Positions 1 through 64,000 of a stretch of 64,000 nt of DNA are shown here, in pieces (position 1 is the first letter of the stretch; each line of letters starts with the position of its first letter). The translations under genes were made by a program, and so were the position numbers. A model generated the notes under the pieces. That model saw nothing but the letters and a program-made list of their open reading frames with translations. It made no database searches and was not told the DNA's origin. Location of the stretch: the NCBI GenBank assembly GCA_027488515.1, contig JAIYBN010000005.1, forward strand, positions 186,225 through 250,224, in the 5' to 3' direction. The stretch comes from Pseudomonadota bacterium. GTDB taxonomy: Bacteria > Bdellovibrionota > UBA1018 > CAIMNF01.

Positions 1-2
1 GT

Positions 3-716
3 GAGCGCAAGGACACAGGGGACCTGACCGGAGAAACCCTGGAGCAGGCTCGGGTTCCGGACTTGAATCCGGAACAGTGGCAGGAACTCGCAAGACATTT
101 CGCATTGGAGCCCTACTGGCAGACACCTCCCATGTATTCCGCCAAGAAACAGGGGGGTCGGGCCCTCCATGAGTTGGCCCGGAAAGGGATCGAGGTGAAG
201 CGCGACCCGATCCTGAAGCGGATCGACTCTTTCCGGATCCTGTCGAAAGAACAGGGATCCCTCGAGTTCTCCGTGACCTGTGAGAGTGGAACCTATGTCC
301 GCGTTCTGGCCGAGGATCTGGCCCGGAAAGCGGGTACCCTCGCCTACCTCGACCGATTGGAACGGACCGCCTCGAGTGATTTGCAGCTCTCTTCCTGTGA
401 CTCTTTGGACGTCTGTGCCCAACGGATCGAAGACGGTGTCCCATTCACGGATTTCAAGAACTTCTTTCCGCTGGATTCGCTTGCGACCCACCTGCCACGG
501 ATCGAGCTCAAAGGATTCGAGATCTTCCGGATCCGGAGCGGTGTCCCGGCTGAGATCGAACGCCTACTCGGAATGGCGGATCAAGCGGACAGCATTTCCC
601 GCTACATGATCGCAGGAGTGCACGGGAATCCGGTTGCCCTGCTCGAGAGGCCCGATGCCGGCCATCCATTCCGTTTGCAGAGGATTTTCGTCCATGAAAC
701 GCAAAACCCGGCTTGA
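3..716 (+). CDS. truB: tRNA pseudouridine(55) synthase TruB, 5'-partial
   Basis: The frame is open from the window edge (KDTGDLTGE at 3-36). It carries the TruB motifs QTPPMYSAKKQGGRALHELARKG and CESGTYVRVLAEDL...YLDRLERT. Confidence 0.93.
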   Translation, partial: ERKDTGDLTGETLEQARVPDLNPEQWQELARHFALEPYWQTPPMYSAKKQGGRALHELARKGIEVKRDPILKRIDSFRILSKEQGSLEFSVTCESGTYVRVLAEDLARKAGTLAYLDRLERTASSDLQLSSCDSLDVCAQRIEDGVPFTDFKNFFPLDSLATHLPRIELKGFEIFRIRSGVPAEIERLLGMADQADSISRYMIAGVHGNPVALLERPDAGHPFRLQRIFVHETQNPA

Positions 717-1209
717 TTCCCAAAAAGCCTGGATGGACCTCGCGCTTTGGTACTGCTCGAAGCGGGAAACCTCGCGTGCCGGGCTGCTCCGCTATCTCAA
801 GCGAAAACTGCGCGAAACATCCGAGGGCGTGACTCCCACCGAGGAAACCGAGGCCTGGTTGGTGGCGGTGGTCGATGAGTGCGTCCGACTCCGGATCGTC
901 GAGGACGCCCGTTACGCCGACATCCTCCAACGCGAATTCGAGCGACGGGGCAAAGGCAGTCGATACATCCGTCAAAAGTTGACCGAGAAGGGCCTCAAGG
1001 AACGGATCGAGACTCTGGAGTTCGATCCCGAACGGGAACTCGAACGGGCCATCGATCTGGCGACACGGACGCTCGGAAGAACTCAGTTCAAGAAAATCAC
1101 CGATCCTCGTGAACTCAAGATGAAGCTCCTCAAAAAGCTCGTGAGTTCGGGATACGAGCTCGGAACCGCCAAAAGAGCCGTCGAGCACGCGATCAAGAAT
1201 CCCGTTTGA
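694..1209 (+). CDS. recX: RecX family regulatory protein
   Basis: ALWYCSKRETSRAGLLRYLKRK, DARYA...RGKGSRYIRQKLTEKG and KLLKKLVSSGY match the RecX three-helix repeats. Start taken at ATG 694 (MKRKTR), overlapping the truB 3' end. Confidence 0.8.
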   Translation: MKRKTRLDSQKAWMDLALWYCSKRETSRAGLLRYLKRKLRETSEGVTPTEETEAWLVAVVDECVRLRIVEDARYADILQREFERRGKGSRYIRQKLTEKGLKERIETLEFDPERELERAIDLATRTLGRTQFKKITDPRELKMKLLKKLVSSGYELGTAKRAVEHAIKNPV

Positions 1210-1918
1210 GTGCCTCAACCTCGGCCATCACCCGGGCGAAAAGACCCCTGAGGAGACCGAGATCCTCGCGAGTGAGGCCGGCCCTTTGGAAAATCTTCTT
1301 CAGTCGTCCGAGCATCCGGTCCGGATTGCCGTCGCGATCGAGACCGACCCGGATCATCATGGTTCTCAGATGTTCGAACATGGGCGACATTTCTTCGGTC
1401 GGCGCGTAGGTGAGATGCCCCCTCCTCGAGTCGCTCTCCTGTCGGTACAGATCCGAAAGCACCACCGCGACCGAATGACTGAGGTTCAATGCGGGAAAAC
1501 CGGGACTGGTGTCGAGAGCGCACAAATGGGTGCAAAGCTCCACTTCGTCGGCAAGGAGACAGAAGTCCTCCCTTCCGAAAACGAGGGCCACCTTGCCGTC
1601 GAGCTTGGCGGCGAGATCCTCGAGACGGATCGACATCCGACGGTTTTTTCCTGCGCGGGCGGTGAATCCGACCACGAACTGACAATCCGCCACGGCATTT
1701 GCAAGAGAGTCGTGGACAGGAATCGAGTTCAAGCGCTCTTTTGAAGTACCGGTGGCCATCCATTGAGCCACCCCCTCCCGCCATTCGCAATTCGGCATGA
1801 CGAGACCGGCCTCGGGCACCTCGAAGTTCTCGAGCAACCGGGCGAAGGAACCGATGTTCTCAGGGATTTTTGTCCCGACGAGCAGGGGTCGGAACCGGTT
1901 GAGTCTGGGTGAATGCAT
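1193..1918 (-). CDS. trmJ: TrmJ/LasT family SPOUT RNA methyltransferase
   Basis: PENIGSFAR, VVGFTARAG, VALVFGRED..L.ADE and FPALNLSHSVAV motifs. Confidence 0.85.
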   Translation of the reverse strand: MHSPRLNRFRPLLVGTKIPENIGSFARLLENFEVPEAGLVMPNCEWREGVAQWMATGTSKERLNSIPVHDSLANAVADCQFVVGFTARAGKNRRMSIRLEDLAAKLDGKVALVFGREDFCLLADEVELCTHLCALDTSPGFPALNLSHSVAVVLSDLYRQESDSRRGHLTYAPTEEMSPMFEHLRTMMIRVGLDRDGNPDRMLGRLKKIFQRAGLTREDLGLLRGLFARVMAEVEALKRDS

Positions 1919-2816
1919 GGTTACTGAAGTCGAAAACCACCTTCGACTTTTCCTCCTTCAGGGGATTACTCAAAAATGCGATCTGGAGTTTTCCGGATTT
2001 CCGGCCGTGGAGCAACTCCACAATGTCATGGCGATCGAGCGAGGAAACGGATTGCCCGTTCAACTCGGTCACCACACTCCCCGATCTCAAACCCACGGCT
2101 GCCGCACCACGGACCTCGGAGGCCATCAAGGACCTCACACTCAAGTGCCGCGAACCGGGGAGAAAGTCGAAAGTCATCAACGGGGTACGAAGTGCGTTCG
2201 GTCGGACTTCGGTCGGATCCGAAAAGAATTTAATATAACGGAAACGGAGGTCGAGCACCCACTCCTGCACCGAAGCGTCCGACACTTCTCCCTTCCAACG
2301 CACCTTGGGGGAGTTGACCGAAAACAAAGCTTCGAGCCCTTGCAGTCTCGGCACATTCGGCGCTTCCATGTGGCCACTCGGCTCCCACTGGATGTGGGTG
2401 GGAGTTCCGGGTCTGAGGAACAAACGGTATTTTTCGAGGACATCCCGCCCGATCGAACCCATGCAGCAGTTCTTGGCGAATTCGGGAGAAACCGCAAGGT
2501 CAGATCGCTCTGACTTGAAATTCCGGAGCAGGATCGTCACCCCTGAGAGTTCGACCTCATCGGCCTTGAAATCCTTGTAGGGCCACCCGATAAGCCGCAT
2601 TTGTCCGGGATCGAGTGTGCTTTCGGCTCGATCCGGCCGGACCCAGACCGGAATCACGTACGAAAATGAATCCCGCCAGATGGTCATCTTGACGCTGTAG
2701 GCGGAGCCGAAACGTCGCGCAGGCGTATGAAAGATCTGAGCCTCGACCGCGGACGGAATCAAGGTGAGCAGGAACAAAAGTGCGTCAACCCTGATCTTCG
2801 TTCTTGGAAGTCGCAT
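1860..2816 (-). CDS. Exported hypothetical protein, retropepsin-like region plus C-terminal PDZ
   Basis: Signal-like N-terminus (ALLFLLTLIPSAVEA). GSIGRDVLEKYRLFL resembles the retropepsin GxLGxDxL motif. GAAAVGLRSGSVVTELNGQSV is PDZ-like. Confidence 0.5.
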   Translation of the reverse strand: MRLPRTKIRVDALLFLLTLIPSAVEAQIFHTPARRFGSAYSVKMTIWRDSFSYVIPVWVRPDRAESTLDPGQMRLIGWPYKDFKADEVELSGVTILLRNFKSERSDLAVSPEFAKNCCMGSIGRDVLEKYRLFLRPGTPTHIQWEPSGHMEAPNVPRLQGLEALFSVNSPKVRWKGEVSDASVQEWVLDLRFRYIKFFSDPTEVRPNALRTPLMTFDFLPGSRHLSVRSLMASEVRGAAAVGLRSGSVVTELNGQSVSSLDRHDIVELLHGRKSGKLQIAFLSNPLKEEKSKVVFDFSNHAFTQTQPVPTPARRDKNP

Positions 2817-4065
2817 ACTTTCTCACTCCGAGTTTGCGGGCGATGCCGGAATCGAGCATCACCTGCATGAACACGCCTTTTTCGAGATAACGGGTCGTCT
2901 GGATCGAACCGAACTCCTGCAGTTGGGCCTGGAGTTTGCCTTCAGCATACGGAAGCACGAGATCCCAGGTTTCCATCCGGGTTTTGAAATGATCAAGGAT
3001 CCGGTCACGGAGGCTCCGGACCGCATCGGGATCGAGGGCTGACAGGCGCACGGCTCCGGGAACTGCGATCCTCGCCTGGTTGATCTGTGCCGGAGTGGTC
3101 AGAAGGTCGGCCTTGTTGAGGACCACCATCTTCTCCTTGGAGTCGCACTCGAGTTCTTTCAATACCTCGCAGGTGGTCTCAAACTGCTCCCTTGCCTGCT
3201 GGGACGATGCATCCACCACGTGGACAATGAGATCCGCCTCACGGATCTCTTCGAGAGTCGAACGGAAGGAGGCAATCAGGCTGGTCGGGATCCGACTGAT
3301 GAATCCCACCGTATCGATCGCCACCACCGGAGGGTGGCTGTCCGGGTTGAGAGCCCGGACGGTCGAATCGAGTGTGGCGAACAGCTTGTCTTCAGCCAGC
3401 ACTTTGCTTTCGGTCAAAGAGTTGAGCAGGGTCGACTTCCCCGCGTTGGTGTACCCCACCAGAGCCACCTTCAAAAGGTCCTGTCGCGAAGCCCGCTGGA
3501 CCACGCGCTCCTTCTCGATCTCGACGAGACGGCCTCTCAGAATCTGGATGCGCCGCTTGACCAGACGCCGGTCGACCTCGAGCTGCTTCTCTCCCATCCC
3601 CTTGTTCCCGACTCCACCGCCACGTTGGCGTTCGAAGTGATTCCAGAGGTGAGCGAGACGGGGAAGGACGTATTGGAGCTTCGCAAGCTCGACCTGGGTT
3701 TTCGCTTCACGTGTGCGCGCATGTCTCGAGAAGATCTCGAGGATGATCCCGGTCCGGTCGAGGACGGGTTTACACAAAAGCTTCTCGACATTCTGGAGCT
3801 GTCGGGGAGTGAGGTCGACGTCGATCACGAACAGATCCACCTCCGGTTCCATTGCAGCTGCGGCCAGGCGGAGTTCATCGAGCTTGCCCGTTCCAAAGTA
3901 GGTTCCGGCAACCACCCGGCGCACCGGAGCGGCGACCCGGCAGGCGGTTTGCAGGTCGAGCGTGTCGAGCAGACGGTCGAGTTCATTCAATGACTCGTCA
4001 TCGACGCCCAGGGTAAATACCCGGCTGGCTCCGTTCGGCAGGAGTGACTCAGAATTTTCGATCAT
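2785..4065 (-). CDS. hflX: GTPase HflX
   Basis: DRTGIILEIFSRHARTREAKTQVELAKLQY, G1 GYTNAGKST, LFATLD, DTVGF and NKAD. Confidence 0.96.
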   Translation of the reverse strand: MIENSESLLPNGASRVFTLGVDDESLNELDRLLDTLDLQTACRVAAPVRRVVAGTYFGTGKLDELRLAAAAMEPEVDLFVIDVDLTPRQLQNVEKLLCKPVLDRTGIILEIFSRHARTREAKTQVELAKLQYVLPRLAHLWNHFERQRGGGVGNKGMGEKQLEVDRRLVKRRIQILRGRLVEIEKERVVQRASRQDLLKVALVGYTNAGKSTLLNSLTESKVLAEDKLFATLDSTVRALNPDSHPPVVAIDTVGFISRIPTSLIASFRSTLEEIREADLIVHVVDASSQQAREQFETTCEVLKELECDSKEKMVVLNKADLLTTPAQINQARIAVPGAVRLSALDPDAVRSLRDRILDHFKTRMETWDLVLPYAEGKLQAQLQEFGSIQTTRYLEKGVFMQVMLDSGIARKLGVRKYATSKNEDQG

Positions 4066-4106
4066 AATCCTCTCAGTTTTATTACTAAACCTGTTAGAAT
4101 TAGCCC

Positions 4107-5009
4107 ATGAAAAACCGCGGCACCCTGATCAATTTGAACGGCGAAATCCTCGACCCTGCAGATGCGAAGGTATCGGTGTTCGACCGGAGCTTTTTGTACG
4201 GCGACAGCCTTTACGAGGTGGTCCGGACCTACCGGGGCAAGCCGTTCCGACTCAAAGAGCACCTGGTCAGGATGGAAAAGTCCGCCAAGCTGTGTCAAAT
4301 GCGTTTTTTCCAGACATCCGCCGAGTACGAACGGGAGATGCTGAGGAGCATCGAGGCCTACCGGGCCCAGCCCGGAAGGCAGGATGAGGACGTATACGTC
4401 CGGATCGTGGTTTCGCGGGGCAGTGGAAAGATCGGATTCGGGCTCGGGAATCTCGAGACTCCGACGTTGTATGCGATCATCGTGGAGCCGATCTCGATGT
4501 TTCCGAACAAACCTTTCGAGAAAGGGACCAAGCTCCAGATTTCAGAGAGGATCCGGAATCATCCGAAAGCCTTGGATCCGGCGATGAAGTCGGGGAATTA
4601 CCTGAACAGCCTGCTGGCTTACCTGAGCGCCACCGATTCCGGATACGACGACGCACTCATGGTGGATCAACAGGGATTCATGACCGAAGGCACCACCTTC
4701 AATCTGTTCTACGTGAACCGAGGTATTGTTGCGACAGCGCCACTCGACGTCGGCATTCTCGACGGGGTCACCCGTCGCGCGATCCTCAATCTGTGCATCG
4801 AACAGGGCATTCCTTGCCGGGAAGTCCGCTTTCCGAAAGAGTACCTGTATGAGGCCGACGAGGTCTTCGTCTCGAGCTCACTGAAGGAAGTCCTGCCGGT
4901 GCTGGATCTCGACGGGAAGAGGATCGGCAACGGAAAAGCGGGGCCCGTCACCCGCAAACTGAGAGACGCCTTCGACGATCTGGTCCGGCGCGAACTGTCG
5001 CTCGCTTAA
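4107..5009 (+). CDS. Class IV PLP-dependent aminotransferase (branched-chain/D-amino acid/PabC-like)
   Basis: YGDSLYEVVRTY, PLP lysine in AMKSGNYLNS, EGTTFNLF, ILDGVTR and ADEVFVSSS. Confidence 0.9.
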   Translation: MKNRGTLINLNGEILDPADAKVSVFDRSFLYGDSLYEVVRTYRGKPFRLKEHLVRMEKSAKLCQMRFFQTSAEYEREMLRSIEAYRAQPGRQDEDVYVRIVVSRGSGKIGFGLGNLETPTLYAIIVEPISMFPNKPFEKGTKLQISERIRNHPKALDPAMKSGNYLNSLLAYLSATDSGYDDALMVDQQGFMTEGTTFNLFYVNRGIVATAPLDVGILDGVTRRAILNLCIEQGIPCREVRFPKEYLYEADEVFVSSSLKEVLPVLDLDGKRIGNGKAGPVTRKLRDAFDDLVRRELSLA

Positions 5010-5788
5010 ATCAATTTCTTGATCTGACCGTGCAAGGTCCGGTTGCTGGCCAGGATTTCCATTCCGTGAGGATCGAAGCGTCCTCCTTTGAAATCCGTGA
5101 CCCTTCCCCCGGCTTCCTGAACCAGGAGGGCTCCGGCCGCGACATCCCACGGGGACAGGTGGCGCTCCCAGAATCCGTCGAAAACACCTCGAGCCGTGTA
5201 GGCGAGGTCCAGCGCGGCGGAACCGGGACGCCGGACCGCACGGGCTGAACGACTGACTTTTTCGAAGGACCCCATCTCGGTCGACAAGAGATCCCGGGCC
5301 GAGTAAGCGAAACCGGTCGAAAGCAGTGCGTTCCGGATTCGAGAAGTCGAAGACACCTTCATCCGCTTTCCATTCAGAAAAGCCCCCTTGCCCCGGATGG
5401 CCGTGTACAACTCGTCGAGAATGGGATGATAGGTCACCCCCACCGTCAGGTCGTGTCCGAGTTGAAGCGCCACCGTGGTGCAAAACATCGGAAAGCGATG
5501 GACAAAATTGGTCGTTCCATCGAGCGGATCCACGATCCAAAGCCCGTCTTGTCCGGCCTCCCGTACCCCCGTGGAGTGGGTTTCCTCGGTCAGCAGAGCA
5601 AATGAAGGCTCGCACTTCCGCAACACCTTCATCGCGACTTCTTCAGCCTCGACATCGGCATTGGTGACCAGGCCGAGCTTTCCCTTCTCCCGGACCTTGA
5701 GCGGTCTGACGTAATGTTTCCGGATCACCTGCCCGGCACGGAGTGCCGCTTCCACTGCTCCGGCCAGCCAATATTCAACGTGTGACAT
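5006..5788 (-). CDS. suhB: Inositol monophosphatase family protein
   Basis: LVTNAD, WIVDPLDGTTNFVH, RRPGSAALDL and WDVAAG. Confidence 0.92.
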   Translation of the reverse strand: MSHVEYWLAGAVEAALRAGQVIRKHYVRPLKVREKGKLGLVTNADVEAEEVAMKVLRKCEPSFALLTEETHSTGVREAGQDGLWIVDPLDGTTNFVHRFPMFCTTVALQLGHDLTVGVTYHPILDELYTAIRGKGAFLNGKRMKVSSTSRIRNALLSTGFAYSARDLLSTEMGSFEKVSRSARAVRRPGSAALDLAYTARGVFDGFWERHLSPWDVAAGALLVQEAGGRVTDFKGGRFDPHGMEILASNRTLHGQIKKLI

Positions 5789-5860
5789 GGGTTCATCCTA
5801 ACTCCGTCCCCGGGGAGAGAGTCCACGAATTTCGTCAAGGGGATGACTCCACGACGCGAT

Positions 5861-5890
5861 TTGACACTGCCGCACCGGGACTTGTACACT
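5861..5890 (+). promoter_or_regulatory. sigma70-like promoter for the 5928 gene
   Basis: TTGACA (5861-5866), 18-nt spacer, TACACT (5885-5890). GGGAGG lies upstream of ATG 5928. Confidence 0.6.
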
Positions 5891-5927
5891 GACAGGACTG
5901 GAGTACGGTCTAGGAGGGACCTGATCT

Positions 5928-6992
5928 ATGGCATCTTTCATCTACATTTATTCCCGCTTCACTGAAGAACTGCTACTGCTCAGTGCTGCAGGAATGTTCG
6001 CGCTCCTCTCTGCGTACTGCTACTACTGGGTGATCCGGAAGCGCAGACTCGGGGCCGCCCGGAATGAGATTCCCGCCACGGTGGTGAAGGCTTACCTCGG
6101 ACAACTCATCAACGAGGCTCAGTTTGTCAGAACCCAACTTTTTGGAATCGCCCAGGCGAATCTACCCGGAGAATACCCCTCCCACTCTTCACCCTCGGTC
6201 ACGGGCTCCATCACGGACGCCTTGTCCGGACTGAGTGCCTCCGCACCCAGCGGAATTTCGGGGGACCTGAGTGACCGACTCCGCGCCCTCCAGTCCCAAC
6301 TCACCGAAAAAGAAAGCCTGGTGGTGAACATCAACATCGAGAAAACCAAACTTCTCGAGGAGCTCGAGAACCTCAGACAGAATCAGCACGCGATCCAGAG
6401 TGCCTCTGCTTCGGGCAACGCCGAGGACATGATCAAGAAGATCAAGACTCTCGAAGAACGTCTCGAGGAATATTCCTTGTTCGAGGAAGATCTCGCCAAC
6501 TTGAAGCGGCTTCAGCAAGAGAATGCCAACCTGAAGAAGCGCATTGAAGAAATGACCGGAGCGACGCCGGAACCCAAGATCACAGCGGCGCCTGTGGCGA
6601 CTCCGGCACCTGCGGCCACCACCCCCGAACCCTCCATCGCGCCTCCTCCTGCGGCAACACTGGCCCAGGATGTGATCGACGCCCTCCTCGACGGTACTCC
6701 GGCCATTCCTCCGAGCGCGGAGCCCGCGGCAGAGCCATCGATCGCTTCCCCCAAGTCCGGACCGGATGAATTCGAAAGACTGGTCGACTCGGTCGAATCG
6801 AGTCTGGACCCTGCCCCTGTAGCGGCAGCTCCCGAGGCTCAGACTCCTGATGCGACCCCGACACTTCAGGCGGTACCTTCACCCGAAGAGACCCTCGCAG
6901 CCGATCAGCCGTCTCCTTCAAACCCAGAAACCTTGGCGACGAAATCCGACGAAGAGTTGCTCAAGGAGTTCGAGAATCTGCTGAACTCCTGA
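5928..6992 (+). CDS. Hypothetical membrane-anchored coiled-coil protein with acidic Pro/Ala-rich tail
   Basis: N-terminal hydrophobic helix, heptad-rich middle (LRALQSQL...LKKRIEEM) and a P/A/E/S-rich disordered C-terminal half. Promoter and RBS are present. Confidence 0.8.
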   Translation: MASFIYIYSRFTEELLLLSAAGMFALLSAYCYYWVIRKRRLGAARNEIPATVVKAYLGQLINEAQFVRTQLFGIAQANLPGEYPSHSSPSVTGSITDALSGLSASAPSGISGDLSDRLRALQSQLTEKESLVVNINIEKTKLLEELENLRQNQHAIQSASASGNAEDMIKKIKTLEERLEEYSLFEEDLANLKRLQQENANLKKRIEEMTGATPEPKITAAPVATPAPAATTPEPSIAPPPAATLAQDVIDALLDGTPAIPPSAEPAAEPSIASPKSGPDEFERLVDSVESSLDPAPVAAAPEAQTPDATPTLQAVPSPEETLAADQPSPSNPETLATKSDEELLKEFENLLNS

Positions 6993-6993
6993 T

Positions 6994-7536
6994 TCATTCC
7001 CCGCCGGGAGCCGGAATCTTCACGTCTTCGAGCTGCTTTTTCAGCTTGGCGTTTTCCATGTCCTGGATCCGTTTCCGGTAATCGATCACCTTTCCGATAC
7101 GGTAGAGCAAGGAATTCTCCTGGATCCCGTCGGTCTCCTGATTGATCCATCCCTCCAGGACATCCCGCTGGATCTGCTGCTCCTTTTGAACACTGACCCG
7201 GACAGAGGGCCGACCCTCGTAAAAGCCCTTGGCCAAGACGACACGGAAACGGTACTGCGCCTTGATGTAATTGCTGACCAACCCACCGGAGTCGAGAAGG
7301 TTCCTCTCGGCTGTATTGTCGATCCACTTGGTCTGGAGAGTCCCGTTTTCACGGTTCACAATATCCATCGGTGAAGCCTTCATCGCATCCACGGCGGACT
7401 CCCATGCCATCGGGTATTCGCTCAGGAAGATCTTGCTGAGGACCCGATCCGCATCGCCTCCCACGGACTTCAAGTAAGCCGACATGCAACCCTGCAGAAG
7501 CAGTGCGGCCAGAAAAATTTTCACGGCGCTGGACAT
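6994..7536 (-). CDS. Hypothetical lipoprotein (possibly BamC/NlpB-like)
   Basis: Lipobox LLQGC. NRENGTLQTKW and YRFRV..AKG resemble NlpB/BamC-type repeats; this family call is weak. Confidence 0.6.
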   Translation of the reverse strand: MSSAVKIFLAALLLQGCMSAYLKSVGGDADRVLSKIFLSEYPMAWESAVDAMKASPMDIVNRENGTLQTKWIDNTAERNLLDSGGLVSNYIKAQYRFRVVLAKGFYEGRPSVRVSVQKEQQIQRDVLEGWINQETDGIQENSLLYRIGKVIDYRKRIQDMENAKLKKQLEDVKIPAPGGE

Positions 7537-7559
7537 GCAAGTTAGTGTAGCATAACTCC

Positions 7560-8543
7560 ATGAGCTTCAAAGAATTTTGCCGGGTGATGGAACTCGAAGC
7601 CCGGGCGATCACAGACGCTTTGGCGCGTTTCCGCACGGATGCAAATGCCGAAGCTTCGATCGGACGCGCGTTGGAATTGATGGTGGAACGCAGTCGTCGG
7701 GGTGGAAAAGTGATGGTGGTCGGCCTCGGCAAGTCGGGCAAGATCGCAGCAAAAATTTCAGCCACCCTTTCCAGCACCGGGACACGTTCGGTCTACCTTC
7801 ATCCCACCGAGGCCCTGCACGGAGACCTCGGTGTGACCGGCCCGGAGGATGTCGTTCTCGCAATCAGTCAGACCGGCAACACCGAAGAAATCGTATCGCT
7901 CATCCCCTTTTTCAAGAAGCGGGGACTCGGGGTGGTGGCCATCACCGGCAATCCACGTTCCCGTCTGGCGGCAGCTGCAGATGTGGTTCTGGATTCCTCG
8001 GTGTCTGAAGAGGCCTGTGCACACAACCTCGCCCCCACTTCGAGCACGACCCTGGCACTGGTGATCGGTGACGCCCTCGCCGTGGCCCTGATGAAGACCC
8101 AAGGTTTCAGTGCGGAGGATTTTGCGAAGAACCACCCGGGAGGGGCATTGGGCAGGCGCTTGCAGCTCACCGTGGCCGACCTCATGCACCCGCTCGTACG
8201 GGTGGCTGTCCTGGGACAGGACTCCACCATGGAGGATGTCTTGGACGCCTCCACCCGGATGCGTCTCGGAGCGGTGTTGATCACCGAGAGCCAGCGCCTC
8301 TCCGGCATCATCACCGATGGTGACATCCGGAGAGCCCTCAAGCGAGGTGAAGCCTTCTTCGGGCTCAAAGCCGGGGAAATCATGTGCTCGAATCCGACCA
8401 CCGTCGGTCCGGAAACCCTCGCTTATGACGCTCTCCGCATCATGGAAGAGCGCGAAAGTCAGATCAGCGTTCTTCCGGTGGTGGATCCTCAGGGCAACGC
8501 GTTAGGCCTGCTCCGGATCCACGACCTTGTACAAACTTTCTAG
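7560..8543 (+). CDS. kdsD: D-arabinose 5-phosphate isomerase (SIS + 2 CBS)
   Basis: GLGKSGKIA, HPTEALHGDLG, APTSSTT, HPGGALG and tandem CBS domains. Confidence 0.95.
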   Translation: MSFKEFCRVMELEARAITDALARFRTDANAEASIGRALELMVERSRRGGKVMVVGLGKSGKIAAKISATLSSTGTRSVYLHPTEALHGDLGVTGPEDVVLAISQTGNTEEIVSLIPFFKKRGLGVVAITGNPRSRLAAAADVVLDSSVSEEACAHNLAPTSSTTLALVIGDALAVALMKTQGFSAEDFAKNHPGGALGRRLQLTVADLMHPLVRVAVLGQDSTMEDVLDASTRMRLGAVLITESQRLSGIITDGDIRRALKRGEAFFGLKAGEIMCSNPTTVGPETLAYDALRIMEERESQISVLPVVDPQGNALGLLRIHDLVQTF

Positions 8544-8587
8544 GTAGGCTACCCTTCATTTATCACGCTACGAAAGGACGAAGCAAA

Positions 8588-9646
8588 ATGAACATGAAAC
8601 GCACACTCGGTGTGCTCAGCGCATGCGTACTGGCCTCTTTGGCCGTGGTCGCCTGCTCCGAGAGCGCCAAAGCCAAGATCAGCATGGTTTTCAAAGATCC
8701 CCCCAAGGCCGGAATCGTGGCCAAAATCAACGGTGAAGAAATCACCGAAGATCAACTGATCGGGGATGCCCAGATCGAACTCATGCAGATCAAGAAGCAG
8801 GAATACGATCTGAAGATGAACCAGCTCAACAAGATGGTCACTGACCGCTTGCTCGGTGCCGAAGCCAAAAAAGCCGGCCTCGCCAACGCTGACGAGTACA
8901 TCGCGAAGAAGCTCCTCAAGGGCGAAATCAAGATTTCCGACGCCGAATACAAGAAATTCGTGAAGGAAAAGCAGATCCCTGAGAGCAACATCAACGACCA
9001 GGTCAAAGAGCGCATCTATGCCTACATGAAGGAACAGAAGCGCGAAGAAACCGTCACCGCGGCAGTTGCCAAGCTCTCCAAGGGCTCCCCGGTGGAAGTT
9101 TACTTCAAGAAGCCGAAGTCGAACATCCAGGTCGAAATCGGACAATCTCCGATGGCCGGTGGCGAGAACGCAAAAGTCTCCGTGGTGGTTTTCTCCGATT
9201 TCCAGTGCCCCTTCTGCTCTCGCGCGGCCAAAACCGTGTCAGACCTGAAGAAGAAGTACGGAAACAAGGTGAAGATCGCTTTCAAGCACTTCCCACTCCC
9301 CATGCACAAGGATGCCGGCCCTGCGTCGGAAGCCTCCATGTGCGTGCATGAGCAGGGCAAGGACAAGTTCTGGAAATTCCACGATCTCGCTTTCGCGGCC
9401 CAGGACAAGCTCGACGCCGAAAGCCTGGCCAAACACGCCAAGGCTGCCGGAGCTGACGAGAAGAAGTTCAAGGAATGCTTCGACGGCAAGAAGTACGCTG
9501 AATTCGTGAAGAAAGATCTCGCTTACGGCGAGAAGCTCGGCGTCCGTTCGACTCCGACCTTCTTCGTGAACGGCCAACTGCTGAGCGGAGCCCTTCCGAT
9601 CGAGCAATTCTCCGAAGTGATCGACGAAGAACTCGAATCCAAGTGA
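8588..9646 (+). CDS. DsbA-family thioredoxin-fold lipoprotein with N-terminal helical domain
   Basis: Lipobox VVAC, FSDFQCPFC, FKHFPL and GVRSTPTFFVNG (cis-Pro loop). Confidence 0.9.
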   Translation: MNMKRTLGVLSACVLASLAVVACSESAKAKISMVFKDPPKAGIVAKINGEEITEDQLIGDAQIELMQIKKQEYDLKMNQLNKMVTDRLLGAEAKKAGLANADEYIAKKLLKGEIKISDAEYKKFVKEKQIPESNINDQVKERIYAYMKEQKREETVTAAVAKLSKGSPVEVYFKKPKSNIQVEIGQSPMAGGENAKVSVVVFSDFQCPFCSRAAKTVSDLKKKYGNKVKIAFKHFPLPMHKDAGPASEASMCVHEQGKDKFWKFHDLAFAAQDKLDAESLAKHAKAAGADEKKFKECFDGKKYAEFVKKDLAYGEKLGVRSTPTFFVNGQLLSGALPIEQFSEVIDEELESK

Positions 9647-9669
9647 TTTCCTGAAACAGGACACACCGA

Positions 9670-9701
9670 CCCCCCGGAGGGATTCCTTCCGGGGGGTTTT
9701 T
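9670..9701 (+). terminator. Rho-independent terminator after the DsbA gene
   Basis: CCCCCCGGAGG/CCTTCCGGGGGG hairpin followed by TTTTT. Confidence 0.85.
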
Positions 9702-9723
9702 ATTTCGCGTCCGCGATGTCATA

Positions 9724-11121
9724 ATGATCGGGATGTCATTCGAATGGACCACTACCCGGATTTTTGAAACACTCGGGCTGCCTTTGCGCCTGGCGGACAG
9801 CCCAGTCACGGGCATCACCACCGACTCCCGTGCAGTGAAGGCCGGGAACCTGTTTGTCGCCATCAAAGGCGACACTCATGACGGACACGCCTTCATCCCG
9901 CAGGCCCTTTCAGCCGGAGCCGTTGCGGTTCTGAGTGAAGTGCCGGCACAGGAAACAGATCCGAGGGTCATCGTCGTTCCGTCCACCCTCGACGCCATCC
10001 GCGCGTTGGCGGGCAGGTGGAGGAGATCCTTCGACATCCCCTTCATTGCCATCGTCGGCGCTGTGGGAAAGACGACGACCAAAGAACTCAGTTCGTCCAT
10101 TCTCGAGGGACGGTTCGGTCGGGTTCTCAAGACCGAGGGTAGCCAGAACGGTTTTCTGGGTGTCGCTCTCACACTTCTCCGCTTACGTCCCGAGGACCGG
10201 GCTGCGGTCATCGAGATCGGCATCGATGACATCGGTGCCATGGATCAGCACCTTGCTCTCGTGGCTCCCACTCATGTGCTTCTGACCCGGACGGGCCCCG
10301 AACACCTTCATCAACTGAAAACCGTCGAAATCGCGGCACAAGAAGAGCTTCGTGCGTTCGATCATGCTGCGGAACACGGACTTCCACTGGCCGTAAACCT
10401 GTCGGATCCGTTTGTGAAAAACTGGTGGTCCACCCACCGGGCCACACTTCGTCCGGGACAAGCACTCACCTATTCCATGGATCGCGAAGACGGAGCAGAC
10501 CATCTCGGCATCGATCAGGACGGAACGATCGAGATCGTCGCGAAGGACTGGAGGGTGGAGCTCGATTGCCCCCTGCCCGGGACCCACCACGCCCACAACT
10601 TGCTGGCCGCGGTCACTTTGAGCCGTTTTTTCGGGCTGAACGTGGCTGAAATCAAACAAGGCCTTTCGGGATTCAAGACGGCACTCGGCCGCACCGAAGT
10701 GTACCGGCTACCGGACGGAACCACGGTGATCGGTGACCACTACAATTCAAATCCCACTTCACTTGCAGCAGCGCTGGAGCTCCTTGCCCGATCGGGCAAG
10801 GGTCAACCGCTTCACGCGATCCTCGGAGACATGCTCGAGCTCGGCGAAAACGAGGAGCACTACCACCGCGAGGTGGCTTCTGAACTGAGCCGCCTCAGGA
10901 TCGGATCCCTCTGGCTCTATGGTCCGAGAATGAAATGGTTGAAGAACGAACTCGACCTCAGGGGAATTCCCGGAGCCAGACACTTCGAATCGCATGCGGA
11001 ATTGATTTCGAACCTGAAACCGTCCATCGGTGCTGGAGACCGGATCTTGATCAAGGGTTCCCGCGGAATGAAAATGGAAACCGTCTTGAAGGCCCTCCTG
11101 GAGACCCGGAACCAGGAATGA
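9724..11121 (+). CDS. murF: UDP-N-acetylmuramoyl-tripeptide--D-Ala-D-Ala ligase
   Basis: ITTDSRAV, DGHAF, GAVGKTTTKE, DHYNSNP, ILGDMLELG and IKGSRGM. Confidence 0.95.
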   Translation: MIGMSFEWTTTRIFETLGLPLRLADSPVTGITTDSRAVKAGNLFVAIKGDTHDGHAFIPQALSAGAVAVLSEVPAQETDPRVIVVPSTLDAIRALAGRWRRSFDIPFIAIVGAVGKTTTKELSSSILEGRFGRVLKTEGSQNGFLGVALTLLRLRPEDRAAVIEIGIDDIGAMDQHLALVAPTHVLLTRTGPEHLHQLKTVEIAAQEELRAFDHAAEHGLPLAVNLSDPFVKNWWSTHRATLRPGQALTYSMDREDGADHLGIDQDGTIEIVAKDWRVELDCPLPGTHHAHNLLAAVTLSRFFGLNVAEIKQGLSGFKTALGRTEVYRLPDGTTVIGDHYNSNPTSLAAALELLARSGKGQPLHAILGDMLELGENEEHYHREVASELSRLRIGSLWLYGPRMKWLKNELDLRGIPGARHFESHAELISNLKPSIGAGDRILIKGSRGMKMETVLKALLETRNQE

Positions 11122-12230
11122 ATCCACTGACGACCCGATATCTGGGGCCGGATGAAGTAGAGTCTGTCGCAAGCATCCTCACCCACGGCGGAATTGTCGC
11201 TCTTCCGACCGAGACGGTTTACGGATTGGCGGGGAACGCCTTCTCGGGTGAATGTGCTCTCAAGATTTTCAAGGCGAAGGAGAGACCGAGCTTCGACCCG
11301 CTCATCACCCATGTGTCGGAGAAGCTGTTGTCCGGGCGCGGAGGCGTTCTGAACGCCTTGGTCGAAGCAGGAGTGATCGATCGATCGACGATCGCCTGGA
11401 GGACCGCACCCCAGGTTGAAAGACTCATCCACACATTCTGGCCGGGTCCCCTCACCCTGATCCTCCCGCGAGGATCGAAGATTCCCGACGAGGTGACGAG
11501 CGGAAGCCCCCGGGTGGGCGTCCGGATGCCGGAGCATGTCCTGTTTCAAAAGGTCCTGAGTCTCACCGGATTTCCATTGGCCGCACCGAGCGCGAATCGC
11601 TTTGGAAGGATTTCACCGACCACCGCTTCACATGTCAGGGCGGAATTGGACGGGCGGATCGACGCCGTTCTCGACGGCGGACCCTGCAGCGTGGGAGTGG
11701 AATCCACCATCGTCTCGCTGGAAGAATCCGACCATGGCACCTTGATCGCGACTTTGCTCCGCCCGGGAAAGATTTCCCGCGCTGCTCTCGAGCTCGCCCT
11801 CGGAATCCCGGTGGGTGACGGAGTCGGACTGGGAGAGAAGAACCAGAAGATCGCAGCACCGGGCATGCTCGATCAGCATTATGCCCCTGTAAAACCCCTC
11901 TTTTTGTATCCGGGCCCCTTTCCCTCACGTACCGTTCTCGATTCATGGATCCGGAAACTCGGCTTGAACGGCACTCCCGCTTTTCTTTGCCAGCACCTGA
12001 AGAGTTCAGAATGCCTGGACCCTGAAGATCTCCGGAGCGTCCTCACTCCCGAAGCCGACCCCGAGACCGCTGCGAGGGCTCTCTTTTCGGCCCTCCGTTC
12101 GCTGGATGAGGATGCCGCCGTTGATTTCATTCTCGCAGAACTCCCTGAAAACACGGAAGAAGGCCTCTCTGCAGCGATCGCCGACCGTTTGAACCGCGCA
12201 AGCGTCAATAAACCGTTACTGAAACGCTGA
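11118..12230 (+). CDS. tsaC: L-threonylcarbamoyladenylate synthase, Sua5 type
   Basis: VALPTETVYGL, KERPSFDPLI, FWPGPLT, AAPSAN, GVESTIV and PGMLDQHYAP (SUA5 linker). ATGA overlap with murF. Confidence 0.93.
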   Translation: MNPLTTRYLGPDEVESVASILTHGGIVALPTETVYGLAGNAFSGECALKIFKAKERPSFDPLITHVSEKLLSGRGGVLNALVEAGVIDRSTIAWRTAPQVERLIHTFWPGPLTLILPRGSKIPDEVTSGSPRVGVRMPEHVLFQKVLSLTGFPLAAPSANRFGRISPTTASHVRAELDGRIDAVLDGGPCSVGVESTIVSLEESDHGTLIATLLRPGKISRAALELALGIPVGDGVGLGEKNQKIAAPGMLDQHYAPVKPLFLYPGPFPSRTVLDSWIRKLGLNGTPAFLCQHLKSSECLDPEDLRSVLTPEADPETAARALFSALRSLDEDAAVDFILAELPENTEEGLSAAIADRLNRASVNKPLLKR

Positions 12231-12323
12231 GGGCGCAATATTTTTGACTGGGTTCCGGATTGCCGGGCCCTTTGTTACCCTGTTCTTCTAAACCAGAATT
12301 TCCCAAGGATGGGAGGGGGACAC

Positions 12324-13199
12324 ATGAAAAAGCATCTCTTGATTGCATTGAGCGCAATTATCTTCACCGGACCAGCATTCGCCGGACAAACCGGCGTGAA
12401 CGTGGTTTACGGCGAAGACAACCGTAAAGACCTCTTCGAGGTCACCAACCCGATGTACCTGAAGCTCGCACGCTCCACGGTCGCATTGATGAAGACCAAC
12501 AGCCTGTCGCAAAACAGCTCCGGCATGGTCGAAATCAAAGCCCGTAGCTTCCAGCAGCTGATGGGTGTTTGCAACAACGAGCCGTTCTTCGACCAACCTT
12601 CCGGCGGTTTCTGCTCCGGTTCCCTGATCGGCAAGAACATGATCCTGACCGCAGGCCACTGCATCAAGTCCCAGAGTGATTGCATGGGCACGAGCTTCGT
12701 GTTCGACTACGCCGTCACCGCCAAGGGCAAGTATCCCCGTTTCGCCAAAGAAGCTGACGTTTACAAGTGCTCGAACGTGATCCACACCGAAGCATTCGGA
12801 AACGGATCTGATTTCGCAATCGTGACTCTCGACCGCAACGTGGTCGGACGTGACGCACTCGAACTGGCCCGTGAACGCGCCAATCGCGTGATCCCGAACG
12901 GCACCGAACTCCTGATGATCGGTCACCCGGCAGGCCTTCCCACCAAGTTCGACGACGGCGGCAAGGTCCGCAGCAACACCCAGAGCGGGTTCTTCGTGGC
13001 AACCACCGACAGCTACGGCGGGAACTCCGGATCTGCAGTCTTCAACAAGAAGACCGGCAAGATTGAAGGAGTTCTGGTCCGTGGTGAAACCGACTACGTG
13101 TACGCCAACGGCTGCCGCGTATCCAAGGTGTGCAGTGAAACCACCTGCCGCGGTGAAGACGTGACCAAGATCAGCTCGGTTCTTCCTTACCTGAACTGA
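12324..13199 (+). CDS. Secreted trypsin-like (S1) serine protease
   Basis: Signal peptide MKKHLLIAL...AFA and the triad motifs LTAGHC, DFAIV and GGNSGS. Confidence 0.9.
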   Translation: MKKHLLIALSAIIFTGPAFAGQTGVNVVYGEDNRKDLFEVTNPMYLKLARSTVALMKTNSLSQNSSGMVEIKARSFQQLMGVCNNEPFFDQPSGGFCSGSLIGKNMILTAGHCIKSQSDCMGTSFVFDYAVTAKGKYPRFAKEADVYKCSNVIHTEAFGNGSDFAIVTLDRNVVGRDALELARERANRVIPNGTELLMIGHPAGLPTKFDDGGKVRSNTQSGFFVATTDSYGGNSGSAVFNKKTGKIEGVLVRGETDYVYANGCRVSKVCSETTCRGEDVTKISSVLPYLN

Positions 13200-13215
13200 G
13201 CTCGGAAGCTCGAAG

Positions 13216-13253
13216 GCCCGGGGGTGCGAAAGCGCTCCCGGGCTTTTTTTTTT
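13216..13253 (+). terminator. Rho-independent terminator after the protease gene
   Basis: GCCCGGGGG...CTCCCGGGC hairpin followed by T10. Confidence 0.9.
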
Positions 13254-13263
13254 GCCGTGATCC

Positions 13264-13653
13264 TCAGCGCATCACGAACAGCGAGAGCAATGTGGCACCG
13301 AAATACACGAACATGTTGGCCGAGCCTTGGAACTCATTGGCGAGCCTGAGTCCGAAACAGAGGATCCCGAACAGGAAGAGTGAACCGGTGAGTGCCCAAG
13401 GGAGAAGTGCCGGCATGAACGGCGAGAGCACGAACATCACCGCGAGTGCCGTTTCGAGCAAGGTGATCACCGCGTAGCCGATCTTGGCCCCACCCGGAAT
13501 GGAGCCGATCGGGGTCTTTGCGAACTGCCCCACAAACCAATCAGGGGCCACACCGAATGATTTCAGCTTGTCCCAGGCTGCAGTGCCCATGAGTACGGAA
13601 TAGATGAGAACGATGGCGTAAGACTGCAGCAAGGCCGGTGTGAAATTTTCCAT
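13264..13653 (-). CDS. DoxX-like small membrane protein
   Basis: Four hydrophobic segments; WDK...WFVGQFAKTP is similar to DoxX-family proteins. Start taken at MENFTP. Confidence 0.65.
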   Translation of the reverse strand: MENFTPALLQSYAIVLIYSVLMGTAAWDKLKSFGVAPDWFVGQFAKTPIGSIPGGAKIGYAVITLLETALAVMFVLSPFMPALLPWALTGSLFLFGILCFGLRLANEFQGSANMFVYFGATLLSLFVMR

Positions 13654-13692
13654 AGCGCCGATCCTAGCCATGGAACCCGGCTTCGCGCAAAC

Positions 13693-13727
13693 AAAAATGG
13701 CCCGGAGAGATTCCCTCCGGGCCATTT
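13693..13727 (-). terminator. Rho-independent terminator after hppA
   Basis: AAATGGCCCGGAG/CTCCGGGCCATTT inverted repeat with a U-tract on the minus strand. Confidence 0.8.
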
Positions 13728-13745
13728 CGTCGATTGAATTGAATC

Positions 13746-15800
13746 TCAAAGTTTTGCGATCAGGGGTGCGATCAGCAAGGAAACGACGCTCATCACCTTG
13801 ATGAGAATCGCAATGCCGGGACCGGAGGTGTCCTTGAACGGATCGCCGACCATGTCGCCGACGACTGCGTTCTTGTGCACATCCCCGCCCTTTTTATGAC
13901 CCGGAAGATTGCCCTTCTCGATGTACTTCTTGGCGTTGTCCCAGGCTCCACCGGCGTTCGCCATGTAGAGTGACAGGGTCGCACCGACAGCGAGTGCACC
14001 GGCAAGCAAGCCTGCAAGAGCTCCGGCTCCGAGCACGAAGCCGATGATCACCGGAGACACCACGGCGATCATTCCCGGAAGGATCATCTCCCTCAGAGCG
14101 GCGGCAGTGGCGATATCCACGATCTTCTTGGGCTCAGGATCGGCCTTCAGCTCCATGAGACCGGGGATCTCTTTGAACTGACGGCGGATCTCTTCCACGA
14201 TCGCACCGGCAGCGCGACCGACCGCCAACATGGTGGTCGAACCCACCAGGAACGGAAGGATCGAACCGACGAGGATCCCGATCAGGATGTTCGGATCGGT
14301 GATCTCGAGCGACATTTTGGCCAATCCTGCGACTTCACGAACATGGTTCACTTCCATGTTGAAAGCCGAGAACAGGGCGAGCACGGTCAGGATGGCGGAG
14401 CCGATGGCGAAGCCCTTCCCGATCGCGGCAGTGGTGTTCCCCACTGCGTCGAGCTCGTCGGTGATCGCACGGACTTCAGGTCCGAGACCCGACATTTCGG
14501 AGATCCCGCCCGCATTGTCCGAGATCGGACCGTAGGCGTCCACAGTCATCACGACGGCCGTTCCGCCGAGCATTCCGACCGCAGAGAGGGCGATGCCGTA
14601 AAGACCGAGGTACTTGTTCGAGAGGTAAGCCACGAACGCCACGACCAGCATGGGAATCGCAGTGGATTCCATTCCGACCGCGAGACCGCGGATCAGGTTG
14701 GTGCCGGCTCCGGTCGTCGACGCTTCAGCAATCTTCGCCACAGGACCCATGGAGGTGTAGTAGTCGGTCACGAGCCCGATCACTGCACCACCGAGCGCGC
14801 CCAGCGCCAGGATGGCGGTCACCGATTGGGTGATGCCGAGGATGTTCATGACCACGTAAGAAACCACTGCCAGCAGGATCGGCGGGAAAATGAGTGATCC
14901 GCGCAACACAGCCGCCGGGTTCATCCCTCGCATCGCACGGGCGATGAAGATACAGAGGATGGACACGCCCAGACCGAGGCCTGACAGAACCAGAGGCAGC
15001 CCGATCGCCACCAGACGGTTGTCGAGAGCGGTGGTCAGGGTCGGGAGGGTTTCGTTCGAGGAAGTGATGGCGATCGCCATGGCTGCCACGATGGCTGCAA
15101 TCATGGATTCATAGATGTCTGCACCCATGCCGGCCACATCACCGACGTTGTCACCGACGTTGTCGGCCACCACGCCCGGGTTCCGGGGGTCGTCTTCGGG
15201 AATACCTTCAATCACCTTGCCGGCGATGTCGGATCCGACGTCGGCCGCTTTGGTGTAGATCCCGCCACCGATCCGCGCAAAGAGAGCGATCGAGGAAGCT
15301 CCGACCGCGAAGGAGTGCAGGATCGGGCTCAGGGATTCATGATCCTTGAACATCTGGTAAACCACGCCGAGGCCGATGAGGCCGAGGGCGGCTACCGACA
15401 ATCCCATGACGGCCCCGCCGTCGAGGGCGGTCAGAAGAGCATTGGCCTTGATCCCGGAACGGGCGGCTTCAGTGGTCCGGACGTTGGCATAGGTCGCAGC
15501 CTTCATGCCGATGAAACCCGCCAGGAGACTCAAGAAAGCCCCGAGGAGGAAGGACGCGGCGGAAATCCAGCCGAGCCCGTAGCCGATGGCCAGACCGACC
15601 ACCACGGCGTAAATGCCGAGGACCTTATACTGGCGGTTCAAGAAGGCCATGGCCCCTTCGCGGATATAACCGGCAATCCGCCTCATGGTGTCATTTCCAT
15701 CCGGGATGTTTTTCACCCTGAAAAAGAAGAACGCCGCAATCGCCAAGCCCAATACCCCGAAAACAACGGGAGAATTCATCCACGAATTCCAAGATTCCAT
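13746..15800 (-). CDS. hppA: Membrane-integral ion-translocating pyrophosphatase, K+-dependent type (probably Na+-pumping)
   Basis: [62 protein letters not shown] and GDPFKDT. Confidence 0.96.
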
Positions 15801-15942
15801 TTCCACAGATCTCCTTAATGATGTTGAATTGCGGAGACTATTCCCCAAATTTGACGCCCTGTAAATAGAGGAAACCGCTCGGAAAGTTTATTTTTATTCC
15901 CGGCTTGACTTTGGCCGTTCTTTCAGGCATCCCTGTAAAGCT

Positions 15943-16449
15943 ATGTACGCAGTCATTGAAACAGGTGGAAAACAAGTTCGTGTTCAAGCAGGCGATATCG
16001 TTCAGATCGAGAAGCTCGCGGGAGAAGTCGGTTCCAAAGTCACTTTCGACAAAGTGTTGTTTGTGAGCACCCCTTCCGAAACCAGCTCTGAGATCACACT
16101 CGGTCAGCCCTATATCTCGAACGCTAAAGTGGAAGTGGAAATCCTGGCCCAAGGCCGTGGCGATAAAGTGACCATCATCAAGATGAAGCGTCGCAAACAA
16201 TATCGTCGCACCCAAGGTCACCGTCAGGAGCAGACCCAAGTGCTCGTGCTCGGACTCTCCGACGGCGCCAAGAAAACCGAGATCACCGCTGCGGACAAGA
16301 AGGTCAAGCTGGCCAAGTTCTTCACGAACCTGAAGCCTAAAGGACCTGCGAGCCAGACCAAGACTCTGGGCTCCCGCAAGAAGATGAATGCTGCCAAGAA
16401 AGCGGCTTCCATCGCGGCGAAAAGCACCAAGGCGAAAGCCAAGAAATAA
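15943..16449 (+). CDS. rplU: 50S ribosomal protein L21 with basic C-terminal extension
   Basis: [11 protein letters not shown]...[14 protein letters not shown], followed by about 55-60 extra Lys/Ala-rich residues. Confidence 0.96.
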
Positions 16450-16539
16450 TTCCAATCCAATTTGAGGGTGGAGCCCGGAGGAAGACATTTCACTCCCGGT
16501 AACCCGTCGGCATGAAGGGCCGATCCAAGAGGTAAAGTC

Positions 16540-16794
16540 ATGGCACATAAAAAAGCGGGTGGTAGTACAAAAAACGGTCGCGACAGTAATCCGAAGATGC
16601 TCGGTGTGAAGAAATTCGGCGGTCAGCATGTGAAGAGCGGTCAGATCCTGGTCCGTCAACGTGGAACCAAGTTCCACGCCGGCAAGAACGTCGGTCTCGG
16701 ACGTGACTTCACCATCTTCGCCCTTATCGACGGCGTTGTGAAGTTCGAGTACAAGGACCAGAAGCGCCAGAAGATCTCCGTTTACGCCGCGTAA
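16540..16794 (+). CDS. rpmA: 50S ribosomal protein L27
   Basis: [16 protein letters not shown]...[10 protein letters not shown]. Confidence 0.98.
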
Positions 16795-16819
16795 GCAGAG
16801 ATTCTTCTTGAAGGATTCC

Positions 16820-16859
16820 GAACCGGGGGAACAGGCTCTGTCTCCCGGTTCTTTTTTTT
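16820..16859 (+). terminator. Terminator between rpmA and obgE
   Basis: GAACCGGGG...CTCCCGGTTC hairpin followed by T8. Confidence 0.8.
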
Positions 16860-16882
16860 GAGGCCCGTCAAGGGAAGGGATC

Positions 16883-17974
16883 ATGAGGTTCATCGACGAA
16901 GCGAAAATCAAGGTCATGGCCGGTCACGGTGGCCGCGGTTGCATCAGCTTCCGCAGGGAGAAGTTCGTTCCGCGTGGCGGACCGGACGGTGGTGACGGCG
17001 GCAAGGGTGGAAGTGTCGTGTTCGAATCCACCACCAATTTGGCCACACTCCAGGACTTCCGTTTCAAGCGCAACTACCAGGCCGAGAACGGCCAGCCCGG
17101 TTCAGGCAAGAACAAGGCGGGGCGTGACGGAGAGGACATCATCGTCCTGGTGCCGGTCGGAACCTTGATCAAGCGCCAGGATGACGGAGAGATCCTGTTT
17201 GATTTCACCGAGTCCGGACAACGTTGGACCGCTGTGAAGGGTGGCCGTGGTGGAAAGGGCAACTCCCATTTTGTGACGGCCGTTTTCCAGGCTCCGAAAT
17301 TCGCCCAACCGGGTGAAGAAGGCGGCAGCCTTGAATTGACTCTCGAGCTGAAACTCCTCGCAGACGCGAGCCTCATCGGCTACCCCAATGCCGGAAAGTC
17401 GACCCTGATCTCCCGGATGAGCGCCGCCCATCCCAAGATCGCTGACTACCCCTTCACCACCCTTTCCCCGAACCTGGGTGTGGTGAAAGTGGCAGACTTC
17501 CAGAGCTTCGTGGTGGCTGACATTCCCGGACTCATCGAGGGAGCCCACAAGGGTCTCGGACTCGGACATAAATTCTTGAAGCACATCGAGCGGACCCGGA
17601 TCACGGTGCATCTGCTTGACGGAACCCACCTCCTCGATTTCACCACACTTCCGGACGACGAACCCGGAGCTTCGGTCAAAAAAGGGGCGAAAGAGCTTCA
17701 CCGTCTTTATCTGGCCATCCGAAAAGAGCTCGAACTTTTCAATCCTGAACTCGCCGACAAGGACGAGGTCATCGTGATCAACAAGGCCGACCTCTTCCTC
17801 GGGCAGCCGGGTTTCCTCGACGATGTGAAAGCCGAATTCCGGAAACTCCTGACCCAAGGATCCAAAAAAATCGACCGGAAGTTGTTGTCGAAAGAACCTT
17901 ACTCGATTTCTTGTGCCTCGGGTGAAGGCATTCACGATCTGATCCACGTGCTCTGGGAGCGCCTGTCCTCATGA
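16883..17974 (+). CDS. obgE: GTPase ObgE/CgtA
   Basis: FRREKFVPRGGPDGGDGG, GYPNAGKST, YPFTT, DIPGLIEGA and NKAD. Confidence 0.97.
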   Translation: MRFIDEAKIKVMAGHGGRGCISFRREKFVPRGGPDGGDGGKGGSVVFESTTNLATLQDFRFKRNYQAENGQPGSGKNKAGRDGEDIIVLVPVGTLIKRQDDGEILFDFTESGQRWTAVKGGRGGKGNSHFVTAVFQAPKFAQPGEEGGSLELTLELKLLADASLIGYPNAGKSTLISRMSAAHPKIADYPFTTLSPNLGVVKVADFQSFVVADIPGLIEGAHKGLGLGHKFLKHIERTRITVHLLDGTHLLDFTTLPDDEPGASVKKGAKELHRLYLAIRKELELFNPELADKDEVIVINKADLFLGQPGFLDDVKAEFRKLLTQGSKKIDRKLLSKEPYSISCASGEGIHDLIHVLWERLSS

Positions 17975-18624
17975 TGTCCGGGCTTCGTGGGCACACCGCT
18001 CTTTTCGGCGGGAGCTTCAACCCGCCCCACCGGGGCCATGTGAGCGCAGTGAGAAGCCTTCTGGAGAATGCCGGAGTCCGCAGGGTCAAGGTCGTCCCTT
18101 CGTTCGGAACCCCCCTGAAAGAAACTGCAGTCCCCTATCCGCACCGTCTGGCTATGGCCCGGATCGCATTTGAAGGAATCGCAGAAGTCGATGGAATCGA
18201 AGGCGAACACCGTGTCGAGTTCACCTGGCAACTCCTCGAGGTCCTGAAGAAGAGCGGTGAGCCTCTGGCGTTTGTGATGGGCTCGGACCAATTGGAATCG
18301 ATGCCGCGCTGGAACCGTTTTCCCCAAGTCCTCGGCCAATGTGATTGGATCGTGATCGGTCGGAAACCGGGAGGTCTGGATCGTGCCGAGCGCGCCGCTG
18401 CCGTTCTCGCCGCAGGCGGAATCCTCAAACCCACCGAATCCCGTGGCGTTTACCAAACCCCCGAAAGGTCCTCGTATTTGAGGCTGTGCGAGACCGACGC
18501 ACCGGAACTTTCATCCACCCGGATCCGTGAGCTTCTGGCTCTCAACAATAAAGAATCGGCCGGGGAACTGCTTCCCCCGGGTGTGCTCGATTACATCGAA
18601 AGGAACAAAATTTATGGCACCTGA
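17971..18624 (+). CDS. nadD: Nicotinate-nucleotide adenylyltransferase
   Basis: FGGSFNPPHRGH (HxGH), FVMGSD, LSSTRIR and VLDYIERNKIY. Confidence 0.93.
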   Translation: MMSGLRGHTALFGGSFNPPHRGHVSAVRSLLENAGVRRVKVVPSFGTPLKETAVPYPHRLAMARIAFEGIAEVDGIEGEHRVEFTWQLLEVLKKSGEPLAFVMGSDQLESMPRWNRFPQVLGQCDWIVIGRKPGGLDRAERAAAVLAAGGILKPTESRGVYQTPERSSYLRLCETDAPELSSTRIRELLALNNKESAGELLPPGVLDYIERNKIYGT

Positions 18625-19021
18625 AACCACCACCGTCATCGAAGTCGGCGAAGTCTCCTTGGCGAAGGCCTATTTGGCTGTACAGGCCTCAGCCAACAAA
18701 AAAGCTGAAAACATCAAGGTCCTCGACCTGAAGGACCTCTCCTCGTTCACCGAGTACTTCATGATCGCCTCCGGTCATTCCGACCGCCAGGTCCAGGCGA
18801 TCGCGGACTCCATCATCATCGAACTGAAAGAAGAAGGCTTCCTGCCGGTTGCCGTGGAAGGCTACCGTGAGGGTCGCTGGGTCATCGTGGACTACGGCGA
18901 CATGGTCGCACACATCTTCCTCGATGCACTCCGCGAATTCTACGACCTGGAAAACCTGTGGCATCACGCGCGGAAGGTGCCGATTCCCCAGGAACTCTTC
19001 ATCACCTCGATCGAGCACTGA
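18614..19021 (+). CDS. rsfS: Ribosome silencing factor RsfS
   Basis: KKAENIKVLD, IASGHSDRQV, WVIVDYGD..AHIF and FYDLENLW. Confidence 0.95.
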   Translation: MAPETTTVIEVGEVSLAKAYLAVQASANKKAENIKVLDLKDLSSFTEYFMIASGHSDRQVQAIADSIIIELKEEGFLPVAVEGYREGRWVIVDYGDMVAHIFLDALREFYDLENLWHHARKVPIPQELFITSIEH

Positions 19022-19031
19022 TTCCCCGATC

Positions 19032-19544
19032 ATGAAACGGATCACCCTCGTTTGCTTCGGAAAACTGAGAACGGCCGGATTCGAGGCCTCCGTAGGTGAG
19101 TTCGAGAAGCGATTGAAACGCTATACCGCATTCGAAGTCCGTGAACTCCGCGGCCTCCCCGTGCCGGAGAAGGAAGGCGTCCTTCGTGATCAGGTGTCCG
19201 AAAAAGAGGCTGACATGATCCTGGAGCTGATTTCGAGTCCGGGGTTCAAATCACGGTCCGGAAGGAATCCGGACCTCTGGTGCCTCGATGAGACCGGTAA
19301 GGCGATGAAAACCACCGACTGGGCCGCATCTCTGGCAGACATCTCGGATCACGGGAGCGGCGAGCTCGTGCTCGTCATCGGAGGGAGTCTTGGCCTGGGC
19401 GAACGGATTCTGAAGCAGGCTCAAAAACGTATTTCTTTCGGACCCCAGACCCTCTCCCACGAACTGGCTCGATTGGTACTGATGGAGCAACTCTACCGGG
19501 CGCTTTCGTTCCGGGCGGGACACCCCTACCACAACGAAGGTTGA
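19032..19544 (+). CDS. rlmH: 23S rRNA (pseudouridine1915-N3)-methyltransferase
   Basis: LDETGK, VIGGSLG, ISFGPQTLSHELARLVLMEQLYRA and HPYH. Canonical position after rsfS. Confidence 0.95.
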   Translation: MKRITLVCFGKLRTAGFEASVGEFEKRLKRYTAFEVRELRGLPVPEKEGVLRDQVSEKEADMILELISSPGFKSRSGRNPDLWCLDETGKAMKTTDWAASLADISDHGSGELVLVIGGSLGLGERILKQAQKRISFGPQTLSHELARLVLMEQLYRALSFRAGHPYHNEG

Positions 19545-19569
19545 GCCCGATCCTTGCAACACCCGGGAC

Positions 19570-20268
19570 ATGTTCTGGCCCACCGTGTTTTTTTGTCCGG
19601 GATGCCTTCAGCCCTCCTTCCATTCTTTATGTGCATCCTGCCTTGCATCCATCCGCCTCAACCATCATCGATTCGATCTGGGGCGGAGCGGGCTCGAGGG
19701 CTGTTACCCGATCCTGATCTCCGCAGGCACCACCAGAACCCTTCTCCGCCGATGGAAGGAAAAGCGGGGCAACGTCCTGCGGCGACATCTTTTCAGGATG
19801 GCCCCGGATTTGGCGCGATCCCTCACCAACCTCGCACCACTCGCCGTCGTCCCGATTCCTCAGAGCCGGAGACGATCCGATCGTAGGGGGCATGCCTCCT
19901 CCTACGAAGTTGCGGAATTCATCGCCACCCGGATCAACCGACCGATCGTCGAACTCCTCGAATTGGACACGGACGAACCTACCCACATGACCGGAAAGAC
20001 TCGCTTCGAACGGGACCATTCGCCCAATCCGTTTCAGATCTCGAAGGAGTTCTCAGCCCGACATCCCCTGTTCCCCCTGATCGAAGAACGGGTGTTTTCA
20101 GGCGCGGAAATCCCCTTGCTACTCGTCGATGACCTGATCACCAGTGGCGCGACGCTGGCAAGAGCAGCCGCAATGATCCACGGATTCCTGCCACGTGCAC
20201 GGATCCACACCTCGGGGCTTGGTTACAGACCGGAAATCAATCAGACCTGCGCAACCGGTCCGTCTTGA
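19570..20268 (+). CDS. comF: ComF family phosphoribosyltransferase-like protein
   Basis: N-terminal CPGC...CASC, VVPIP...RRG and LLVDDLITSGATL. Confidence 0.8.
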   Translation: MFWPTVFFCPGCLQPSFHSLCASCLASIRLNHHRFDLGRSGLEGCYPILISAGTTRTLLRRWKEKRGNVLRRHLFRMAPDLARSLTNLAPLAVVPIPQSRRRSDRRGHASSYEVAEFIATRINRPIVELLELDTDEPTHMTGKTRFERDHSPNPFQISKEFSARHPLFPLIEERVFSGAEIPLLLVDDLITSGATLARAAAMIHGFLPRARIHTSGLGYRPEINQTCATGPS

Positions 20269-21443
20269 AGCGGCGCCTCGATGAGATGGGCTGGAAGCTC
20301 GATGCCACTCAGATCAAGACCGGCAGACTCCGACTCCATCACCGACTCGGCATACGCATCGACATCGACCGCCTCATACTGGAAATGCCGGGCGATCCGC
20401 TCGAGAGTCTCGGAGAATCCGAGAGCGTCGTTGAGCAGGATGAAGTCGGGGTTCGTGGTGGTCTCGCGGATGGTCCCGCCGGAAAGCAAGCTTCCCGACT
20501 CGAAACGGACCTGCTCACGATCGACGGTGGCCATGAATTCCTTCTTCCCTTCCGGGAGGAACTCCGGGCTGTCGAAAGCGCGGTTCAGCGCCTGCTTGAG
20601 CTTCCGGAGCTTTTTCATGATCTCGTGATTGTCTTCGCACTCCGAAGGCTGGAGAAAAACGGTCCAGACGGAGCGATCAGCGGAGAGGAACCCACCGAGC
20701 ACATTCCGATCGAAGGTCTCACCGGCATCCCGATTCAGTGGCACAACCAGTCCGGAACGGATTTCCTGTTTGAGCGGGGTTGAATGATGAAACACCACTT
20801 GGAGGGCGCTCATGCGATCGCCCGATTTCAAAGCTCCGAGTTGGTGCTTGAACACCGTGAGGAGTTTGGGGATCGACTTCAGGCTCGCAAGATCGTCACA
20901 AAAATAAAGCTGTTTGAATTCGGAGATCAGACCGTTCGCCAACTGGATCTTCCCTCCGCGATCGAGAATTTCAAGCTCCACCACCGGGGCATGCCCGATC
21001 CGGGTGATGCGAGGATCGTTCTCCAGGGACTCTCGCAGGCCTTCCTCGACTTGCGCCGGATGGAGGTCCTTCATGGCCAACTCGTGCGAAGCGACCCAGG
21101 ACTGCTCGGGAGCCCAGGTTTCCTTCAGAAACGCTTCCTCGCGAGCCACCGGATCCGAGAGACGTTTCCAGACCGGAAGTTTGAATGCCTTGTTCCGGAA
21201 AACCCGGTGACAAATCCCTTGCTCGATGGCCGGATTGGCACCCGGATCGTCCTGCAGGGAGGAACGTCCCTCCATCAAGGTTGCCAGAGCCAACGGACTT
21301 TTAACGCTCGGCATCACAGGGAGCAGTCTCGCTCCTGAGCCGGCTATCCAGAGAATTTTTTCGTTTCTTTTCAAGAGCTCCTGAAGCAGGAAAATGGAAG
21401 CGGAGCCTTCGCCAAAGAGGATCACAGGTGCTGATTCGTTCAT
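20241..21443 (-). CDS. Hypothetical protein with divergent Rossmann-like N-terminus
   Basis: 400-aa open frame with plausible composition. VILFGEGSASIFLLQEL resembles a degenerate beta-alpha-beta GxGxxG motif. Confidence 0.65.
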   Translation of the reverse strand: MNESAPVILFGEGSASIFLLQELLKRNEKILWIAGSGARLLPVMPSVKSPLALATLMEGRSSLQDDPGANPAIEQGICHRVFRNKAFKLPVWKRLSDPVAREEAFLKETWAPEQSWVASHELAMKDLHPAQVEEGLRESLENDPRITRIGHAPVVELEILDRGGKIQLANGLISEFKQLYFCDDLASLKSIPKLLTVFKHQLGALKSGDRMSALQVVFHHSTPLKQEIRSGLVVPLNRDAGETFDRNVLGGFLSADRSVWTVFLQPSECEDNHEIMKKLRKLKQALNRAFDSPEFLPEGKKEFMATVDREQVRFESGSLLSGGTIRETTTNPDFILLNDALGFSETLERIARHFQYEAVDVDAYAESVMESESAGLDLSGIELPAHLIEAPLQDGPVAQV

Positions 21444-21584
21444 GTTTTACCCCCTGCGTCCATTAGAACGAGTTTGATCGACTCCGTCCAGTAAAAATTT
21501 TGACACCCACCAGTTAACTCTTTGCGTCACCGGTCTTGATGGCGGCGCTTGCCAAGGTTCGAACTTCAAGGGATAAGGACCCCC

Positions 21585-22877
21585 ATGAAGCCAGCTTGGT
21601 CAGCCCTGATCTTCCTCCTGCTCTGGTCGATCCCTACCCACGCACAAATGTCGGAAAGGCAGTATGCGCGATCCCTGAGGGGCGTCTTGTCGAACGTTCT
21701 CGAGAACGGCGCCCTCCTCGCCTCTCCCTCGGGCCAGGAACCGAATTACCGCTTTCATTGGGTTCGGGATTCAGCCCTCACTTGGAAGGCCTTATTGGGG
21801 GTGGTGAACGCCTCAGACACTCCTTCCGATGTCAGAGCGAACATTCTCGCAAACGCCGAGAACTGGGTGAGTTTCGAAACCAGACTTCAAGCGACTCCGA
21901 AATTGACCGGGCTCGGAGAGCCTCGCTTCGAACTGGACGGCAGGGCGAACTTCGATCCTTGGGGACGACCCCAGAACGACGGTCCTGCACTCCGGGCTTT
22001 GGCCATGATGGATCTCGCGACTCTTTGGATGGACGCCGGAAGGACCATCGATGTCGAAACGAAGCTCTACGGTGGCCGACTTCCGGCCCGTGGGTTGATC
22101 AAACAAGACCTCGAGTTTGTCGCGCATCACTGGAACGATCAGAGCTTCGATCTGTGGGAAGAAGAGAAAGGGCTTCATTTCTACACCCTTCAAGCCCAGA
22201 AGACCGCCCTGGAAAAAGGCGCGGTACTCGCGCTCCGCCTGGGGGATCCGGGTGCTGCCTCGTTTTACCTGGAGCAAGCTGGAAAAATCGGTGCGGTGCT
22301 GAAGCGATTCGTTTCGCTCGACGGCAAGCTTCTCAGTTACGCCATCGAAAGAAGCTCGCCCCTGGCACACAAGAACAGTCCGCTCGACATTGCCGTGATC
22401 CTCTCGGCCATCCAGACTTGGGACCGGGGCTTCCGGGTGCCCCTCCGCGCAGCCTACGGCACACTGTTGGAGCTCACCGCCGATGCCGGGAGACGTTACC
22501 GCATCAACTCTGTCCGGACAGACGGCCGGGGGATCGGACTGGGGGTGGCCTTGGGTCGCTACCCCGAAGACATCTATACGGGCACCGGCTTCGGTGAAGC
22601 GAACCCCTGGTTCCTCTCGACACTGGCTGCGGCTGAATTCCTCTGCCGCTTGTCGGCTGAACCCGCTTTTGCCCGCTCACGCACGAACCTGCTCGAGCTC
22701 GCTGACCGCCAGTTCGCCCGGGTTCACCATCACATGCTTCCGGACGGAGGATTGCCCGAGCAATTCGACCGCAACAACGGGTATGTCCGAGGCGCCCGGG
22801 ACCTGACCTGGAGTTACGCGTCTTATCTCACTGCGTATCGGGCTTGCCTCGAGGTCGGAAGTACACCCGCTCCTTGA
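21585..22877 (+). CDS. Secreted glucoamylase, glycoside hydrolase family 15
   Basis: Signal peptide MKPAWSALIF...THA, YRFHWVRDSAL, WGRPQNDGPALRA, FDLWEE, GRYPEDIY, NPWFLSTLA, LPEQFD and DLTWSYAS. Confidence 0.92.
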   Translation: MKPAWSALIFLLLWSIPTHAQMSERQYARSLRGVLSNVLENGALLASPSGQEPNYRFHWVRDSALTWKALLGVVNASDTPSDVRANILANAENWVSFETRLQATPKLTGLGEPRFELDGRANFDPWGRPQNDGPALRALAMMDLATLWMDAGRTIDVETKLYGGRLPARGLIKQDLEFVAHHWNDQSFDLWEEEKGLHFYTLQAQKTALEKGAVLALRLGDPGAASFYLEQAGKIGAVLKRFVSLDGKLLSYAIERSSPLAHKNSPLDIAVILSAIQTWDRGFRVPLRAAYGTLLELTADAGRRYRINSVRTDGRGIGLGVALGRYPEDIYTGTGFGEANPWFLSTLAAAEFLCRLSAEPAFARSRTNLLELADRQFARVHHHMLPDGGLPEQFDRNNGYVRGARDLTWSYASYLTAYRACLEVGSTPAP

Positions 22878-24021
22878 TCCCTTCGGGGAGAAGGCTTTTG
22901 GCATGGCCCTGATGGAGTAGCGCCTGGGGAATCGGCAGTGCTCCCGTCTCTCTGACTTCAAGGATCGCCGCTTCGATCGCTTCGTACACACCCCGGTCTT
23001 TACGGGCCAGCGCAAGCGAGATCGCCGCATGGGCGAGATTGATCCTCGCCTCGGGAAGACCCACCGTCTCGAGCGCTTCTTTCGCAGCCACAGCCATGAG
23101 CAAGCCTCTGGGTTCGGCGTTTCCGACATCCTCACTCGCGAAGATGATCATCCTTCGCGCGATGAACATCGGATCCTCACCCCCCTCGAGCATCCTCGCC
23201 AGGTAATATACCGCCGCATCGGGGTCGGAGGCCCGCATCGATTTGATGAAGGCTGAGATCGTGTTGTAATGGGAATCGGAAGCTTTGTCGTAGGGAATGA
23301 TACGCCCCCCGCTTCCCTCCAGCACTTCCCGGACCGTTGCAGCCGTGAAAAGTTCGGATTCCGGATGGAGCAACACCACGGACTCGAGCAGGGTCAACAA
23401 CCGGCGTGCGTCCCCTTCGGACTGCCCGATGAGCAATTCACGCGCCTCGGGTTCGAAGCGGATCCTGCCCCCGAACCCGCGCTCTTCGCGGAGGGCCCGA
23501 TCCAACACCCGTTCCAGATCGGAAGAGGAGAATCTCTCGAGCCGGACGACCCGGAGTCTCGATAAGAGCGCCGAATTGACTTCGAATGAAGGATTTTCCG
23601 TGGTCGCTCCGATCAGGGTGAACACGCCACTCTCGACGTGGGGGAGCAGACTGTCCTGCTGGGACTTGTTGAGGCGATGAATTTCATCGAAGAACAGAAC
23701 GGTTTTCCGTCCGAGCTGACGGAAGCCCCGGGCGCGTTCCGCCGCATCTTTGATGTCTTTCACCCCCGAGCTGACCGCACTCAATTGGATGAAAGCCTCA
23801 CCGAGAGATTCTGCGATCAGGATGGCCAGGGTGGTCTTACCGACACCGGGAGGGCCCCAAAGCAAGATCGAAGGGAACTTTCCGCTCTTGAGCCAGCGCC
23901 GGACCGCACCTTGCTCTCCGAGCACCCGTTCATGGCCGACCCATTCCTCGAGAGTCTTCGGTCTCAATCGGTGGGCCAAGGGCTCCGTGTCGGGAGCCCG
24001 GGCCGACTCGAACAGGTCCAT
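22828..24021 (-). CDS. rarA: Replication-associated recombination protein A (MgsA/RarA)
   Basis: LWGPPGVGKTT, DEIHRLNKSQQD, GATTENPSF, GDARR, SAFIKSMRASD and ASEDVG. The C-terminal domain is shortened. Confidence 0.93.
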   Translation of the reverse strand: MDLFESARAPDTEPLAHRLRPKTLEEWVGHERVLGEQGAVRRWLKSGKFPSILLWGPPGVGKTTLAILIAESLGEAFIQLSAVSSGVKDIKDAAERARGFRQLGRKTVLFFDEIHRLNKSQQDSLLPHVESGVFTLIGATTENPSFEVNSALLSRLRVVRLERFSSSDLERVLDRALREERGFGGRIRFEPEARELLIGQSEGDARRLLTLLESVVLLHPESELFTAATVREVLEGSGGRIIPYDKASDSHYNTISAFIKSMRASDPDAAVYYLARMLEGGEDPMFIARRMIIFASEDVGNAEPRGLLMAVAAKEALETVGLPEARINLAHAAISLALARKDRGVYEAIEAAILEVRETGALPIPQALLHQGHAKSLLPEGIKERVYFRPRGKPDTQ

Positions 24022-24024
24022 CGA

Positions 24025-25617
24025 TCAGAGCCGGCTGTGACGGCGGTTGGACTCGACGCGAGCCTCGCTGGTCGGACCGCTCTTCATCCGCTTCCGGTTG
24101 CGAAAGCGACGGGAGCGGTTCTTTTTCGGATAAACCGGATCGAGCAATTCGAGGGTCTTCAAGGACGCGAGGGACCGGACAAAATCACTGGGGATCGGCA
24201 ATTCCACCAATGTTCCGGGCATGAAGGACACGTTCTGCCCCTTGATTTCGTTCATGTCGATCAGAGGATCGGCACTGATGCCGAAACGCTTGGCCACCTT
24301 CTTCGGTGTGTCACCCTTCCGGGCCTTGTAGACGAGGAAGGTCACGTCTTTTTGAAACCCGTTGTCGAAATACTTTTTGATGAAGATTTCTTTGTGGCTG
24401 AGGGGCATCCGGACCCGGTAGGTCTTGGTGTCCGGAGGAGTGACCCAGCGGGAAAGTTCAGGGTTCATGGATTTGAATTCCATGTACGTGAGTCCGGCGG
24501 CAGAGGCCACCTTGAACAGATCCGCAGGAGAGGGAACCTCGACTTCGGTGAGGATGTCGCCGTTCACCTCACCCTTCACATTCACGTGGGGAGTGCGTAC
24601 CGGGTTCGACATCGACCGGAGCATGGACTCCATCGAGTCGGGAGCCAGCTGAGCTGCCTCGTCAGCGTCCATCGGCGAATCGCGGGTCAACTCCACCAGG
24701 TTGTCCGGAGTTGCAGGAGAAGCCCCTTCCGCTTTGTCGGAATCCAACTGGTCCGGAAGGCGTCCGATTTCATCTTTTTCTTCGGCTTTGGCCGCCACCA
24801 CTGCGGCGTTCACACTCCGCAAAGCGGTGTAGTTCTCGGCGAAACCGAAAAACTTCCGGTTTTTGCAGATGATCGCGGCGGCGAAGAGCTTCGGAACGTA
24901 GTTCTTGGTCTCGGGCTTCAGGTACTTGCGCTTTTTATCGGAGAGCTCCCAGAAATCGCGGGTCTTGTACTTCCCGATCGCACGTTGGATCTTGGCCTCA
25001 CCCGCATTGTAGGCGGCTGCGGCGAGGTGCCAGCTACCGAACATCACATTGAGTTCCTTCAGGTACTGGATCGCGGCGATGGTCGACTTTTCGACATCCC
25101 GGCGCTCATCCACCCACCAGTTCACATCGAGGCCGTAACGGCGTCCGGTCGCAGGGATGAACTGCCAAGCCCCCACGGCACGGGCGTTGGAGCGGGCGTT
25201 GTTGTTGAATCCACTCTCGATCATCGCCAGATAAACCAGGTCTTCCGGTGCTTTGGCGTTGCGAAGGATGGGCTTCAGGAAGGGAATGAAATACTCCGAG
25301 CGTTCGAGGTATTTTTCGAAATGCCCACGGCCCTTGCCGGTGAAATAGTCGATCCATTTTTCGACCGTTTTGTTCATTTCAACAGGAAGATCGAAACGGG
25401 TCACCGGAACGGCGTTTCCGCGGTACTCGAGTTTGAATTCAACCGACTCGGGAGTCTCGTTCGACCAGGTCACGGTCTCGGTCTCATCGGTCGTGCCGAC
25501 GCCCGTGGAGGTGCCTGATTTGAAAAAGTTACCACTCAGTGTTCCCGCGCAGCCCGAGAGGTTCAGAACCATGAAAAAAGAGAATCCGAGGGCCAGAAAG
25601 CGAGAATGTCCGTTCAC
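24025..25617 (-). CDS. Membrane-bound lytic murein transglycosylase, MltD-like (SLT + LysM)
   Basis: Lipobox LSGC, LAMIESG (catalytic Glu), AVGAWQFI, AAAYNAGE, ETKNYVPK and LysM-like YKARKGDT. GTG 25617 chosen for its upstream GGGAG; ATG 25641 is an alternative start. Confidence 0.88.
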   Translation of the reverse strand: MNGHSRFLALGFSFFMVLNLSGCAGTLSGNFFKSGTSTGVGTTDETETVTWSNETPESVEFKLEYRGNAVPVTRFDLPVEMNKTVEKWIDYFTGKGRGHFEKYLERSEYFIPFLKPILRNAKAPEDLVYLAMIESGFNNNARSNARAVGAWQFIPATGRRYGLDVNWWVDERRDVEKSTIAAIQYLKELNVMFGSWHLAAAAYNAGEAKIQRAIGKYKTRDFWELSDKKRKYLKPETKNYVPKLFAAAIICKNRKFFGFAENYTALRSVNAAVVAAKAEEKDEIGRLPDQLDSDKAEGASPATPDNLVELTRDSPMDADEAAQLAPDSMESMLRSMSNPVRTPHVNVKGEVNGDILTEVEVPSPADLFKVASAAGLTYMEFKSMNPELSRWVTPPDTKTYRVRMPLSHKEIFIKKYFDNGFQKDVTFLVYKARKGDTPKKVAKRFGISADPLIDMNEIKGQNVSFMPGTLVELPIPSDFVRSLASLKTLELLDPVYPKKNRSRRFRNRKRMKSGPTSEARVESNRRHSRL

Positions 25618-25744
25618 AATGCAACTCCCATGGGTTTCCATCCTGGAGGTCAGGAGGGTGCCAAACCAGTGTAACCAGAAGCACCGGATCTTTGCCACCC
25701 GGAAATCCCGGAGTGGTCCGGTGCCAAAAAACCGACACCTCCGC

Positions 25745-26212
25745 TCAATGCAGAAGGTCAGGATTGAAACGTTTCAGGAAATCGACGATGGTTTTTTCAA
25801 GCTCCTCGTCGGACGGGAAGACCTCTTCCACCTGGGTGTGGGTCATGAGGAACCGGGCGATTTCCTGGGCCACCACCTTGACCGGTCTCTGGTAATAAAG
25901 CCCGGCCACCGCGTTTTCACCGAACTTGGCCATCAGAACCGATTTGGCCGCCTTGAATTGATCGTTCTCGGTTTGACCTGACTCACCCAACTGCTCGGCT
26001 TTTTGTCCGAGTTCGACGAGAATCTTCTCGCGAATGTCCTCATCGGTCAGAACCAGCGCCTCGAGCTTCAGGAAGAGGTCCTGGTAAACCATCTGCCGTG
26101 TCCTGGGATTGAGAGCGATCGCCTGATCCTGCTCCAATCTGCTCACAGCGTTTTTGGCCAGTGCCTTCAGGTGGTCTTTTTTGGTGAACATCAGCGTTTT
26201 CCTCGGCTCCAT
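25745..26212 (-). CDS. Hypothetical protein (possibly DUF507-like)
   Basis: 155-aa helical ORF overlapping the murJ stop, in operon order. The family guess is weak. Confidence 0.65.
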   Translation of the reverse strand: MEPRKTLMFTKKDHLKALAKNAVSRLEQDQAIALNPRTRQMVYQDLFLKLEALVLTDEDIREKILVELGQKAEQLGESGQTENDQFKAAKSVLMAKFGENAVAGLYYQRPVKVVAQEIARFLMTHTQVEEVFPSDEELEKTIVDFLKRFNPDLLH

Positions 26213-27804
26213 CTTCTCTTGAAGAGTTCGAGCAGTTCAAGGGTTTCTTCGATCCGGGTCAAAATACTGATCCCCACATACACGCCCACACCGACCGCCA
26301 CCCCGAGTGCGACCCGCACAGCCCGGAACCACGCCGGATTTGAAGGAAACCGGGGGGCGACCCAGTATCGATCCAATGCCCAGACCGAAACTCCCATGAT
26401 CAATGCCGCAACCAGACATTTGAGTGCCGATCCGGCCAAATCCGAACCGGGGACCTGCACTCCCCTGCTCCGAAGCCGACGCCCGATCCAAAACCAGAGC
26501 AAACCCGCATTCAGTAAAGCCGTGAGAGAAGTCCCCAGGGCCAACCCGGTGAACCCGAAACTCCCCACGAGCAGGAAATTGGTCAAGAGGTTAACACCGA
26601 CCGAGAAAAAACTCGAAATCACCGCGATCCGGGTTTCCCCCATGGAGTAACAGACAGGAACCAGGACTTTCACCACGGAATATGCGGTCAGCCCGACTGA
26701 ATAGGCGGCCAAGGCACGAGCCGTGTTCAGCGTGTCGATCGGTGAGAACCTGCCGTGCTCGAAGATGAGGGACAAAATAGGAACTCCGAGAAACGCAAGG
26801 CCCGCTGAAGCAGGAAAATTCACCGCGAAGACCCGACGGATCGACTTACGAAGCACCTCGACCGCTTGATCGGGCTCCCGCGCCGACCAGTGCCGGCTGA
26901 ATGCGGGAAGCGTGGCCGAGGCGAGCGACACTCCGAACACCCCGATCGGGAACTGCATGAGCCGGAATGAATAATTGAGCCAGGAAACCGCGCCTTCGCC
27001 CACCGAGGTTGCAAAAACGCTGTTCACAAGAATGTTGATCTGGGTCGCGGCGAGCCCGACCGTGCCGGGGATCATGAGGCCCATCATCCGGATGAGGGCC
27101 GGATCACGGAATGCGGTCGAATCGAGCGGTTGCGACCATTGCGGACGGTAGCCCACCCGCAACAGGACCGGCCACTGGATCAAAGCCTGGACGAATCCAC
27201 CGGCGACCACCCCCCAAGCCATGCCTTCGATGGGGTGCTCGAAAAATCCGGCGAGCACCACACCCGTCAGAATGGAGACCACATTGAACAGGGCTGAGGC
27301 GAACGAAGGGATGAAGAACTTCCCTGCTGCATTCAGGATGGCCATGAAAGCCGCCGCGAGCGCGACCAACGGAAAAAACGGCATCATGATCCGGGTCATG
27401 GTGACCGTCAGTTCGTACTTCCCGGGAATGTTCCGGAAGGCGCCGGCATACAAGTCGACGAGGCGCTCGGCGAACAGGATCCCGAGAACGGAAATCACCG
27501 AAACCGTCGCGAACAGGACACCGAACACCCGGGTGGCGACCTGCCATCCCCTGGCTTCTCCCTCTTCTTTTTGAACCCGGATGAAGGTCGGAACCAAGGC
27601 CGCACTCATCGCACCCTCGGCAAAGAGGTCCCGCAAGAGATTGGGAATCCGGAATGCGATCTGATAGGCGTCTGTCGCGGTCGAAGCACCGAACATCGCG
27701 GCGAAGACCTGCTCACGCACCAAACCGAGGATCCGGCTCAGAAAGACGGCGATCCCCATCGCTCCGGCGGACTTCAGCACGGAGGATCCGGACTTTTCAG
27801 ACAT
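26191..27804 (-). CDS. murJ: Lipid II flippase MurJ (MviN)
   Basis: SRILGLVREQ, DAYQIAFRIPNLLRDLFAEGA, YSFRLMQFPIGVFG and about 14 TM segments. Confidence 0.96.
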   Translation of the reverse strand: MSEKSGSSVLKSAGAMGIAVFLSRILGLVREQVFAAMFGASTATDAYQIAFRIPNLLRDLFAEGAMSAALVPTFIRVQKEEGEARGWQVATRVFGVLFATVSVISVLGILFAERLVDLYAGAFRNIPGKYELTVTMTRIMMPFFPLVALAAAFMAILNAAGKFFIPSFASALFNVVSILTGVVLAGFFEHPIEGMAWGVVAGGFVQALIQWPVLLRVGYRPQWSQPLDSTAFRDPALIRMMGLMIPGTVGLAATQINILVNSVFATSVGEGAVSWLNYSFRLMQFPIGVFGVSLASATLPAFSRHWSAREPDQAVEVLRKSIRRVFAVNFPASAGLAFLGVPILSLIFEHGRFSPIDTLNTARALAAYSVGLTAYSVVKVLVPVCYSMGETRIAVISSFFSVGVNLLTNFLLVGSFGFTGLALGTSLTALLNAGLLWFWIGRRLRSRGVQVPGSDLAGSALKCLVAALIMGVSVWALDRYWVAPRFPSNPAWFRAVRVALGVAVGVGVYVGISILTRIEETLELLELFKRRWSRGKR

Positions 27805-28093
27805 GGAAGGTCTTGTTCAGCCAGCGTGTCACGCCTTCTTCGATCTTGCCCTTGAAGGCCGAGGCGAGGAAGCTCAGTGAAACTTCGACCGACAACTCAC
27901 CCTCGGTTGCGATGAGTGTCCCGCTGGCCATCGAGGATTTGAAGGTGACTTTTTTCGAGGTGTCTTCGCGAGAGACCTCCACGGTCCCGAGAGGGGTCTT
28001 GCTCAGGAAACGGTCGATATCGGTCGATATCGCCTGATAAATGACATCGGAGGACTTTCCTGGAATCGTGAATTTTTTCGAGAAACTTGCCAT
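27797..28093 (-). CDS. Small protein resembling the 'polyhydroxyalkanoic acid system' (PHA_gran_rgn) family
   Basis: 98 aa ending VEVSLSFLASAFKGKIEEGVTRWL, similar to the family C-terminus as I recall it. Overlaps the murJ start. Confidence 0.6.
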   Translation of the reverse strand: MASFSKKFTIPGKSSDVIYQAISTDIDRFLSKTPLGTVEVSREDTSKKVTFKSSMASGTLIATEGELSVEVSLSFLASAFKGKIEEGVTRWLNKTFHV

Positions 28094-28109
28094 CAGACTC
28101 TCCTCACTT

Positions 28110-30068
28110 TCAATTGTTCTCCCAACGCTCGAGTTCGATCAACTCCTGCCCCACCACCACTTCGTCCTCGGCCCTCACCTTCAGGGACTTGATCCGGACG
28201 GGAATCGGAAGACGGTGCGGGATCAGGTTCTGATGGGTCTCGACAATGAGTACGGTTTGCTTGGGAAGAACTTGGGATTGCTCCTTGAAAAAAATCGAAT
28301 GGACCCGCCCTCCGGTGAGCGCCATCAACGAAAGCGGACGTCCGCGCTCGGACCTGCGGACGGAGAAAAACCAGTTTTTCATCCGGACGATGTAGCGTTT
28401 GTCGTGGACCGGATAGACACAGATCCGCTCGGCTTTGGCCTCTTGGTTCTGGAAATACCCTTTCACCCCTCTCAGAGCACCGGCACCGATCTCGAGACGC
28501 TGGGTCCAGCGAAGCGCAGGCGCTCCGACCGGGAGTCGCTGATTCATCCAGATGAAGCTCTCGTTCTCGGACAAGGGCGGGGTGATTTCTGCAAGCGCCG
28601 CGGAGATGGCCGGCAACCAGGACGGATCCGGCGTTTGTTTCGGGATGAACTCTTCGTCCACGAAACCGGTGAAGAACATCGATTCCTCGACCCAAGGATG
28701 GGAAAGCAATTCGTGTAAAAACCGTTCGTTGGTCTGGATGCCACCCGAAATCCAGATCGATTCGAGAATTTCACGGGCACGGACCAGTGCGGTTTTCCAA
28801 TCCGTGGCGAACAGGGTGACCTGCCCGAGGGCACCGCTCGAACGCCAATCGACATCTTGTCCGGGGGTCACGCCCCAGTGGAGCACCCCTTCGAAATCAC
28901 TCCCGCTCCAGTCGGTCTCCTGACTCACCTCGTGGACCACACCCGGATGGGGCACTTTCAGCCAGGTGTCCTCGGAGTAAAGTTTGAGATTGATGCCGAC
29001 AATCGGAGAGTCTCCGCTCTCATCGGCCGAGATCCTGGGCATGGATTTCGGCGGGGTCCGTAACAAGGAGGGCGCGAGCGTGTGCACCTGCCACTCCACA
29101 GCACGGGTCCGACCGACACTCTCCCAGAGCCTGAATCCGAAATTGAGTCGCCCGAGAGCCTCGGTGAAATAAACTTCCAACCCGTTCGAGAGGAACACGA
29201 GATTCCCGACCCCGACAAAATCGGCCGCATCGAGGAAGCGTGTGGAATAATCCTCGATCTTGAGACGTGTCTCCTCGTCGAGACTTTGGGCAGGACAGAC
29301 CTCGACCCAGTTGCGACCCTCGAACATGAGGGATCCGTCGATGACTGGGAAAAACTCGATGTGTCCTTCCTTGGTCCTCGCAAAAGGCTGGACGAAACAG
29401 CGTGAACTTTCGAGGAAACGCTCAAAAAACAACAACGACGATCCCGAACCCTCACGGATCTGGTTCATCCAGATCGGTACCCATTCGTCGAGCTCCTCGA
29501 TTTCCCGGATCACCCTGACCCCGAAACCGCCACGGGCCCGGTAGGCGCTTTTCAGGACGAACGGCAATACGGCCCGACCTTCACCCATCAAGCGCTGAAT
29601 GGATTGCTCGATCTCACGGGTGGAGGTGACGGGTTCGTCGGAAAGCACCAAGGTCGGCACTCCTGCACTTTTGGCGAGGCCGAGGGATTGGTGGATGTTC
29701 CAGAAGAGTTGGAGATTGCGGGAGGAGGAACAGATCGCGGCCAGACCGGATTGGCGTGCCCAGGTCTCCATTTCGGGGCGCTCACCCCAAAGGGTCACCC
29801 CCGGGTGGACCCAGAGGTGTTCGAAGGGCTCGACCTGGTCCCGTTGCTTGAAGGCTTCGAACAAGACCTTGATACGGGTGCCTGCGTCGGGGTCGGTGAT
29901 TTTGGGAAGCTGGGCCACGTCGGGATCCAAGCCCAATTCGGACAATTGGAACACGGCGAGACCGAGGGCGATGAGATCGTCCCGGATCTGCGTGGTGGCA
30001 GCCCCCTCACCGAGCAATAAAATTGCCGGTGGACGAGGGGCAGTTTGATCAGCTAAACCTAGTTTCAT
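28110..30068 (-). CDS. Degenerate biotin carboxylase + biotinyl-domain protein (pseudo acyl-CoA carboxylase alpha subunit)
   Basis: Collinear with AccC/PccA: HPG, AGVP, FVLKS, FERFL, EVCPAQ, YSED, GGIQTNERFL, then a C-terminal biotinyl-like fold. Key motifs are substituted (see findings). Confidence 0.8.
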   Translation of the reverse strand: MKLGLADQTAPRPPAILLLGEGAATTQIRDDLIALGLAVFQLSELGLDPDVAQLPKITDPDAGTRIKVLFEAFKQRDQVEPFEHLWVHPGVTLWGERPEMETWARQSGLAAICSSSRNLQLFWNIHQSLGLAKSAGVPTLVLSDEPVTSTREIEQSIQRLMGEGRAVLPFVLKSAYRARGGFGVRVIREIEELDEWVPIWMNQIREGSGSSLLFFERFLESSRCFVQPFARTKEGHIEFFPVIDGSLMFEGRNWVEVCPAQSLDEETRLKIEDYSTRFLDAADFVGVGNLVFLSNGLEVYFTEALGRLNFGFRLWESVGRTRAVEWQVHTLAPSLLRTPPKSMPRISADESGDSPIVGINLKLYSEDTWLKVPHPGVVHEVSQETDWSGSDFEGVLHWGVTPGQDVDWRSSGALGQVTLFATDWKTALVRAREILESIWISGGIQTNERFLHELLSHPWVEESMFFTGFVDEEFIPKQTPDPSWLPAISAALAEITPPLSENESFIWMNQRLPVGAPALRWTQRLEIGAGALRGVKGYFQNQEAKAERICVYPVHDKRYIVRMKNWFFSVRRSERGRPLSLMALTGGRVHSIFFKEQSQVLPKQTVLIVETHQNLIPHRLPIPVRIKSLKVRAEDEVVVGQELIELERWENN

Positions 30069-30114
30069 TCAGGGTTTAGGTTAGCGTAAGGTCAATCCAA
30101 AAGGAAACAATTCC

Positions 30115-31368
30115 ATGAGAGTTCCGGTCGCACTGGTGGACGCGTTCAAAGACGGCTTCGAGCCCGTCTTGACTGACTTCATGTCCCAACAGCGCCTGCT
30201 TCCCGAGGGAGAAACCCTTGAGTCGAAACGTTACCTTTCACGGTCCATTGCGCCCCATGTGAAGGCACTTTCCAACCTCTTCAACCGGATGGAGGGGAGT
30301 CAAACGGATGGCATCGACACCGAAGCCTACTGGACCGAGGGAGGGAGTGCGAAAAACCGACGGCTCGCCTACTTCCTTTCTTTCATGCCCTGCAATCTGT
30401 TCCGGGTCGCCGCGGTCTGGAGTGAATTGCAACGACTGGGATTCAAATGGCCCTTTCCGGCCGATGGTGAGTTCCGCGGACTCGAATGGGGAGCCGGCCT
30501 CGCTTCCGGCGCCTGTGGGATCATCGCAGGAGAGAAGCACGCCCCCCTCGGGCTGCCTGTCCGGGGTAATTTCGCTTTGATCGAACAGAGCAAAGCCGCC
30601 TTGCAAATGGGGAAGGCCTGGTTCGAGCATTTCTCGGGCTCGGGATACGACGCCCGCCCCTTTCACCGCAGAGTCGAACTCGGACGTCGCTGGCTTCCCG
30701 AAGCGGCTCCTCGGTTCCATTTGTTCGTCTCGAGCTATTTCTTGAACGAGAGCGAGCTGCCTCCCGAAGTTCTCGCGGCAAACCTCATCGAAACTTGTGA
30801 GCACCACCTCGAGGACGAAGGCGTGGTGATCCTGGTCGAACCGGCATTGAGACTCCAATCGAGAAAATTGCTCGAGATCCGCAAAGCCCTGATCGCCCAC
30901 CCTAAAGTGAACTCCGGAGCGGTACCGCTTCAAGTCCTCCTTCCGTGTCTCGGACACCAGGCCTGTGGAGCGCTGACCAAAGAAGACGACTGGTGCCATG
31001 AAGAGGTGAATTGGTGGAGACCGGCCTACCTCCGGGAACTCGATGCCTTGGCCGGACTCGACCGGAAATCCCTCCCCTTCAGCTACCTCGTACTTCAAAA
31101 GACCCGGAAATCCCGCGAAGAGATCCTGCCCAGACTCCAGGGCCCGTCCGGAGCACGCCATCGTCTGGTCAGTCCGACTCATTCGCTCGGAAAAAAAACC
31201 TGGGAATTCTTCATGTGTGGAGAAGAGGGAAAACGTCGTGCCCGACTCTCCCGGAAAGCGATCACCGGCGGAAGTGAAGAGCCGGATCGCGGCTCCATTT
31301 TGCAGCGCGCCAAGCTTCATGGCGAGGCAAGCCTGACCCAGATCGACTCCACCGAAGTACTGGACTGA
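30115..31368 (+). CDS. Rsm22/METTL17-like SAM-dependent methyltransferase
   Basis: AYFLSFMPCN, LEWGAGLASG, ILVEPA, PCLGHQAC...DWCH, FSYLVLQK and MCGEEG. Confidence 0.8.
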   Translation: MRVPVALVDAFKDGFEPVLTDFMSQQRLLPEGETLESKRYLSRSIAPHVKALSNLFNRMEGSQTDGIDTEAYWTEGGSAKNRRLAYFLSFMPCNLFRVAAVWSELQRLGFKWPFPADGEFRGLEWGAGLASGACGIIAGEKHAPLGLPVRGNFALIEQSKAALQMGKAWFEHFSGSGYDARPFHRRVELGRRWLPEAAPRFHLFVSSYFLNESELPPEVLAANLIETCEHHLEDEGVVILVEPALRLQSRKLLEIRKALIAHPKVNSGAVPLQVLLPCLGHQACGALTKEDDWCHEEVNWWRPAYLRELDALAGLDRKSLPFSYLVLQKTRKSREEILPRLQGPSGARHRLVSPTHSLGKKTWEFFMCGEEGKRRARLSRKAITGGSEEPDRGSILQRAKLHGEASLTQIDSTEVLD

Positions 31369-31374
31369 GAATGT

Positions 31375-31403
31375 TTGACTCGACCGTCCATGCGCGGTAT
31401 CCC
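31375..31403 (+). promoter_or_regulatory. sigma70-like promoter for tatA-hpt
   Basis: TTGACT, 17-nt spacer, TATCCC. GGAGG lies upstream of the tatA ATG. Confidence 0.45.
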
Positions 31404-31432
31404 TTGGCAAAACCTTAAGCTGGAGGGCTCCC

Positions 31433-31642
31433 ATGTTTGGCATTTCTTTCGAACACATCGTGATCGTCGGCGTCGTACTCCTCATTTTCGGACCGCGCAG
31501 GCTGCCGGAACTCGGGATGACCATGGGAAAAGCGGTCAAGAACTTCAAAGACTCGATCAGTGGCATCGAAGAAGCCAACTTCAAACGGGTGAATGAAACC
31601 GAGAAGCCCAAGACCACCACGGAACCAGAATCGCAGGCATGA
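31433..31642 (+). CDS. tatA: Twin-arginine translocase TatA/E subunit
   Basis: LLIFGPRRLPELG..MGKAVKNFK. Confidence 0.93.
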   Translation: MFGISFEHIVIVGVVLLIFGPRRLPELGMTMGKAVKNFKDSISGIEEANFKRVNETEKPKTTTEPESQA

Positions 31643-32172
31643 ACGGGACTCCGAAGTTCAGCAAGGTTCTGAGCGAGGGTGACATCAAGATCCTGGTGCG
31701 GGATCTCGCAGACCGGATCCGCAAGGACTACGACGGTGTACCGGTCCTTCTGATCGGCGTCCTGAAGGGCGCTTTCGTTTTCATGACGGACCTGATGCGC
31801 GAACTCAGGATGGATGTCGAAATCGATTTCGTCCGCCTGTCGAGCTACGGCAAAGACCGTCAATCCAGCGGAACAGTCACGCTCTTGAAGGACATTTCCC
31901 GCGATATCCGCGGAAAACACGTCCTCATTGTCGAGGAGATCATCGACAGTGGACGGTCACTCAAGTTTCTTTACGAGCGCCTGATCCAATCCGAGCCCGC
32001 CTCGCTCGAGATTGTGACCCTGCTCGACAAGGCCGAGAAACGGGTGGTTCAAGTTCCGGTCAAATACGTCGGCATGAAAGTCGACGACCAATTTTTGATC
32101 GGCTACGGTCTCGACCTCGAGGAAAAAGAGCGCAATCTCCGGGAAGTCCTCACGCTCAGCTACCCCAACTGA
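31639..32172 (+). CDS. hpt: Hypoxanthine phosphoribosyltransferase
   Basis: LKGAFVFMTDL, SSYG, VLIVEEIIDSG (PRPP loop) and FLIGYGLD. Confidence 0.94.
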   Translation: MNGTPKFSKVLSEGDIKILVRDLADRIRKDYDGVPVLLIGVLKGAFVFMTDLMRELRMDVEIDFVRLSSYGKDRQSSGTVTLLKDISRDIRGKHVLIVEEIIDSGRSLKFLYERLIQSEPASLEIVTLLDKAEKRVVQVPVKYVGMKVDDQFLIGYGLDLEEKERNLREVLTLSYPN

Positions 32173-32932
32173 AGTCGACTCGGTCGCCCCCTTGGGCCGG
32201 AACCATGCGCAGAGTCCGGAGCTCACGGAAATTCCGGAATTCAAACGTGAGCGGATGCCCCACCCGGGTTTCGATGCACTCGAAGGCCCGGGGCTCACTC
32301 AGCATGAACCGGTGGTTCGCGATCGTTTTCTTCGCCATCGCATCCGGATCGAAGGGGATTGGATGGTAGCCCGCACAGACGGTTTGTGCCGCCGGATCCA
32401 GTTCACACGGTATTTCGGTCGGCCGGGGGATCACGCAAAAGATCGCATCAGGAGTGCAGATGAATGGGCGACTCAGACGATCATTCCCGAGAAACCGGAA
32501 TTTGGAACAGTATCCGAATGAAGGAGAATACCAGGTGGGTGCCTCCTCTCTTTTGGGGTTCTCCATCATCAATCTTGCCGTTTCATCGACGTACACAGAG
32601 AGAAACACACCGTCGGCCCCCTCTGCATCCTGAATCACCGGATAAGCTCCCGAGGTGATGTCATTCTCGATCCGGTTCGCCAGTCCGGAAGGCGTCACCT
32701 CGAACCGCACTTGACGCTCCACAAAAGAAAGAGTTCCGACCGGAGAACCCGCAGAAACAGGCGGATGACCCTCGAAAATCATGAGGCGTACCGGGGCAGT
32801 ACCGGCCCCCCCTCTCACCTCCCGCAAAAAAACCGGGGCCCTCAAGGCTTCGGACCGGAACCGGACTTCCCCGCATCCAGTCCCCCACACCGCCAACCAT
32901 CCGATCCAGAAAATCTTTCTCCCGTAGCTCAT
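32156..32932 (-). CDS. Hypothetical lipoprotein
   Basis: MSYGRKIFWIGWLAVWGTGC lipobox-like signal and a Cys-rich C-terminal half. Confidence 0.65.
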   Translation of the reverse strand: MSYGRKIFWIGWLAVWGTGCGEVRFRSEALRAPVFLREVRGGAGTAPVRLMIFEGHPPVSAGSPVGTLSFVERQVRFEVTPSGLANRIENDITSGAYPVIQDAEGADGVFLSVYVDETARLMMENPKREEAPTWYSPSFGYCSKFRFLGNDRLSRPFICTPDAIFCVIPRPTEIPCELDPAAQTVCAGYHPIPFDPDAMAKKTIANHRFMLSEPRAFECIETRVGHPLTFEFRNFRELRTLRMVPAQGGDRVDFSWGS

Positions 32933-33076
32933 TCGGAATCCACCCCTCTTGTCTGACGGAGGGTGCAGAACTCCGGCCAAGAGTCAGGACTGGAAACACC
33001 AAGCATTCCAAAAGGATGACAGATCCCACTCCCGAGCCTGCCGACTGAACTCAAACCCGGATCCGGATTCCGGAAC

Positions 33077-33111
33077 AAAAAAACCCCGGCAGGAGAAACC
33101 TCCCGCCGGGG
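33077..33111 (-). terminator. Rho-independent terminator on the minus strand
   Basis: Minus strand reads CCCCGGCGGGAG-GTTT-CTCCTGCCGGGG followed by T7. Confidence 0.9.
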
Positions 33112-33241
33112 CCCGTAAAGGGTCAAACCGATCACTCCCTCGATCAAGCCAATGCTTTATCCAATCCCTTGGATGGACCTCGACCGCAACCACACTTCGA
33201 TACAGTTGCCTCTTCCCTGAAGCCGATCTCACAACCGATGT
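33077..33241 (-). ncRNA. Candidate small RNA (~165 nt) with three AGGGA motifs
   Basis: Lies between a promoter (33248-33275) and an intrinsic terminator (33077-33111). No credible ORF; several stable hairpins. Confidence 0.6.
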
Positions 33242-33247
33242 AGCTCT

Positions 33248-33275
33248 ATCGTAACGAACCCCCACCGGGTGTCAA
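33248..33275 (-). promoter_or_regulatory. sigma70 promoter for the candidate sRNA
   Basis: Minus strand TTGACA, 16-nt spacer, TACGAT, with an AT-rich UP-like tract at about 33288-33316. Confidence 0.7.
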
Positions 33276-33319
33276 TTCCCCCCCGATCTTTTTTGATAAA
33301 ATATTTTATTTTCGAAATG

Positions 33320-33342
33320 ATCTTAGATTGAGAATCTAAGAT
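33320..33342. promoter_or_regulatory. Perfect palindrome (putative operator) abutting the methyltransferase start
   Basis: ATCTTAGATT-GAG-AATCTAAGAT, 10-bp arms, ending 3 nt before ATG 33346. Confidence 0.55.
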
Positions 33343-33345
33343 GGC

Positions 33346-34146
33346 ATGAAAGAAGATCCCAGCACTCTCTGGCGTGGAAGCTCCGAGGAACTCCTGAAGG
33401 CCCTGCACATTCTCACCCGGGACGGTAAACTGAACGCGGACTCCCGACGCAAATTGAAGCAGGTGCATCACCTGGCCCAGCTCATCGAGCCTTTGGTCCG
33501 GAAGCTCCACACTCCCGAGTCAGGCCTGACCGTCGTGGACATGGGAGCAGGGAAGTCCTATCTCGGATTCATTCTCACCGATCTCTACTTGAAGCAGCTT
33601 GCCGGAGCGCGCATGGTCTCGATCGAGAACCGCCCCGAGCTCGTCGAGCGCTCACAAAAGCTGGCCTCGGATTCCGGATTCGGAATGATGGAGTTCGTCG
33701 CGTCCGACATCGGAGAGGCGCGTGTCGAGGGACCGGTCGGTTTGGTCACCGCTCTGCATGCTTGCGATACCGCAACAGATGATGCGATCCGCTTCGGATT
33801 GCGTCACGACGCCCGGGCCTTCGCCCTGGTTCCGTGTTGCCAGGCAGAGGTGGCCGCACAATTGGGCGGAATCCCTGCATCCGAACGATCCCCCCTGTAT
33901 CGCCAGGCCCTGCACCGAAGGGAGTTCGGAAGCCACCTCACGAACGTGATCCGGACCCTGTATCTGAGCTCACTCGGTTATCAGGTCACGGTCACGGAAC
34001 TCGTCGGGTGGGAGCACTCGATGAAAAACGAGCTGATCCTGGCGGAGAAAAAATCCGGACCGGAGCACCCTGAGGCACTCCGGTCCAAACAACAGCTCGA
34101 CGACCTTCTTCAGACCTTCAAGGTCACACCGACACTTCTCAAATAG
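33346..34146 (+). CDS. Class I SAM-dependent methyltransferase (Methyltransf_32-like)
   Basis: RKLKQVHH, VDMGAGKSYLGF, ALHACDTATD, VPCCQ and EHSMKN. Confidence 0.88.
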   Translation: MKEDPSTLWRGSSEELLKALHILTRDGKLNADSRRKLKQVHHLAQLIEPLVRKLHTPESGLTVVDMGAGKSYLGFILTDLYLKQLAGARMVSIENRPELVERSQKLASDSGFGMMEFVASDIGEARVEGPVGLVTALHACDTATDDAIRFGLRHDARAFALVPCCQAEVAAQLGGIPASERSPLYRQALHRREFGSHLTNVIRTLYLSSLGYQVTVTELVGWEHSMKNELILAEKKSGPEHPEALRSKQQLDDLLQTFKVTPTLLK

Positions 34147-36100
34147 AGCCCTGCAATCCCACCACGATGTTCCGTCCGGGCAAGGGCGCCAGGTCCTTCA
34201 GGAAGGAAATGTGGTTGCGTGCCTCGACATCGAACAGGTTGTTGGCGCGGAGGATCGCTCTCAGGTTTCCGAAGCTTCCTGAGAACGGAATTTCCGCTCC
34301 GAGATTCAACATAGTATAACCACGGGTGGTGAGCTCGTTCGCTGCGATCACGTTCTGACCCTCGACCCGCTGGAGCTCACCATCAATTGAAAAATAGGAC
34401 TGCTGGTAGCGCACACCGACCGTTCCCCGAGCCGGCACCATCCGGGGTAGATTTCCTCCGCCGCCGAGATCCAGGCCCCGCATCCAGTCGGCTTTGAAGT
34501 CGAACTCCCAGTTCCCGTTCAAAAAGGCCTGCCCGAGCTTGTGGGTGTACTCGAATTCCGCTCCAATCAGGCGGGCCGGAGTCGATCGAAATTCGTAGAT
34601 CTCCATGTCGTCCGTCGTATCCCCGGGCGTCCCCATGTCATCCTGGGTCCCGGTCGGGGTCAGCGCGAGATAATTCCGGAAGTCCTGAACATAGGTGGTG
34701 AGCCGCGCTTCGTTTTGCCGGTCCTTCACCTTCAGAGAGACCTCGAGCCCGAGGTTTTTCTCGGTCCGGAAGGAGCTGTTACCCTTTTCGACAATCCCGG
34801 TCGCCATGTGAGCTCCGTCAGCGAAAAGCTCCTGATAGTTGGGTGCACGTTCGGTATAGGTCGAGTTCAAACCGACCGTCCACTCTTGCCCGGTGATCGG
34901 AGCTGGAACGTCCACTTGGAAACCGAGCGAGCCACTCGGAGCGAAGAAGTTGCGGGTCGTTTCTTCGGTGAGCAGATTTCCCGCTTCACCCGTCACCGAG
35001 GAAGCATCGAGCCTGACCCCGAACGAAGGACGGATCGCTCCCCACTTTGCCTCTTGGAGGCCGAAGAGCGCCCAAGACGAGCTCCGGTTCGTCGGCAAGA
35101 AGGCCTCATCGCCGAGAGCACTCAGACGCGAATACTGCTGCTGAAGCCCGACAGTGGTATTCCCGCTTTTCGCATCCACCCGCGATTCGATCCCGCGGTT
35201 GCGGAAGACGGTTCCGATTTCATCGCCCTCACGTTCTTGATGCTCGTACTTGGTGTAGGCCGACTTGAAGCGGATCGAATCGAAAAACGCAAAGCGCTTG
35301 ATTTCACCCGCGGCATCTAGCCTGACCCGGTCCATCCCGATTCTCACGCTCTCCTCGGCGACTGTTCCGTAGTCGGTCAGATAGCCTGAGAGCGAAAGCC
35401 CCGCAAATCCGTTCTCAAAGGGGCGACTGATCCCGATCGCGGCCTGTGACGTCCGGTTCGAGCTGTTCTCGACCTTTTCCTGCGCAGTGGGAACCGCATA
35501 ATTCTCGGTACTCCGGATCGATCCGTCGATGTGGAACACATAATTGCCGAGCTTGTAGCAGGCCACTCCTCCCGCTGCTTTTCCTTGATCCATACTCGAA
35601 TAACGGAGGCTGAAGTCGGAATGTCCGGTTTCGATACCGGTTTCTGAGATCCGGTTCGTGCGCAGGTTCACCACACCGCCGACCGCGCTGTTCCCGTACA
35701 GAAGTGCCGAGGGTCCGCGCAGGATCTCGACCGATTCGAGTAGCAGGGGATCGATAGAAAGAGCGTGATCCGGACTCGCGCCTGATGCGTCTAGGAGCCC
35801 GATCCCGTTCTCGAGCATTCGGACCCGATCCCCGTCCAAACCCCGGATCACCGGGCGGGAAGAGTTCGGACCGAAGAAGCTCGAGCTGACCCCGACTTCC
35901 TGCGAGAGTGTTTCGCCAAGCGTGGTCTGTTTCTTACGGTCGAACTTGGCTCCACCGATCTTGGAAACAGTCGGCAGAAAGTCGAATGCCGAGCGACGCT
36001 CCGGGGTTCCGAGCACGCTGATTTCAGGGAGCTCGAGTTCGTGGGCTGTTGCAGAGAACACAGGCAAACACAGGGCCAAAAGAATGTGTCGGGTCTTCAT
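34139..36100 (-). CDS. TonB-dependent outer-membrane receptor, ZnuD-like
   Basis: Signal peptide, TonB-box-like LPEISV, plug motifs SRPVIRGLDGDRV...SPDHA and EILRGPSALLYG, and C-terminal NNLFD...GRN. Confidence 0.9.
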   Translation of the reverse strand: MKTRHILLALCLPVFSATAHELELPEISVLGTPERRSAFDFLPTVSKIGGAKFDRKKQTTLGETLSQEVGVSSSFFGPNSSRPVIRGLDGDRVRMLENGIGLLDASGASPDHALSIDPLLLESVEILRGPSALLYGNSAVGGVVNLRTNRISETGIETGHSDFSLRYSSMDQGKAAGGVACYKLGNYVFHIDGSIRSTENYAVPTAQEKVENSSNRTSQAAIGISRPFENGFAGLSLSGYLTDYGTVAEESVRIGMDRVRLDAAGEIKRFAFFDSIRFKSAYTKYEHQEREGDEIGTVFRNRGIESRVDAKSGNTTVGLQQQYSRLSALGDEAFLPTNRSSSWALFGLQEAKWGAIRPSFGVRLDASSVTGEAGNLLTEETTRNFFAPSGSLGFQVDVPAPITGQEWTVGLNSTYTERAPNYQELFADGAHMATGIVEKGNSSFRTEKNLGLEVSLKVKDRQNEARLTTYVQDFRNYLALTPTGTQDDMGTPGDTTDDMEIYEFRSTPARLIGAEFEYTHKLGQAFLNGNWEFDFKADWMRGLDLGGGGNLPRMVPARGTVGVRYQQSYFSIDGELQRVEGQNVIAANELTTRGYTMLNLGAEIPFSGSFGNLRAILRANNLFDVEARNHISFLKDLAPLPGRNIVVGLQGSI

Positions 36101-36120
36101 GGGTTTTCACGCTAATACAA

Positions 36121-36137
36121 ATGCAACTGGTTTGCAT
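36121..36137. promoter_or_regulatory. Putative Zur box upstream of the TonB-dependent receptor
   Basis: ATGCAAC-TGG-TTTGCAT, a 17-bp near-palindrome 21 nt upstream of the receptor ATG. Confidence 0.7.
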
Positions 36138-36146
36138 CTAAAAAAA

Positions 36147-36740
36147 TTAGCGGAGCTGGAAGCGGATCGGAATATGGAGGGTGACGGACTTGGCGATCGG
36201 CACCGGGGGCAAGCGCCCCACACTCCGCACTGCCTCCAAGGCAGCCCGATTGAGACTCTCGAAAGGACAGGGATTCTCGACCTCCGAGTGCAGCAGTCCC
36301 CCGTCTGCCGCGACCTCGATCTTGAGCATCACGGTTCCTTCTTGCTCGTTGAACTGCGCTTCGCGGGGATAGCGCTTGGTTTGATGAATCCGGGCGATGA
36401 TTCCCGCCAGGTAGCGCTCCATCTCACCGGGGGGCGGTCCGCTGGCATCACGACTCAGACCCGGATTCCCCGGCGTACCCCGTGGAACGGGAGGGCTCAA
36501 CGGAGGGGCCGGTTCTGTGGTCACCGACTCTTCAGGTTCCTCATGAGGAATCCCGAGCTGATGAACCGCCTCATGAACAGCTTGTTTGACCTCCTGCTCG
36601 ATCCGGATGTTTTCGAGCGTGATGCTTTCGTCTTTTTTCTCGGGTTCACGGGATGCAAAAAGAAGCACCGACACCGCACCCACCAGGGCCAGGTGGAGCA
36701 GGATGCTCTTCAAAAAGGGGCGTCGCATTCGTTTTGCCAT
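36147..36740 (-). CDS. tonB: Energy transducer TonB
   Basis: TM anchor with SILLH, Pro-rich linker, and C-terminal YPREAQ...EGTV...LNRAALEAVR...PIRFQL. Confidence 0.9.
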   Translation of the reverse strand: MAKRMRRPFLKSILLHLALVGAVSVLLFASREPEKKDESITLENIRIEQEVKQAVHEAVHQLGIPHEEPEESVTTEPAPPLSPPVPRGTPGNPGLSRDASGPPPGEMERYLAGIIARIHQTKRYPREAQFNEQEGTVMLKIEVAADGGLLHSEVENPCPFESLNRAALEAVRSVGRLPPVPIAKSVTLHIPIRFQLR

Positions 36741-36764
36741 TGATCGAAACCTTGCGCGCATTCT

Positions 36765-37235
36765 ATGGTGTTGCAGATGATTTGCAACCATAAGCATGAA
36801 AAATCCGAGTCCCTGGAGGATCGGATCCGGGAGGCCGGACTGAAACTCACCCCCTCCCGACTCCGGGTGCTGGAGCTTCTGGAAGCCAAACGCTGCCTGA
36901 TGACCGTGGACGAGGTGGTGACGGCCCTCACCCGCAAGGCGAAAAAGAAAGCCGACTGGACCACCATCTACCGGACCCTACTGAGCTTCACAGAAGCCGG
37001 AATCGTGAGCTCCACCCTCCTGGATGATGGCGTGGCGCGTTACGAATACAAGTGTCTCGCCCCCGGGGACACCCACCACCATCACCACGTTCAGTGCAAA
37101 TCCTGCGGTAAAATCGCTCCCATCGAAGCGTGCGAGATCCAGGCGATCGAAAGCCTGGTGGCGCGAATGGGCTACACCGGGCTTTCACACAAGCTCGAAT
37201 TCACCGGGATCTGCCCGGAATGCCAGGATTCCTGA
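36765..37235 (+). CDS. zur: Fur-family metalloregulator, probably Zur
   Basis: GLKLTPSR, TTIYRTL, HHHHHVQCKSCGKI and HKLEFTGICPEC (two CxxC). Divergent from tonB and a ZnuD-like receptor. Confidence 0.82.
   Translation: MVLQMICNHKHEKSESLEDRIREAGLKLTPSRLRVLELLEAKRCLMTVDEVVTALTRKAKKKADWTTIYRTLLSFTEAGIVSSTLLDDGVARYEYKCLAPGDTHHHHHVQCKSCGKIAPIEACEIQAIESLVARMGYTGLSHKLEFTGICPECQDS
36771..36787. promoter_or_regulatory. Second putative Zur box at the tonB/zur divergent junction
   Basis: TTGCAGA-TGA-TTTGCAA has the same TGCA-N7-TGCA geometry as 36121-36137. Confidence 0.55.
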
Positions 37236-37242
37236 AAAGCCG

Positions 37243-37271
37243 TTGATTGACCCCCCGTTCGATGCTACCTT
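37243..37271 (+). promoter_or_regulatory. sigma70-like promoter for tRNA-Ser
   Basis: TTGATT, 17-nt spacer, TACCTT, 26 nt upstream of the tRNA. Confidence 0.45.
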
Positions 37272-37296
37272 CCACCTTACATTTCATCGTTCAACT

Positions 37297-37386
37297 GGAG
37301 GGGTGTCCGAGTGGTTGAAGGAGCACGCTTGGAAAGCGTGTAAAGGGTCACACCTTTCGTGGGTTCGAATCCCATCCCCTCCTCCA
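37297..37386 (+). tRNA. tRNA-Ser (anticodon GGA)
   Basis: Acceptor GGAGGGG/CCCCTCC, D-loop GAGTGG, anticodon arm CACGC-TTGGAAA-GCGTG, long variable arm AAAGG/CCTTT, T-arm GTGGG-TTCGAAT-CCCAT and encoded CCA. Confidence 0.97.
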
Positions 37387-37418
37387 TTTTCCGATCATTC
37401 ATTCAATAGAGTCTTGCG

Positions 37419-37883
37419 ATGCGGTTTTTCCTGCCTCTCTTCCTCCTGAGCCTCTCCGCATCCGCTTCCCGATACTCCGTTCCGATCAAGATTTCCTCGC
37501 TCAACCACAGACTTTATTTCGACTCTGCCGTCAACATGAAGCATGTCAATGCCGATCCCGGGTACGCCCGGTACGCTTCCAAAGAGTTCTCCATCCTGAC
37601 CCCGGAAAACGAATTCAAATTCATCTCCATCCATCCGGAGAGGAACGGATTTGATTTCAAGGTGGCGGATTCTCTGGTCGACTTCGCCAAACGAAACCAT
37701 CAATTGGTCCGAGGTCATACGCTGGTGTGGCACAACCCTGAAGCCCTCCCCCCCTGGCTCACCGGAAAAAAACACTCCCCGAAGAAACTCCGGGCCATTC
37801 TTCGAAACCACATCGAGAAAACCGTCAAGCATTTCAAAAAAACGGCAAAGAACACGGTTCCTTGTCTGTTTTTGATGTGTTAA
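37419..37883 (+). pseudogene. Truncated GH10 endo-1,4-beta-xylanase fragment
   Basis: Signal peptide, EFSILTPENEFK and VRGHTLVWH. The frame is lost at the A7 run near 37837 and ends before the WDVVNE acid/base motif; about 150 aa versus more than 300 aa for a GH10 domain. Confidence 0.8.
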
Positions 37884-38001
37884 CCCTCATTCCCATCCGG
37901 AAGGGGAATTCAAAGGCATCCATGCACTTACAACGAGCATCATTGACATCACTTTGGACAGACCTGTTTCGACCCCTTCTCCCTTTTCCACGCCTCCGAT
38001 C

Positions 38002-38829
38002 ATGAGAGCTTTTTGGGACCGATTCGTCAACCAGAACAGCCGATCCTCCTTCATGGGGCGGATCGCCCGTAATGCGGACCGTTTCCTGAAGCACTATTGG
38101 AACGAGTCGAATTGGGAGTTTTCCCGGAATGGCGAAGGGCGCGTCATTCGCATCCTGTCCGAATCCTGGAACTCGAAAAAAGTCCGGGTGTTCGACGTCG
38201 GAGCGAATCGAGGTGAATGGTCGGCGATCATCCTCGAACGCTTTCCCCGGGTGGACCTTCATTCGTTCGAGATCGTCCCGGACACCTTCAATCGACTCCA
38301 AGGAGCCCTCTCGGGCAAACCCACACCTGACCAGCACCTGCATCTGAACGCACTCGGCCTGTCCGACCGCGAAGGGGAAATCGAGGTGAGTTATTTTCCG
38401 GATGTCGACAACGGCAGTTCGATCGCCCCTCTCCCGCACGGAATCCGGACCGAGAAACGCCTGGCGCGGATCGTTTGTGGAGATGCCTATGTCAGTGATC
38501 ACCAAGTCGACCGGATCGACCTCTTGAAAGTCGATACCGAGGGGCATGACTTGTATGTCCTTCGTGGACTCAGACGGATTCTGGAATCCGGAGCCGTTCC
38601 CTGCATCCAGTTCGAATACGGCCACGTTTGCGTTCCGGCCCGTGTGTTTCTCGGAGATTTTTATTCCCTGCTCGAGCCGATGGGATACCGGATCGGCCGC
38701 CTCTTCCCCGACGGAGTGGAATTCAAGGATTACAGCCTTTTCCACGACGAGCACTTCCGTGCCGGAAATTACCTTGCCGTCCGCAAGGACCAGCCGGACC
38801 TACTCCGGGCACTGTCGCGTCGAAACTGA
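38002..38829 (+). CDS. FkbM family methyltransferase
   Basis: VFDVGANRGEW, HSFE, ALGLSD, IDLLKVDTEGHDLYVLRG and IQFEY. Confidence 0.9.
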   Translation: MRAFWDRFVNQNSRSSFMGRIARNADRFLKHYWNESNWEFSRNGEGRVIRILSESWNSKKVRVFDVGANRGEWSAIILERFPRVDLHSFEIVPDTFNRLQGALSGKPTPDQHLHLNALGLSDREGEIEVSYFPDVDNGSSIAPLPHGIRTEKRLARIVCGDAYVSDHQVDRIDLLKVDTEGHDLYVLRGLRRILESGAVPCIQFEYGHVCVPARVFLGDFYSLLEPMGYRIGRLFPDGVEFKDYSLFHDEHFRAGNYLAVRKDQPDLLRALSRRN

Positions 38830-38841
38830 AGACCTCTCACT

Positions 38842-39474
38842 TCAAAACGTGTAGCGGTGGGCGACATCCAATTCGTCGGCGGACTGGATCATGACCATCG
38901 ACTTACACAGCCCGGTGTTGATGTCATAGACCCAACCGTGGAGTGCCGGGAATCCACCCCGCTCTTTCCAGGCTTTCTGAATGATCGAGGTACTCGCCAG
39001 GTTCTTCACCTGGGCCATGACATTCAATTCAACCAGACGGTTGACACGATCCGACTCACTCTTGATCCCGTCCACCTCGAAACGGTGGAAAGAATAGGTG
39101 TCCTTGATGTTCCGGATCCAGTGATCGATCACCCCGATCGATGCGCTACCCATCGCCGCCTTCACCCCGCCACAGTTGTAGTGCCCGCAAACGATGATGT
39201 GATCCACCTTCAGGGCTTCAACCGCATACTGGACCACACTGAGCAGATTCAAGTCGGAGTGGACCACAAGGTTGGCCACATTCCGGTGCACGAACATCTC
39301 ACCCGGCTGGGTGTTGGTGAGTTCCGAAGGATCAACCCGCGAATCCGAGCATCCGATCCAGAGGTAGTCGGGTTTCTGCCCTTCCGCCATGTTCACAAAG
39401 TATTCAGGATTGTTCTGGGTCTTCCCTTTCGACCAGGCGAGATTCTCCAACAGAAGCTTTTTGATTCGATGCAT
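38842..39474 (-). CDS. can: Beta-class carbonic anhydrase
   Basis: WIGCSDSRV, FVHRNVAN and IVCGHYNCGG. Confidence 0.96.
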   Translation of the reverse strand: MHRIKKLLLENLAWSKGKTQNNPEYFVNMAEGQKPDYLWIGCSDSRVDPSELTNTQPGEMFVHRNVANLVVHSDLNLLSVVQYAVEALKVDHIIVCGHYNCGGVKAAMGSASIGVIDHWIRNIKDTYSFHRFEVDGIKSESDRVNRLVELNVMAQVKNLASTSIIQKAWKERGGFPALHGWVYDINTGLCKSMVMIQSADELDVAHRYTF

Positions 39475-39476
39475 GA

Positions 39477-41018
39477 TTATCCCCTGAAAAACGGGCTCAC
39501 TGCGCCCCGGGTTTTACGGACATTGACTTGAATTCCCCGACCTGCCGCCCCTTGGACGAAGTCTTCGAGCACACTGACGATGTCCGGATCGAGGTGATTC
39601 TCGGACCCTCCGTCAATCTCAAGGGTTGTCCCCGGCTCGACGGATCTCAGATGGAGCAAGAGTTCATGTTTGTTCAAGAACGAGACGTCTTTCACAAATC
39701 GGAGCAGACTGAAAGATTCGTCGCCCTTCACCAGAATCATGGATTTCTTCTGGCTCCGCTTGATCACAAAAGCAAACCCGACCACCATCCCCACAGCCAC
39801 CCCTTTCAGAAGGTCGGTGAACAGGATGGCCAGAATGGTGACCACAAACGGAACGAACTGGTCCAATCCTTTGGCATACATTTTCCGGTACAGCTCGGGT
39901 TTGGTCAGCTTGTAGCCGACCAGAATGAGGACGACCGCCAAAACCGAAAGTGGAATCAAGGTCAGAACCTTCGGGAATAAAATGATCGCCAAGAGAAGCC
40001 AGATTCCGTGAAAGATTCCTGACCACCGATCCTCGGCACCGGCATTCACATTTGCCGAAGTCCGAACAATGACCGCGGTGATCGGAAGGCCTCCCAGGAG
40101 TCCGGCAAGGGTGTTGGATACTCCTTGTGCCAAGAGCTCACGATTCTTGGAACTGCTTCTCTTTTTCGGATCGATTTTGTCCGCAGCGTCGAGACTGAGA
40201 AGGCTTTCCAAGGATCCGACGATTGCAATCGTGAGAGCGGTCACATACACCGAAGCTTTTCCGAGCGCACTCCAATCCGGCCGGATCAAACCTCCGACGA
40301 GTTCGGAAATCCCTCCATTGAAGGGAAGATCGACCCGGTGCTTGATATCAAGCTCCATGCCCAAGGCATGAAAACCATACCTACTCAGCAGCACCCCTGC
40401 GACCACGGCGAGCAATGCGCTCGGAATACTGCGGATCCAACTTGCTTTCACCTTTGGACCGATCCGCTCCCAACCCAGGATCACTCCGAAGCTGACCAGT
40501 GCGATGATGACGCACTCCAAGTCGAATACTTCAAAGGCTTCCATCAACTCACTGAAAGTGTTTTGCCCGTCCTCGGGCTGAAAAAACTCGAGAGTTCCCA
40601 TGAATGCGCTGTCCAAACCGACCGCATGGGGGATTTGTTTCAGAATCAGCAACAAACCGATCGCTGACAACATGCCGGTGATGACCGAAGACGGGAAAAA
40701 ATTCCCGATCACTCCGGCTTTCATCAAGGAAAATACGATCTGGATCAGACCTGACAGGAAGACCGCCACGGCGAACGCCTCGAAGCCCCCCACTTGGTCG
40801 ATTCCATTCGCCACGATGACCGCCAAGCCCGCGGCAGGACCGGAAACGCTGAGTCGGGAGCCGCTCAAGCTCGACGCCACGATGCCACCTACAATCCCGG
40901 CCACCAAGCCGGCCACCAGGGGCGCCTTCGATGCAAGTGCGATTCCCAGGCAAAGCGGTAAAGCCACCAAAAAGACAACTACCGAGGCGCGTAAATCCGA
41001 ACGTACATTTTGCATCAT
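39477..41018 (-). CDS. SulP (SLC26) family anion/bicarbonate transporter
   Basis: DLRASVVVFLVALPLCLGIA, SVSGPAAGL, NRELLAQG, PITAVIVRTSAN and a short STAS-like tail. Start taken at MMQNVR. Confidence 0.93.
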   Translation of the reverse strand: MMQNVRSDLRASVVVFLVALPLCLGIALASKAPLVAGLVAGIVGGIVASSLSGSRLSVSGPAAGLAVIVANGIDQVGGFEAFAVAVFLSGLIQIVFSLMKAGVIGNFFPSSVITGMLSAIGLLLILKQIPHAVGLDSAFMGTLEFFQPEDGQNTFSELMEAFEVFDLECVIIALVSFGVILGWERIGPKVKASWIRSIPSALLAVVAGVLLSRYGFHALGMELDIKHRVDLPFNGGISELVGGLIRPDWSALGKASVYVTALTIAIVGSLESLLSLDAADKIDPKKRSSSKNRELLAQGVSNTLAGLLGGLPITAVIVRTSANVNAGAEDRWSGIFHGIWLLLAIILFPKVLTLIPLSVLAVVLILVGYKLTKPELYRKMYAKGLDQFVPFVVTILAILFTDLLKGVAVGMVVGFAFVIKRSQKKSMILVKGDESFSLLRFVKDVSFLNKHELLLHLRSVEPGTTLEIDGGSENHLDPDIVSVLEDFVQGAAGRGIQVNVRKTRGAVSPFFRG

Positions 41019-41111
41019 TTGTACAAAACTACCCGAGCAGGGATTGGACGACAACATGAAACCCTCACCCGCCAAACTCCTCATGGCCCGCTTCATGCTT
41101 GATGAACTGAC

Positions 41112-41837
41112 ATGGCCGTTTCCGGTCCGGAGCGGGCACCGGTGTTCAAAGCCCGGAACCTCGTGAAAACCTACAGCTGGGGTGAAGTGACCGTTCATGC
41201 GCTCCGTGGCGTGGATCTGGACCTGTATGAGCATGAGATCGTGGTGCTTCTGGGCCCGTCCGGTAGCGGCAAAACGACCCTCCTCAACATCCTGGGTGGG
41301 CTCGATTCTGCAAGTTCAGGGGAAGTCTTTTACCGTGAGCACAATCTGGTGACCTCGGACGAGGACGTCCTCACCCGCTTCAGGAGGGAACATGTCGGAT
41401 TCGTCTTCCAGTATTACAATCTGATCGCGAGCCTGACCGCGTTGGAGAACATCCGACTGGTCACGGAAATCTCATCTTCACCCATGAAACCCGAAGATGC
41501 CCTCGATCTGGTGGGCATGAAAGCTCTTGCGGATCGATTCCCTTCCCAGCTCTCGGGAGGGGAACAACAGCGGGTCTCGATCGCCCGCGCCATCGCCAAG
41601 CGACCTGACATCCTTCTGTGCGACGAGCCGACCGGAGCCCTCGACTATGAGACCGGCAGAAAGGTCCTCGAGGCGATTCAAAAAATCCACTCAGAACTCG
41701 GCACGCTCGTCGTCATCATCACCCACAATGCTGCAATCGCCGGAATGGCGGACCGGGTGATCCGGATCGAAAACGGAAGAATCGGAGAAATCCGGATCCA
41801 ACCCGAACGACTGCCTCTGGACGAGATTCGATGGTGA
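41112..41837 (+). CDS. ABC transporter ATP-binding protein (LolD/MacB type)
   Basis: [16 protein letters not shown] and DEPTGALD. Confidence 0.94.
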
Positions 41838-44161
41838 CCCGGGCACTCGATCTCAAAATCCTGAGAAGCCTGATGAGCCTCCGGTTTCAAACCGTGAGCA
41901 TCGCTGTGTTGGTGGCCTGCGGCTCCGGACTCTTGATTGCCGCGTGGAGTTCATACGATGCACTTCAACTTGCGAAGCTTCGTGCCTACGAAAGACTTTC
42001 CTTCGGAGACATTTTCGCTGAAGTCAAAGAGGCCCCGCTGTCACTCGAGTCGCGAATACGGTCCATTCCGGGCGTACGGGAGGTGGACCTACGTTTGGTG
42101 GAGAGTGTTTTGATCCGCATGCCCGGAGCTCCTTCAGCACAGTTCATCTCCCTGCCGGAGCCCGGTACTCCCGGGCTCGACCGGGTTCATTTGAAATCCG
42201 GGAGCCTTCCATCTCCCTCGTCGGTTCCGGAGATTTTGTTGCACGAGGGATTCGCATTGGCGCGGAATCTCGGCCCCGGAGACACACTGAGTGCCATCGT
42301 CGGTGGAAAGCAATGGCTGTTCCGGATTTCCGGCGTGGCCCTTTCGCCCGATTCCGTCTATTTGATCGGCCCCGGCGCCCCGCTCCCCGACGACACCCGC
42401 TACGGAATGGCTTGGATGAGCCGCAAGGAGCTCGAGAGGGTCACCCGGAAAGGGCGGACCTTCCAACGGGTGAGCTTGAAAGTCTCTCCTGACGTTTCCA
42501 ATTCCATGGTACTCGAAGACCTCGACCGGATCCTGAAACCTTACGGTTCCTACGGATCGTTCTTGCGTAAAGACCAGCTCTCCAACCGCCTCGTGGAGAA
42601 CGAGATCACCGAGCAAAAGACCTTGGCTGTCCTGTTTCCGGCGATTTTTCTCGGAATCGCCACCTTTCTCATTCACAACACATTGGCCCGACTGGTCCAA
42701 TTGGAGCGGGTCCCGATCGCAACACTTCGGGCGCTAGGCTACCGGTCTTTCGATATCATGATGCACTATCTGAAACTGGCGCTAAGCATGATCGCTGTCG
42801 GGGTAGTTTTCGGCATCGCACTGGGCACGGGAATGGGACACCTGTTGTCACGATCGTATCAGGCATTTTTCCGTTTTCCGGAGATCCGGTTCAGTCCGGG
42901 AGCTGACGCCATCCTCCTCGGCCTGTTCGCTTCCTTGTCCGCCGGCATTCTCGGGGCCGGATCAACCATGCGTTCGATTCGTTCTCTCACGCCTGCAGAA
43001 GCCCTCCGACCTCCGGCCCCTCAACGTTTCCAATCCGGATTTCTCGATCGCTCGTTCCTGGGTCCTCGGATTCCAGTCCGGATTCGTATGGTGCTGAGAA
43101 ACTCGCTTTCAAGGCCTCTCCGACTCACCTGGAACATCCTGGGAATGTCCTGTGCCTGGATCCTGCTGATCATGTCCTGGTCATGGAATGACATTCTCGA
43201 GAACCTGATCGACGAACAGTTTCACCGACTTTCGCGTGAAACCATCTCCATGTCCCTTCGTGCTCCGGTGAAAGATTCCAGTGCCGATTCCTGGGGTAAA
43301 CTCCCCGGTGTGCTGGAGCACGAGACCTACCGTATCCTTCCCGTGAGAATGCGGTTCGCCCAGCACTCGAAAACCCTGGCATTGACGGGGGTTCCTCCCC
43401 TCCCCCGTCTCGAACTTCCCGCCGTCGACGGCTTGGCTCTGAGCAGGTACTTCCAGAAAGCCTGGGGTTTGAACGCGGGCGACAGGGTGGAGTTCGAATC
43501 TCTCGAAGACGGCAAAAAAACTTTCTCCCTGACCGTGAGTCACTTCATCCGGGATGCGATCGGAGTTTCAGCCCGGGTACCCAAAGCCCGACTTCACTCG
43601 AGTCTGAACGAGGAGTCCTCATTCAACCGGATCCTGCTTCGGGTGACCCCGTCATCCGTTCCAGATGTCCTTGAACGACTCGAGGCAAGTCCTCTCGGAA
43701 CCTCGATCCGTACCAAAAGCGACATTCTCGCCAGCTTCGCACGCACACTGGGTAAACTCATCCGGACGTCGAGTCTGGTGCTGGTGGTGTTTGCGATCAC
43801 CATGGCAATCGCACTCCTGTTGAATTCGATCCGCATCAGCTTCGCCGAGCGACAAAAGGAAATTGCGAGCCTCCGGGTCCTCGGCCTACCGTTCTCGACA
43901 GCCTTCGACCTGCTCTTGTCTGAAACGGCGATCCAATGGGTTCTTGCCGCCCCGATCGGTTGTGTGGCCGGCAACCTCCTGACCCGGGCCGCACTGAAAG
44001 CCATGCACGCCGAGGAGTATGACTTCACCGTGGTGATTTCGGCAAGAACCTATGCCTTGTCTTTCATCATCCTGGGAGCTTGTTTTCTGGCAGGATCGCA
44101 ATGGATGCGCACCATTTGTCGCTCCACCCCCCTCCCGGATGCCATCAAAACGGAGGAATGA
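41831..44161 (+). CDS. ABC transporter permease with two FtsX-like repeats
   Basis: Two TM clusters, each with [10 protein letters not shown] or [13 protein letters not shown], separated by large periplasmic domains. Confidence 0.88.
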
Positions 44162-44162
44162 G

Positions 44163-45047
44163 ATGAAGCAACGATATCGTGTCTGGATCATTCTGATGGT
44201 GGGTTTGATCCTTCTCTGGATCATTCTCCGCCCCAAACAAATCCCGGTCGAGACCGTGATCGCCACGAGAGGCGACGTGGTGGAAACCCTCACCATCGAC
44301 GGCTACTTCCGGAGTCTGGATCGCAGGGTCCTTTCCGCCTTCGCTGACGGTGAGGTCGGAACCATCACTTTGAAGGCGGGAGAACCCGTCAGGAAGGACC
44401 AGGTGATCACCCGCATCCTCTGGGATGTGACTCCGGAACCCCTGCGCTCACCCTTGAACGGTGTGGTGTCCCGTGTCTGGCGGGAAACCGCCGGCCCCGT
44501 CAGGCGAGGGGAACCGTTGATCGAGATCATCGATCCGGGACGACTCGAGATCGTCGCAGAAATCCTGACAACCGATGCGGCACGAATCCGGCCGGGACAG
44601 AGCGCGACTGTGAAAGGTTTCGGCTTGAAGTCGCCGATTCCTGCACAAGTCAAACGCCTGAGTCAGGCCGCATTCGTCAAAGTCTCCGCCTTGGGTGTGG
44701 ATGAAGAGCGAACGGAAGTGATCCTCGAACCCTTGAGTCCGCTCTCGCACCAGGCCCCCTGGACCGGAAACCTCTTTCATGCCGAGGTGAGCATTGAAAC
44801 CGCCCGGGTGGGCCGGTGTCTCAAGGTTCCCATCGGAGCCCTGATCCGGTCCGGTGGCGATTGGTCGGTCTTTGTGGTCAACCGGCGGAAAGCTCAACGG
44901 AGATCGATTGCCCGGGGAATCGATGACGGGCACTGGGTGGAGATCCTGGAAGGTCTGACCGGGATCGAGCGGGTCATTCTTTATCCGGAGGACCGGATCC
45001 GGGAGGGAATCGGAGTGAAACTGGTGGAATCCCCGGTGGCTCGATAG
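44163..45047 (+). CDS. Efflux periplasmic adaptor (HlyD/MFP family)
   Basis: N-terminal TM, lipoyl-like halves (LKAGEPVRKDQ...LRSPLNGVV) and VPIGAL. Confidence 0.88.
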   Translation: MKQRYRVWIILMVGLILLWIILRPKQIPVETVIATRGDVVETLTIDGYFRSLDRRVLSAFADGEVGTITLKAGEPVRKDQVITRILWDVTPEPLRSPLNGVVSRVWRETAGPVRRGEPLIEIIDPGRLEIVAEILTTDAARIRPGQSATVKGFGLKSPIPAQVKRLSQAAFVKVSALGVDEERTEVILEPLSPLSHQAPWTGNLFHAEVSIETARVGRCLKVPIGALIRSGGDWSVFVVNRRKAQRRSIARGIDDGHWVEILEGLTGIERVILYPEDRIREGIGVKLVESPVAR

Positions 45048-45055
45048 GGCGCCAC

Positions 45056-45631
45056 TTACCGAAGGCTTTCAGCCCACATCTTCTCGAACTGCCTCACAAA
45101 CGGCGACACCAACCCGGCTTCTTCAAGATAGATCTGGTTCTCCTGGTTCTTGTTCGCAGCCCCGTTGGTGAAATTGAAGGATCCGGTTTCCATCCGGCTT
45201 CCGTCCACCAAAACAAACTTGTGGTGCATGATCCCTTTCTGACGTCCGTAACGGACCTTCACTCCGGCACGCAACAACTTCGGAACACCCGAATGGCTGT
45301 TTTTGGAGTTCCGACGCTCCACCAGGACTCTCACAGGGATTCGAGAAGAAATATCGATCAATGAGTCGACGACTGACGTGAGATTGATGTCGAATACGGC
45401 GACATCCACTGTTTTTTTCGCTGACCGGATGAACTTGACCAGCTTGACTTCACAAGGCCCGGAAGGCGAAAAACAGATCTCATTCGCCACCGGCGCCTCG
45501 GCGAATGTGTCGGCCACCACCTTGGCGGCCCGCTCCGCAAGCCGATCCGCCTTCGACCGGGCTTCCGCCACGCCGCCCGTCACGCACATGAATACGATGG
45601 AAAACACCCAAGCGAACCGCACGCCCCCCAT
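45056..45631 (-). CDS. Secreted phospholipase D-like nuclease (single HKD)
   Basis: Signal peptide, MHHKFVLVDG, TGSFNFT and NQEN. Confidence 0.87.
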   Translation of the reverse strand: MGGVRFAWVFSIVFMCVTGGVAEARSKADRLAERAAKVVADTFAEAPVANEICFSPSGPCEVKLVKFIRSAKKTVDVAVFDINLTSVVDSLIDISSRIPVRVLVERRNSKNSHSGVPKLLRAGVKVRYGRQKGIMHHKFVLVDGSRMETGSFNFTNGAANKNQENQIYLEEAGLVSPFVRQFEKMWAESLR

Positions 45632-45705
45632 TCTAGCTGTCGATACCGGCACGTCAAGCCCTCGACAGCTTGCCTCAACCCTCCCTGCTCCTCTATGCTC
45701 GGTAT

Positions 45706-46761
45706 ATGATTCCAACCAAAGCTTATGCGGCCTTCTCGGCTGACGCCCCCTTGGCACCCCATACCATTCAACGAAGGAAGCCGGGACCGGACGAGATCCT
45801 GATCGAGATCCTGTTCTCGGGTATCTGTCACTCGGACATCCACACGGCCAGGAGTGAGTGGGGCCCCACCCAATACCCCTGTGTTCCGGGACACGAAATC
45901 GTGGGCAGAGTGGTCGAGGTCGGAAAAAAAGTGAAGCGATTCAAAGTCGGCGATCATGCCGGCGTAGGATGTTTCGTCGATTCCTGCGGAAAATGCGCTG
46001 AATGCCGTTCGGACGAGGAGCAGTACTGCACGCAGCATGCGTCTTTCACTTACAACAGTCTGGAGCGGGACCTTGAGACACCGACCTACGGTGGCTATTC
46101 CGAGAGAATCACCGTGCGCGAGTCTTACGCTCTCAAGATCAAGAAATCACTGCCACTCGAGCGGGTCGCCCCTTTGCTCTGCGCAGGCATCACCACTTAC
46201 TCCCCTCTCAAGCGCCATGGCATCAAGAAAGGCATGAAAGTGGGAGTCATCGGACTTGGCGGTCTGGGCCACATGGGGGTCAAACTGGCCAAGGCGATGG
46301 GCGCGGAAGTCACCGTCTTCAGCACCTCACCGTCCAAGCAAAAAGACGCCAAAAAGCTCGGCGCAAGCCACTTCATCCTCACCAAAAGTCCGGACGCATT
46401 TGCGAAAGTACAGGGGAAATTCGACTTCATTCTCGACACGGTTTCAGCCAAGCATGACTTCACTCCTTATCTGGAGTCCTTGAAGAAGGACGGCACGCTC
46501 GTCTTGCTGGGCGCGGCACCGGATCCGAGTGAGGTTCATGCCTTTTCGCTCATTTTCGGACGGAAAAAACTGACCGGATCACTGATCGGGGGGATTCGAG
46601 AGACACAGGAGATGCTCGATTTCTGTGCCAAGAAGAAAGTGCTGTCGGAAGTGGAGGTGATCCCGGCTTCACGCATCAATGAAGCTTACGAGCGAACACT
46701 CAAGGGCGATGTCCGCTACCGCTTTGTCATCGACACTTCGACGTTGGGGAATGGAAAGTGA
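45706..46761 (+). CDS. Zn-dependent NAD(P) alcohol dehydrogenase (cinnamyl-ADH-like)
   Basis: GICHSD, PGHEIVG, CGKCAEC...YC, LLCAGITTY, GLGGLGHM and GDVRYRFVID. Confidence 0.95.
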   Translation: MIPTKAYAAFSADAPLAPHTIQRRKPGPDEILIEILFSGICHSDIHTARSEWGPTQYPCVPGHEIVGRVVEVGKKVKRFKVGDHAGVGCFVDSCGKCAECRSDEEQYCTQHASFTYNSLERDLETPTYGGYSERITVRESYALKIKKSLPLERVAPLLCAGITTYSPLKRHGIKKGMKVGVIGLGGLGHMGVKLAKAMGAEVTVFSTSPSKQKDAKKLGASHFILTKSPDAFAKVQGKFDFILDTVSAKHDFTPYLESLKKDGTLVLLGAAPDPSEVHAFSLIFGRKKLTGSLIGGIRETQEMLDFCAKKKVLSEVEVIPASRINEAYERTLKGDVRYRFVIDTSTLGNGK

Positions 46762-47663
46762 CCCACCAAGCGGTGATCGGCATCCTCCTGTCGTGTCTCC
46801 CGATTCAGGCCTTGGCGGGTCAGGAGGGGTATTCCTGTTCCCGATCTCCGGCCGATCGATCCGTCACCAGACCTGTGGCTTGTGACGACACTCACGGATT
46901 CGGTCTGATCACACCCACCCAGCTGGCGAGACCTGAGTTGAGGGCCTTGTTCGGAGGTAAATCGGAAGCCGAAATCGACAAGGACCCCCGTCTCAAGAAT
47001 CTCGCCCTCGAGGCGAAATTCCGGACCACTTCCAACATGAACGGAGCCCGATTCCGCTTTCCATCCGGGATCGAGCGAACCGTCTTTCGAGGATCGTATC
47101 TCGCTCCCCTGTTCTCCCGGACGAGCGTCACACGGAGAAACCGGAACGACCGGGAAGACGCACGTGCCCAGTGCATGCAGTCCCTGGTCAAGGATCACGG
47201 ACTTTCCAAAATTGTGAACTACGACGAATTGGATTGGCCTTCGGCGAAGAACCTGACCGAGGAAGAACGAGAATCACTGTTCCGCAACAATCCGAAGGCC
47301 TCATACTGGAAGTTCAATGATGTCACCGGAAGGACATTCCAGTACAAGATCTCGAAAGTCCCGGGCACCGACGATCCTGCCAGAAAAAAGTTCATTTTTG
47401 ACGATCTGGCGCGAATCATCCGCGAGATCGAGGGAAAGAAGGAAGACCCGGGCTCGGTGTACATCCACTGCTACGGTGGGCATCACCGGACAGGCGCGGT
47501 ATACGGTGTGCTTCAAAAGTGCATCGGTGGAATGTCCGTGGAAAAGGTCATTGAAGAGTATCGCTGCCACATCGGTTACGAATCGGAAGCGCGTCGGGGC
47601 GGACAGCATCCCGACAATGAAACCGTCATCCGCGAGTTCCCCTGCGGGGATTACTTCACCTGA
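46758..47663 (+). CDS. Exported Cys-based (PTP/dual-specificity-like) phosphatase
   Basis: Signal peptide, CX5R loop VYIHCYGGHHRTG and VIEEYRCH. Confidence 0.78.
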   Translation: MTHQAVIGILLSCLPIQALAGQEGYSCSRSPADRSVTRPVACDDTHGFGLITPTQLARPELRALFGGKSEAEIDKDPRLKNLALEAKFRTTSNMNGARFRFPSGIERTVFRGSYLAPLFSRTSVTRRNRNDREDARAQCMQSLVKDHGLSKIVNYDELDWPSAKNLTEEERESLFRNNPKASYWKFNDVTGRTFQYKISKVPGTDDPARKKFIFDDLARIIREIEGKKEDPGSVYIHCYGGHHRTGAVYGVLQKCIGGMSVEKVIEEYRCHIGYESEARRGGQHPDNETVIREFPCGDYFT

Positions 47664-48903
47664 AATAACTGACGGTCAGATCTTGCAAGACTCCGTCGCC
47701 TGATACCACCTCCAGGACCAAACCGGACGAGGACTTCAGACGGTGGGAAATCTGATAAAGGGGATAAACGAAAACCCCGTCGAATGAGCCATCCGGACCC
47801 CTCGGTTTGGAGCAGATCCCGGCCTCAGGATCACAGATCCGGACCTTGAGACCTGATCCGTTCGCGGTCAGACTGAGGCGGACCTCCTGGATCATGAATG
47901 GATCGAGCGCTCCGATTTCACCATTCAGGAGGTAGTCCAGGGCAGGAGCACCTCCGATCGAAGACAGAACCATAGGCAGATCCCCGGTCGACCGGAAATC
48001 CAAGGACTCGGGACGGGTGAATTGGACGTTGGGTTTCAGACGGAAGACTTTCGGTTCCCTCCGAAAGAGCTTCCAACAATCCGCTCCCGCACACTTGGGA
48101 AAAACCTTTCCTGCCTCCAGTTGGTCGGCAAAGGGACGGAAATGGGCTTCTGCCGCAACACCCGGGGAATACTCGAGGTCTCCTGTCGATACCGCCTCGA
48201 TTTCCCGTTTGTTCTGCTCGAGGGCCTCTTTCAATTGATCCACAGACCAAGCCGAGTCGCGAAGCACTCCGGACAATTCCTTCGCTTCGGCGGAGTCGGT
48301 GTCCAGATCCACCTCTTCCCGGAGCACGATCGTCCCGGTACGGCTCCCGGACCGGTTCACCACTGCATCGAACAATTGCATGGCATCCGGAAGGCTGGCA
48401 CGAATGCATCCCATCGAGGCCGGGGCACCCAGGTTACCGTAATGGGGAGATGAATGGATGAAATACCCACCCTGGATCTGGAGTGCCCAGTACATGGGTG
48501 AGTTGTGATACTTGATAGAAGTCCTCCAAGGCCAGGGCTTCCCCTCGATCTGTGGAACCGTCATACGATAAGTTCCGAGGATCGGGTCCTTCCCCTCAAT
48601 GGCGGTCGAAACCAGAAACGCCCGCTCGATCCGTCCATTGATCAACAGCAGGGCGAACTCGTGATCGAAGTTCTTGGGTTTCCTTTGAACCAGCACCCGC
48701 ACCCGACTGGCCACCGCCGACTCAAGCTGGACCCCTTTTCCGTGCCGGACATCGTTCAATCCCTCGGTCAACAAGGTCGACGGATCAGCTTCGGGGATCG
48801 TCTCTTTCACCAAGGGACGGCGCCACCCTTGAGCAAAGGCAGGATCCGCCAGAAGCAGACACACGAGGAGAGACCAATACTGGATCCAGGAAGGGTTGAT
48901 CAT
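47656..48903 (-). CDS. L,D-transpeptidase (YkuD) family protein with C-terminal extension
   Basis: Signal peptide, FLVSTA, GGYFIH and GAPASMGCIR (catalytic His/Cys). Confidence 0.85.
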   Translation of the reverse strand: MINPSWIQYWSLLVCLLLADPAFAQGWRRPLVKETIPEADPSTLLTEGLNDVRHGKGVQLESAVASRVRVLVQRKPKNFDHEFALLLINGRIERAFLVSTAIEGKDPILGTYRMTVPQIEGKPWPWRTSIKYHNSPMYWALQIQGGYFIHSSPHYGNLGAPASMGCIRASLPDAMQLFDAVVNRSGSRTGTIVLREEVDLDTDSAEAKELSGVLRDSAWSVDQLKEALEQNKREIEAVSTGDLEYSPGVAAEAHFRPFADQLEAGKVFPKCAGADCWKLFRREPKVFRLKPNVQFTRPESLDFRSTGDLPMVLSSIGGAPALDYLLNGEIGALDPFMIQEVRLSLTANGSGLKVRICDPEAGICSKPRGPDGSFDGVFVYPLYQISHRLKSSSGLVLEVVSGDGVLQDLTVSYFR

Positions 48904-48917
48904 GGTTAAAGAACGAA

Positions 48918-48982
48918 AGTGTACTAAATCACTATCCCATTGTCAATGCCTGACTTGACTTATCCGGTTCGGAGCGTACCCT
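48918..48982. promoter_or_regulatory. Back-to-back divergent sigma70-like promoters
   Basis: Minus strand: TTGACA (48946-48941), 17 nt, TACACT (48923-48918). Plus strand: TTGACT (48955-48960), 16 nt, TACCCT (48977-48982). Confidence 0.6.
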
Positions 48983-49005
48983 GAAATCAGGAAGGATTGG
49001 TTTCA

Positions 49006-50307
49006 ATGGAGCCGAAACTCAGGATCACCAAGCGACTCCAGGAAATTTTCCGTCTTCTCGACGGCCTACCCGTCCAATCCGAACTTTCACTCTGGATCAA
49101 CCGGGGAGACAAAAGGCACCTGTTCCCCGGTGTATTGGTCCGGGTCGACCGGTCCCAAAATCTCCTGTTCATCGAACTCCGGGAGGGGGCCCCGGACCTG
49201 ACCGGTCAGGAACATTGCTTTGTCCGCCTGACACCGTCGGAAGGGGTCGCTCGCTGCGCCGTTTCGGTGTTCCATGACCGGACCTTGGTGCTCGAAATAT
49301 CAGATGAGTTGGTTCTGACCGAAAGAAGACGCCACCGTAGGATTTTCTTCCAAAGCGAGGATGGCAAAAAAGTGCGGATCAAGATCGACCGCCACACTCT
49401 CGAGCTCGACGTGATCAATGCTTCTCGTGGAGGACTCCGCCTCCGTGCGGACCCCGGCCAGACCTCCATGCTGAAACAGGCCGGATCCTTCGAGATCGAA
49501 GCCATCGGGAACCACACCCGGCCGATCCCGGCTCGCCTGGTCTGGACCCGTGAAGGCAGTGCGGCCATCGCACTCGAGGAGGAAATCCCCGAGGATGTTT
49601 TCAAGGACTTCATCCGGCTTCCCCGCTCGGCCAATGTGGATCCGGAAAAGTTCTTCCAGGACCAGGAGTACTTCCAGACCGTCCGGAGCAACATGGACTC
49701 GATCATTTCGAGACTCGAAAAGAGACCGAAGTTCGCCACCGCCATGAGGACCCTCAAGGTGGACCGGAACGGGAACTACCTGAAAACCCACATCGACCTG
49801 CTCTGCTACGTTTCGTGCTCCATCGGCAGGACACTCGGTTGGGTCACCGAAAGCACCATCGACAAACTGATTTACGTTTCCTATTTGCATGATCTTCGTT
49901 ACTTCGAAATGCCCAAACTGGCACGGATTCCGTCAAAGGCGGCGTTCGAGGCACAAAAAGACACCCTCACCGAAGAGGAACGAACGGCTTACCTCGAGGG
50001 ACCGGGGTACAGTGCCCTCATGTCCAAGGATGACGAAATGAACTCGATCGATGTGGAGCGGATTTTGCTCCAACAAAAGGAAAGACCTGACGGTACGGGA
50101 TTCCCTGCGGGAATCTCCTTCAAACAGCTGTTCCCCCTCTCCTGCCTGTTCATCATCAGTCATGAATTCGTGGATTATGTTTACGATCACCCGGACTGGT
50201 CCTTCCGGAAATTCGCAGACGCGGTGAGACCGCAGTTCAAAGGGCCATATTTCATCAAAATTCTCCAAGCGATCGAAGAGCTGGAGAACTCGAGAGCGAG
50301 GTTCTGA
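49006..50307 (+). CDS. PilZ-domain protein with degenerate HD-GYP-like C-terminal domain
   Basis: ERRRHRR (RxxxR), NASRGG (D/NxSxxG), LHD and ERPDGTGFP. Confidence 0.78.
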   Translation: MEPKLRITKRLQEIFRLLDGLPVQSELSLWINRGDKRHLFPGVLVRVDRSQNLLFIELREGAPDLTGQEHCFVRLTPSEGVARCAVSVFHDRTLVLEISDELVLTERRRHRRIFFQSEDGKKVRIKIDRHTLELDVINASRGGLRLRADPGQTSMLKQAGSFEIEAIGNHTRPIPARLVWTREGSAAIALEEEIPEDVFKDFIRLPRSANVDPEKFFQDQEYFQTVRSNMDSIISRLEKRPKFATAMRTLKVDRNGNYLKTHIDLLCYVSCSIGRTLGWVTESTIDKLIYVSYLHDLRYFEMPKLARIPSKAAFEAQKDTLTEEERTAYLEGPGYSALMSKDDEMNSIDVERILLQQKERPDGTGFPAGISFKQLFPLSCLFIISHEFVDYVYDHPDWSFRKFADAVRPQFKGPYFIKILQAIEELENSRARF

Positions 50308-50308
50308 G

Positions 50309-54306
<3,998 letters not shown>

Positions 54307-54317
<11 letters not shown>

Positions 54318-56070
54318 GATTCTCCTGTTCGATGACCAGGAAAGTGACGTCGTCCAGGAGTGGCGCCCCGTCATTCAAAGGAACCAGATCCTGGATCACC
54401 GATTCGACGATGACCTCGCCACTGTGACCGACATGCCCTTTCAGGAACTTCTTGAAGCCTTTCCTGCCCAATACCTGCTCCTGGACCCCAAGATCCTGGA
54501 TGCCGTCCGTGAAGAGCACGATCTTGTCCTGCTTGGATGAGAAAGATCCCTCCACTTCATCGAGTTCGTCCGACATCACCAAGGTGTCTCCGAGACGACT
54601 CCCCGAGGCGTTCATGGATCTGGCCTCTCCGGACACCGAATCGAGGTAGTACGAGGGGTTGTGGCCTGCACTCGAGTACACATAAGTCCCCTTCCTGATG
54701 TCGAGAACCATGCAAACCGCGGTCATGTTCATCTCGCCCCGGGTCGCCTCGAATACGACACGGTTGAACGCACGGAGGATCTCTCTCGGGCCCATGTTGA
54801 TCTCACCCTCTCGATCCACCTGGTCCTGGATCATGGAGACACAACCCCGGGTCGTGGCGACCAGCATCGCACTCGCATAACCGTGCCCGGTCACATCCCC
54901 GACGAGGATGGCCACCCGTTCTTTGCCGCGGATGAATCCCCACCAATCACCGCCGCACTGATCCGCAGGCTTGTAGAAACTCGACACCTTGAGATCCCCG
55001 AAAGCGACCGTTTTTTCCGGGATGAAGATCCTCTGAACCGCTCCTGCCACCTCGAGCTGGGCTTCGATCTTTGTTTTCTCCACCTCGGACTGGATGAGCT
55101 TCTTGATCTTCTGGGCCATACTGGCGACAGAATCAGCCAGGATCTTCGTCTCGTCCTTGGTTTCGACGTGAATCGGAGTGTCGAACTCCCCCTGTGCGAT
55201 CCGTGCTGTCGCGCCGGACACCTCGATGATCGGGGCTGCGAGTTTCCGGGCCACCAGGATCGACGCACCCAGTGCGACACCGACCGACATGAGGATGAGG
55301 AGGACGATCTTGACGCCGAGTACGTAGGCGGGACGGTAAGCGGTTTGGGTGTCGATCACCGAAACGACCTTGCCGATGTCGAGGAGGTCGGAGTAACCCC
55401 AAAGACCTGCGCTCTTTTCAAGTGTCCCGGACTTGAAGCTCGAAGCGAGAATGTCCCTGACCGCGTCCATAGCGGCACCCATGCGCTTTTCAGCCGTGTC
55501 ACTGCAGAACATCACCGGATCACCGTTCCGGTTGAACACCCCGATATTCGACCCCTCGCACTCCGTTTTCAAATGTTTGAATCCGAGTCGGACTCCGATC
55601 ACCACCGACTTCGAGGGGAACAAGGCCAAACTGTCCTCACCCAGACCCGGATTGGAAAGCACATACGTTCCCGCAAGAGAGCCGAGCCATGTGGCATCCC
55701 TCTTGATCAAACCGGAGAACTCCTGCTCCCCCGCTTCAACCCACCTGGGGGTACCTTCTTTCAGGTAAATTCCGACGGCCTTCACCGCCGAATTCACATC
55801 ACGGGCGTCGTTCAGGATGGTCTCGAGCGAGCTCTTGAGATCGTCTTCCCGGACCTTGAGGTTGAACACCTTGGCGGCCACCTCGCGTGCCTTCGCAAAA
55901 TCCGTCTCGAAAACTTTTGATATGGCCTGGGTTTGGGACTGCTGCCCTTGCAGCGTGTAGGCCCGACTCTCGGTACTCAAAACCTGGAGTGAAAGTCCCC
56001 CGTTCAGGATGATCAGCGTACTGACCAGCAACAGAGTGAGTACGAGGATTTTTGTGGATATGTGCTTCAT
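54307..56070 (-). CDS. Membrane sensor: periplasmic domain + HAMP + SpoIIE/PP2C phosphatase
   Basis: Two TMs, HAMP (APIIEV...RIAQGEF...DETKILA), GGDWW, GDVTGHG, FTDGI and DDVT. Confidence 0.9.
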
Positions 56071-56073
56071 CTC

Positions 56074-57396
56074 TTATTCTCCGAAATAATATCCCAACAT
56101 CAAACCGTAACGATTCGAGGTGTAGTCCGCATTGACTGCCGAGACTCCGGCCGGAACCTTCACCCAAGATGCATCGGCCGCGACATGAAACGCCCTTCCG
56201 AACAACCGCAGCCTCACATCGGCGATCACCCCGGCCCAGAAGCTTTGCAACGAGGGAACGGGCGTCAACAAGGGCCCGTAAGTGGCGGCCACGAAGAAGC
56301 TCCTGTCAAAGGGTCTGAGCACCAGATGTCCGGCCCATCCGAGAGATGAGATGATCCCGTACCTGCCTTCTCCGTTCATTCCCATGATCTCACCCCCCAG
56401 GCCCGCGAGAAGTGCGAGCTTCCGGGATCGGAGGAGGTTCTTGTGAAGGTAAGCTCCGGCCACCGACACCCCTGACAGTCCGCCTCCCTGATTCATACGC
56501 ATTTCGATTTCCGGAATCAGTCCGAAACCGACCGGTGAGAACCGGTTTGCATTGAAGTAAAGCGCAGCCTGCTTTCCGGACCAGTTCTGTACCTGACCGG
56601 ATCCATCCGCGGCACGGTTCTGATGGGTCACATCGGAAACACCGAGGTATCCCCCAAACACCCAATATCTCCTGATTTTCGGCTTGGGTGTCGGGGAGGG
56701 TACCGGAGTCGCTTCAGTGACGACCACCGCGGGCGTCGGCGAGGGCGCCACCGGCAACGGAATCCGCATCACGAACTTTCCGGCCACTGCACCCGAGCGG
56801 TTCAAGACCAGATAATGAGGATCACGCCCCTCGGGCGCATCCGTGTCCTTGATCACCTTCAGCCCGTTCGAAGTCGAGACCTGACCCGCTCCGCCGGCCG
56901 CATCCCAGCAGACGGATTTTCCTTCACCCAATTCTGCGCACTCGGGACCGCTGGCTCCACACCTGACTCCCACAATTCCGTAACCGCGCACGAGACTCGA
57001 TGGCTCCACCTTGATCCCCGCCGTGTCACATTCTGGAGATGCGATCACCACGGGGTACTCGAACGGCAGGTCAAAAACATACCGTGCCTTGACCTTCTGT
57101 GCTTCTCCCGGTTTATCTTTCTGAATCACAGGAACGACGGTGGAGATCTCACTGAGGCAGACATTCAGTTTCCTGATCTCTTTTTTACCTTTTCCAAGAC
57201 TGACACAAGGAAGAGAGGCGCTGTCTTTCCAGAGCCATTGTCCCTTCACTTTTGAAACCTTCACTTGCCCTTTGTCATCGACGCGGTTGGCGATGACGGA
57301 AAAACCGTCCTCCTCCTTCGCGTGTGCCGGGAAAGAGAGGAGTACGGAAAGAACAGCGAGCACGGTGCCCGGTCGTCGAACCCGAGGCTTTTTCAA
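56074..57396 (-). CDS. Exported hypothetical protein with probable C-terminal outer-membrane beta-barrel
   Basis: Signal ending SFPAHA, Pro-rich linker PSPTPAVV..PSPTPKP, amphipathic strands ending GLMLGYYF. Start uncertain: TTG 57396 chosen, but the ORF is open to 57639. Confidence 0.65.
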   Translation of the reverse strand: MKKPRVRRPGTVLAVLSVLLSFPAHAKEEDGFSVIANRVDDKGQVKVSKVKGQWLWKDSASLPCVSLGKGKKEIRKLNVCLSEISTVVPVIQKDKPGEAQKVKARYVFDLPFEYPVVIASPECDTAGIKVEPSSLVRGYGIVGVRCGASGPECAELGEGKSVCWDAAGGAGQVSTSNGLKVIKDTDAPEGRDPHYLVLNRSGAVAGKFVMRIPLPVAPSPTPAVVVTEATPVPSPTPKPKIRRYWVFGGYLGVSDVTHQNRAADGSGQVQNWSGKQAALYFNANRFSPVGFGLIPEIEMRMNQGGGLSGVSVAGAYLHKNLLRSRKLALLAGLGGEIMGMNGEGRYGIISSLGWAGHLVLRPFDRSFFVAATYGPLLTPVPSLQSFWAGVIADVRLRLFGRAFHVAADASWVKVPAGVSAVNADYTSNRYGLMLGYYFGE

Positions 57397-57573
57397 AAGA
57401 ATCAGACACTTCCAGTGTACCCGTTCTGCAGGATGAAAGTGAGTAAAAACAAAAACACCCGATCGAATAAGCGCCAGAAAAATGCCGTCTGACCTGGCGG
57501 TTCCTGCATTTTTTGCCGATTGATTGCGCTTCTTATCAAAACCCATAATCCCCTTAGAAAGTAGGATTTCTAA

Positions 57574-57834
57574 ATGAATCAATGGCAAGCGTGGGTGAAT
57601 GTGAAGTGGAAGCCGGGCACTCCGGAAACCGCATGGCAAAACTGGAAAACCAGCAAATGGGTTCGCGGAGTGTGGTCTACCACGGGCAATTGGGATTGCT
57701 CGATCTGGCTCGATGTCAGCACTCCGGACGAGCTCGAGGAATTCGTCTGGAAAGAAGTCCGTGGGAACACTTGGGTGGAAGCCACTGAGACCCGCTGGGC
57801 CAAACAGTGGTGGGAAAACCGCAAAGCTTCTTGA
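57574..57834 (+). CDS. Trp-rich stand-alone Lrp/AsnC ligand-binding (RAM)-like protein
   Basis: VRGVWSTTGNWD...LEEFVWKEVRG..WVEATET fits the RAM-domain pattern. 14 of 86 residues are Trp. It has an AGGA RBS, a candidate TTGATT-18-CATAAT promoter (57520-57549) and its own terminator. Confidence 0.78.
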   Translation: MNQWQAWVNVKWKPGTPETAWQNWKTSKWVRGVWSTTGNWDCSIWLDVSTPDELEEFVWKEVRGNTWVEATETRWAKQWWENRKAS

Positions 57835-57846
57835 TAACAGGACACG

Positions 57847-57880
57847 ACCCCGGAGGGTTCAAGCTCTCCGGGGTTTTTTT
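57847..57880 (+). terminator. Rho-independent terminator directly before the moxR ATG
   Basis: ACCCCGGAGGG-TTCAAG-CTCTCCGGGGT hairpin and T-run ending at 57880. Confidence 0.85.
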
Positions 57881-58765
57881 ATGAAACCACTACTGAAACA
57901 GGTACTGACCAGCGCGTCGACGGTTTTCCACGGTAAAGACCGGGAACTCGAACTGATGCTGTGCTGTTTGTTGGCACGGGGACATCTCCTGATCGAGGAC
58001 ATTCCCGGAATGGGTAAGACCACCTTGGCGAAAACCCTTGCCCGACTGCTGGGATTGAAATTCAACCGGGTCCAGTTCACGAACGATTTGTTGCCCACCG
58101 ACATCCTCGGATTTTCAATTTTTTCCGAAACCGAGAAAAGAATGGTGTTCCAACCCGGCCCGCTCTTTTCCGAAATGGTGCTCGGCGACGAGCTGAACCG
58201 CGCCTCTCCGAAGACCCAAAGTGCCTGCCTTCAGGCGATGGAAGAACGGGAAATCACAGTGGACGGACTCACCCATCCCCTGCCCGCGGTGTTCCTTCTC
58301 ATCGCGACCCAGAACCCGAAAGACAGTTCGGGAACCCAACTGCTTCCCGACTCACAGCTCGATCGTTTTCTGATGAGGATTCCGCTCGGTTATCCCGACC
58401 TCGAATCCGAGAGAAAACTCCTCGAAGATGGAGTCGGCTCGGACCGACGGTCGGTGAGAATCCTGAATCTCGAACCGGTTCTGGACACATCCAAACTGCT
58501 GGAAATGCAGGAACAGGCCGCACAGGCCACCGCCTCTCCCGCGCTCATCGATTACATTCTCCGTCTGGTCCGGGAAAGTCGCCTGGGTGGCGAAGGGCTT
58601 TCTCCCCGGGCGGGCCTGGATCTGCTTCGTGCCTCCAAGTCCCGGGCATTCCTGCATGGAAGGGATTTTGTGATCCCCGAGGATGTTCAAGCGGTCGCCC
58701 ACCCTGTGATGAATCATCGGATTTCAGATGTGACAGGACTGATGGCCCATGTTCCGGTGGATTGA
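57881..58765 (+). CDS. moxR: MoxR family AAA+ ATPase
   Basis: HLLIEDIPGMGKT, RVQFTNDLLPTDI, DELNRASPKTQSA, ATQNP, DRFLMR and SPRAG. Confidence 0.94.
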   Translation: MKPLLKQVLTSASTVFHGKDRELELMLCCLLARGHLLIEDIPGMGKTTLAKTLARLLGLKFNRVQFTNDLLPTDILGFSIFSETEKRMVFQPGPLFSEMVLGDELNRASPKTQSACLQAMEEREITVDGLTHPLPAVFLLIATQNPKDSSGTQLLPDSQLDRFLMRIPLGYPDLESERKLLEDGVGSDRRSVRILNLEPVLDTSKLLEMQEQAAQATASPALIDYILRLVRESRLGGEGLSPRAGLDLLRASKSRAFLHGRDFVIPEDVQAVAHPVMNHRISDVTGLMAHVPVD

Positions 58766-59639
58766 CCGATTTGTCCGGAATGACCGGACTTACATCGTGC
58801 CGAACGGCGCAGGAGTCGCATTCGGATTTCTTTTTTTCATCCTGTTGTTCATGGGTGCGGCATTGAACCGGCCATTGCTTCAATTGATCGGTTTCATGAT
58901 CGCAATTCCCTATTTGAGTGCGATGGTTCAAAGCAACAGCAACGTCAAAGACCTCAAGATCCGGATTCTGGAAAGTCCGCTCGCCCCGGCGGGGGCGACT
59001 GTCGAAGCCCGGGTGGTCCTGGAGCAAAGCGGTCGTGGCACCAGTCGTAAAATCTCCATCCGTGTACGTGGAGATTCGGATTCCGGAAGGTTGATGATCG
59101 AACGGGTGGCTCCGGGTGAGCCGGTCGAAGTGCGGGTCCCTCTGGGATCATTCATCCGCGGCTTCCATCCCTTTCCGGATCTCGTCGTTTCGAGCGGACA
59201 TCCCATCGGAATGTTCCATACTTGGAAGCGATTCCGCCCTGAACTCGGACTTTGGATCCACCCGGCCCCTGTCGGGTCGCTTCCCTGGCGGCAGGAACCG
59301 GCGAAAGAGGAAGACTCCCGTCTCGAATACAGGGAGCATCGGCAGGTGGGCCCGGGGGATTCCCTTTCCAGGATCGACTGGAAGCGCTTTGCCAAGGACA
59401 AAGAGCGGCTGTTCCGCGTTTATGAAGACGATCCGGCACGAAAAGTGGTGCTGTCGTGGGAAGGGGTCCGGCACCTTCCCGTCGAGGAAGCTCTCTCCCA
59501 GATGACCCGCTGGTTGCTCGATGCAGAACGTGGCGGAGTGGAGGCGACGGTGGATGCCCCGTTCACCCGGGGCCCCGTGACCCGACATTCCATGAAGGCC
59601 CATCTCAGAGCCCTTGCCAGTTACGGAGAGGCTGGATGA
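58749..59639 (+). CDS. DUF58 domain protein
   Basis: Two N-terminal TMs, HREYREH-like segment (EYREHRQVGPGD) and RIDWKRFAK. Typical moxR neighbour. Confidence 0.85.
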   Translation: MFRWIDRFVRNDRTYIVPNGAGVAFGFLFFILLFMGAALNRPLLQLIGFMIAIPYLSAMVQSNSNVKDLKIRILESPLAPAGATVEARVVLEQSGRGTSRKISIRVRGDSDSGRLMIERVAPGEPVEVRVPLGSFIRGFHPFPDLVVSSGHPIGMFHTWKRFRPELGLWIHPAPVGSLPWRQEPAKEEDSRLEYREHRQVGPGDSLSRIDWKRFAKDKERLFRVYEDDPARKVVLSWEGVRHLPVEEALSQMTRWLLDAERGGVEATVDAPFTRGPVTRHSMKAHLRALASYGEAG

Positions 59640-61288
59640 GACCTGTGTTGATGGCATTGATCGTCCACCTTCTTGCCACATTCACCCTTCTGCCTGTGGC
59701 GGCGTCAGCCGGGATCGTCGCAGGGGTGGCGCTGAGTCGCAAGACTCTGATCCGCCATCCGGCGACACTCGTTTTCTTGTGCTTTGTGATCCTCGCCTTC
59801 AGGGTCTTCACGGTGACTCCCGGTCCTCTTCCCTTTTTCATCGTGTTTTTCGACTGTTTCCTGCTCTGGATGGTGCTGTCTTGGGAAAACAGTCCGGGTG
59901 ACCTGAAGACTTTTTTGAGAGATCTTCTGAAGAACGGGGCACAACTCTCGCTCGTGATCGGCTTGCTGGCGACCCTGTTTTTTTCTGTCTTTCCTTCCAG
60001 TCCGTTCAGGGGGTTCCTCCCCTCATCGAAGAATGCGACGATCGGACTGGGGGCAGGCCAGGAGATCCAACCCGGACAGCAAGATTCCGTAATGGCCTCG
60101 GGTAAGACGGCATTCATCGTCAAGACCGGAGTCGAGATCCCGAAAGAACGACTCTACTGGAGGGCGAACTCTCTCACCACTTCTCTCGACGGTATGCATT
60201 GGTTTCACAAGAAGCCGGTCCGAAACCGGTCTTCGGATCCGGACTCCGAGGTGAAACAAAAGGTGATCCTTTTCGCACACCAGTCGGAGGTTCCGGTGGG
60301 TCTCGACTCTCCGTCCAGGGTCGACGTGATTTCCGAGAACCTGATGATGGCGGGCTCGATGGGACCGGAACCGGACTTGCCCGGGCCGGATACCATCGAA
60401 AGGCGTCCGATCCGCATTTCAGATGCGGTGTTGTCGCGAAAACTCGACTCATGGAGGCCCCGAAAGGCCGGAGACGAATTCTTGCTGCGTGACCGGATCC
60501 TGGACTGGTACGCCCGTGAATTCCGTTACACGCTGAACCCTGGAATCCTCCAACACCCCAGACTCTCGAATTTCCTGCTTCACTCGAAACAGGGCTATTG
60601 TGAGCACTTCGCAGCATCGTTCTCTACAGTCATGCGACACTTGGGAGTGCCCTCTCGCGTGGTGTCCGGCTACCGTGGAGGCACATGGAATCCGATTTCA
60701 GCGAGTTACCGGGTGGATGAGGACGACGCCCACGCCTGGAGCGAATTCTGGTCGGAAAGCAAGCAACGCTGGATCCGCGTCGATCCGACTCTTTCCGTCC
60801 CCGGAGCAACTCCTCCGAACTACAATCGGATCTCAGGTGTTCCCGGTCAGCTCTATGAAGCAATCATCAGCGAGATCAGACTCTACTTCGAGGAGAATCC
60901 CGGATCCGCACTGGCCCTGAGCCTCACTCTTTTTTTCGTGTTCCTCTACGGGATTCTCACTTTCACGAGAAAGAAGCCCGGGTCAACGGAGAAGCTTCTG
61001 GGGCTTTACCGGACCTATTGCCGCCGATGGGAAAAAGCGGGGTTTCCCCGATTCATCCATGAAGGTCCCGAGGATTACCGCATCCGCCTGACGGCACTGC
61101 ACCCCGATCAACGTTCGACCATCTCGGAATTCACCCGTTTGTACGTCGAGCACCGGTACGGAGATCGGACACCCGATCGTGAAGCCCTCGGAGCCCTCGA
61201 AAAAATCCTGAAAAGAATCACTTTTCGAGCCGGGAAAGATCGAGATTCCGGATCTCGGAAGATCGCCACCCCACCCAAGCGACAGTGA
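59636..61288 (+). CDS. TgpA-like membrane transglutaminase (DUF3488 + transglutaminase core)
   Basis: Multi-TM N-terminus, YWRA, GYCEHFA (Cys), AHAWSE (His) and WIRVDPT (Asp). Confidence 0.88.
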   Translation: MRPVLMALIVHLLATFTLLPVAASAGIVAGVALSRKTLIRHPATLVFLCFVILAFRVFTVTPGPLPFFIVFFDCFLLWMVLSWENSPGDLKTFLRDLLKNGAQLSLVIGLLATLFFSVFPSSPFRGFLPSSKNATIGLGAGQEIQPGQQDSVMASGKTAFIVKTGVEIPKERLYWRANSLTTSLDGMHWFHKKPVRNRSSDPDSEVKQKVILFAHQSEVPVGLDSPSRVDVISENLMMAGSMGPEPDLPGPDTIERRPIRISDAVLSRKLDSWRPRKAGDEFLLRDRILDWYAREFRYTLNPGILQHPRLSNFLLHSKQGYCEHFAASFSTVMRHLGVPSRVVSGYRGGTWNPISASYRVDEDDAHAWSEFWSESKQRWIRVDPTLSVPGATPPNYNRISGVPGQLYEAIISEIRLYFEENPGSALALSLTLFFVFLYGILTFTRKKPGSTEKLLGLYRTYCRRWEKAGFPRFIHEGPEDYRIRLTALHPDQRSTISEFTRLYVEHRYGDRTPDREALGALEKILKRITFRAGKDRDSGSRKIATPPKRQ

Positions 61289-62411
61289 GCAGGGTCATAC
61301 TGCCACCAAAGAGGACCGAAGGCACGGTCCCGAGAATCTTCGCCGCCAGGCCTGATTCGAATTCACCGATTTCGTTCGATGAGCCGATGAACACTGCGTT
61401 GACCGCGGCGATCCGTCCACGCAGCCCTTCAGGGGAGCAGAGCTGGACGATGGCACCCCGGATGACCATGCTCACCGAATCGAGGGCGCCACTCAAAAGA
61501 AGGGCTCCGAACGACAGGAGATAACTTTTCGACAATCCGAAGACGAGAACACAAATTCCATAACCGGCGATTGAGCCCAGAAGCTTGGATCCGGCGCCCT
61601 TGGAAACGGGATGCCTGACCAGCACCGTGCCCATCAGGATCGCTCCCATCGCGGGAGCGGCTCTCAACCATCCGAGACCGACCGGTCCAGTGTGAAGGAC
61701 CTCGACGGCAAATACGGGAAGCATGGCCGTCACACCTCCGAAGAGGACCGCGAACATGTCGAGGCTCATCGCAGAGAGCAACACCGGATGGGCCCAGACG
61801 AACCGGAAACCCGAAAGGAGTTCTTCACGCCAGGCGGACGGACGCGCAGTCGGATGCCGGGAGGGATGAAAACGGTTTTCCATCGTCCAGAGCGTGAGTG
61901 AACCGACCACGAGGGAGGAAACACACAAAACATAGGGGAAAGTGTAGCCGCCAGCACCAAGCAGGATCCCAGAAAGCCCCGGCCCCACCACTCCGGCGAG
62001 CTGGAATGCGAGTGCCGTATATGCGGAGAAACGTTTGATCTCACTTCTCGAGATGATTCTCGGGATGATCGAGTTCATTGCGGGAGAAGAGAAACTTCGT
62101 ACCAGACCGGTCAAAAATGCCGCCGAGAAGAGTCCGGCAGGGGTCGTCGAGTTCCATGCGAGCAGAACGGAAAACAGGGAGATCACCATCACCCCTTGAT
62201 AAATACGCAGTGGGTTCCCGCGGTCCACCCACCACCCCGAAAAGGGTGCCAGGACCAGTGCCGGGAGTGCCGCACACAATCCCACCAACCCGAGCATCCA
62301 GGGATCCCGGGTCTGTTCATACATCTGCCATCCCATCAGGACCGCTTGGCTTTGAACGGAGAGCGAGAACAAGAATCTCGCGGAAGTGGCTTTGAAAAAC
62401 TCGGGGTTCAC
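61218..62411 (-). CDS. MFS transporter
   Basis: About 12 TM helices, GWWVDR, LDMFAVLFGG and LRGRIAAV. Confidence 0.9.
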   Translation of the reverse strand: MNPEFFKATSARFLFSLSVQSQAVLMGWQMYEQTRDPWMLGLVGLCAALPALVLAPFSGWWVDRGNPLRIYQGVMVISLFSVLLAWNSTTPAGLFSAAFLTGLVRSFSSPAMNSIIPRIISRSEIKRFSAYTALAFQLAGVVGPGLSGILLGAGGYTFPYVLCVSSLVVGSLTLWTMENRFHPSRHPTARPSAWREELLSGFRFVWAHPVLLSAMSLDMFAVLFGGVTAMLPVFAVEVLHTGPVGLGWLRAAPAMGAILMGTVLVRHPVSKGAGSKLLGSIAGYGICVLVFGLSKSYLLSFGALLLSGALDSVSMVIRGAIVQLCSPEGLRGRIAAVNAVFIGSSNEIGEFESGLAAKILGTVPSVLFGGSMTLLTVAWVGWRSSEIRNLDLSRLEK

Positions 62412-62502
62412 CCCCCCATCATCCCACGGGAGCCGGTGGCCGGGCAGGCATTTTTTACCGACTCAACCCTCCACCCCTCGAGTCCGATAGGTGATTGAAG
62501 GG

Positions 62503-63261
62503 ATGTTCACCATGAAACCATATGCCAACCCCGGGTTCTTGATTTTCGGCATGATTTTGACGATGGCGTTATCCGCGTGTCGCTTTGGAAACTATTCGGA
62601 ATCGCCCAAGGCGCCGGAAAAATTCAGCTCGATCGAGATGTTCCGGACCCAAGCCCGGAACTTCCAGACCTATGTCCAACTCGACGACAACACCGAGAAC
62701 ACCAACACAGCGACACCGCTCTCGGCGATTCCCGAAAGTCTGCTCGACAACTTCACCGACCCGCTCTACATCGCCCAGCCGATCTCCACTCCGGGGGTCA
62801 AACTCTTCATCGGTGCGAGACAGAGTGATTGCTTTTACAATCCCGAGGACTCCTCCTGCATCGGTACCATCGTGGAACCCGACGGAACCATCGGTGTCGA
62901 AACCTCCTCGCCCTTCTCCCAGTTCGGATCCAATCCAGCCTGTAAGATGAATCTGCAGATGCGTCAAAACGGTGCACTGGACCGGACCCGGCCCGGAAGC
63001 ATCACCTACAGCGACGGAACCATCGGTAAAATTTCTGGGGACCTGTTGCTCGACTTCACCATGATCCGTACTTTCCAGGGGGACTGCTCGGGAATCCTGA
63101 CGGTCCTCGCCGATTGTTACACGAACGGAGTCGGGTGCTCGAACGAGGAGCTCTACTGGGCAAACCAACTGTTCGGCTTGTACGCGCGTCAGTCCGGAGT
63201 GCTGCGGATGGAAGATGCGGCAAGGATCAAAGTGCTGGCCTATATGGTTCATTTTGAATAG
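62503..63261 (+). CDS. Hypothetical Cys-containing lipoprotein
   Basis: Lipobox ALSAC and several Cys pairs. No family recognised. Confidence 0.7.
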   Translation: MFTMKPYANPGFLIFGMILTMALSACRFGNYSESPKAPEKFSSIEMFRTQARNFQTYVQLDDNTENTNTATPLSAIPESLLDNFTDPLYIAQPISTPGVKLFIGARQSDCFYNPEDSSCIGTIVEPDGTIGVETSSPFSQFGSNPACKMNLQMRQNGALDRTRPGSITYSDGTIGKISGDLLLDFTMIRTFQGDCSGILTVLADCYTNGVGCSNEELYWANQLFGLYARQSGVLRMEDAARIKVLAYMVHFE

Positions 63262-63272
63262 AATGGGGTCCT

Positions 63273-63911
63273 ATGAGGACAGCCAACACCCTGATCATCG
63301 CCACCGCGAACCGTCATAAAGTGGAGGAGTTCCATGAACTTTTCCATCCCTGGCCGTCGATCCGGATCGCATCGGCCGGTGAAGTCATCCGGAATCCTGA
63401 AAAACTGTCCCTCGTGGAGTCCGCTCCGGATTACCGGTCCAATGCATTGGCCAAAGCGCGCGCCTGCAACCACGGTTGCCATTACCCGTCACTCGGTGAC
63501 GATTCGGGTCTTGAGGTCGACGCCCTCCAAGGCCGTCCCGGTGCCCGCTCGCATCGCTATGCCCTCCCCAAAGCAGGCGAAACCCAGGACCAGAGCAACA
63601 TCAAGAAACTTCTCGAGGAGCTGAAGGGCGTCCCCGCTGAAAAGCGAACAGCACGATTCATCTGCAGGCTCGCCCTGGTTCTGGAAGGAACCGTGGTGGA
63701 AACCGAAGGCGTTCTCGAAGGAACCATTGCGACCGAACCCTCCGGCAAGGGCGGTTTCGGATATGACCCGGTCTTCATTCCCGCCGGTCAGACCCAGACC
63801 CTCGCCGAGCTGGGCGCTGAGTTCAAAAACCGCATCTCCCATCGTGCACTCGCAGTTCGGTCGCTGATGGAAGAAGTGCAAGGCCGGGAAATCGTATTTG
63901 CCAAGCCCTGA
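63273..63911 (+). CDS. rdgB: Non-canonical purine NTP pyrophosphatase (RdgB/HAM1)
   Basis: ATANRHK, NALAKA, DDSGLEVDALQGRPG, GFGYDPVF and KNRISHR. Confidence 0.95.
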   Translation: MRTANTLIIATANRHKVEEFHELFHPWPSIRIASAGEVIRNPEKLSLVESAPDYRSNALAKARACNHGCHYPSLGDDSGLEVDALQGRPGARSHRYALPKAGETQDQSNIKKLLEELKGVPAEKRTARFICRLALVLEGTVVETEGVLEGTIATEPSGKGGFGYDPVFIPAGQTQTLAELGAEFKNRISHRALAVRSLMEEVQGREIVFAKP

Positions 63912-63926
63912 TCCGTTGCCCGCTGT

Positions 63927-64000
63927 TCAGTAAGAATAGCGATAGTAGAGCCACTTCAAATATTCGAATACCGTGACCCGGACAGCGTACTCGTCACGGT
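63927..64000 (-). CDS. Possible 3' end of a minus-strand gene entering from outside the window
   Basis: Open frame RDEYAVRVTVFEYLKWLYYRYSY* converging on rdgB. Too short to identify. Confidence 0.3.
   Translation of the reverse strand, partial: RDEYAVRVTVFEYLKWLYYRYSY

Follow-up and report, generated by a model that had tools for sequence, protein, structure and literature searches.

The minus strand of the window (the whole 64-kb stretch of DNA that was analyzed) contains a real, strongly conserved, and free-standing sRNA gene of an uncultured Bdellovibrionota lineage. We interpret the RNA as the representative of a previously undescribed sRNA family. It is a probable CsrA sponge, with our confidence in this reading evenly balanced. 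It is probably a CsrA decoy because three of its hairpins each present an A-N-G-G-A-N loop, the sequence bound best by CsrA.

Extent, Promoter, and Terminator of the sRNA Gene

The gene (33077..33241, minus strand) spans ~165 nt. A33241 is its predicted first base, and the T-run forms its 3' end. In the alignment of homologues, conservation begins at ACAUCGG, 7 nt past the -10 hexamer, in agreement with the predicted first base, and it ends at the T-run. The predicted sigma-70-type promoter TTGACA-16-TACGAT, claimed in an earlier sequence-only reading, was found on the minus strand at 33275-33248, with the -35 hexamer at 33275-33270 and the -10 hexamer at 33253-33248. The TTGACA element is invariant, and the -10 hexamer is TACGAT in 6 of 7 sequences and TACCAT in L097. 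The A/T-rich tract described ahead of the promoter is likewise present by direct sequence reading, as a UP-like tract 5' of the -35 hexamer (33276..33315, minus strand). In close relatives, this tract includes the 14-bp palindrome ATAAAATATTTTAT (33296-33309). L095 and L097 have A/T tracts at the equivalent position that differ in sequence.

The intrinsic terminator (33077..33114, minus strand) consists of a 15-bp stem (33114-33081) with a UUUC loop, followed by U7. The GC hairpin and T7 had been recognized earlier, with the stem given as 12 bp rather than 15 bp. Ten of the 15 pairs are G-C, and compensatory changes occur at five pairs among the homologues.

Homologues and Sequence Conservation

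Eight further sequence variants were obtained from Bdellovibrionota metagenomes and MAGs. The covariance model R1 returned scores of 127-196 bits for the 8 full-length homologues. The identity of the RNA body is 95-97% in four close relatives and 89% in L087, which has a 13-nt duplication, and in L091. The flanking coding sequences of those relatives are 73-91% identical, and the 144 nt 3' of the terminator are unalignable in all relatives except L082. The RNA is still carried by relatives whose Rsm22-like proteins are just 69% and 63% identical (nhmmer E = 3e-28 and 6e-23; covariance model scores of 147 and 127 bits, respectively). The homologues of the neighboring protein are named Bdellovibrionales, Bdellovibrionota, or Oligoflexia.

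At the FG-1 locus (Rsm22 52% identical), synteny is lost and no RNA was found in the 10 kb to each side. At the P0089 locus (57%), the gene map shows a 636-nt gap at the sRNA position. A search of genome contigs with the methyltransferase protein encoded next to the RNA listed matches of ~51-60% identity, mostly from Betaproteobacteria, and the RNA was detected in none of these listed relatives using nhmmer and the covariance model. Metagenome contigs were also searched with the 19-mer GATCGGTTTGACCCTTTAC, which gave three chance matches and no homologue; the 3' end of this probe is not matched by L095 and L097, which makes it too specific. No second copy was found by R1 in the window and 94 loci. 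An R1 match at window positions 13168-13250 was rejected as a paralogue, since it is merely a terminator.

No Rfam family matches the RNA, either at the gathering score over the whole window, at E <= 10 for the RNA itself, or at E <= 5 for L095 and L097. The known housekeeping families, a hit to which had been raised as a check on the claim, are without a match, and the same is true for CsrB, CsrC, RsmX, RsmY, and PrrB_RsmZ at E <= 10 (window RNA) or E <= 5 (L095 and L097). Weak matches to NsiR1, Spot_42, RybB, SSRC10, DUF3800-I, and other Rfam models were discarded as inconsistent, terminator-driven, and far below the gathering scores. A phmmer search of six-frame ORFs from the 64-kb window and from ~130 kb of related loci detected neither csrA nor hfq; for hfq this result is uninformative. 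The upstream activating sequence for GacA/UvrY is TGTAAG-N6-CTTACA. This box is absent from the upstream region of the sRNA when up to 3 mismatches are allowed.

Secondary Structure of the RNA

The helices are described from the 5' end, all on the minus strand. A tentative 5' hairpin, Pa, is formed by CGGUU-GUGA-GAUCG (33224..33237). In L097 it takes the form (C)GGUA-GGAUU-UACC(G), in which U-G is replaced by A-U and G-U by G-C. Pa is weak in L095, and 85% of its cells are paired over the alignment. The next hairpin, HP1 (33208..33223), is GCUUC-AGGGAA-GAGGC with an A-N-GGA-N hexaloop at 33218-33213. Its stem pairs in 8 of 8 sequences, with U-G changed to U-A in three, and its loop appears as AGGGAA, AGGGAC, AUGGAA, or ACGGAA. 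The first hairpin was initially drawn as CUUC-AGG-GAAG. That form exists in the window sequence and is confined to it, with GACG found in five relatives; the conserved form is the hexaloop hairpin of HP1.

The variable hairpin HP2, GCAAC...GUUGC (33186..33209), has an apical part that differs in length and sequence, with a 13-nt tandem duplication in L087 and differing inserts in L091, L095, and L097. The 5' GC of HP2 is part of the 3' arm of HP1 (33208-33209), and therefore both helices cannot form fully together. The base of the proposed GCAAC...GUUGC stem is retained in 7 of 8 sequences, with 4 of 5 pairs in L097, but RNAalifold suggests an alternative pairing for this region and the single-sequence MFE folds also disagree with it. 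There is too little variation to decide among the RNAalifold, MFE, and GCAAC/GUUGC models for the 5' domain.

Outside the loops, two sequence blocks of 17-19 nt, named AAGUGUGGUUGC and GAUCGGUUUGACC, are invariant in 8 of 8 sequences. The block AAGUGUGGUUGCGGUCGAG (33179..33197) is identical throughout the 8 sequences, and its final 7 nt supply the 5' strand of helix P2. The 3' strand of this helix lies in GG-UUUGACC-CUUUAC (33115..33129), where it is followed by a U-rich single strand ahead of the terminator; GAUCGGUUUGACCCUUU is likewise invariant in 8 of 8 sequences. Helix P2, GGUCGAG:UUUGACC, shows no variation among the homologues. By direct sequence reading, the core can also be paired in two ways, with CGGUCGAG matched to either CUUGAUCG or UUUGACC.

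Three hairpins lie between the arms of P2. HP3 (33159..33174) is AUCCA-AGGGAU-UGGAU with a hexaloop at 33169-33164. Its stem has an A-U to U-A change in L085 and G-U variants in L091 and L095, and its loops are AGGGAU and AUGGAA, with an irregular AUCCA-GGGGA-UGGAU in L097. The GGA of HP3 is unpaired with a value of only 0.3-0.9 in the predicted ensembles. HP4 (33146..33157), AAGC-AUUG-GCUU, has no GGA, and its loop varies as AUUG, UUUA, and GAAA. The entire hairpin is deleted in L097 and is thus dispensable. HP5 (33130..33145) is GAUCG-AGGGAG-UGAUC with a hexaloop at 33140-33135, and the loops AGGGAG, AGGGAA, ACGGAA, AAGGAA, and AGGGAC are found. Its stem is retained in 8 of 8 sequences, with a single A-C mismatch in L097. 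The third hairpin of the earlier description is present around AGGGAG, and its form is corrected here to (UU)GAUCG-AGGGAG-UGAUC(GG), which includes G-U pairs. The helices of the body are nearly invariant, so that covariation support is thin except in the terminator, and the folding energy of the RNA is only mildly unusual.

CsrA-Type Hexaloops

The three AGGGA copies given in the earlier reading were located at 33218-33214, 33169-33165, and 33140-33136. Each falls within an ANGGAN hexaloop on a stem, in HP1, HP3, and HP5, respectively. The consensus for high-affinity binding by RsmE/CsrA is an ANGGAX hexaloop that sits directly on its stem (PMC4005645), and HP1 also agrees with CANGGANG (PMC4894983). 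The hexaloop hairpins are retained in 8 of 8 homologues for HP1 and HP5 and in 7 of 8 for HP3. These GGA hairpins are kept in L097, while HP4, which lacks GGA, is lost there.

The variation within the loops was tabulated for the three loops of the 8 full-length sequences. In 23 of 24 loops, A1, G3, G4, and A5 do not change. All substitutions but one fall at position 2 or 6, and each of these two positions can be occupied by any of the four bases. This pattern points to selection acting on the A, G, G, and A of the loop and not on the N positions.

Hairpins in which a stem of 4 bp or more closes an ANGGAN hexaloop number 18 in 128 kb (both strands), three of which lie within 85 nt here and only 15 elsewhere. 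When the 127-nt body was shuffled with dinucleotide composition preserved, none of 20,000 shuffles contained three such hairpins and 9 contained two.

Proposed Function and Alternative Explanations

These comparisons strengthen the case that the RNA may function as a CsrA sponge. In the proposed mechanism, a strong sigma-70 promoter with a perfect -35 hexamer and an A/T-rich UP tract would drive synthesis of the sRNA, and the intrinsic terminator would end the transcript. The 5' part would contain the short hairpin, HP1, and the variable hairpin. The 3' part would form a multi-branch junction closed by GGUCGAG:UUUGACC and bearing HP3, the dispensable HP4, and HP5. The hexaloops of HP1, HP3, and HP5 would provide optimal sites for the half-site of a CsrA/RsmA dimer. 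We infer that the sRNA binds CsrA and would titrate ~1.5 to 2 dimers per RNA; synthesis of the sRNA, presumably regulated at its promoter, would relieve the repression of mRNAs by CsrA.

CsrA is present in most bacterial genomes. To our knowledge, its control in the Bdellovibrionota is almost undescribed; the phylum would be expected to rely on FliW-type control, the ancestral mode. In B. bacteriovorus, CsrA functionally represses a leader with a GGA hairpin, and predicted functional CsrAs are enriched in the Bdellovibrionota (PMC13443453). Several observations count against a sponge, among them the failure to find csrA in the window and related loci, the lack of an Rfam match and of a GacA/UvrY-type box, the thin covariation of the body helices, and the partly paired GGA of HP3. 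There are just three good sites in the sRNA, and a simple sponge has no need for two invariant blocks of 17-19 nt. An anti-correlation has also been reported between sponge sRNAs and control by FliW, the protein antagonist of CsrA (PMC4894983).

In a different explanation, the RNA is a trans-acting base-pairing (Hfq-type) sRNA. Its seeds would be the invariant, possibly single-stranded blocks (5' AUCGGU and AAGUGUGGUUGC) or the G-rich loops, and the likeness to CsrA sites would be incidental or secondary, or part of a dual function. The stand-alone promoter and terminator, the long U-tail (U7), and the U-rich CCCUUU ahead of the terminator could be those of an Hfq-class sRNA. The sponge model leaves unexplained the two blocks that are invariant over 8 homologues, and the block AAGUGUGG does not vary although its proposed partner does. 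The seed of a base-pairing sRNA is normally one short region. In this RNA, however, three separate loops share the A-N-GGA-N constraint with a free N, and a seed would not free position 2 in all three. We consider a base-pairing sRNA unlikely.

The RNA could instead be a structured RNA that binds another protein or a ligand, with the multi-branch junction as the functional unit and the GGGA loops making tertiary contacts or binding another RNA-binding protein. The helix that closes the junction and its flanking blocks are extremely conserved and show no compensatory change, while the terminator covaries freely, and the core is foldable in the two ways given above. The junction is not rigid, however, with HP4 deleted in L097 and HP2 varying in length. 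No Rfam match, nor even a weak consistent one, was obtained over three homologues. The folding energy has a z of just -1.79, and the only nearby candidate partner gene is a methyltransferase of unknown function. We judge a role of this kind to be quite improbable. The CsrA sponge is retained as the preferred reading.

Neighboring Genes and Transcriptional Independence

The sole gene that adjoins the RNA in all homologous loci encodes a SAM-dependent methyltransferase (PF13679, Pfam E = 5e-41), which is a divergent neighbor at 33346..34146 on the plus strand. The same arrangement is found in L082-L091, L095, and L097. The perfect palindrome TCTTAGAT-N5-ATCTAAGA (33321..33341, strand not applicable) is centered ~88 nt 5' of the sRNA start and ends 4 nt before the ATG of the methyltransferase. 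It is unique in the window, is partly conserved as far as L095 and L097, and may be an operator for the divergent promoter pair.

On the other side, a lipoprotein gene (32932-32156) lies downstream on the same strand as the RNA, both in the window and in its seven nearest variants. Its ATG is at 32932, 144 nt after the T-run, in accord with the start predicted ~145 nt past the terminator. The earlier reading offered a second possibility, a cis-acting leader (riboswitch or attenuator) that governs read-through into the lipoprotein gene, and the terminator does lie between the two. The synteny contradicts such a leader. The lipoprotein gene is missing from the two most distant homologues, L095 and L097, where the RNA is kept and is still divergent from the PF13679 methyltransferase; the next gene after the RNA is convergent in L095 and unrelated in L097 (BLASTP E = 0.7). 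The 144-nt spacer is mostly unalignable, except for a GG-N10-GC sigma-54-type promoter, TGGCCGGAGTTCTGCA (32964..32979, minus strand), which would be able to drive the lipoprotein gene alone. The GG (32978-32977) and GC (32966-32965) of this element are invariant in 7 of 7 sequences, and this conservation implies that the lipoprotein gene is transcribed separately. No Rfam riboswitch class matches the RNA, and no anti-terminator pairing was evident on a non-exhaustive reading of the sequence. The leader is rejected on the grounds that the RNA is kept without the lipoprotein gene and that this gene has its own promoter, and we consider it highly improbable. The companion claim of a stand-alone sRNA is well supported by the conserved promoter and terminator of the RNA and by its retention without the lipoprotein gene in L095 and L097.

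It is scarcely credible that the locus is a small protein-coding gene or the conserved promoter/operator DNA of the methyltransferase rather than an RNA gene: a TTG-started ORF (32929-33147, 72 aa) does begin in HP5, with a similar start, MIEG(V/M)IGLTL, in L095, but the shared peptide start merely mirrors conserved nucleotides, the ORF passes through the terminator into unalignable DNA, indels break its frame in L097 (CCCUUUUAC), and the conserved stretch leads 165 nt away from the promoter of the methyltransferase, as far as a covarying terminator and no further.

Comparison with Known Systems

RNA antagonists of CsrA are known essentially from the Gammaproteobacteria, and many other bacteria that possess CsrA are without homologues of those sRNAs (PMC4894983). 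We propose, more tentatively than the sponge function itself, that this RNA represents a dedicated sRNA family of CsrA antagonists, the first one outside the Gammaproteobacteria, that it evolved independently in the Bdellovibrionota, and that it may add a second activity through its two invariant blocks. If this is true, the presence in the Bdellovibrionota of a conserved sRNA bearing three optimal hexaloops for CsrA would mean that sponge RNAs have more than one origin. The locus would also provide a handle on how CsrA is controlled in bacterial predators and their relatives, in the form of a gene, a promoter, and three mutable loops. If the CsrA reading is wrong, the locus remains a new and strongly constrained sRNA family with a testable architecture.

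The flaA/hag 5' leaders contain two adjacent GGA hexaloops and can titrate one CsrA dimer (PMC4894983). A FliW-type system of this sort would be expected in Bdellovibrio and other flagellated bacteria outside the Gammaproteobacteria. In contrast, the sRNA leads no gene and has three sites instead of two. The dual-function sRNAs of the McaS type, which combine base-pairing with CsrA binding, have few GGA sites beside other conserved single-stranded sequence, as does the sRNA. It has no homology to McaS, and a dual function here is a conjecture prompted by the invariant blocks.

CsrB and CsrC of the Enterobacteriaceae are also free-standing genes, and in the action proposed to be shared with the sRNA, repeated GGA hairpin loops titrate CsrA. 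Both RNAs are much longer (~250-370 nt), have many more GGA sites, depend on BarA-UvrY, and are turned over via CsrD and RNase E. The sRNA has no match to their Rfam models.

The RsmZ, RsmY, and RsmX RNAs of Pseudomonas, with the RsmY/Z equivalents of Legionella, differ from the sRNA in several respects. The sRNA has no sequence or structure match to their Rfam models, no GacA-type upstream box, and just three good sites, whereas RsmZ and CsrB bind ~5-9 dimers. It also has a multi-branch junction and two long blocks that are invariant but contain no GGA, and it comes from a different phylum, the Bdellovibrionota. Like the sRNA, the RsmZ/RsmY/RsmX RNAs are stand-alone transcripts of ~110-170 nt with their own promoter and intrinsic terminator, and they carry several A(N)GGA(X) loops directly on stems (PMC4005645). 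The constraint on the loops is shared as well and falls on the A, G, G, and A positions only.

Locus and Transcription Signals

A gene for a small RNA (sRNA) of about 165 nt occupies window positions 33241–33077 on the minus strand. A scan of this strand located a −35 hexamer TTGACA at 33275–33270, a 16-nt spacer, and a −10 hexamer TACGAT at 33253–33248, with an A/T-rich tract upstream of the −35 element. These are the promoter features described in the sequence-only reading, which is confirmed as a whole, and the three AGGGA motifs that it named are found at 33218–33214, 33169–33165, and 33140–33136. The terminator was described there as a 12-bp GC hairpin followed by seven T; the T tract stands, but the stem (33114–33081) has 15 pairs, 10 of them G-C, with a UUUC loop. 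The conserved part of the RNA opens exactly at ACAUCGG, 7 nt past the −10 hexamer, and the transcription start is therefore placed at about A33241. The predicted fold of 33241–33077 has an energy of −63.1 kcal/mol, only mildly better than that of shuffled sequences (z = −1.79). An Rfam search, proposed earlier as a check, found no family that reaches its gathering score in the vicinity of the locus; the sole match in the window is a tRNA-Ser at 37297, and at E ≤ 10 there are just unrelated matches driven by the terminator.

Genomic Setting and Conservation

The window consists of ordinary Gram-negative chromosomal DNA (57% G+C), and its genes include HflX, Obg, MurJ, H+-PPase, Fur, and TonB, among others. 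The named homologues of the neighboring Rsm22-like protein are all from Bdellovibrionales, Bdellovibrionota, or Oligoflexia, which assigns the window to an uncultured member of Bdellovibrionota. This bacterial Rsm22-like methyltransferase (30115–31368, plus strand) adjoins a gene for a 652-residue biotin-carboxylase-like ATP-grasp protein (28110–30068, minus strand) in which only CPSase_L_D2 and Biotin_carb_C domains are detected, and the pair is syntenic in all Bdellovibrionota loci examined. Elsewhere in the window, a 772-residue protein (51001–53319, minus strand) has the unusual architecture of a queuine tRNA-ribosyltransferase (TGT) domain fused to an MnmC-like Methyltransf_30 domain at the C terminus, and a 352-residue protein (8588–9646, plus strand) has a SurA-like domain at its N terminus together with a DsbA/thioredoxin domain.

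The RNA lies between a PF13679 methyltransferase gene and the lipoprotein gene in every contig of the lipoprotein homologues that reaches far enough. The gene is under selection. The RNA body is 95–97% identical to the window in four close relatives and 89% identical both in L091 and in L087, where 13 nt are duplicated. For the promoter region the four closest relatives give 88–94% identity and L091 gives 78%, and neighboring coding sequences are 68–91% identical over all relatives; the 144 nt past the terminator can be aligned to the window in one relative only. Two distant copies were reached by stepping outward through Rsm22-like homologues: L095:12944–13119 (Rsm22 69% identical; nhmmer E = 3e-28) and L097:17844–18003 from a Bdellovibrionales MAG (Rsm22 63% identical; E = 6e-23). 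A covariance model built from 8 full-length sequences scores those sequences at 127–196 bits. It detected no second copy in the window, none adjoining 80 proteobacterial methyltransferase homologues among the matches listed, and none in the further locus FG-1. At another locus, P0089, a 636-nt gap is found at the corresponding place by the methyltransferase.

Secondary Structure

The anatomy was derived from the alignment of the 8 full-length sequences and from pair counts (window coordinate = 33242 minus RNA position). Helix Pa (RNA 5–18, CGGUU-GUGA-GAUCG) is replaced by (C)GGUA-GGAUU-UACC(G) in L097 and is weak in L095; predicted folds of the 5′ domain do not settle on one structure. HP1 (19–34, GCUUC-ANGGAN-GARGC) is paired in 8/8 sequences. 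The hairpin CUUC-AGG-GAAG proposed earlier exists in the window sequence alone; it is the hairpin with the hexaloop that is conserved. HP2 (33–56, GCAAC...GUUGC) has a variable apex with inserts in L091, L095, and L097. It tolerates length change, since the 13-nt tandem duplication ACUGUAUCGAAGU (L087:2289–2314) is identical in L088, in two independent assemblies. The invariable helix P2 (57–63 with 115–121, GGUCGAG:UUUGACC) encloses HP3 (68–83, AUCCA-AGGGAU-UGGAU; A-U to U-A in L085, G-U variants in L091 and L095), HP4 (85–96, AAGC-NNNN-GCUU; deleted in L097), and HP5 (97–112, GAUCG-ANGGAN-UGAUC; stem in 8/8). The terminator (128–161) has a 15-bp stem with five compensatory pairs.

Over the whole structure, 96.8% of the alignment cells pair. 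Seven pairs changed on both sides, compared with 1.3 in shuffles and 0–2 with partners slid; these come mostly from the terminator, the body helices being too conserved for such a test. A 72-residue ORF starting in HP5 was dismissed as an artifact of conserved nucleotides.

Hexaloops and Proposed Function

The loops of HP1 are AGGGAA, AGGGAC (five times), AUGGAA, and ACGGAA; those of HP3 are AGGGAU (six times), AUGGAA, and an irregular (A)GGGGA(U) in L097; those of HP5 are AGGGAG, AGGGAA (three times), ACGGAA (twice), AAGGAA, and AGGGAC. The loops are thus constrained: 23 of the 24 keep A1, G3, G4, and A5, and all four bases occur at position 2, with variation at position 6 as well. At least 10 independent substitutions fall at the two free positions and one elsewhere, for which we estimate p at roughly 1e-4 if substitutions were even over the six positions. 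The high-affinity RsmE/CsrA target is an ANGGAX hexaloop directly on a stem (Duss et al., PMC4005645), also given as CANGGANG (Dugar et al., PMC4894983), an exact match to HP1 in five homologues. Hexaloop hairpins of this kind are rare: the two strands of the window (128 kb) contain 18, of which three lie in the RNA, and none of 20,000 shuffles of the RNA body contained three.

The strong promoter would yield an abundant 165-nt RNA whose three optimal hexaloops, with centers 49 and 29 nt apart, may bind CsrA dimers and so draw them off mRNA ribosome-binding sites. Bdellovibrionota have a functional CsrA (PMC13443453); no csrA was found in the 64-kb window or the related loci (phmmer, six-frame ORFs). 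The chances that the RNA belongs to the CsrA-sponge class are judged about even.

A dual-function RNA, or some other function, keeps an appreciable probability because of features besides the loops. The blocks AAGUGUGGUUGCGGUCGAG and GAUCGGUUUGACCCUUU are invariant in 8/8 sequences though they have no GGA loop, CGGUCGAG can pair with either UUUGACC or CUUGAUCG (the 5′ arm of HP5), and AUCGGUU occurs twice. They suggest that the RNA has more than one fold, a seed for base pairing, or a further protein-binding site.

Independence from Neighboring Genes

The next ATG on the RNA strand (32932) opens a 258-residue lipoprotein-like protein with no Pfam match, whose homologues form only seven clusters (56–90% identity). 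The spacer before it, otherwise unalignable, retains TGGCCGGAGTTCTGCA (32979–32964, minus strand), 33 nt upstream of the ATG, in which GG (32978–32977) and GC (32966–32965) are invariant in 7/7 sequences (window and close relatives). GG-N10-GC is the established signature of sigma-54 promoters, and TGGCCGGAGTTCTGCA is the predicted sigma-54-type promoter of this gene. In L095 the gene beyond the RNA is transcribed toward it, and the RNA strand itself has no ORF downstream; in L097 the next gene codes for an unrelated protein (BLASTP E = 0.7). The sole constant neighbor is the divergently transcribed PF13679 methyltransferase. The RNA therefore forms a transcription unit by itself and is, with its promoter and terminator, very probably the stand-alone sRNA first proposed; the alternative of a leader or riboswitch of the lipoprotein gene is rejected on the L095 and L097 neighbors and the separate promoter.

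In L097 (GCA_018266375.1), three genes lie between hpt and the sRNA (13551–17482), where the window has a different gene: a reverse-transcriptase gene (RVT_1, 398 residues), a 561-residue ORF, and a 300-residue lipoprotein-like ORF. This trio may be an inserted retroelement or defense module.

Shared Promoter Region

No GacA-type box was found in the sRNA upstream region. A perfect 8+8 palindrome, TCTTAGAT-N5-ATCTAAGA (33321–33341), has no second copy in the window and is conserved in part in the distant homologues. It ends 4 nt ahead of the methyltransferase start codon, and its center lies about 88 nt upstream of the first base of the sRNA; possible roles are those of an operator or a 5′-UTR hairpin. 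Between the two divergent promoters lies a perfect 14-bp A/T palindrome, ATAAAATATTTTAT (33296–33309), present in close relatives only, which overlaps the −35 element and spacer of the predicted methyltransferase promoter (TTGATA-17-AATGAT, 33293–33321). Both palindromes are possible regulatory sites. A cluster of Fur, TonB, and TonB-dependent receptor genes (34139–37235) lies near ATAAAATATTTTAT.

Comparison with Known CsrA Antagonists

Among known RNAs, RsmX/Y/Z and CsrB/C come closest in function, and the new RNA has in common with them the loop motif that defines them and a stand-alone gene organization. It differs from them in that it matches none of their Rfam models, a Gac-type promoter element is absent, the sites are fewer, and the phylum is another. 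The RNA is most aptly classed as a new family and a candidate member of the functional class of CsrA-titrating sRNAs. A Bdellovibrionota CsrA sponge would, if confirmed, be notable because RNAs that antagonize CsrA have been presented as characteristic of Gammaproteobacteria and are lacking in many bacteria that carry CsrA (PMC4894983; PMC7652899).
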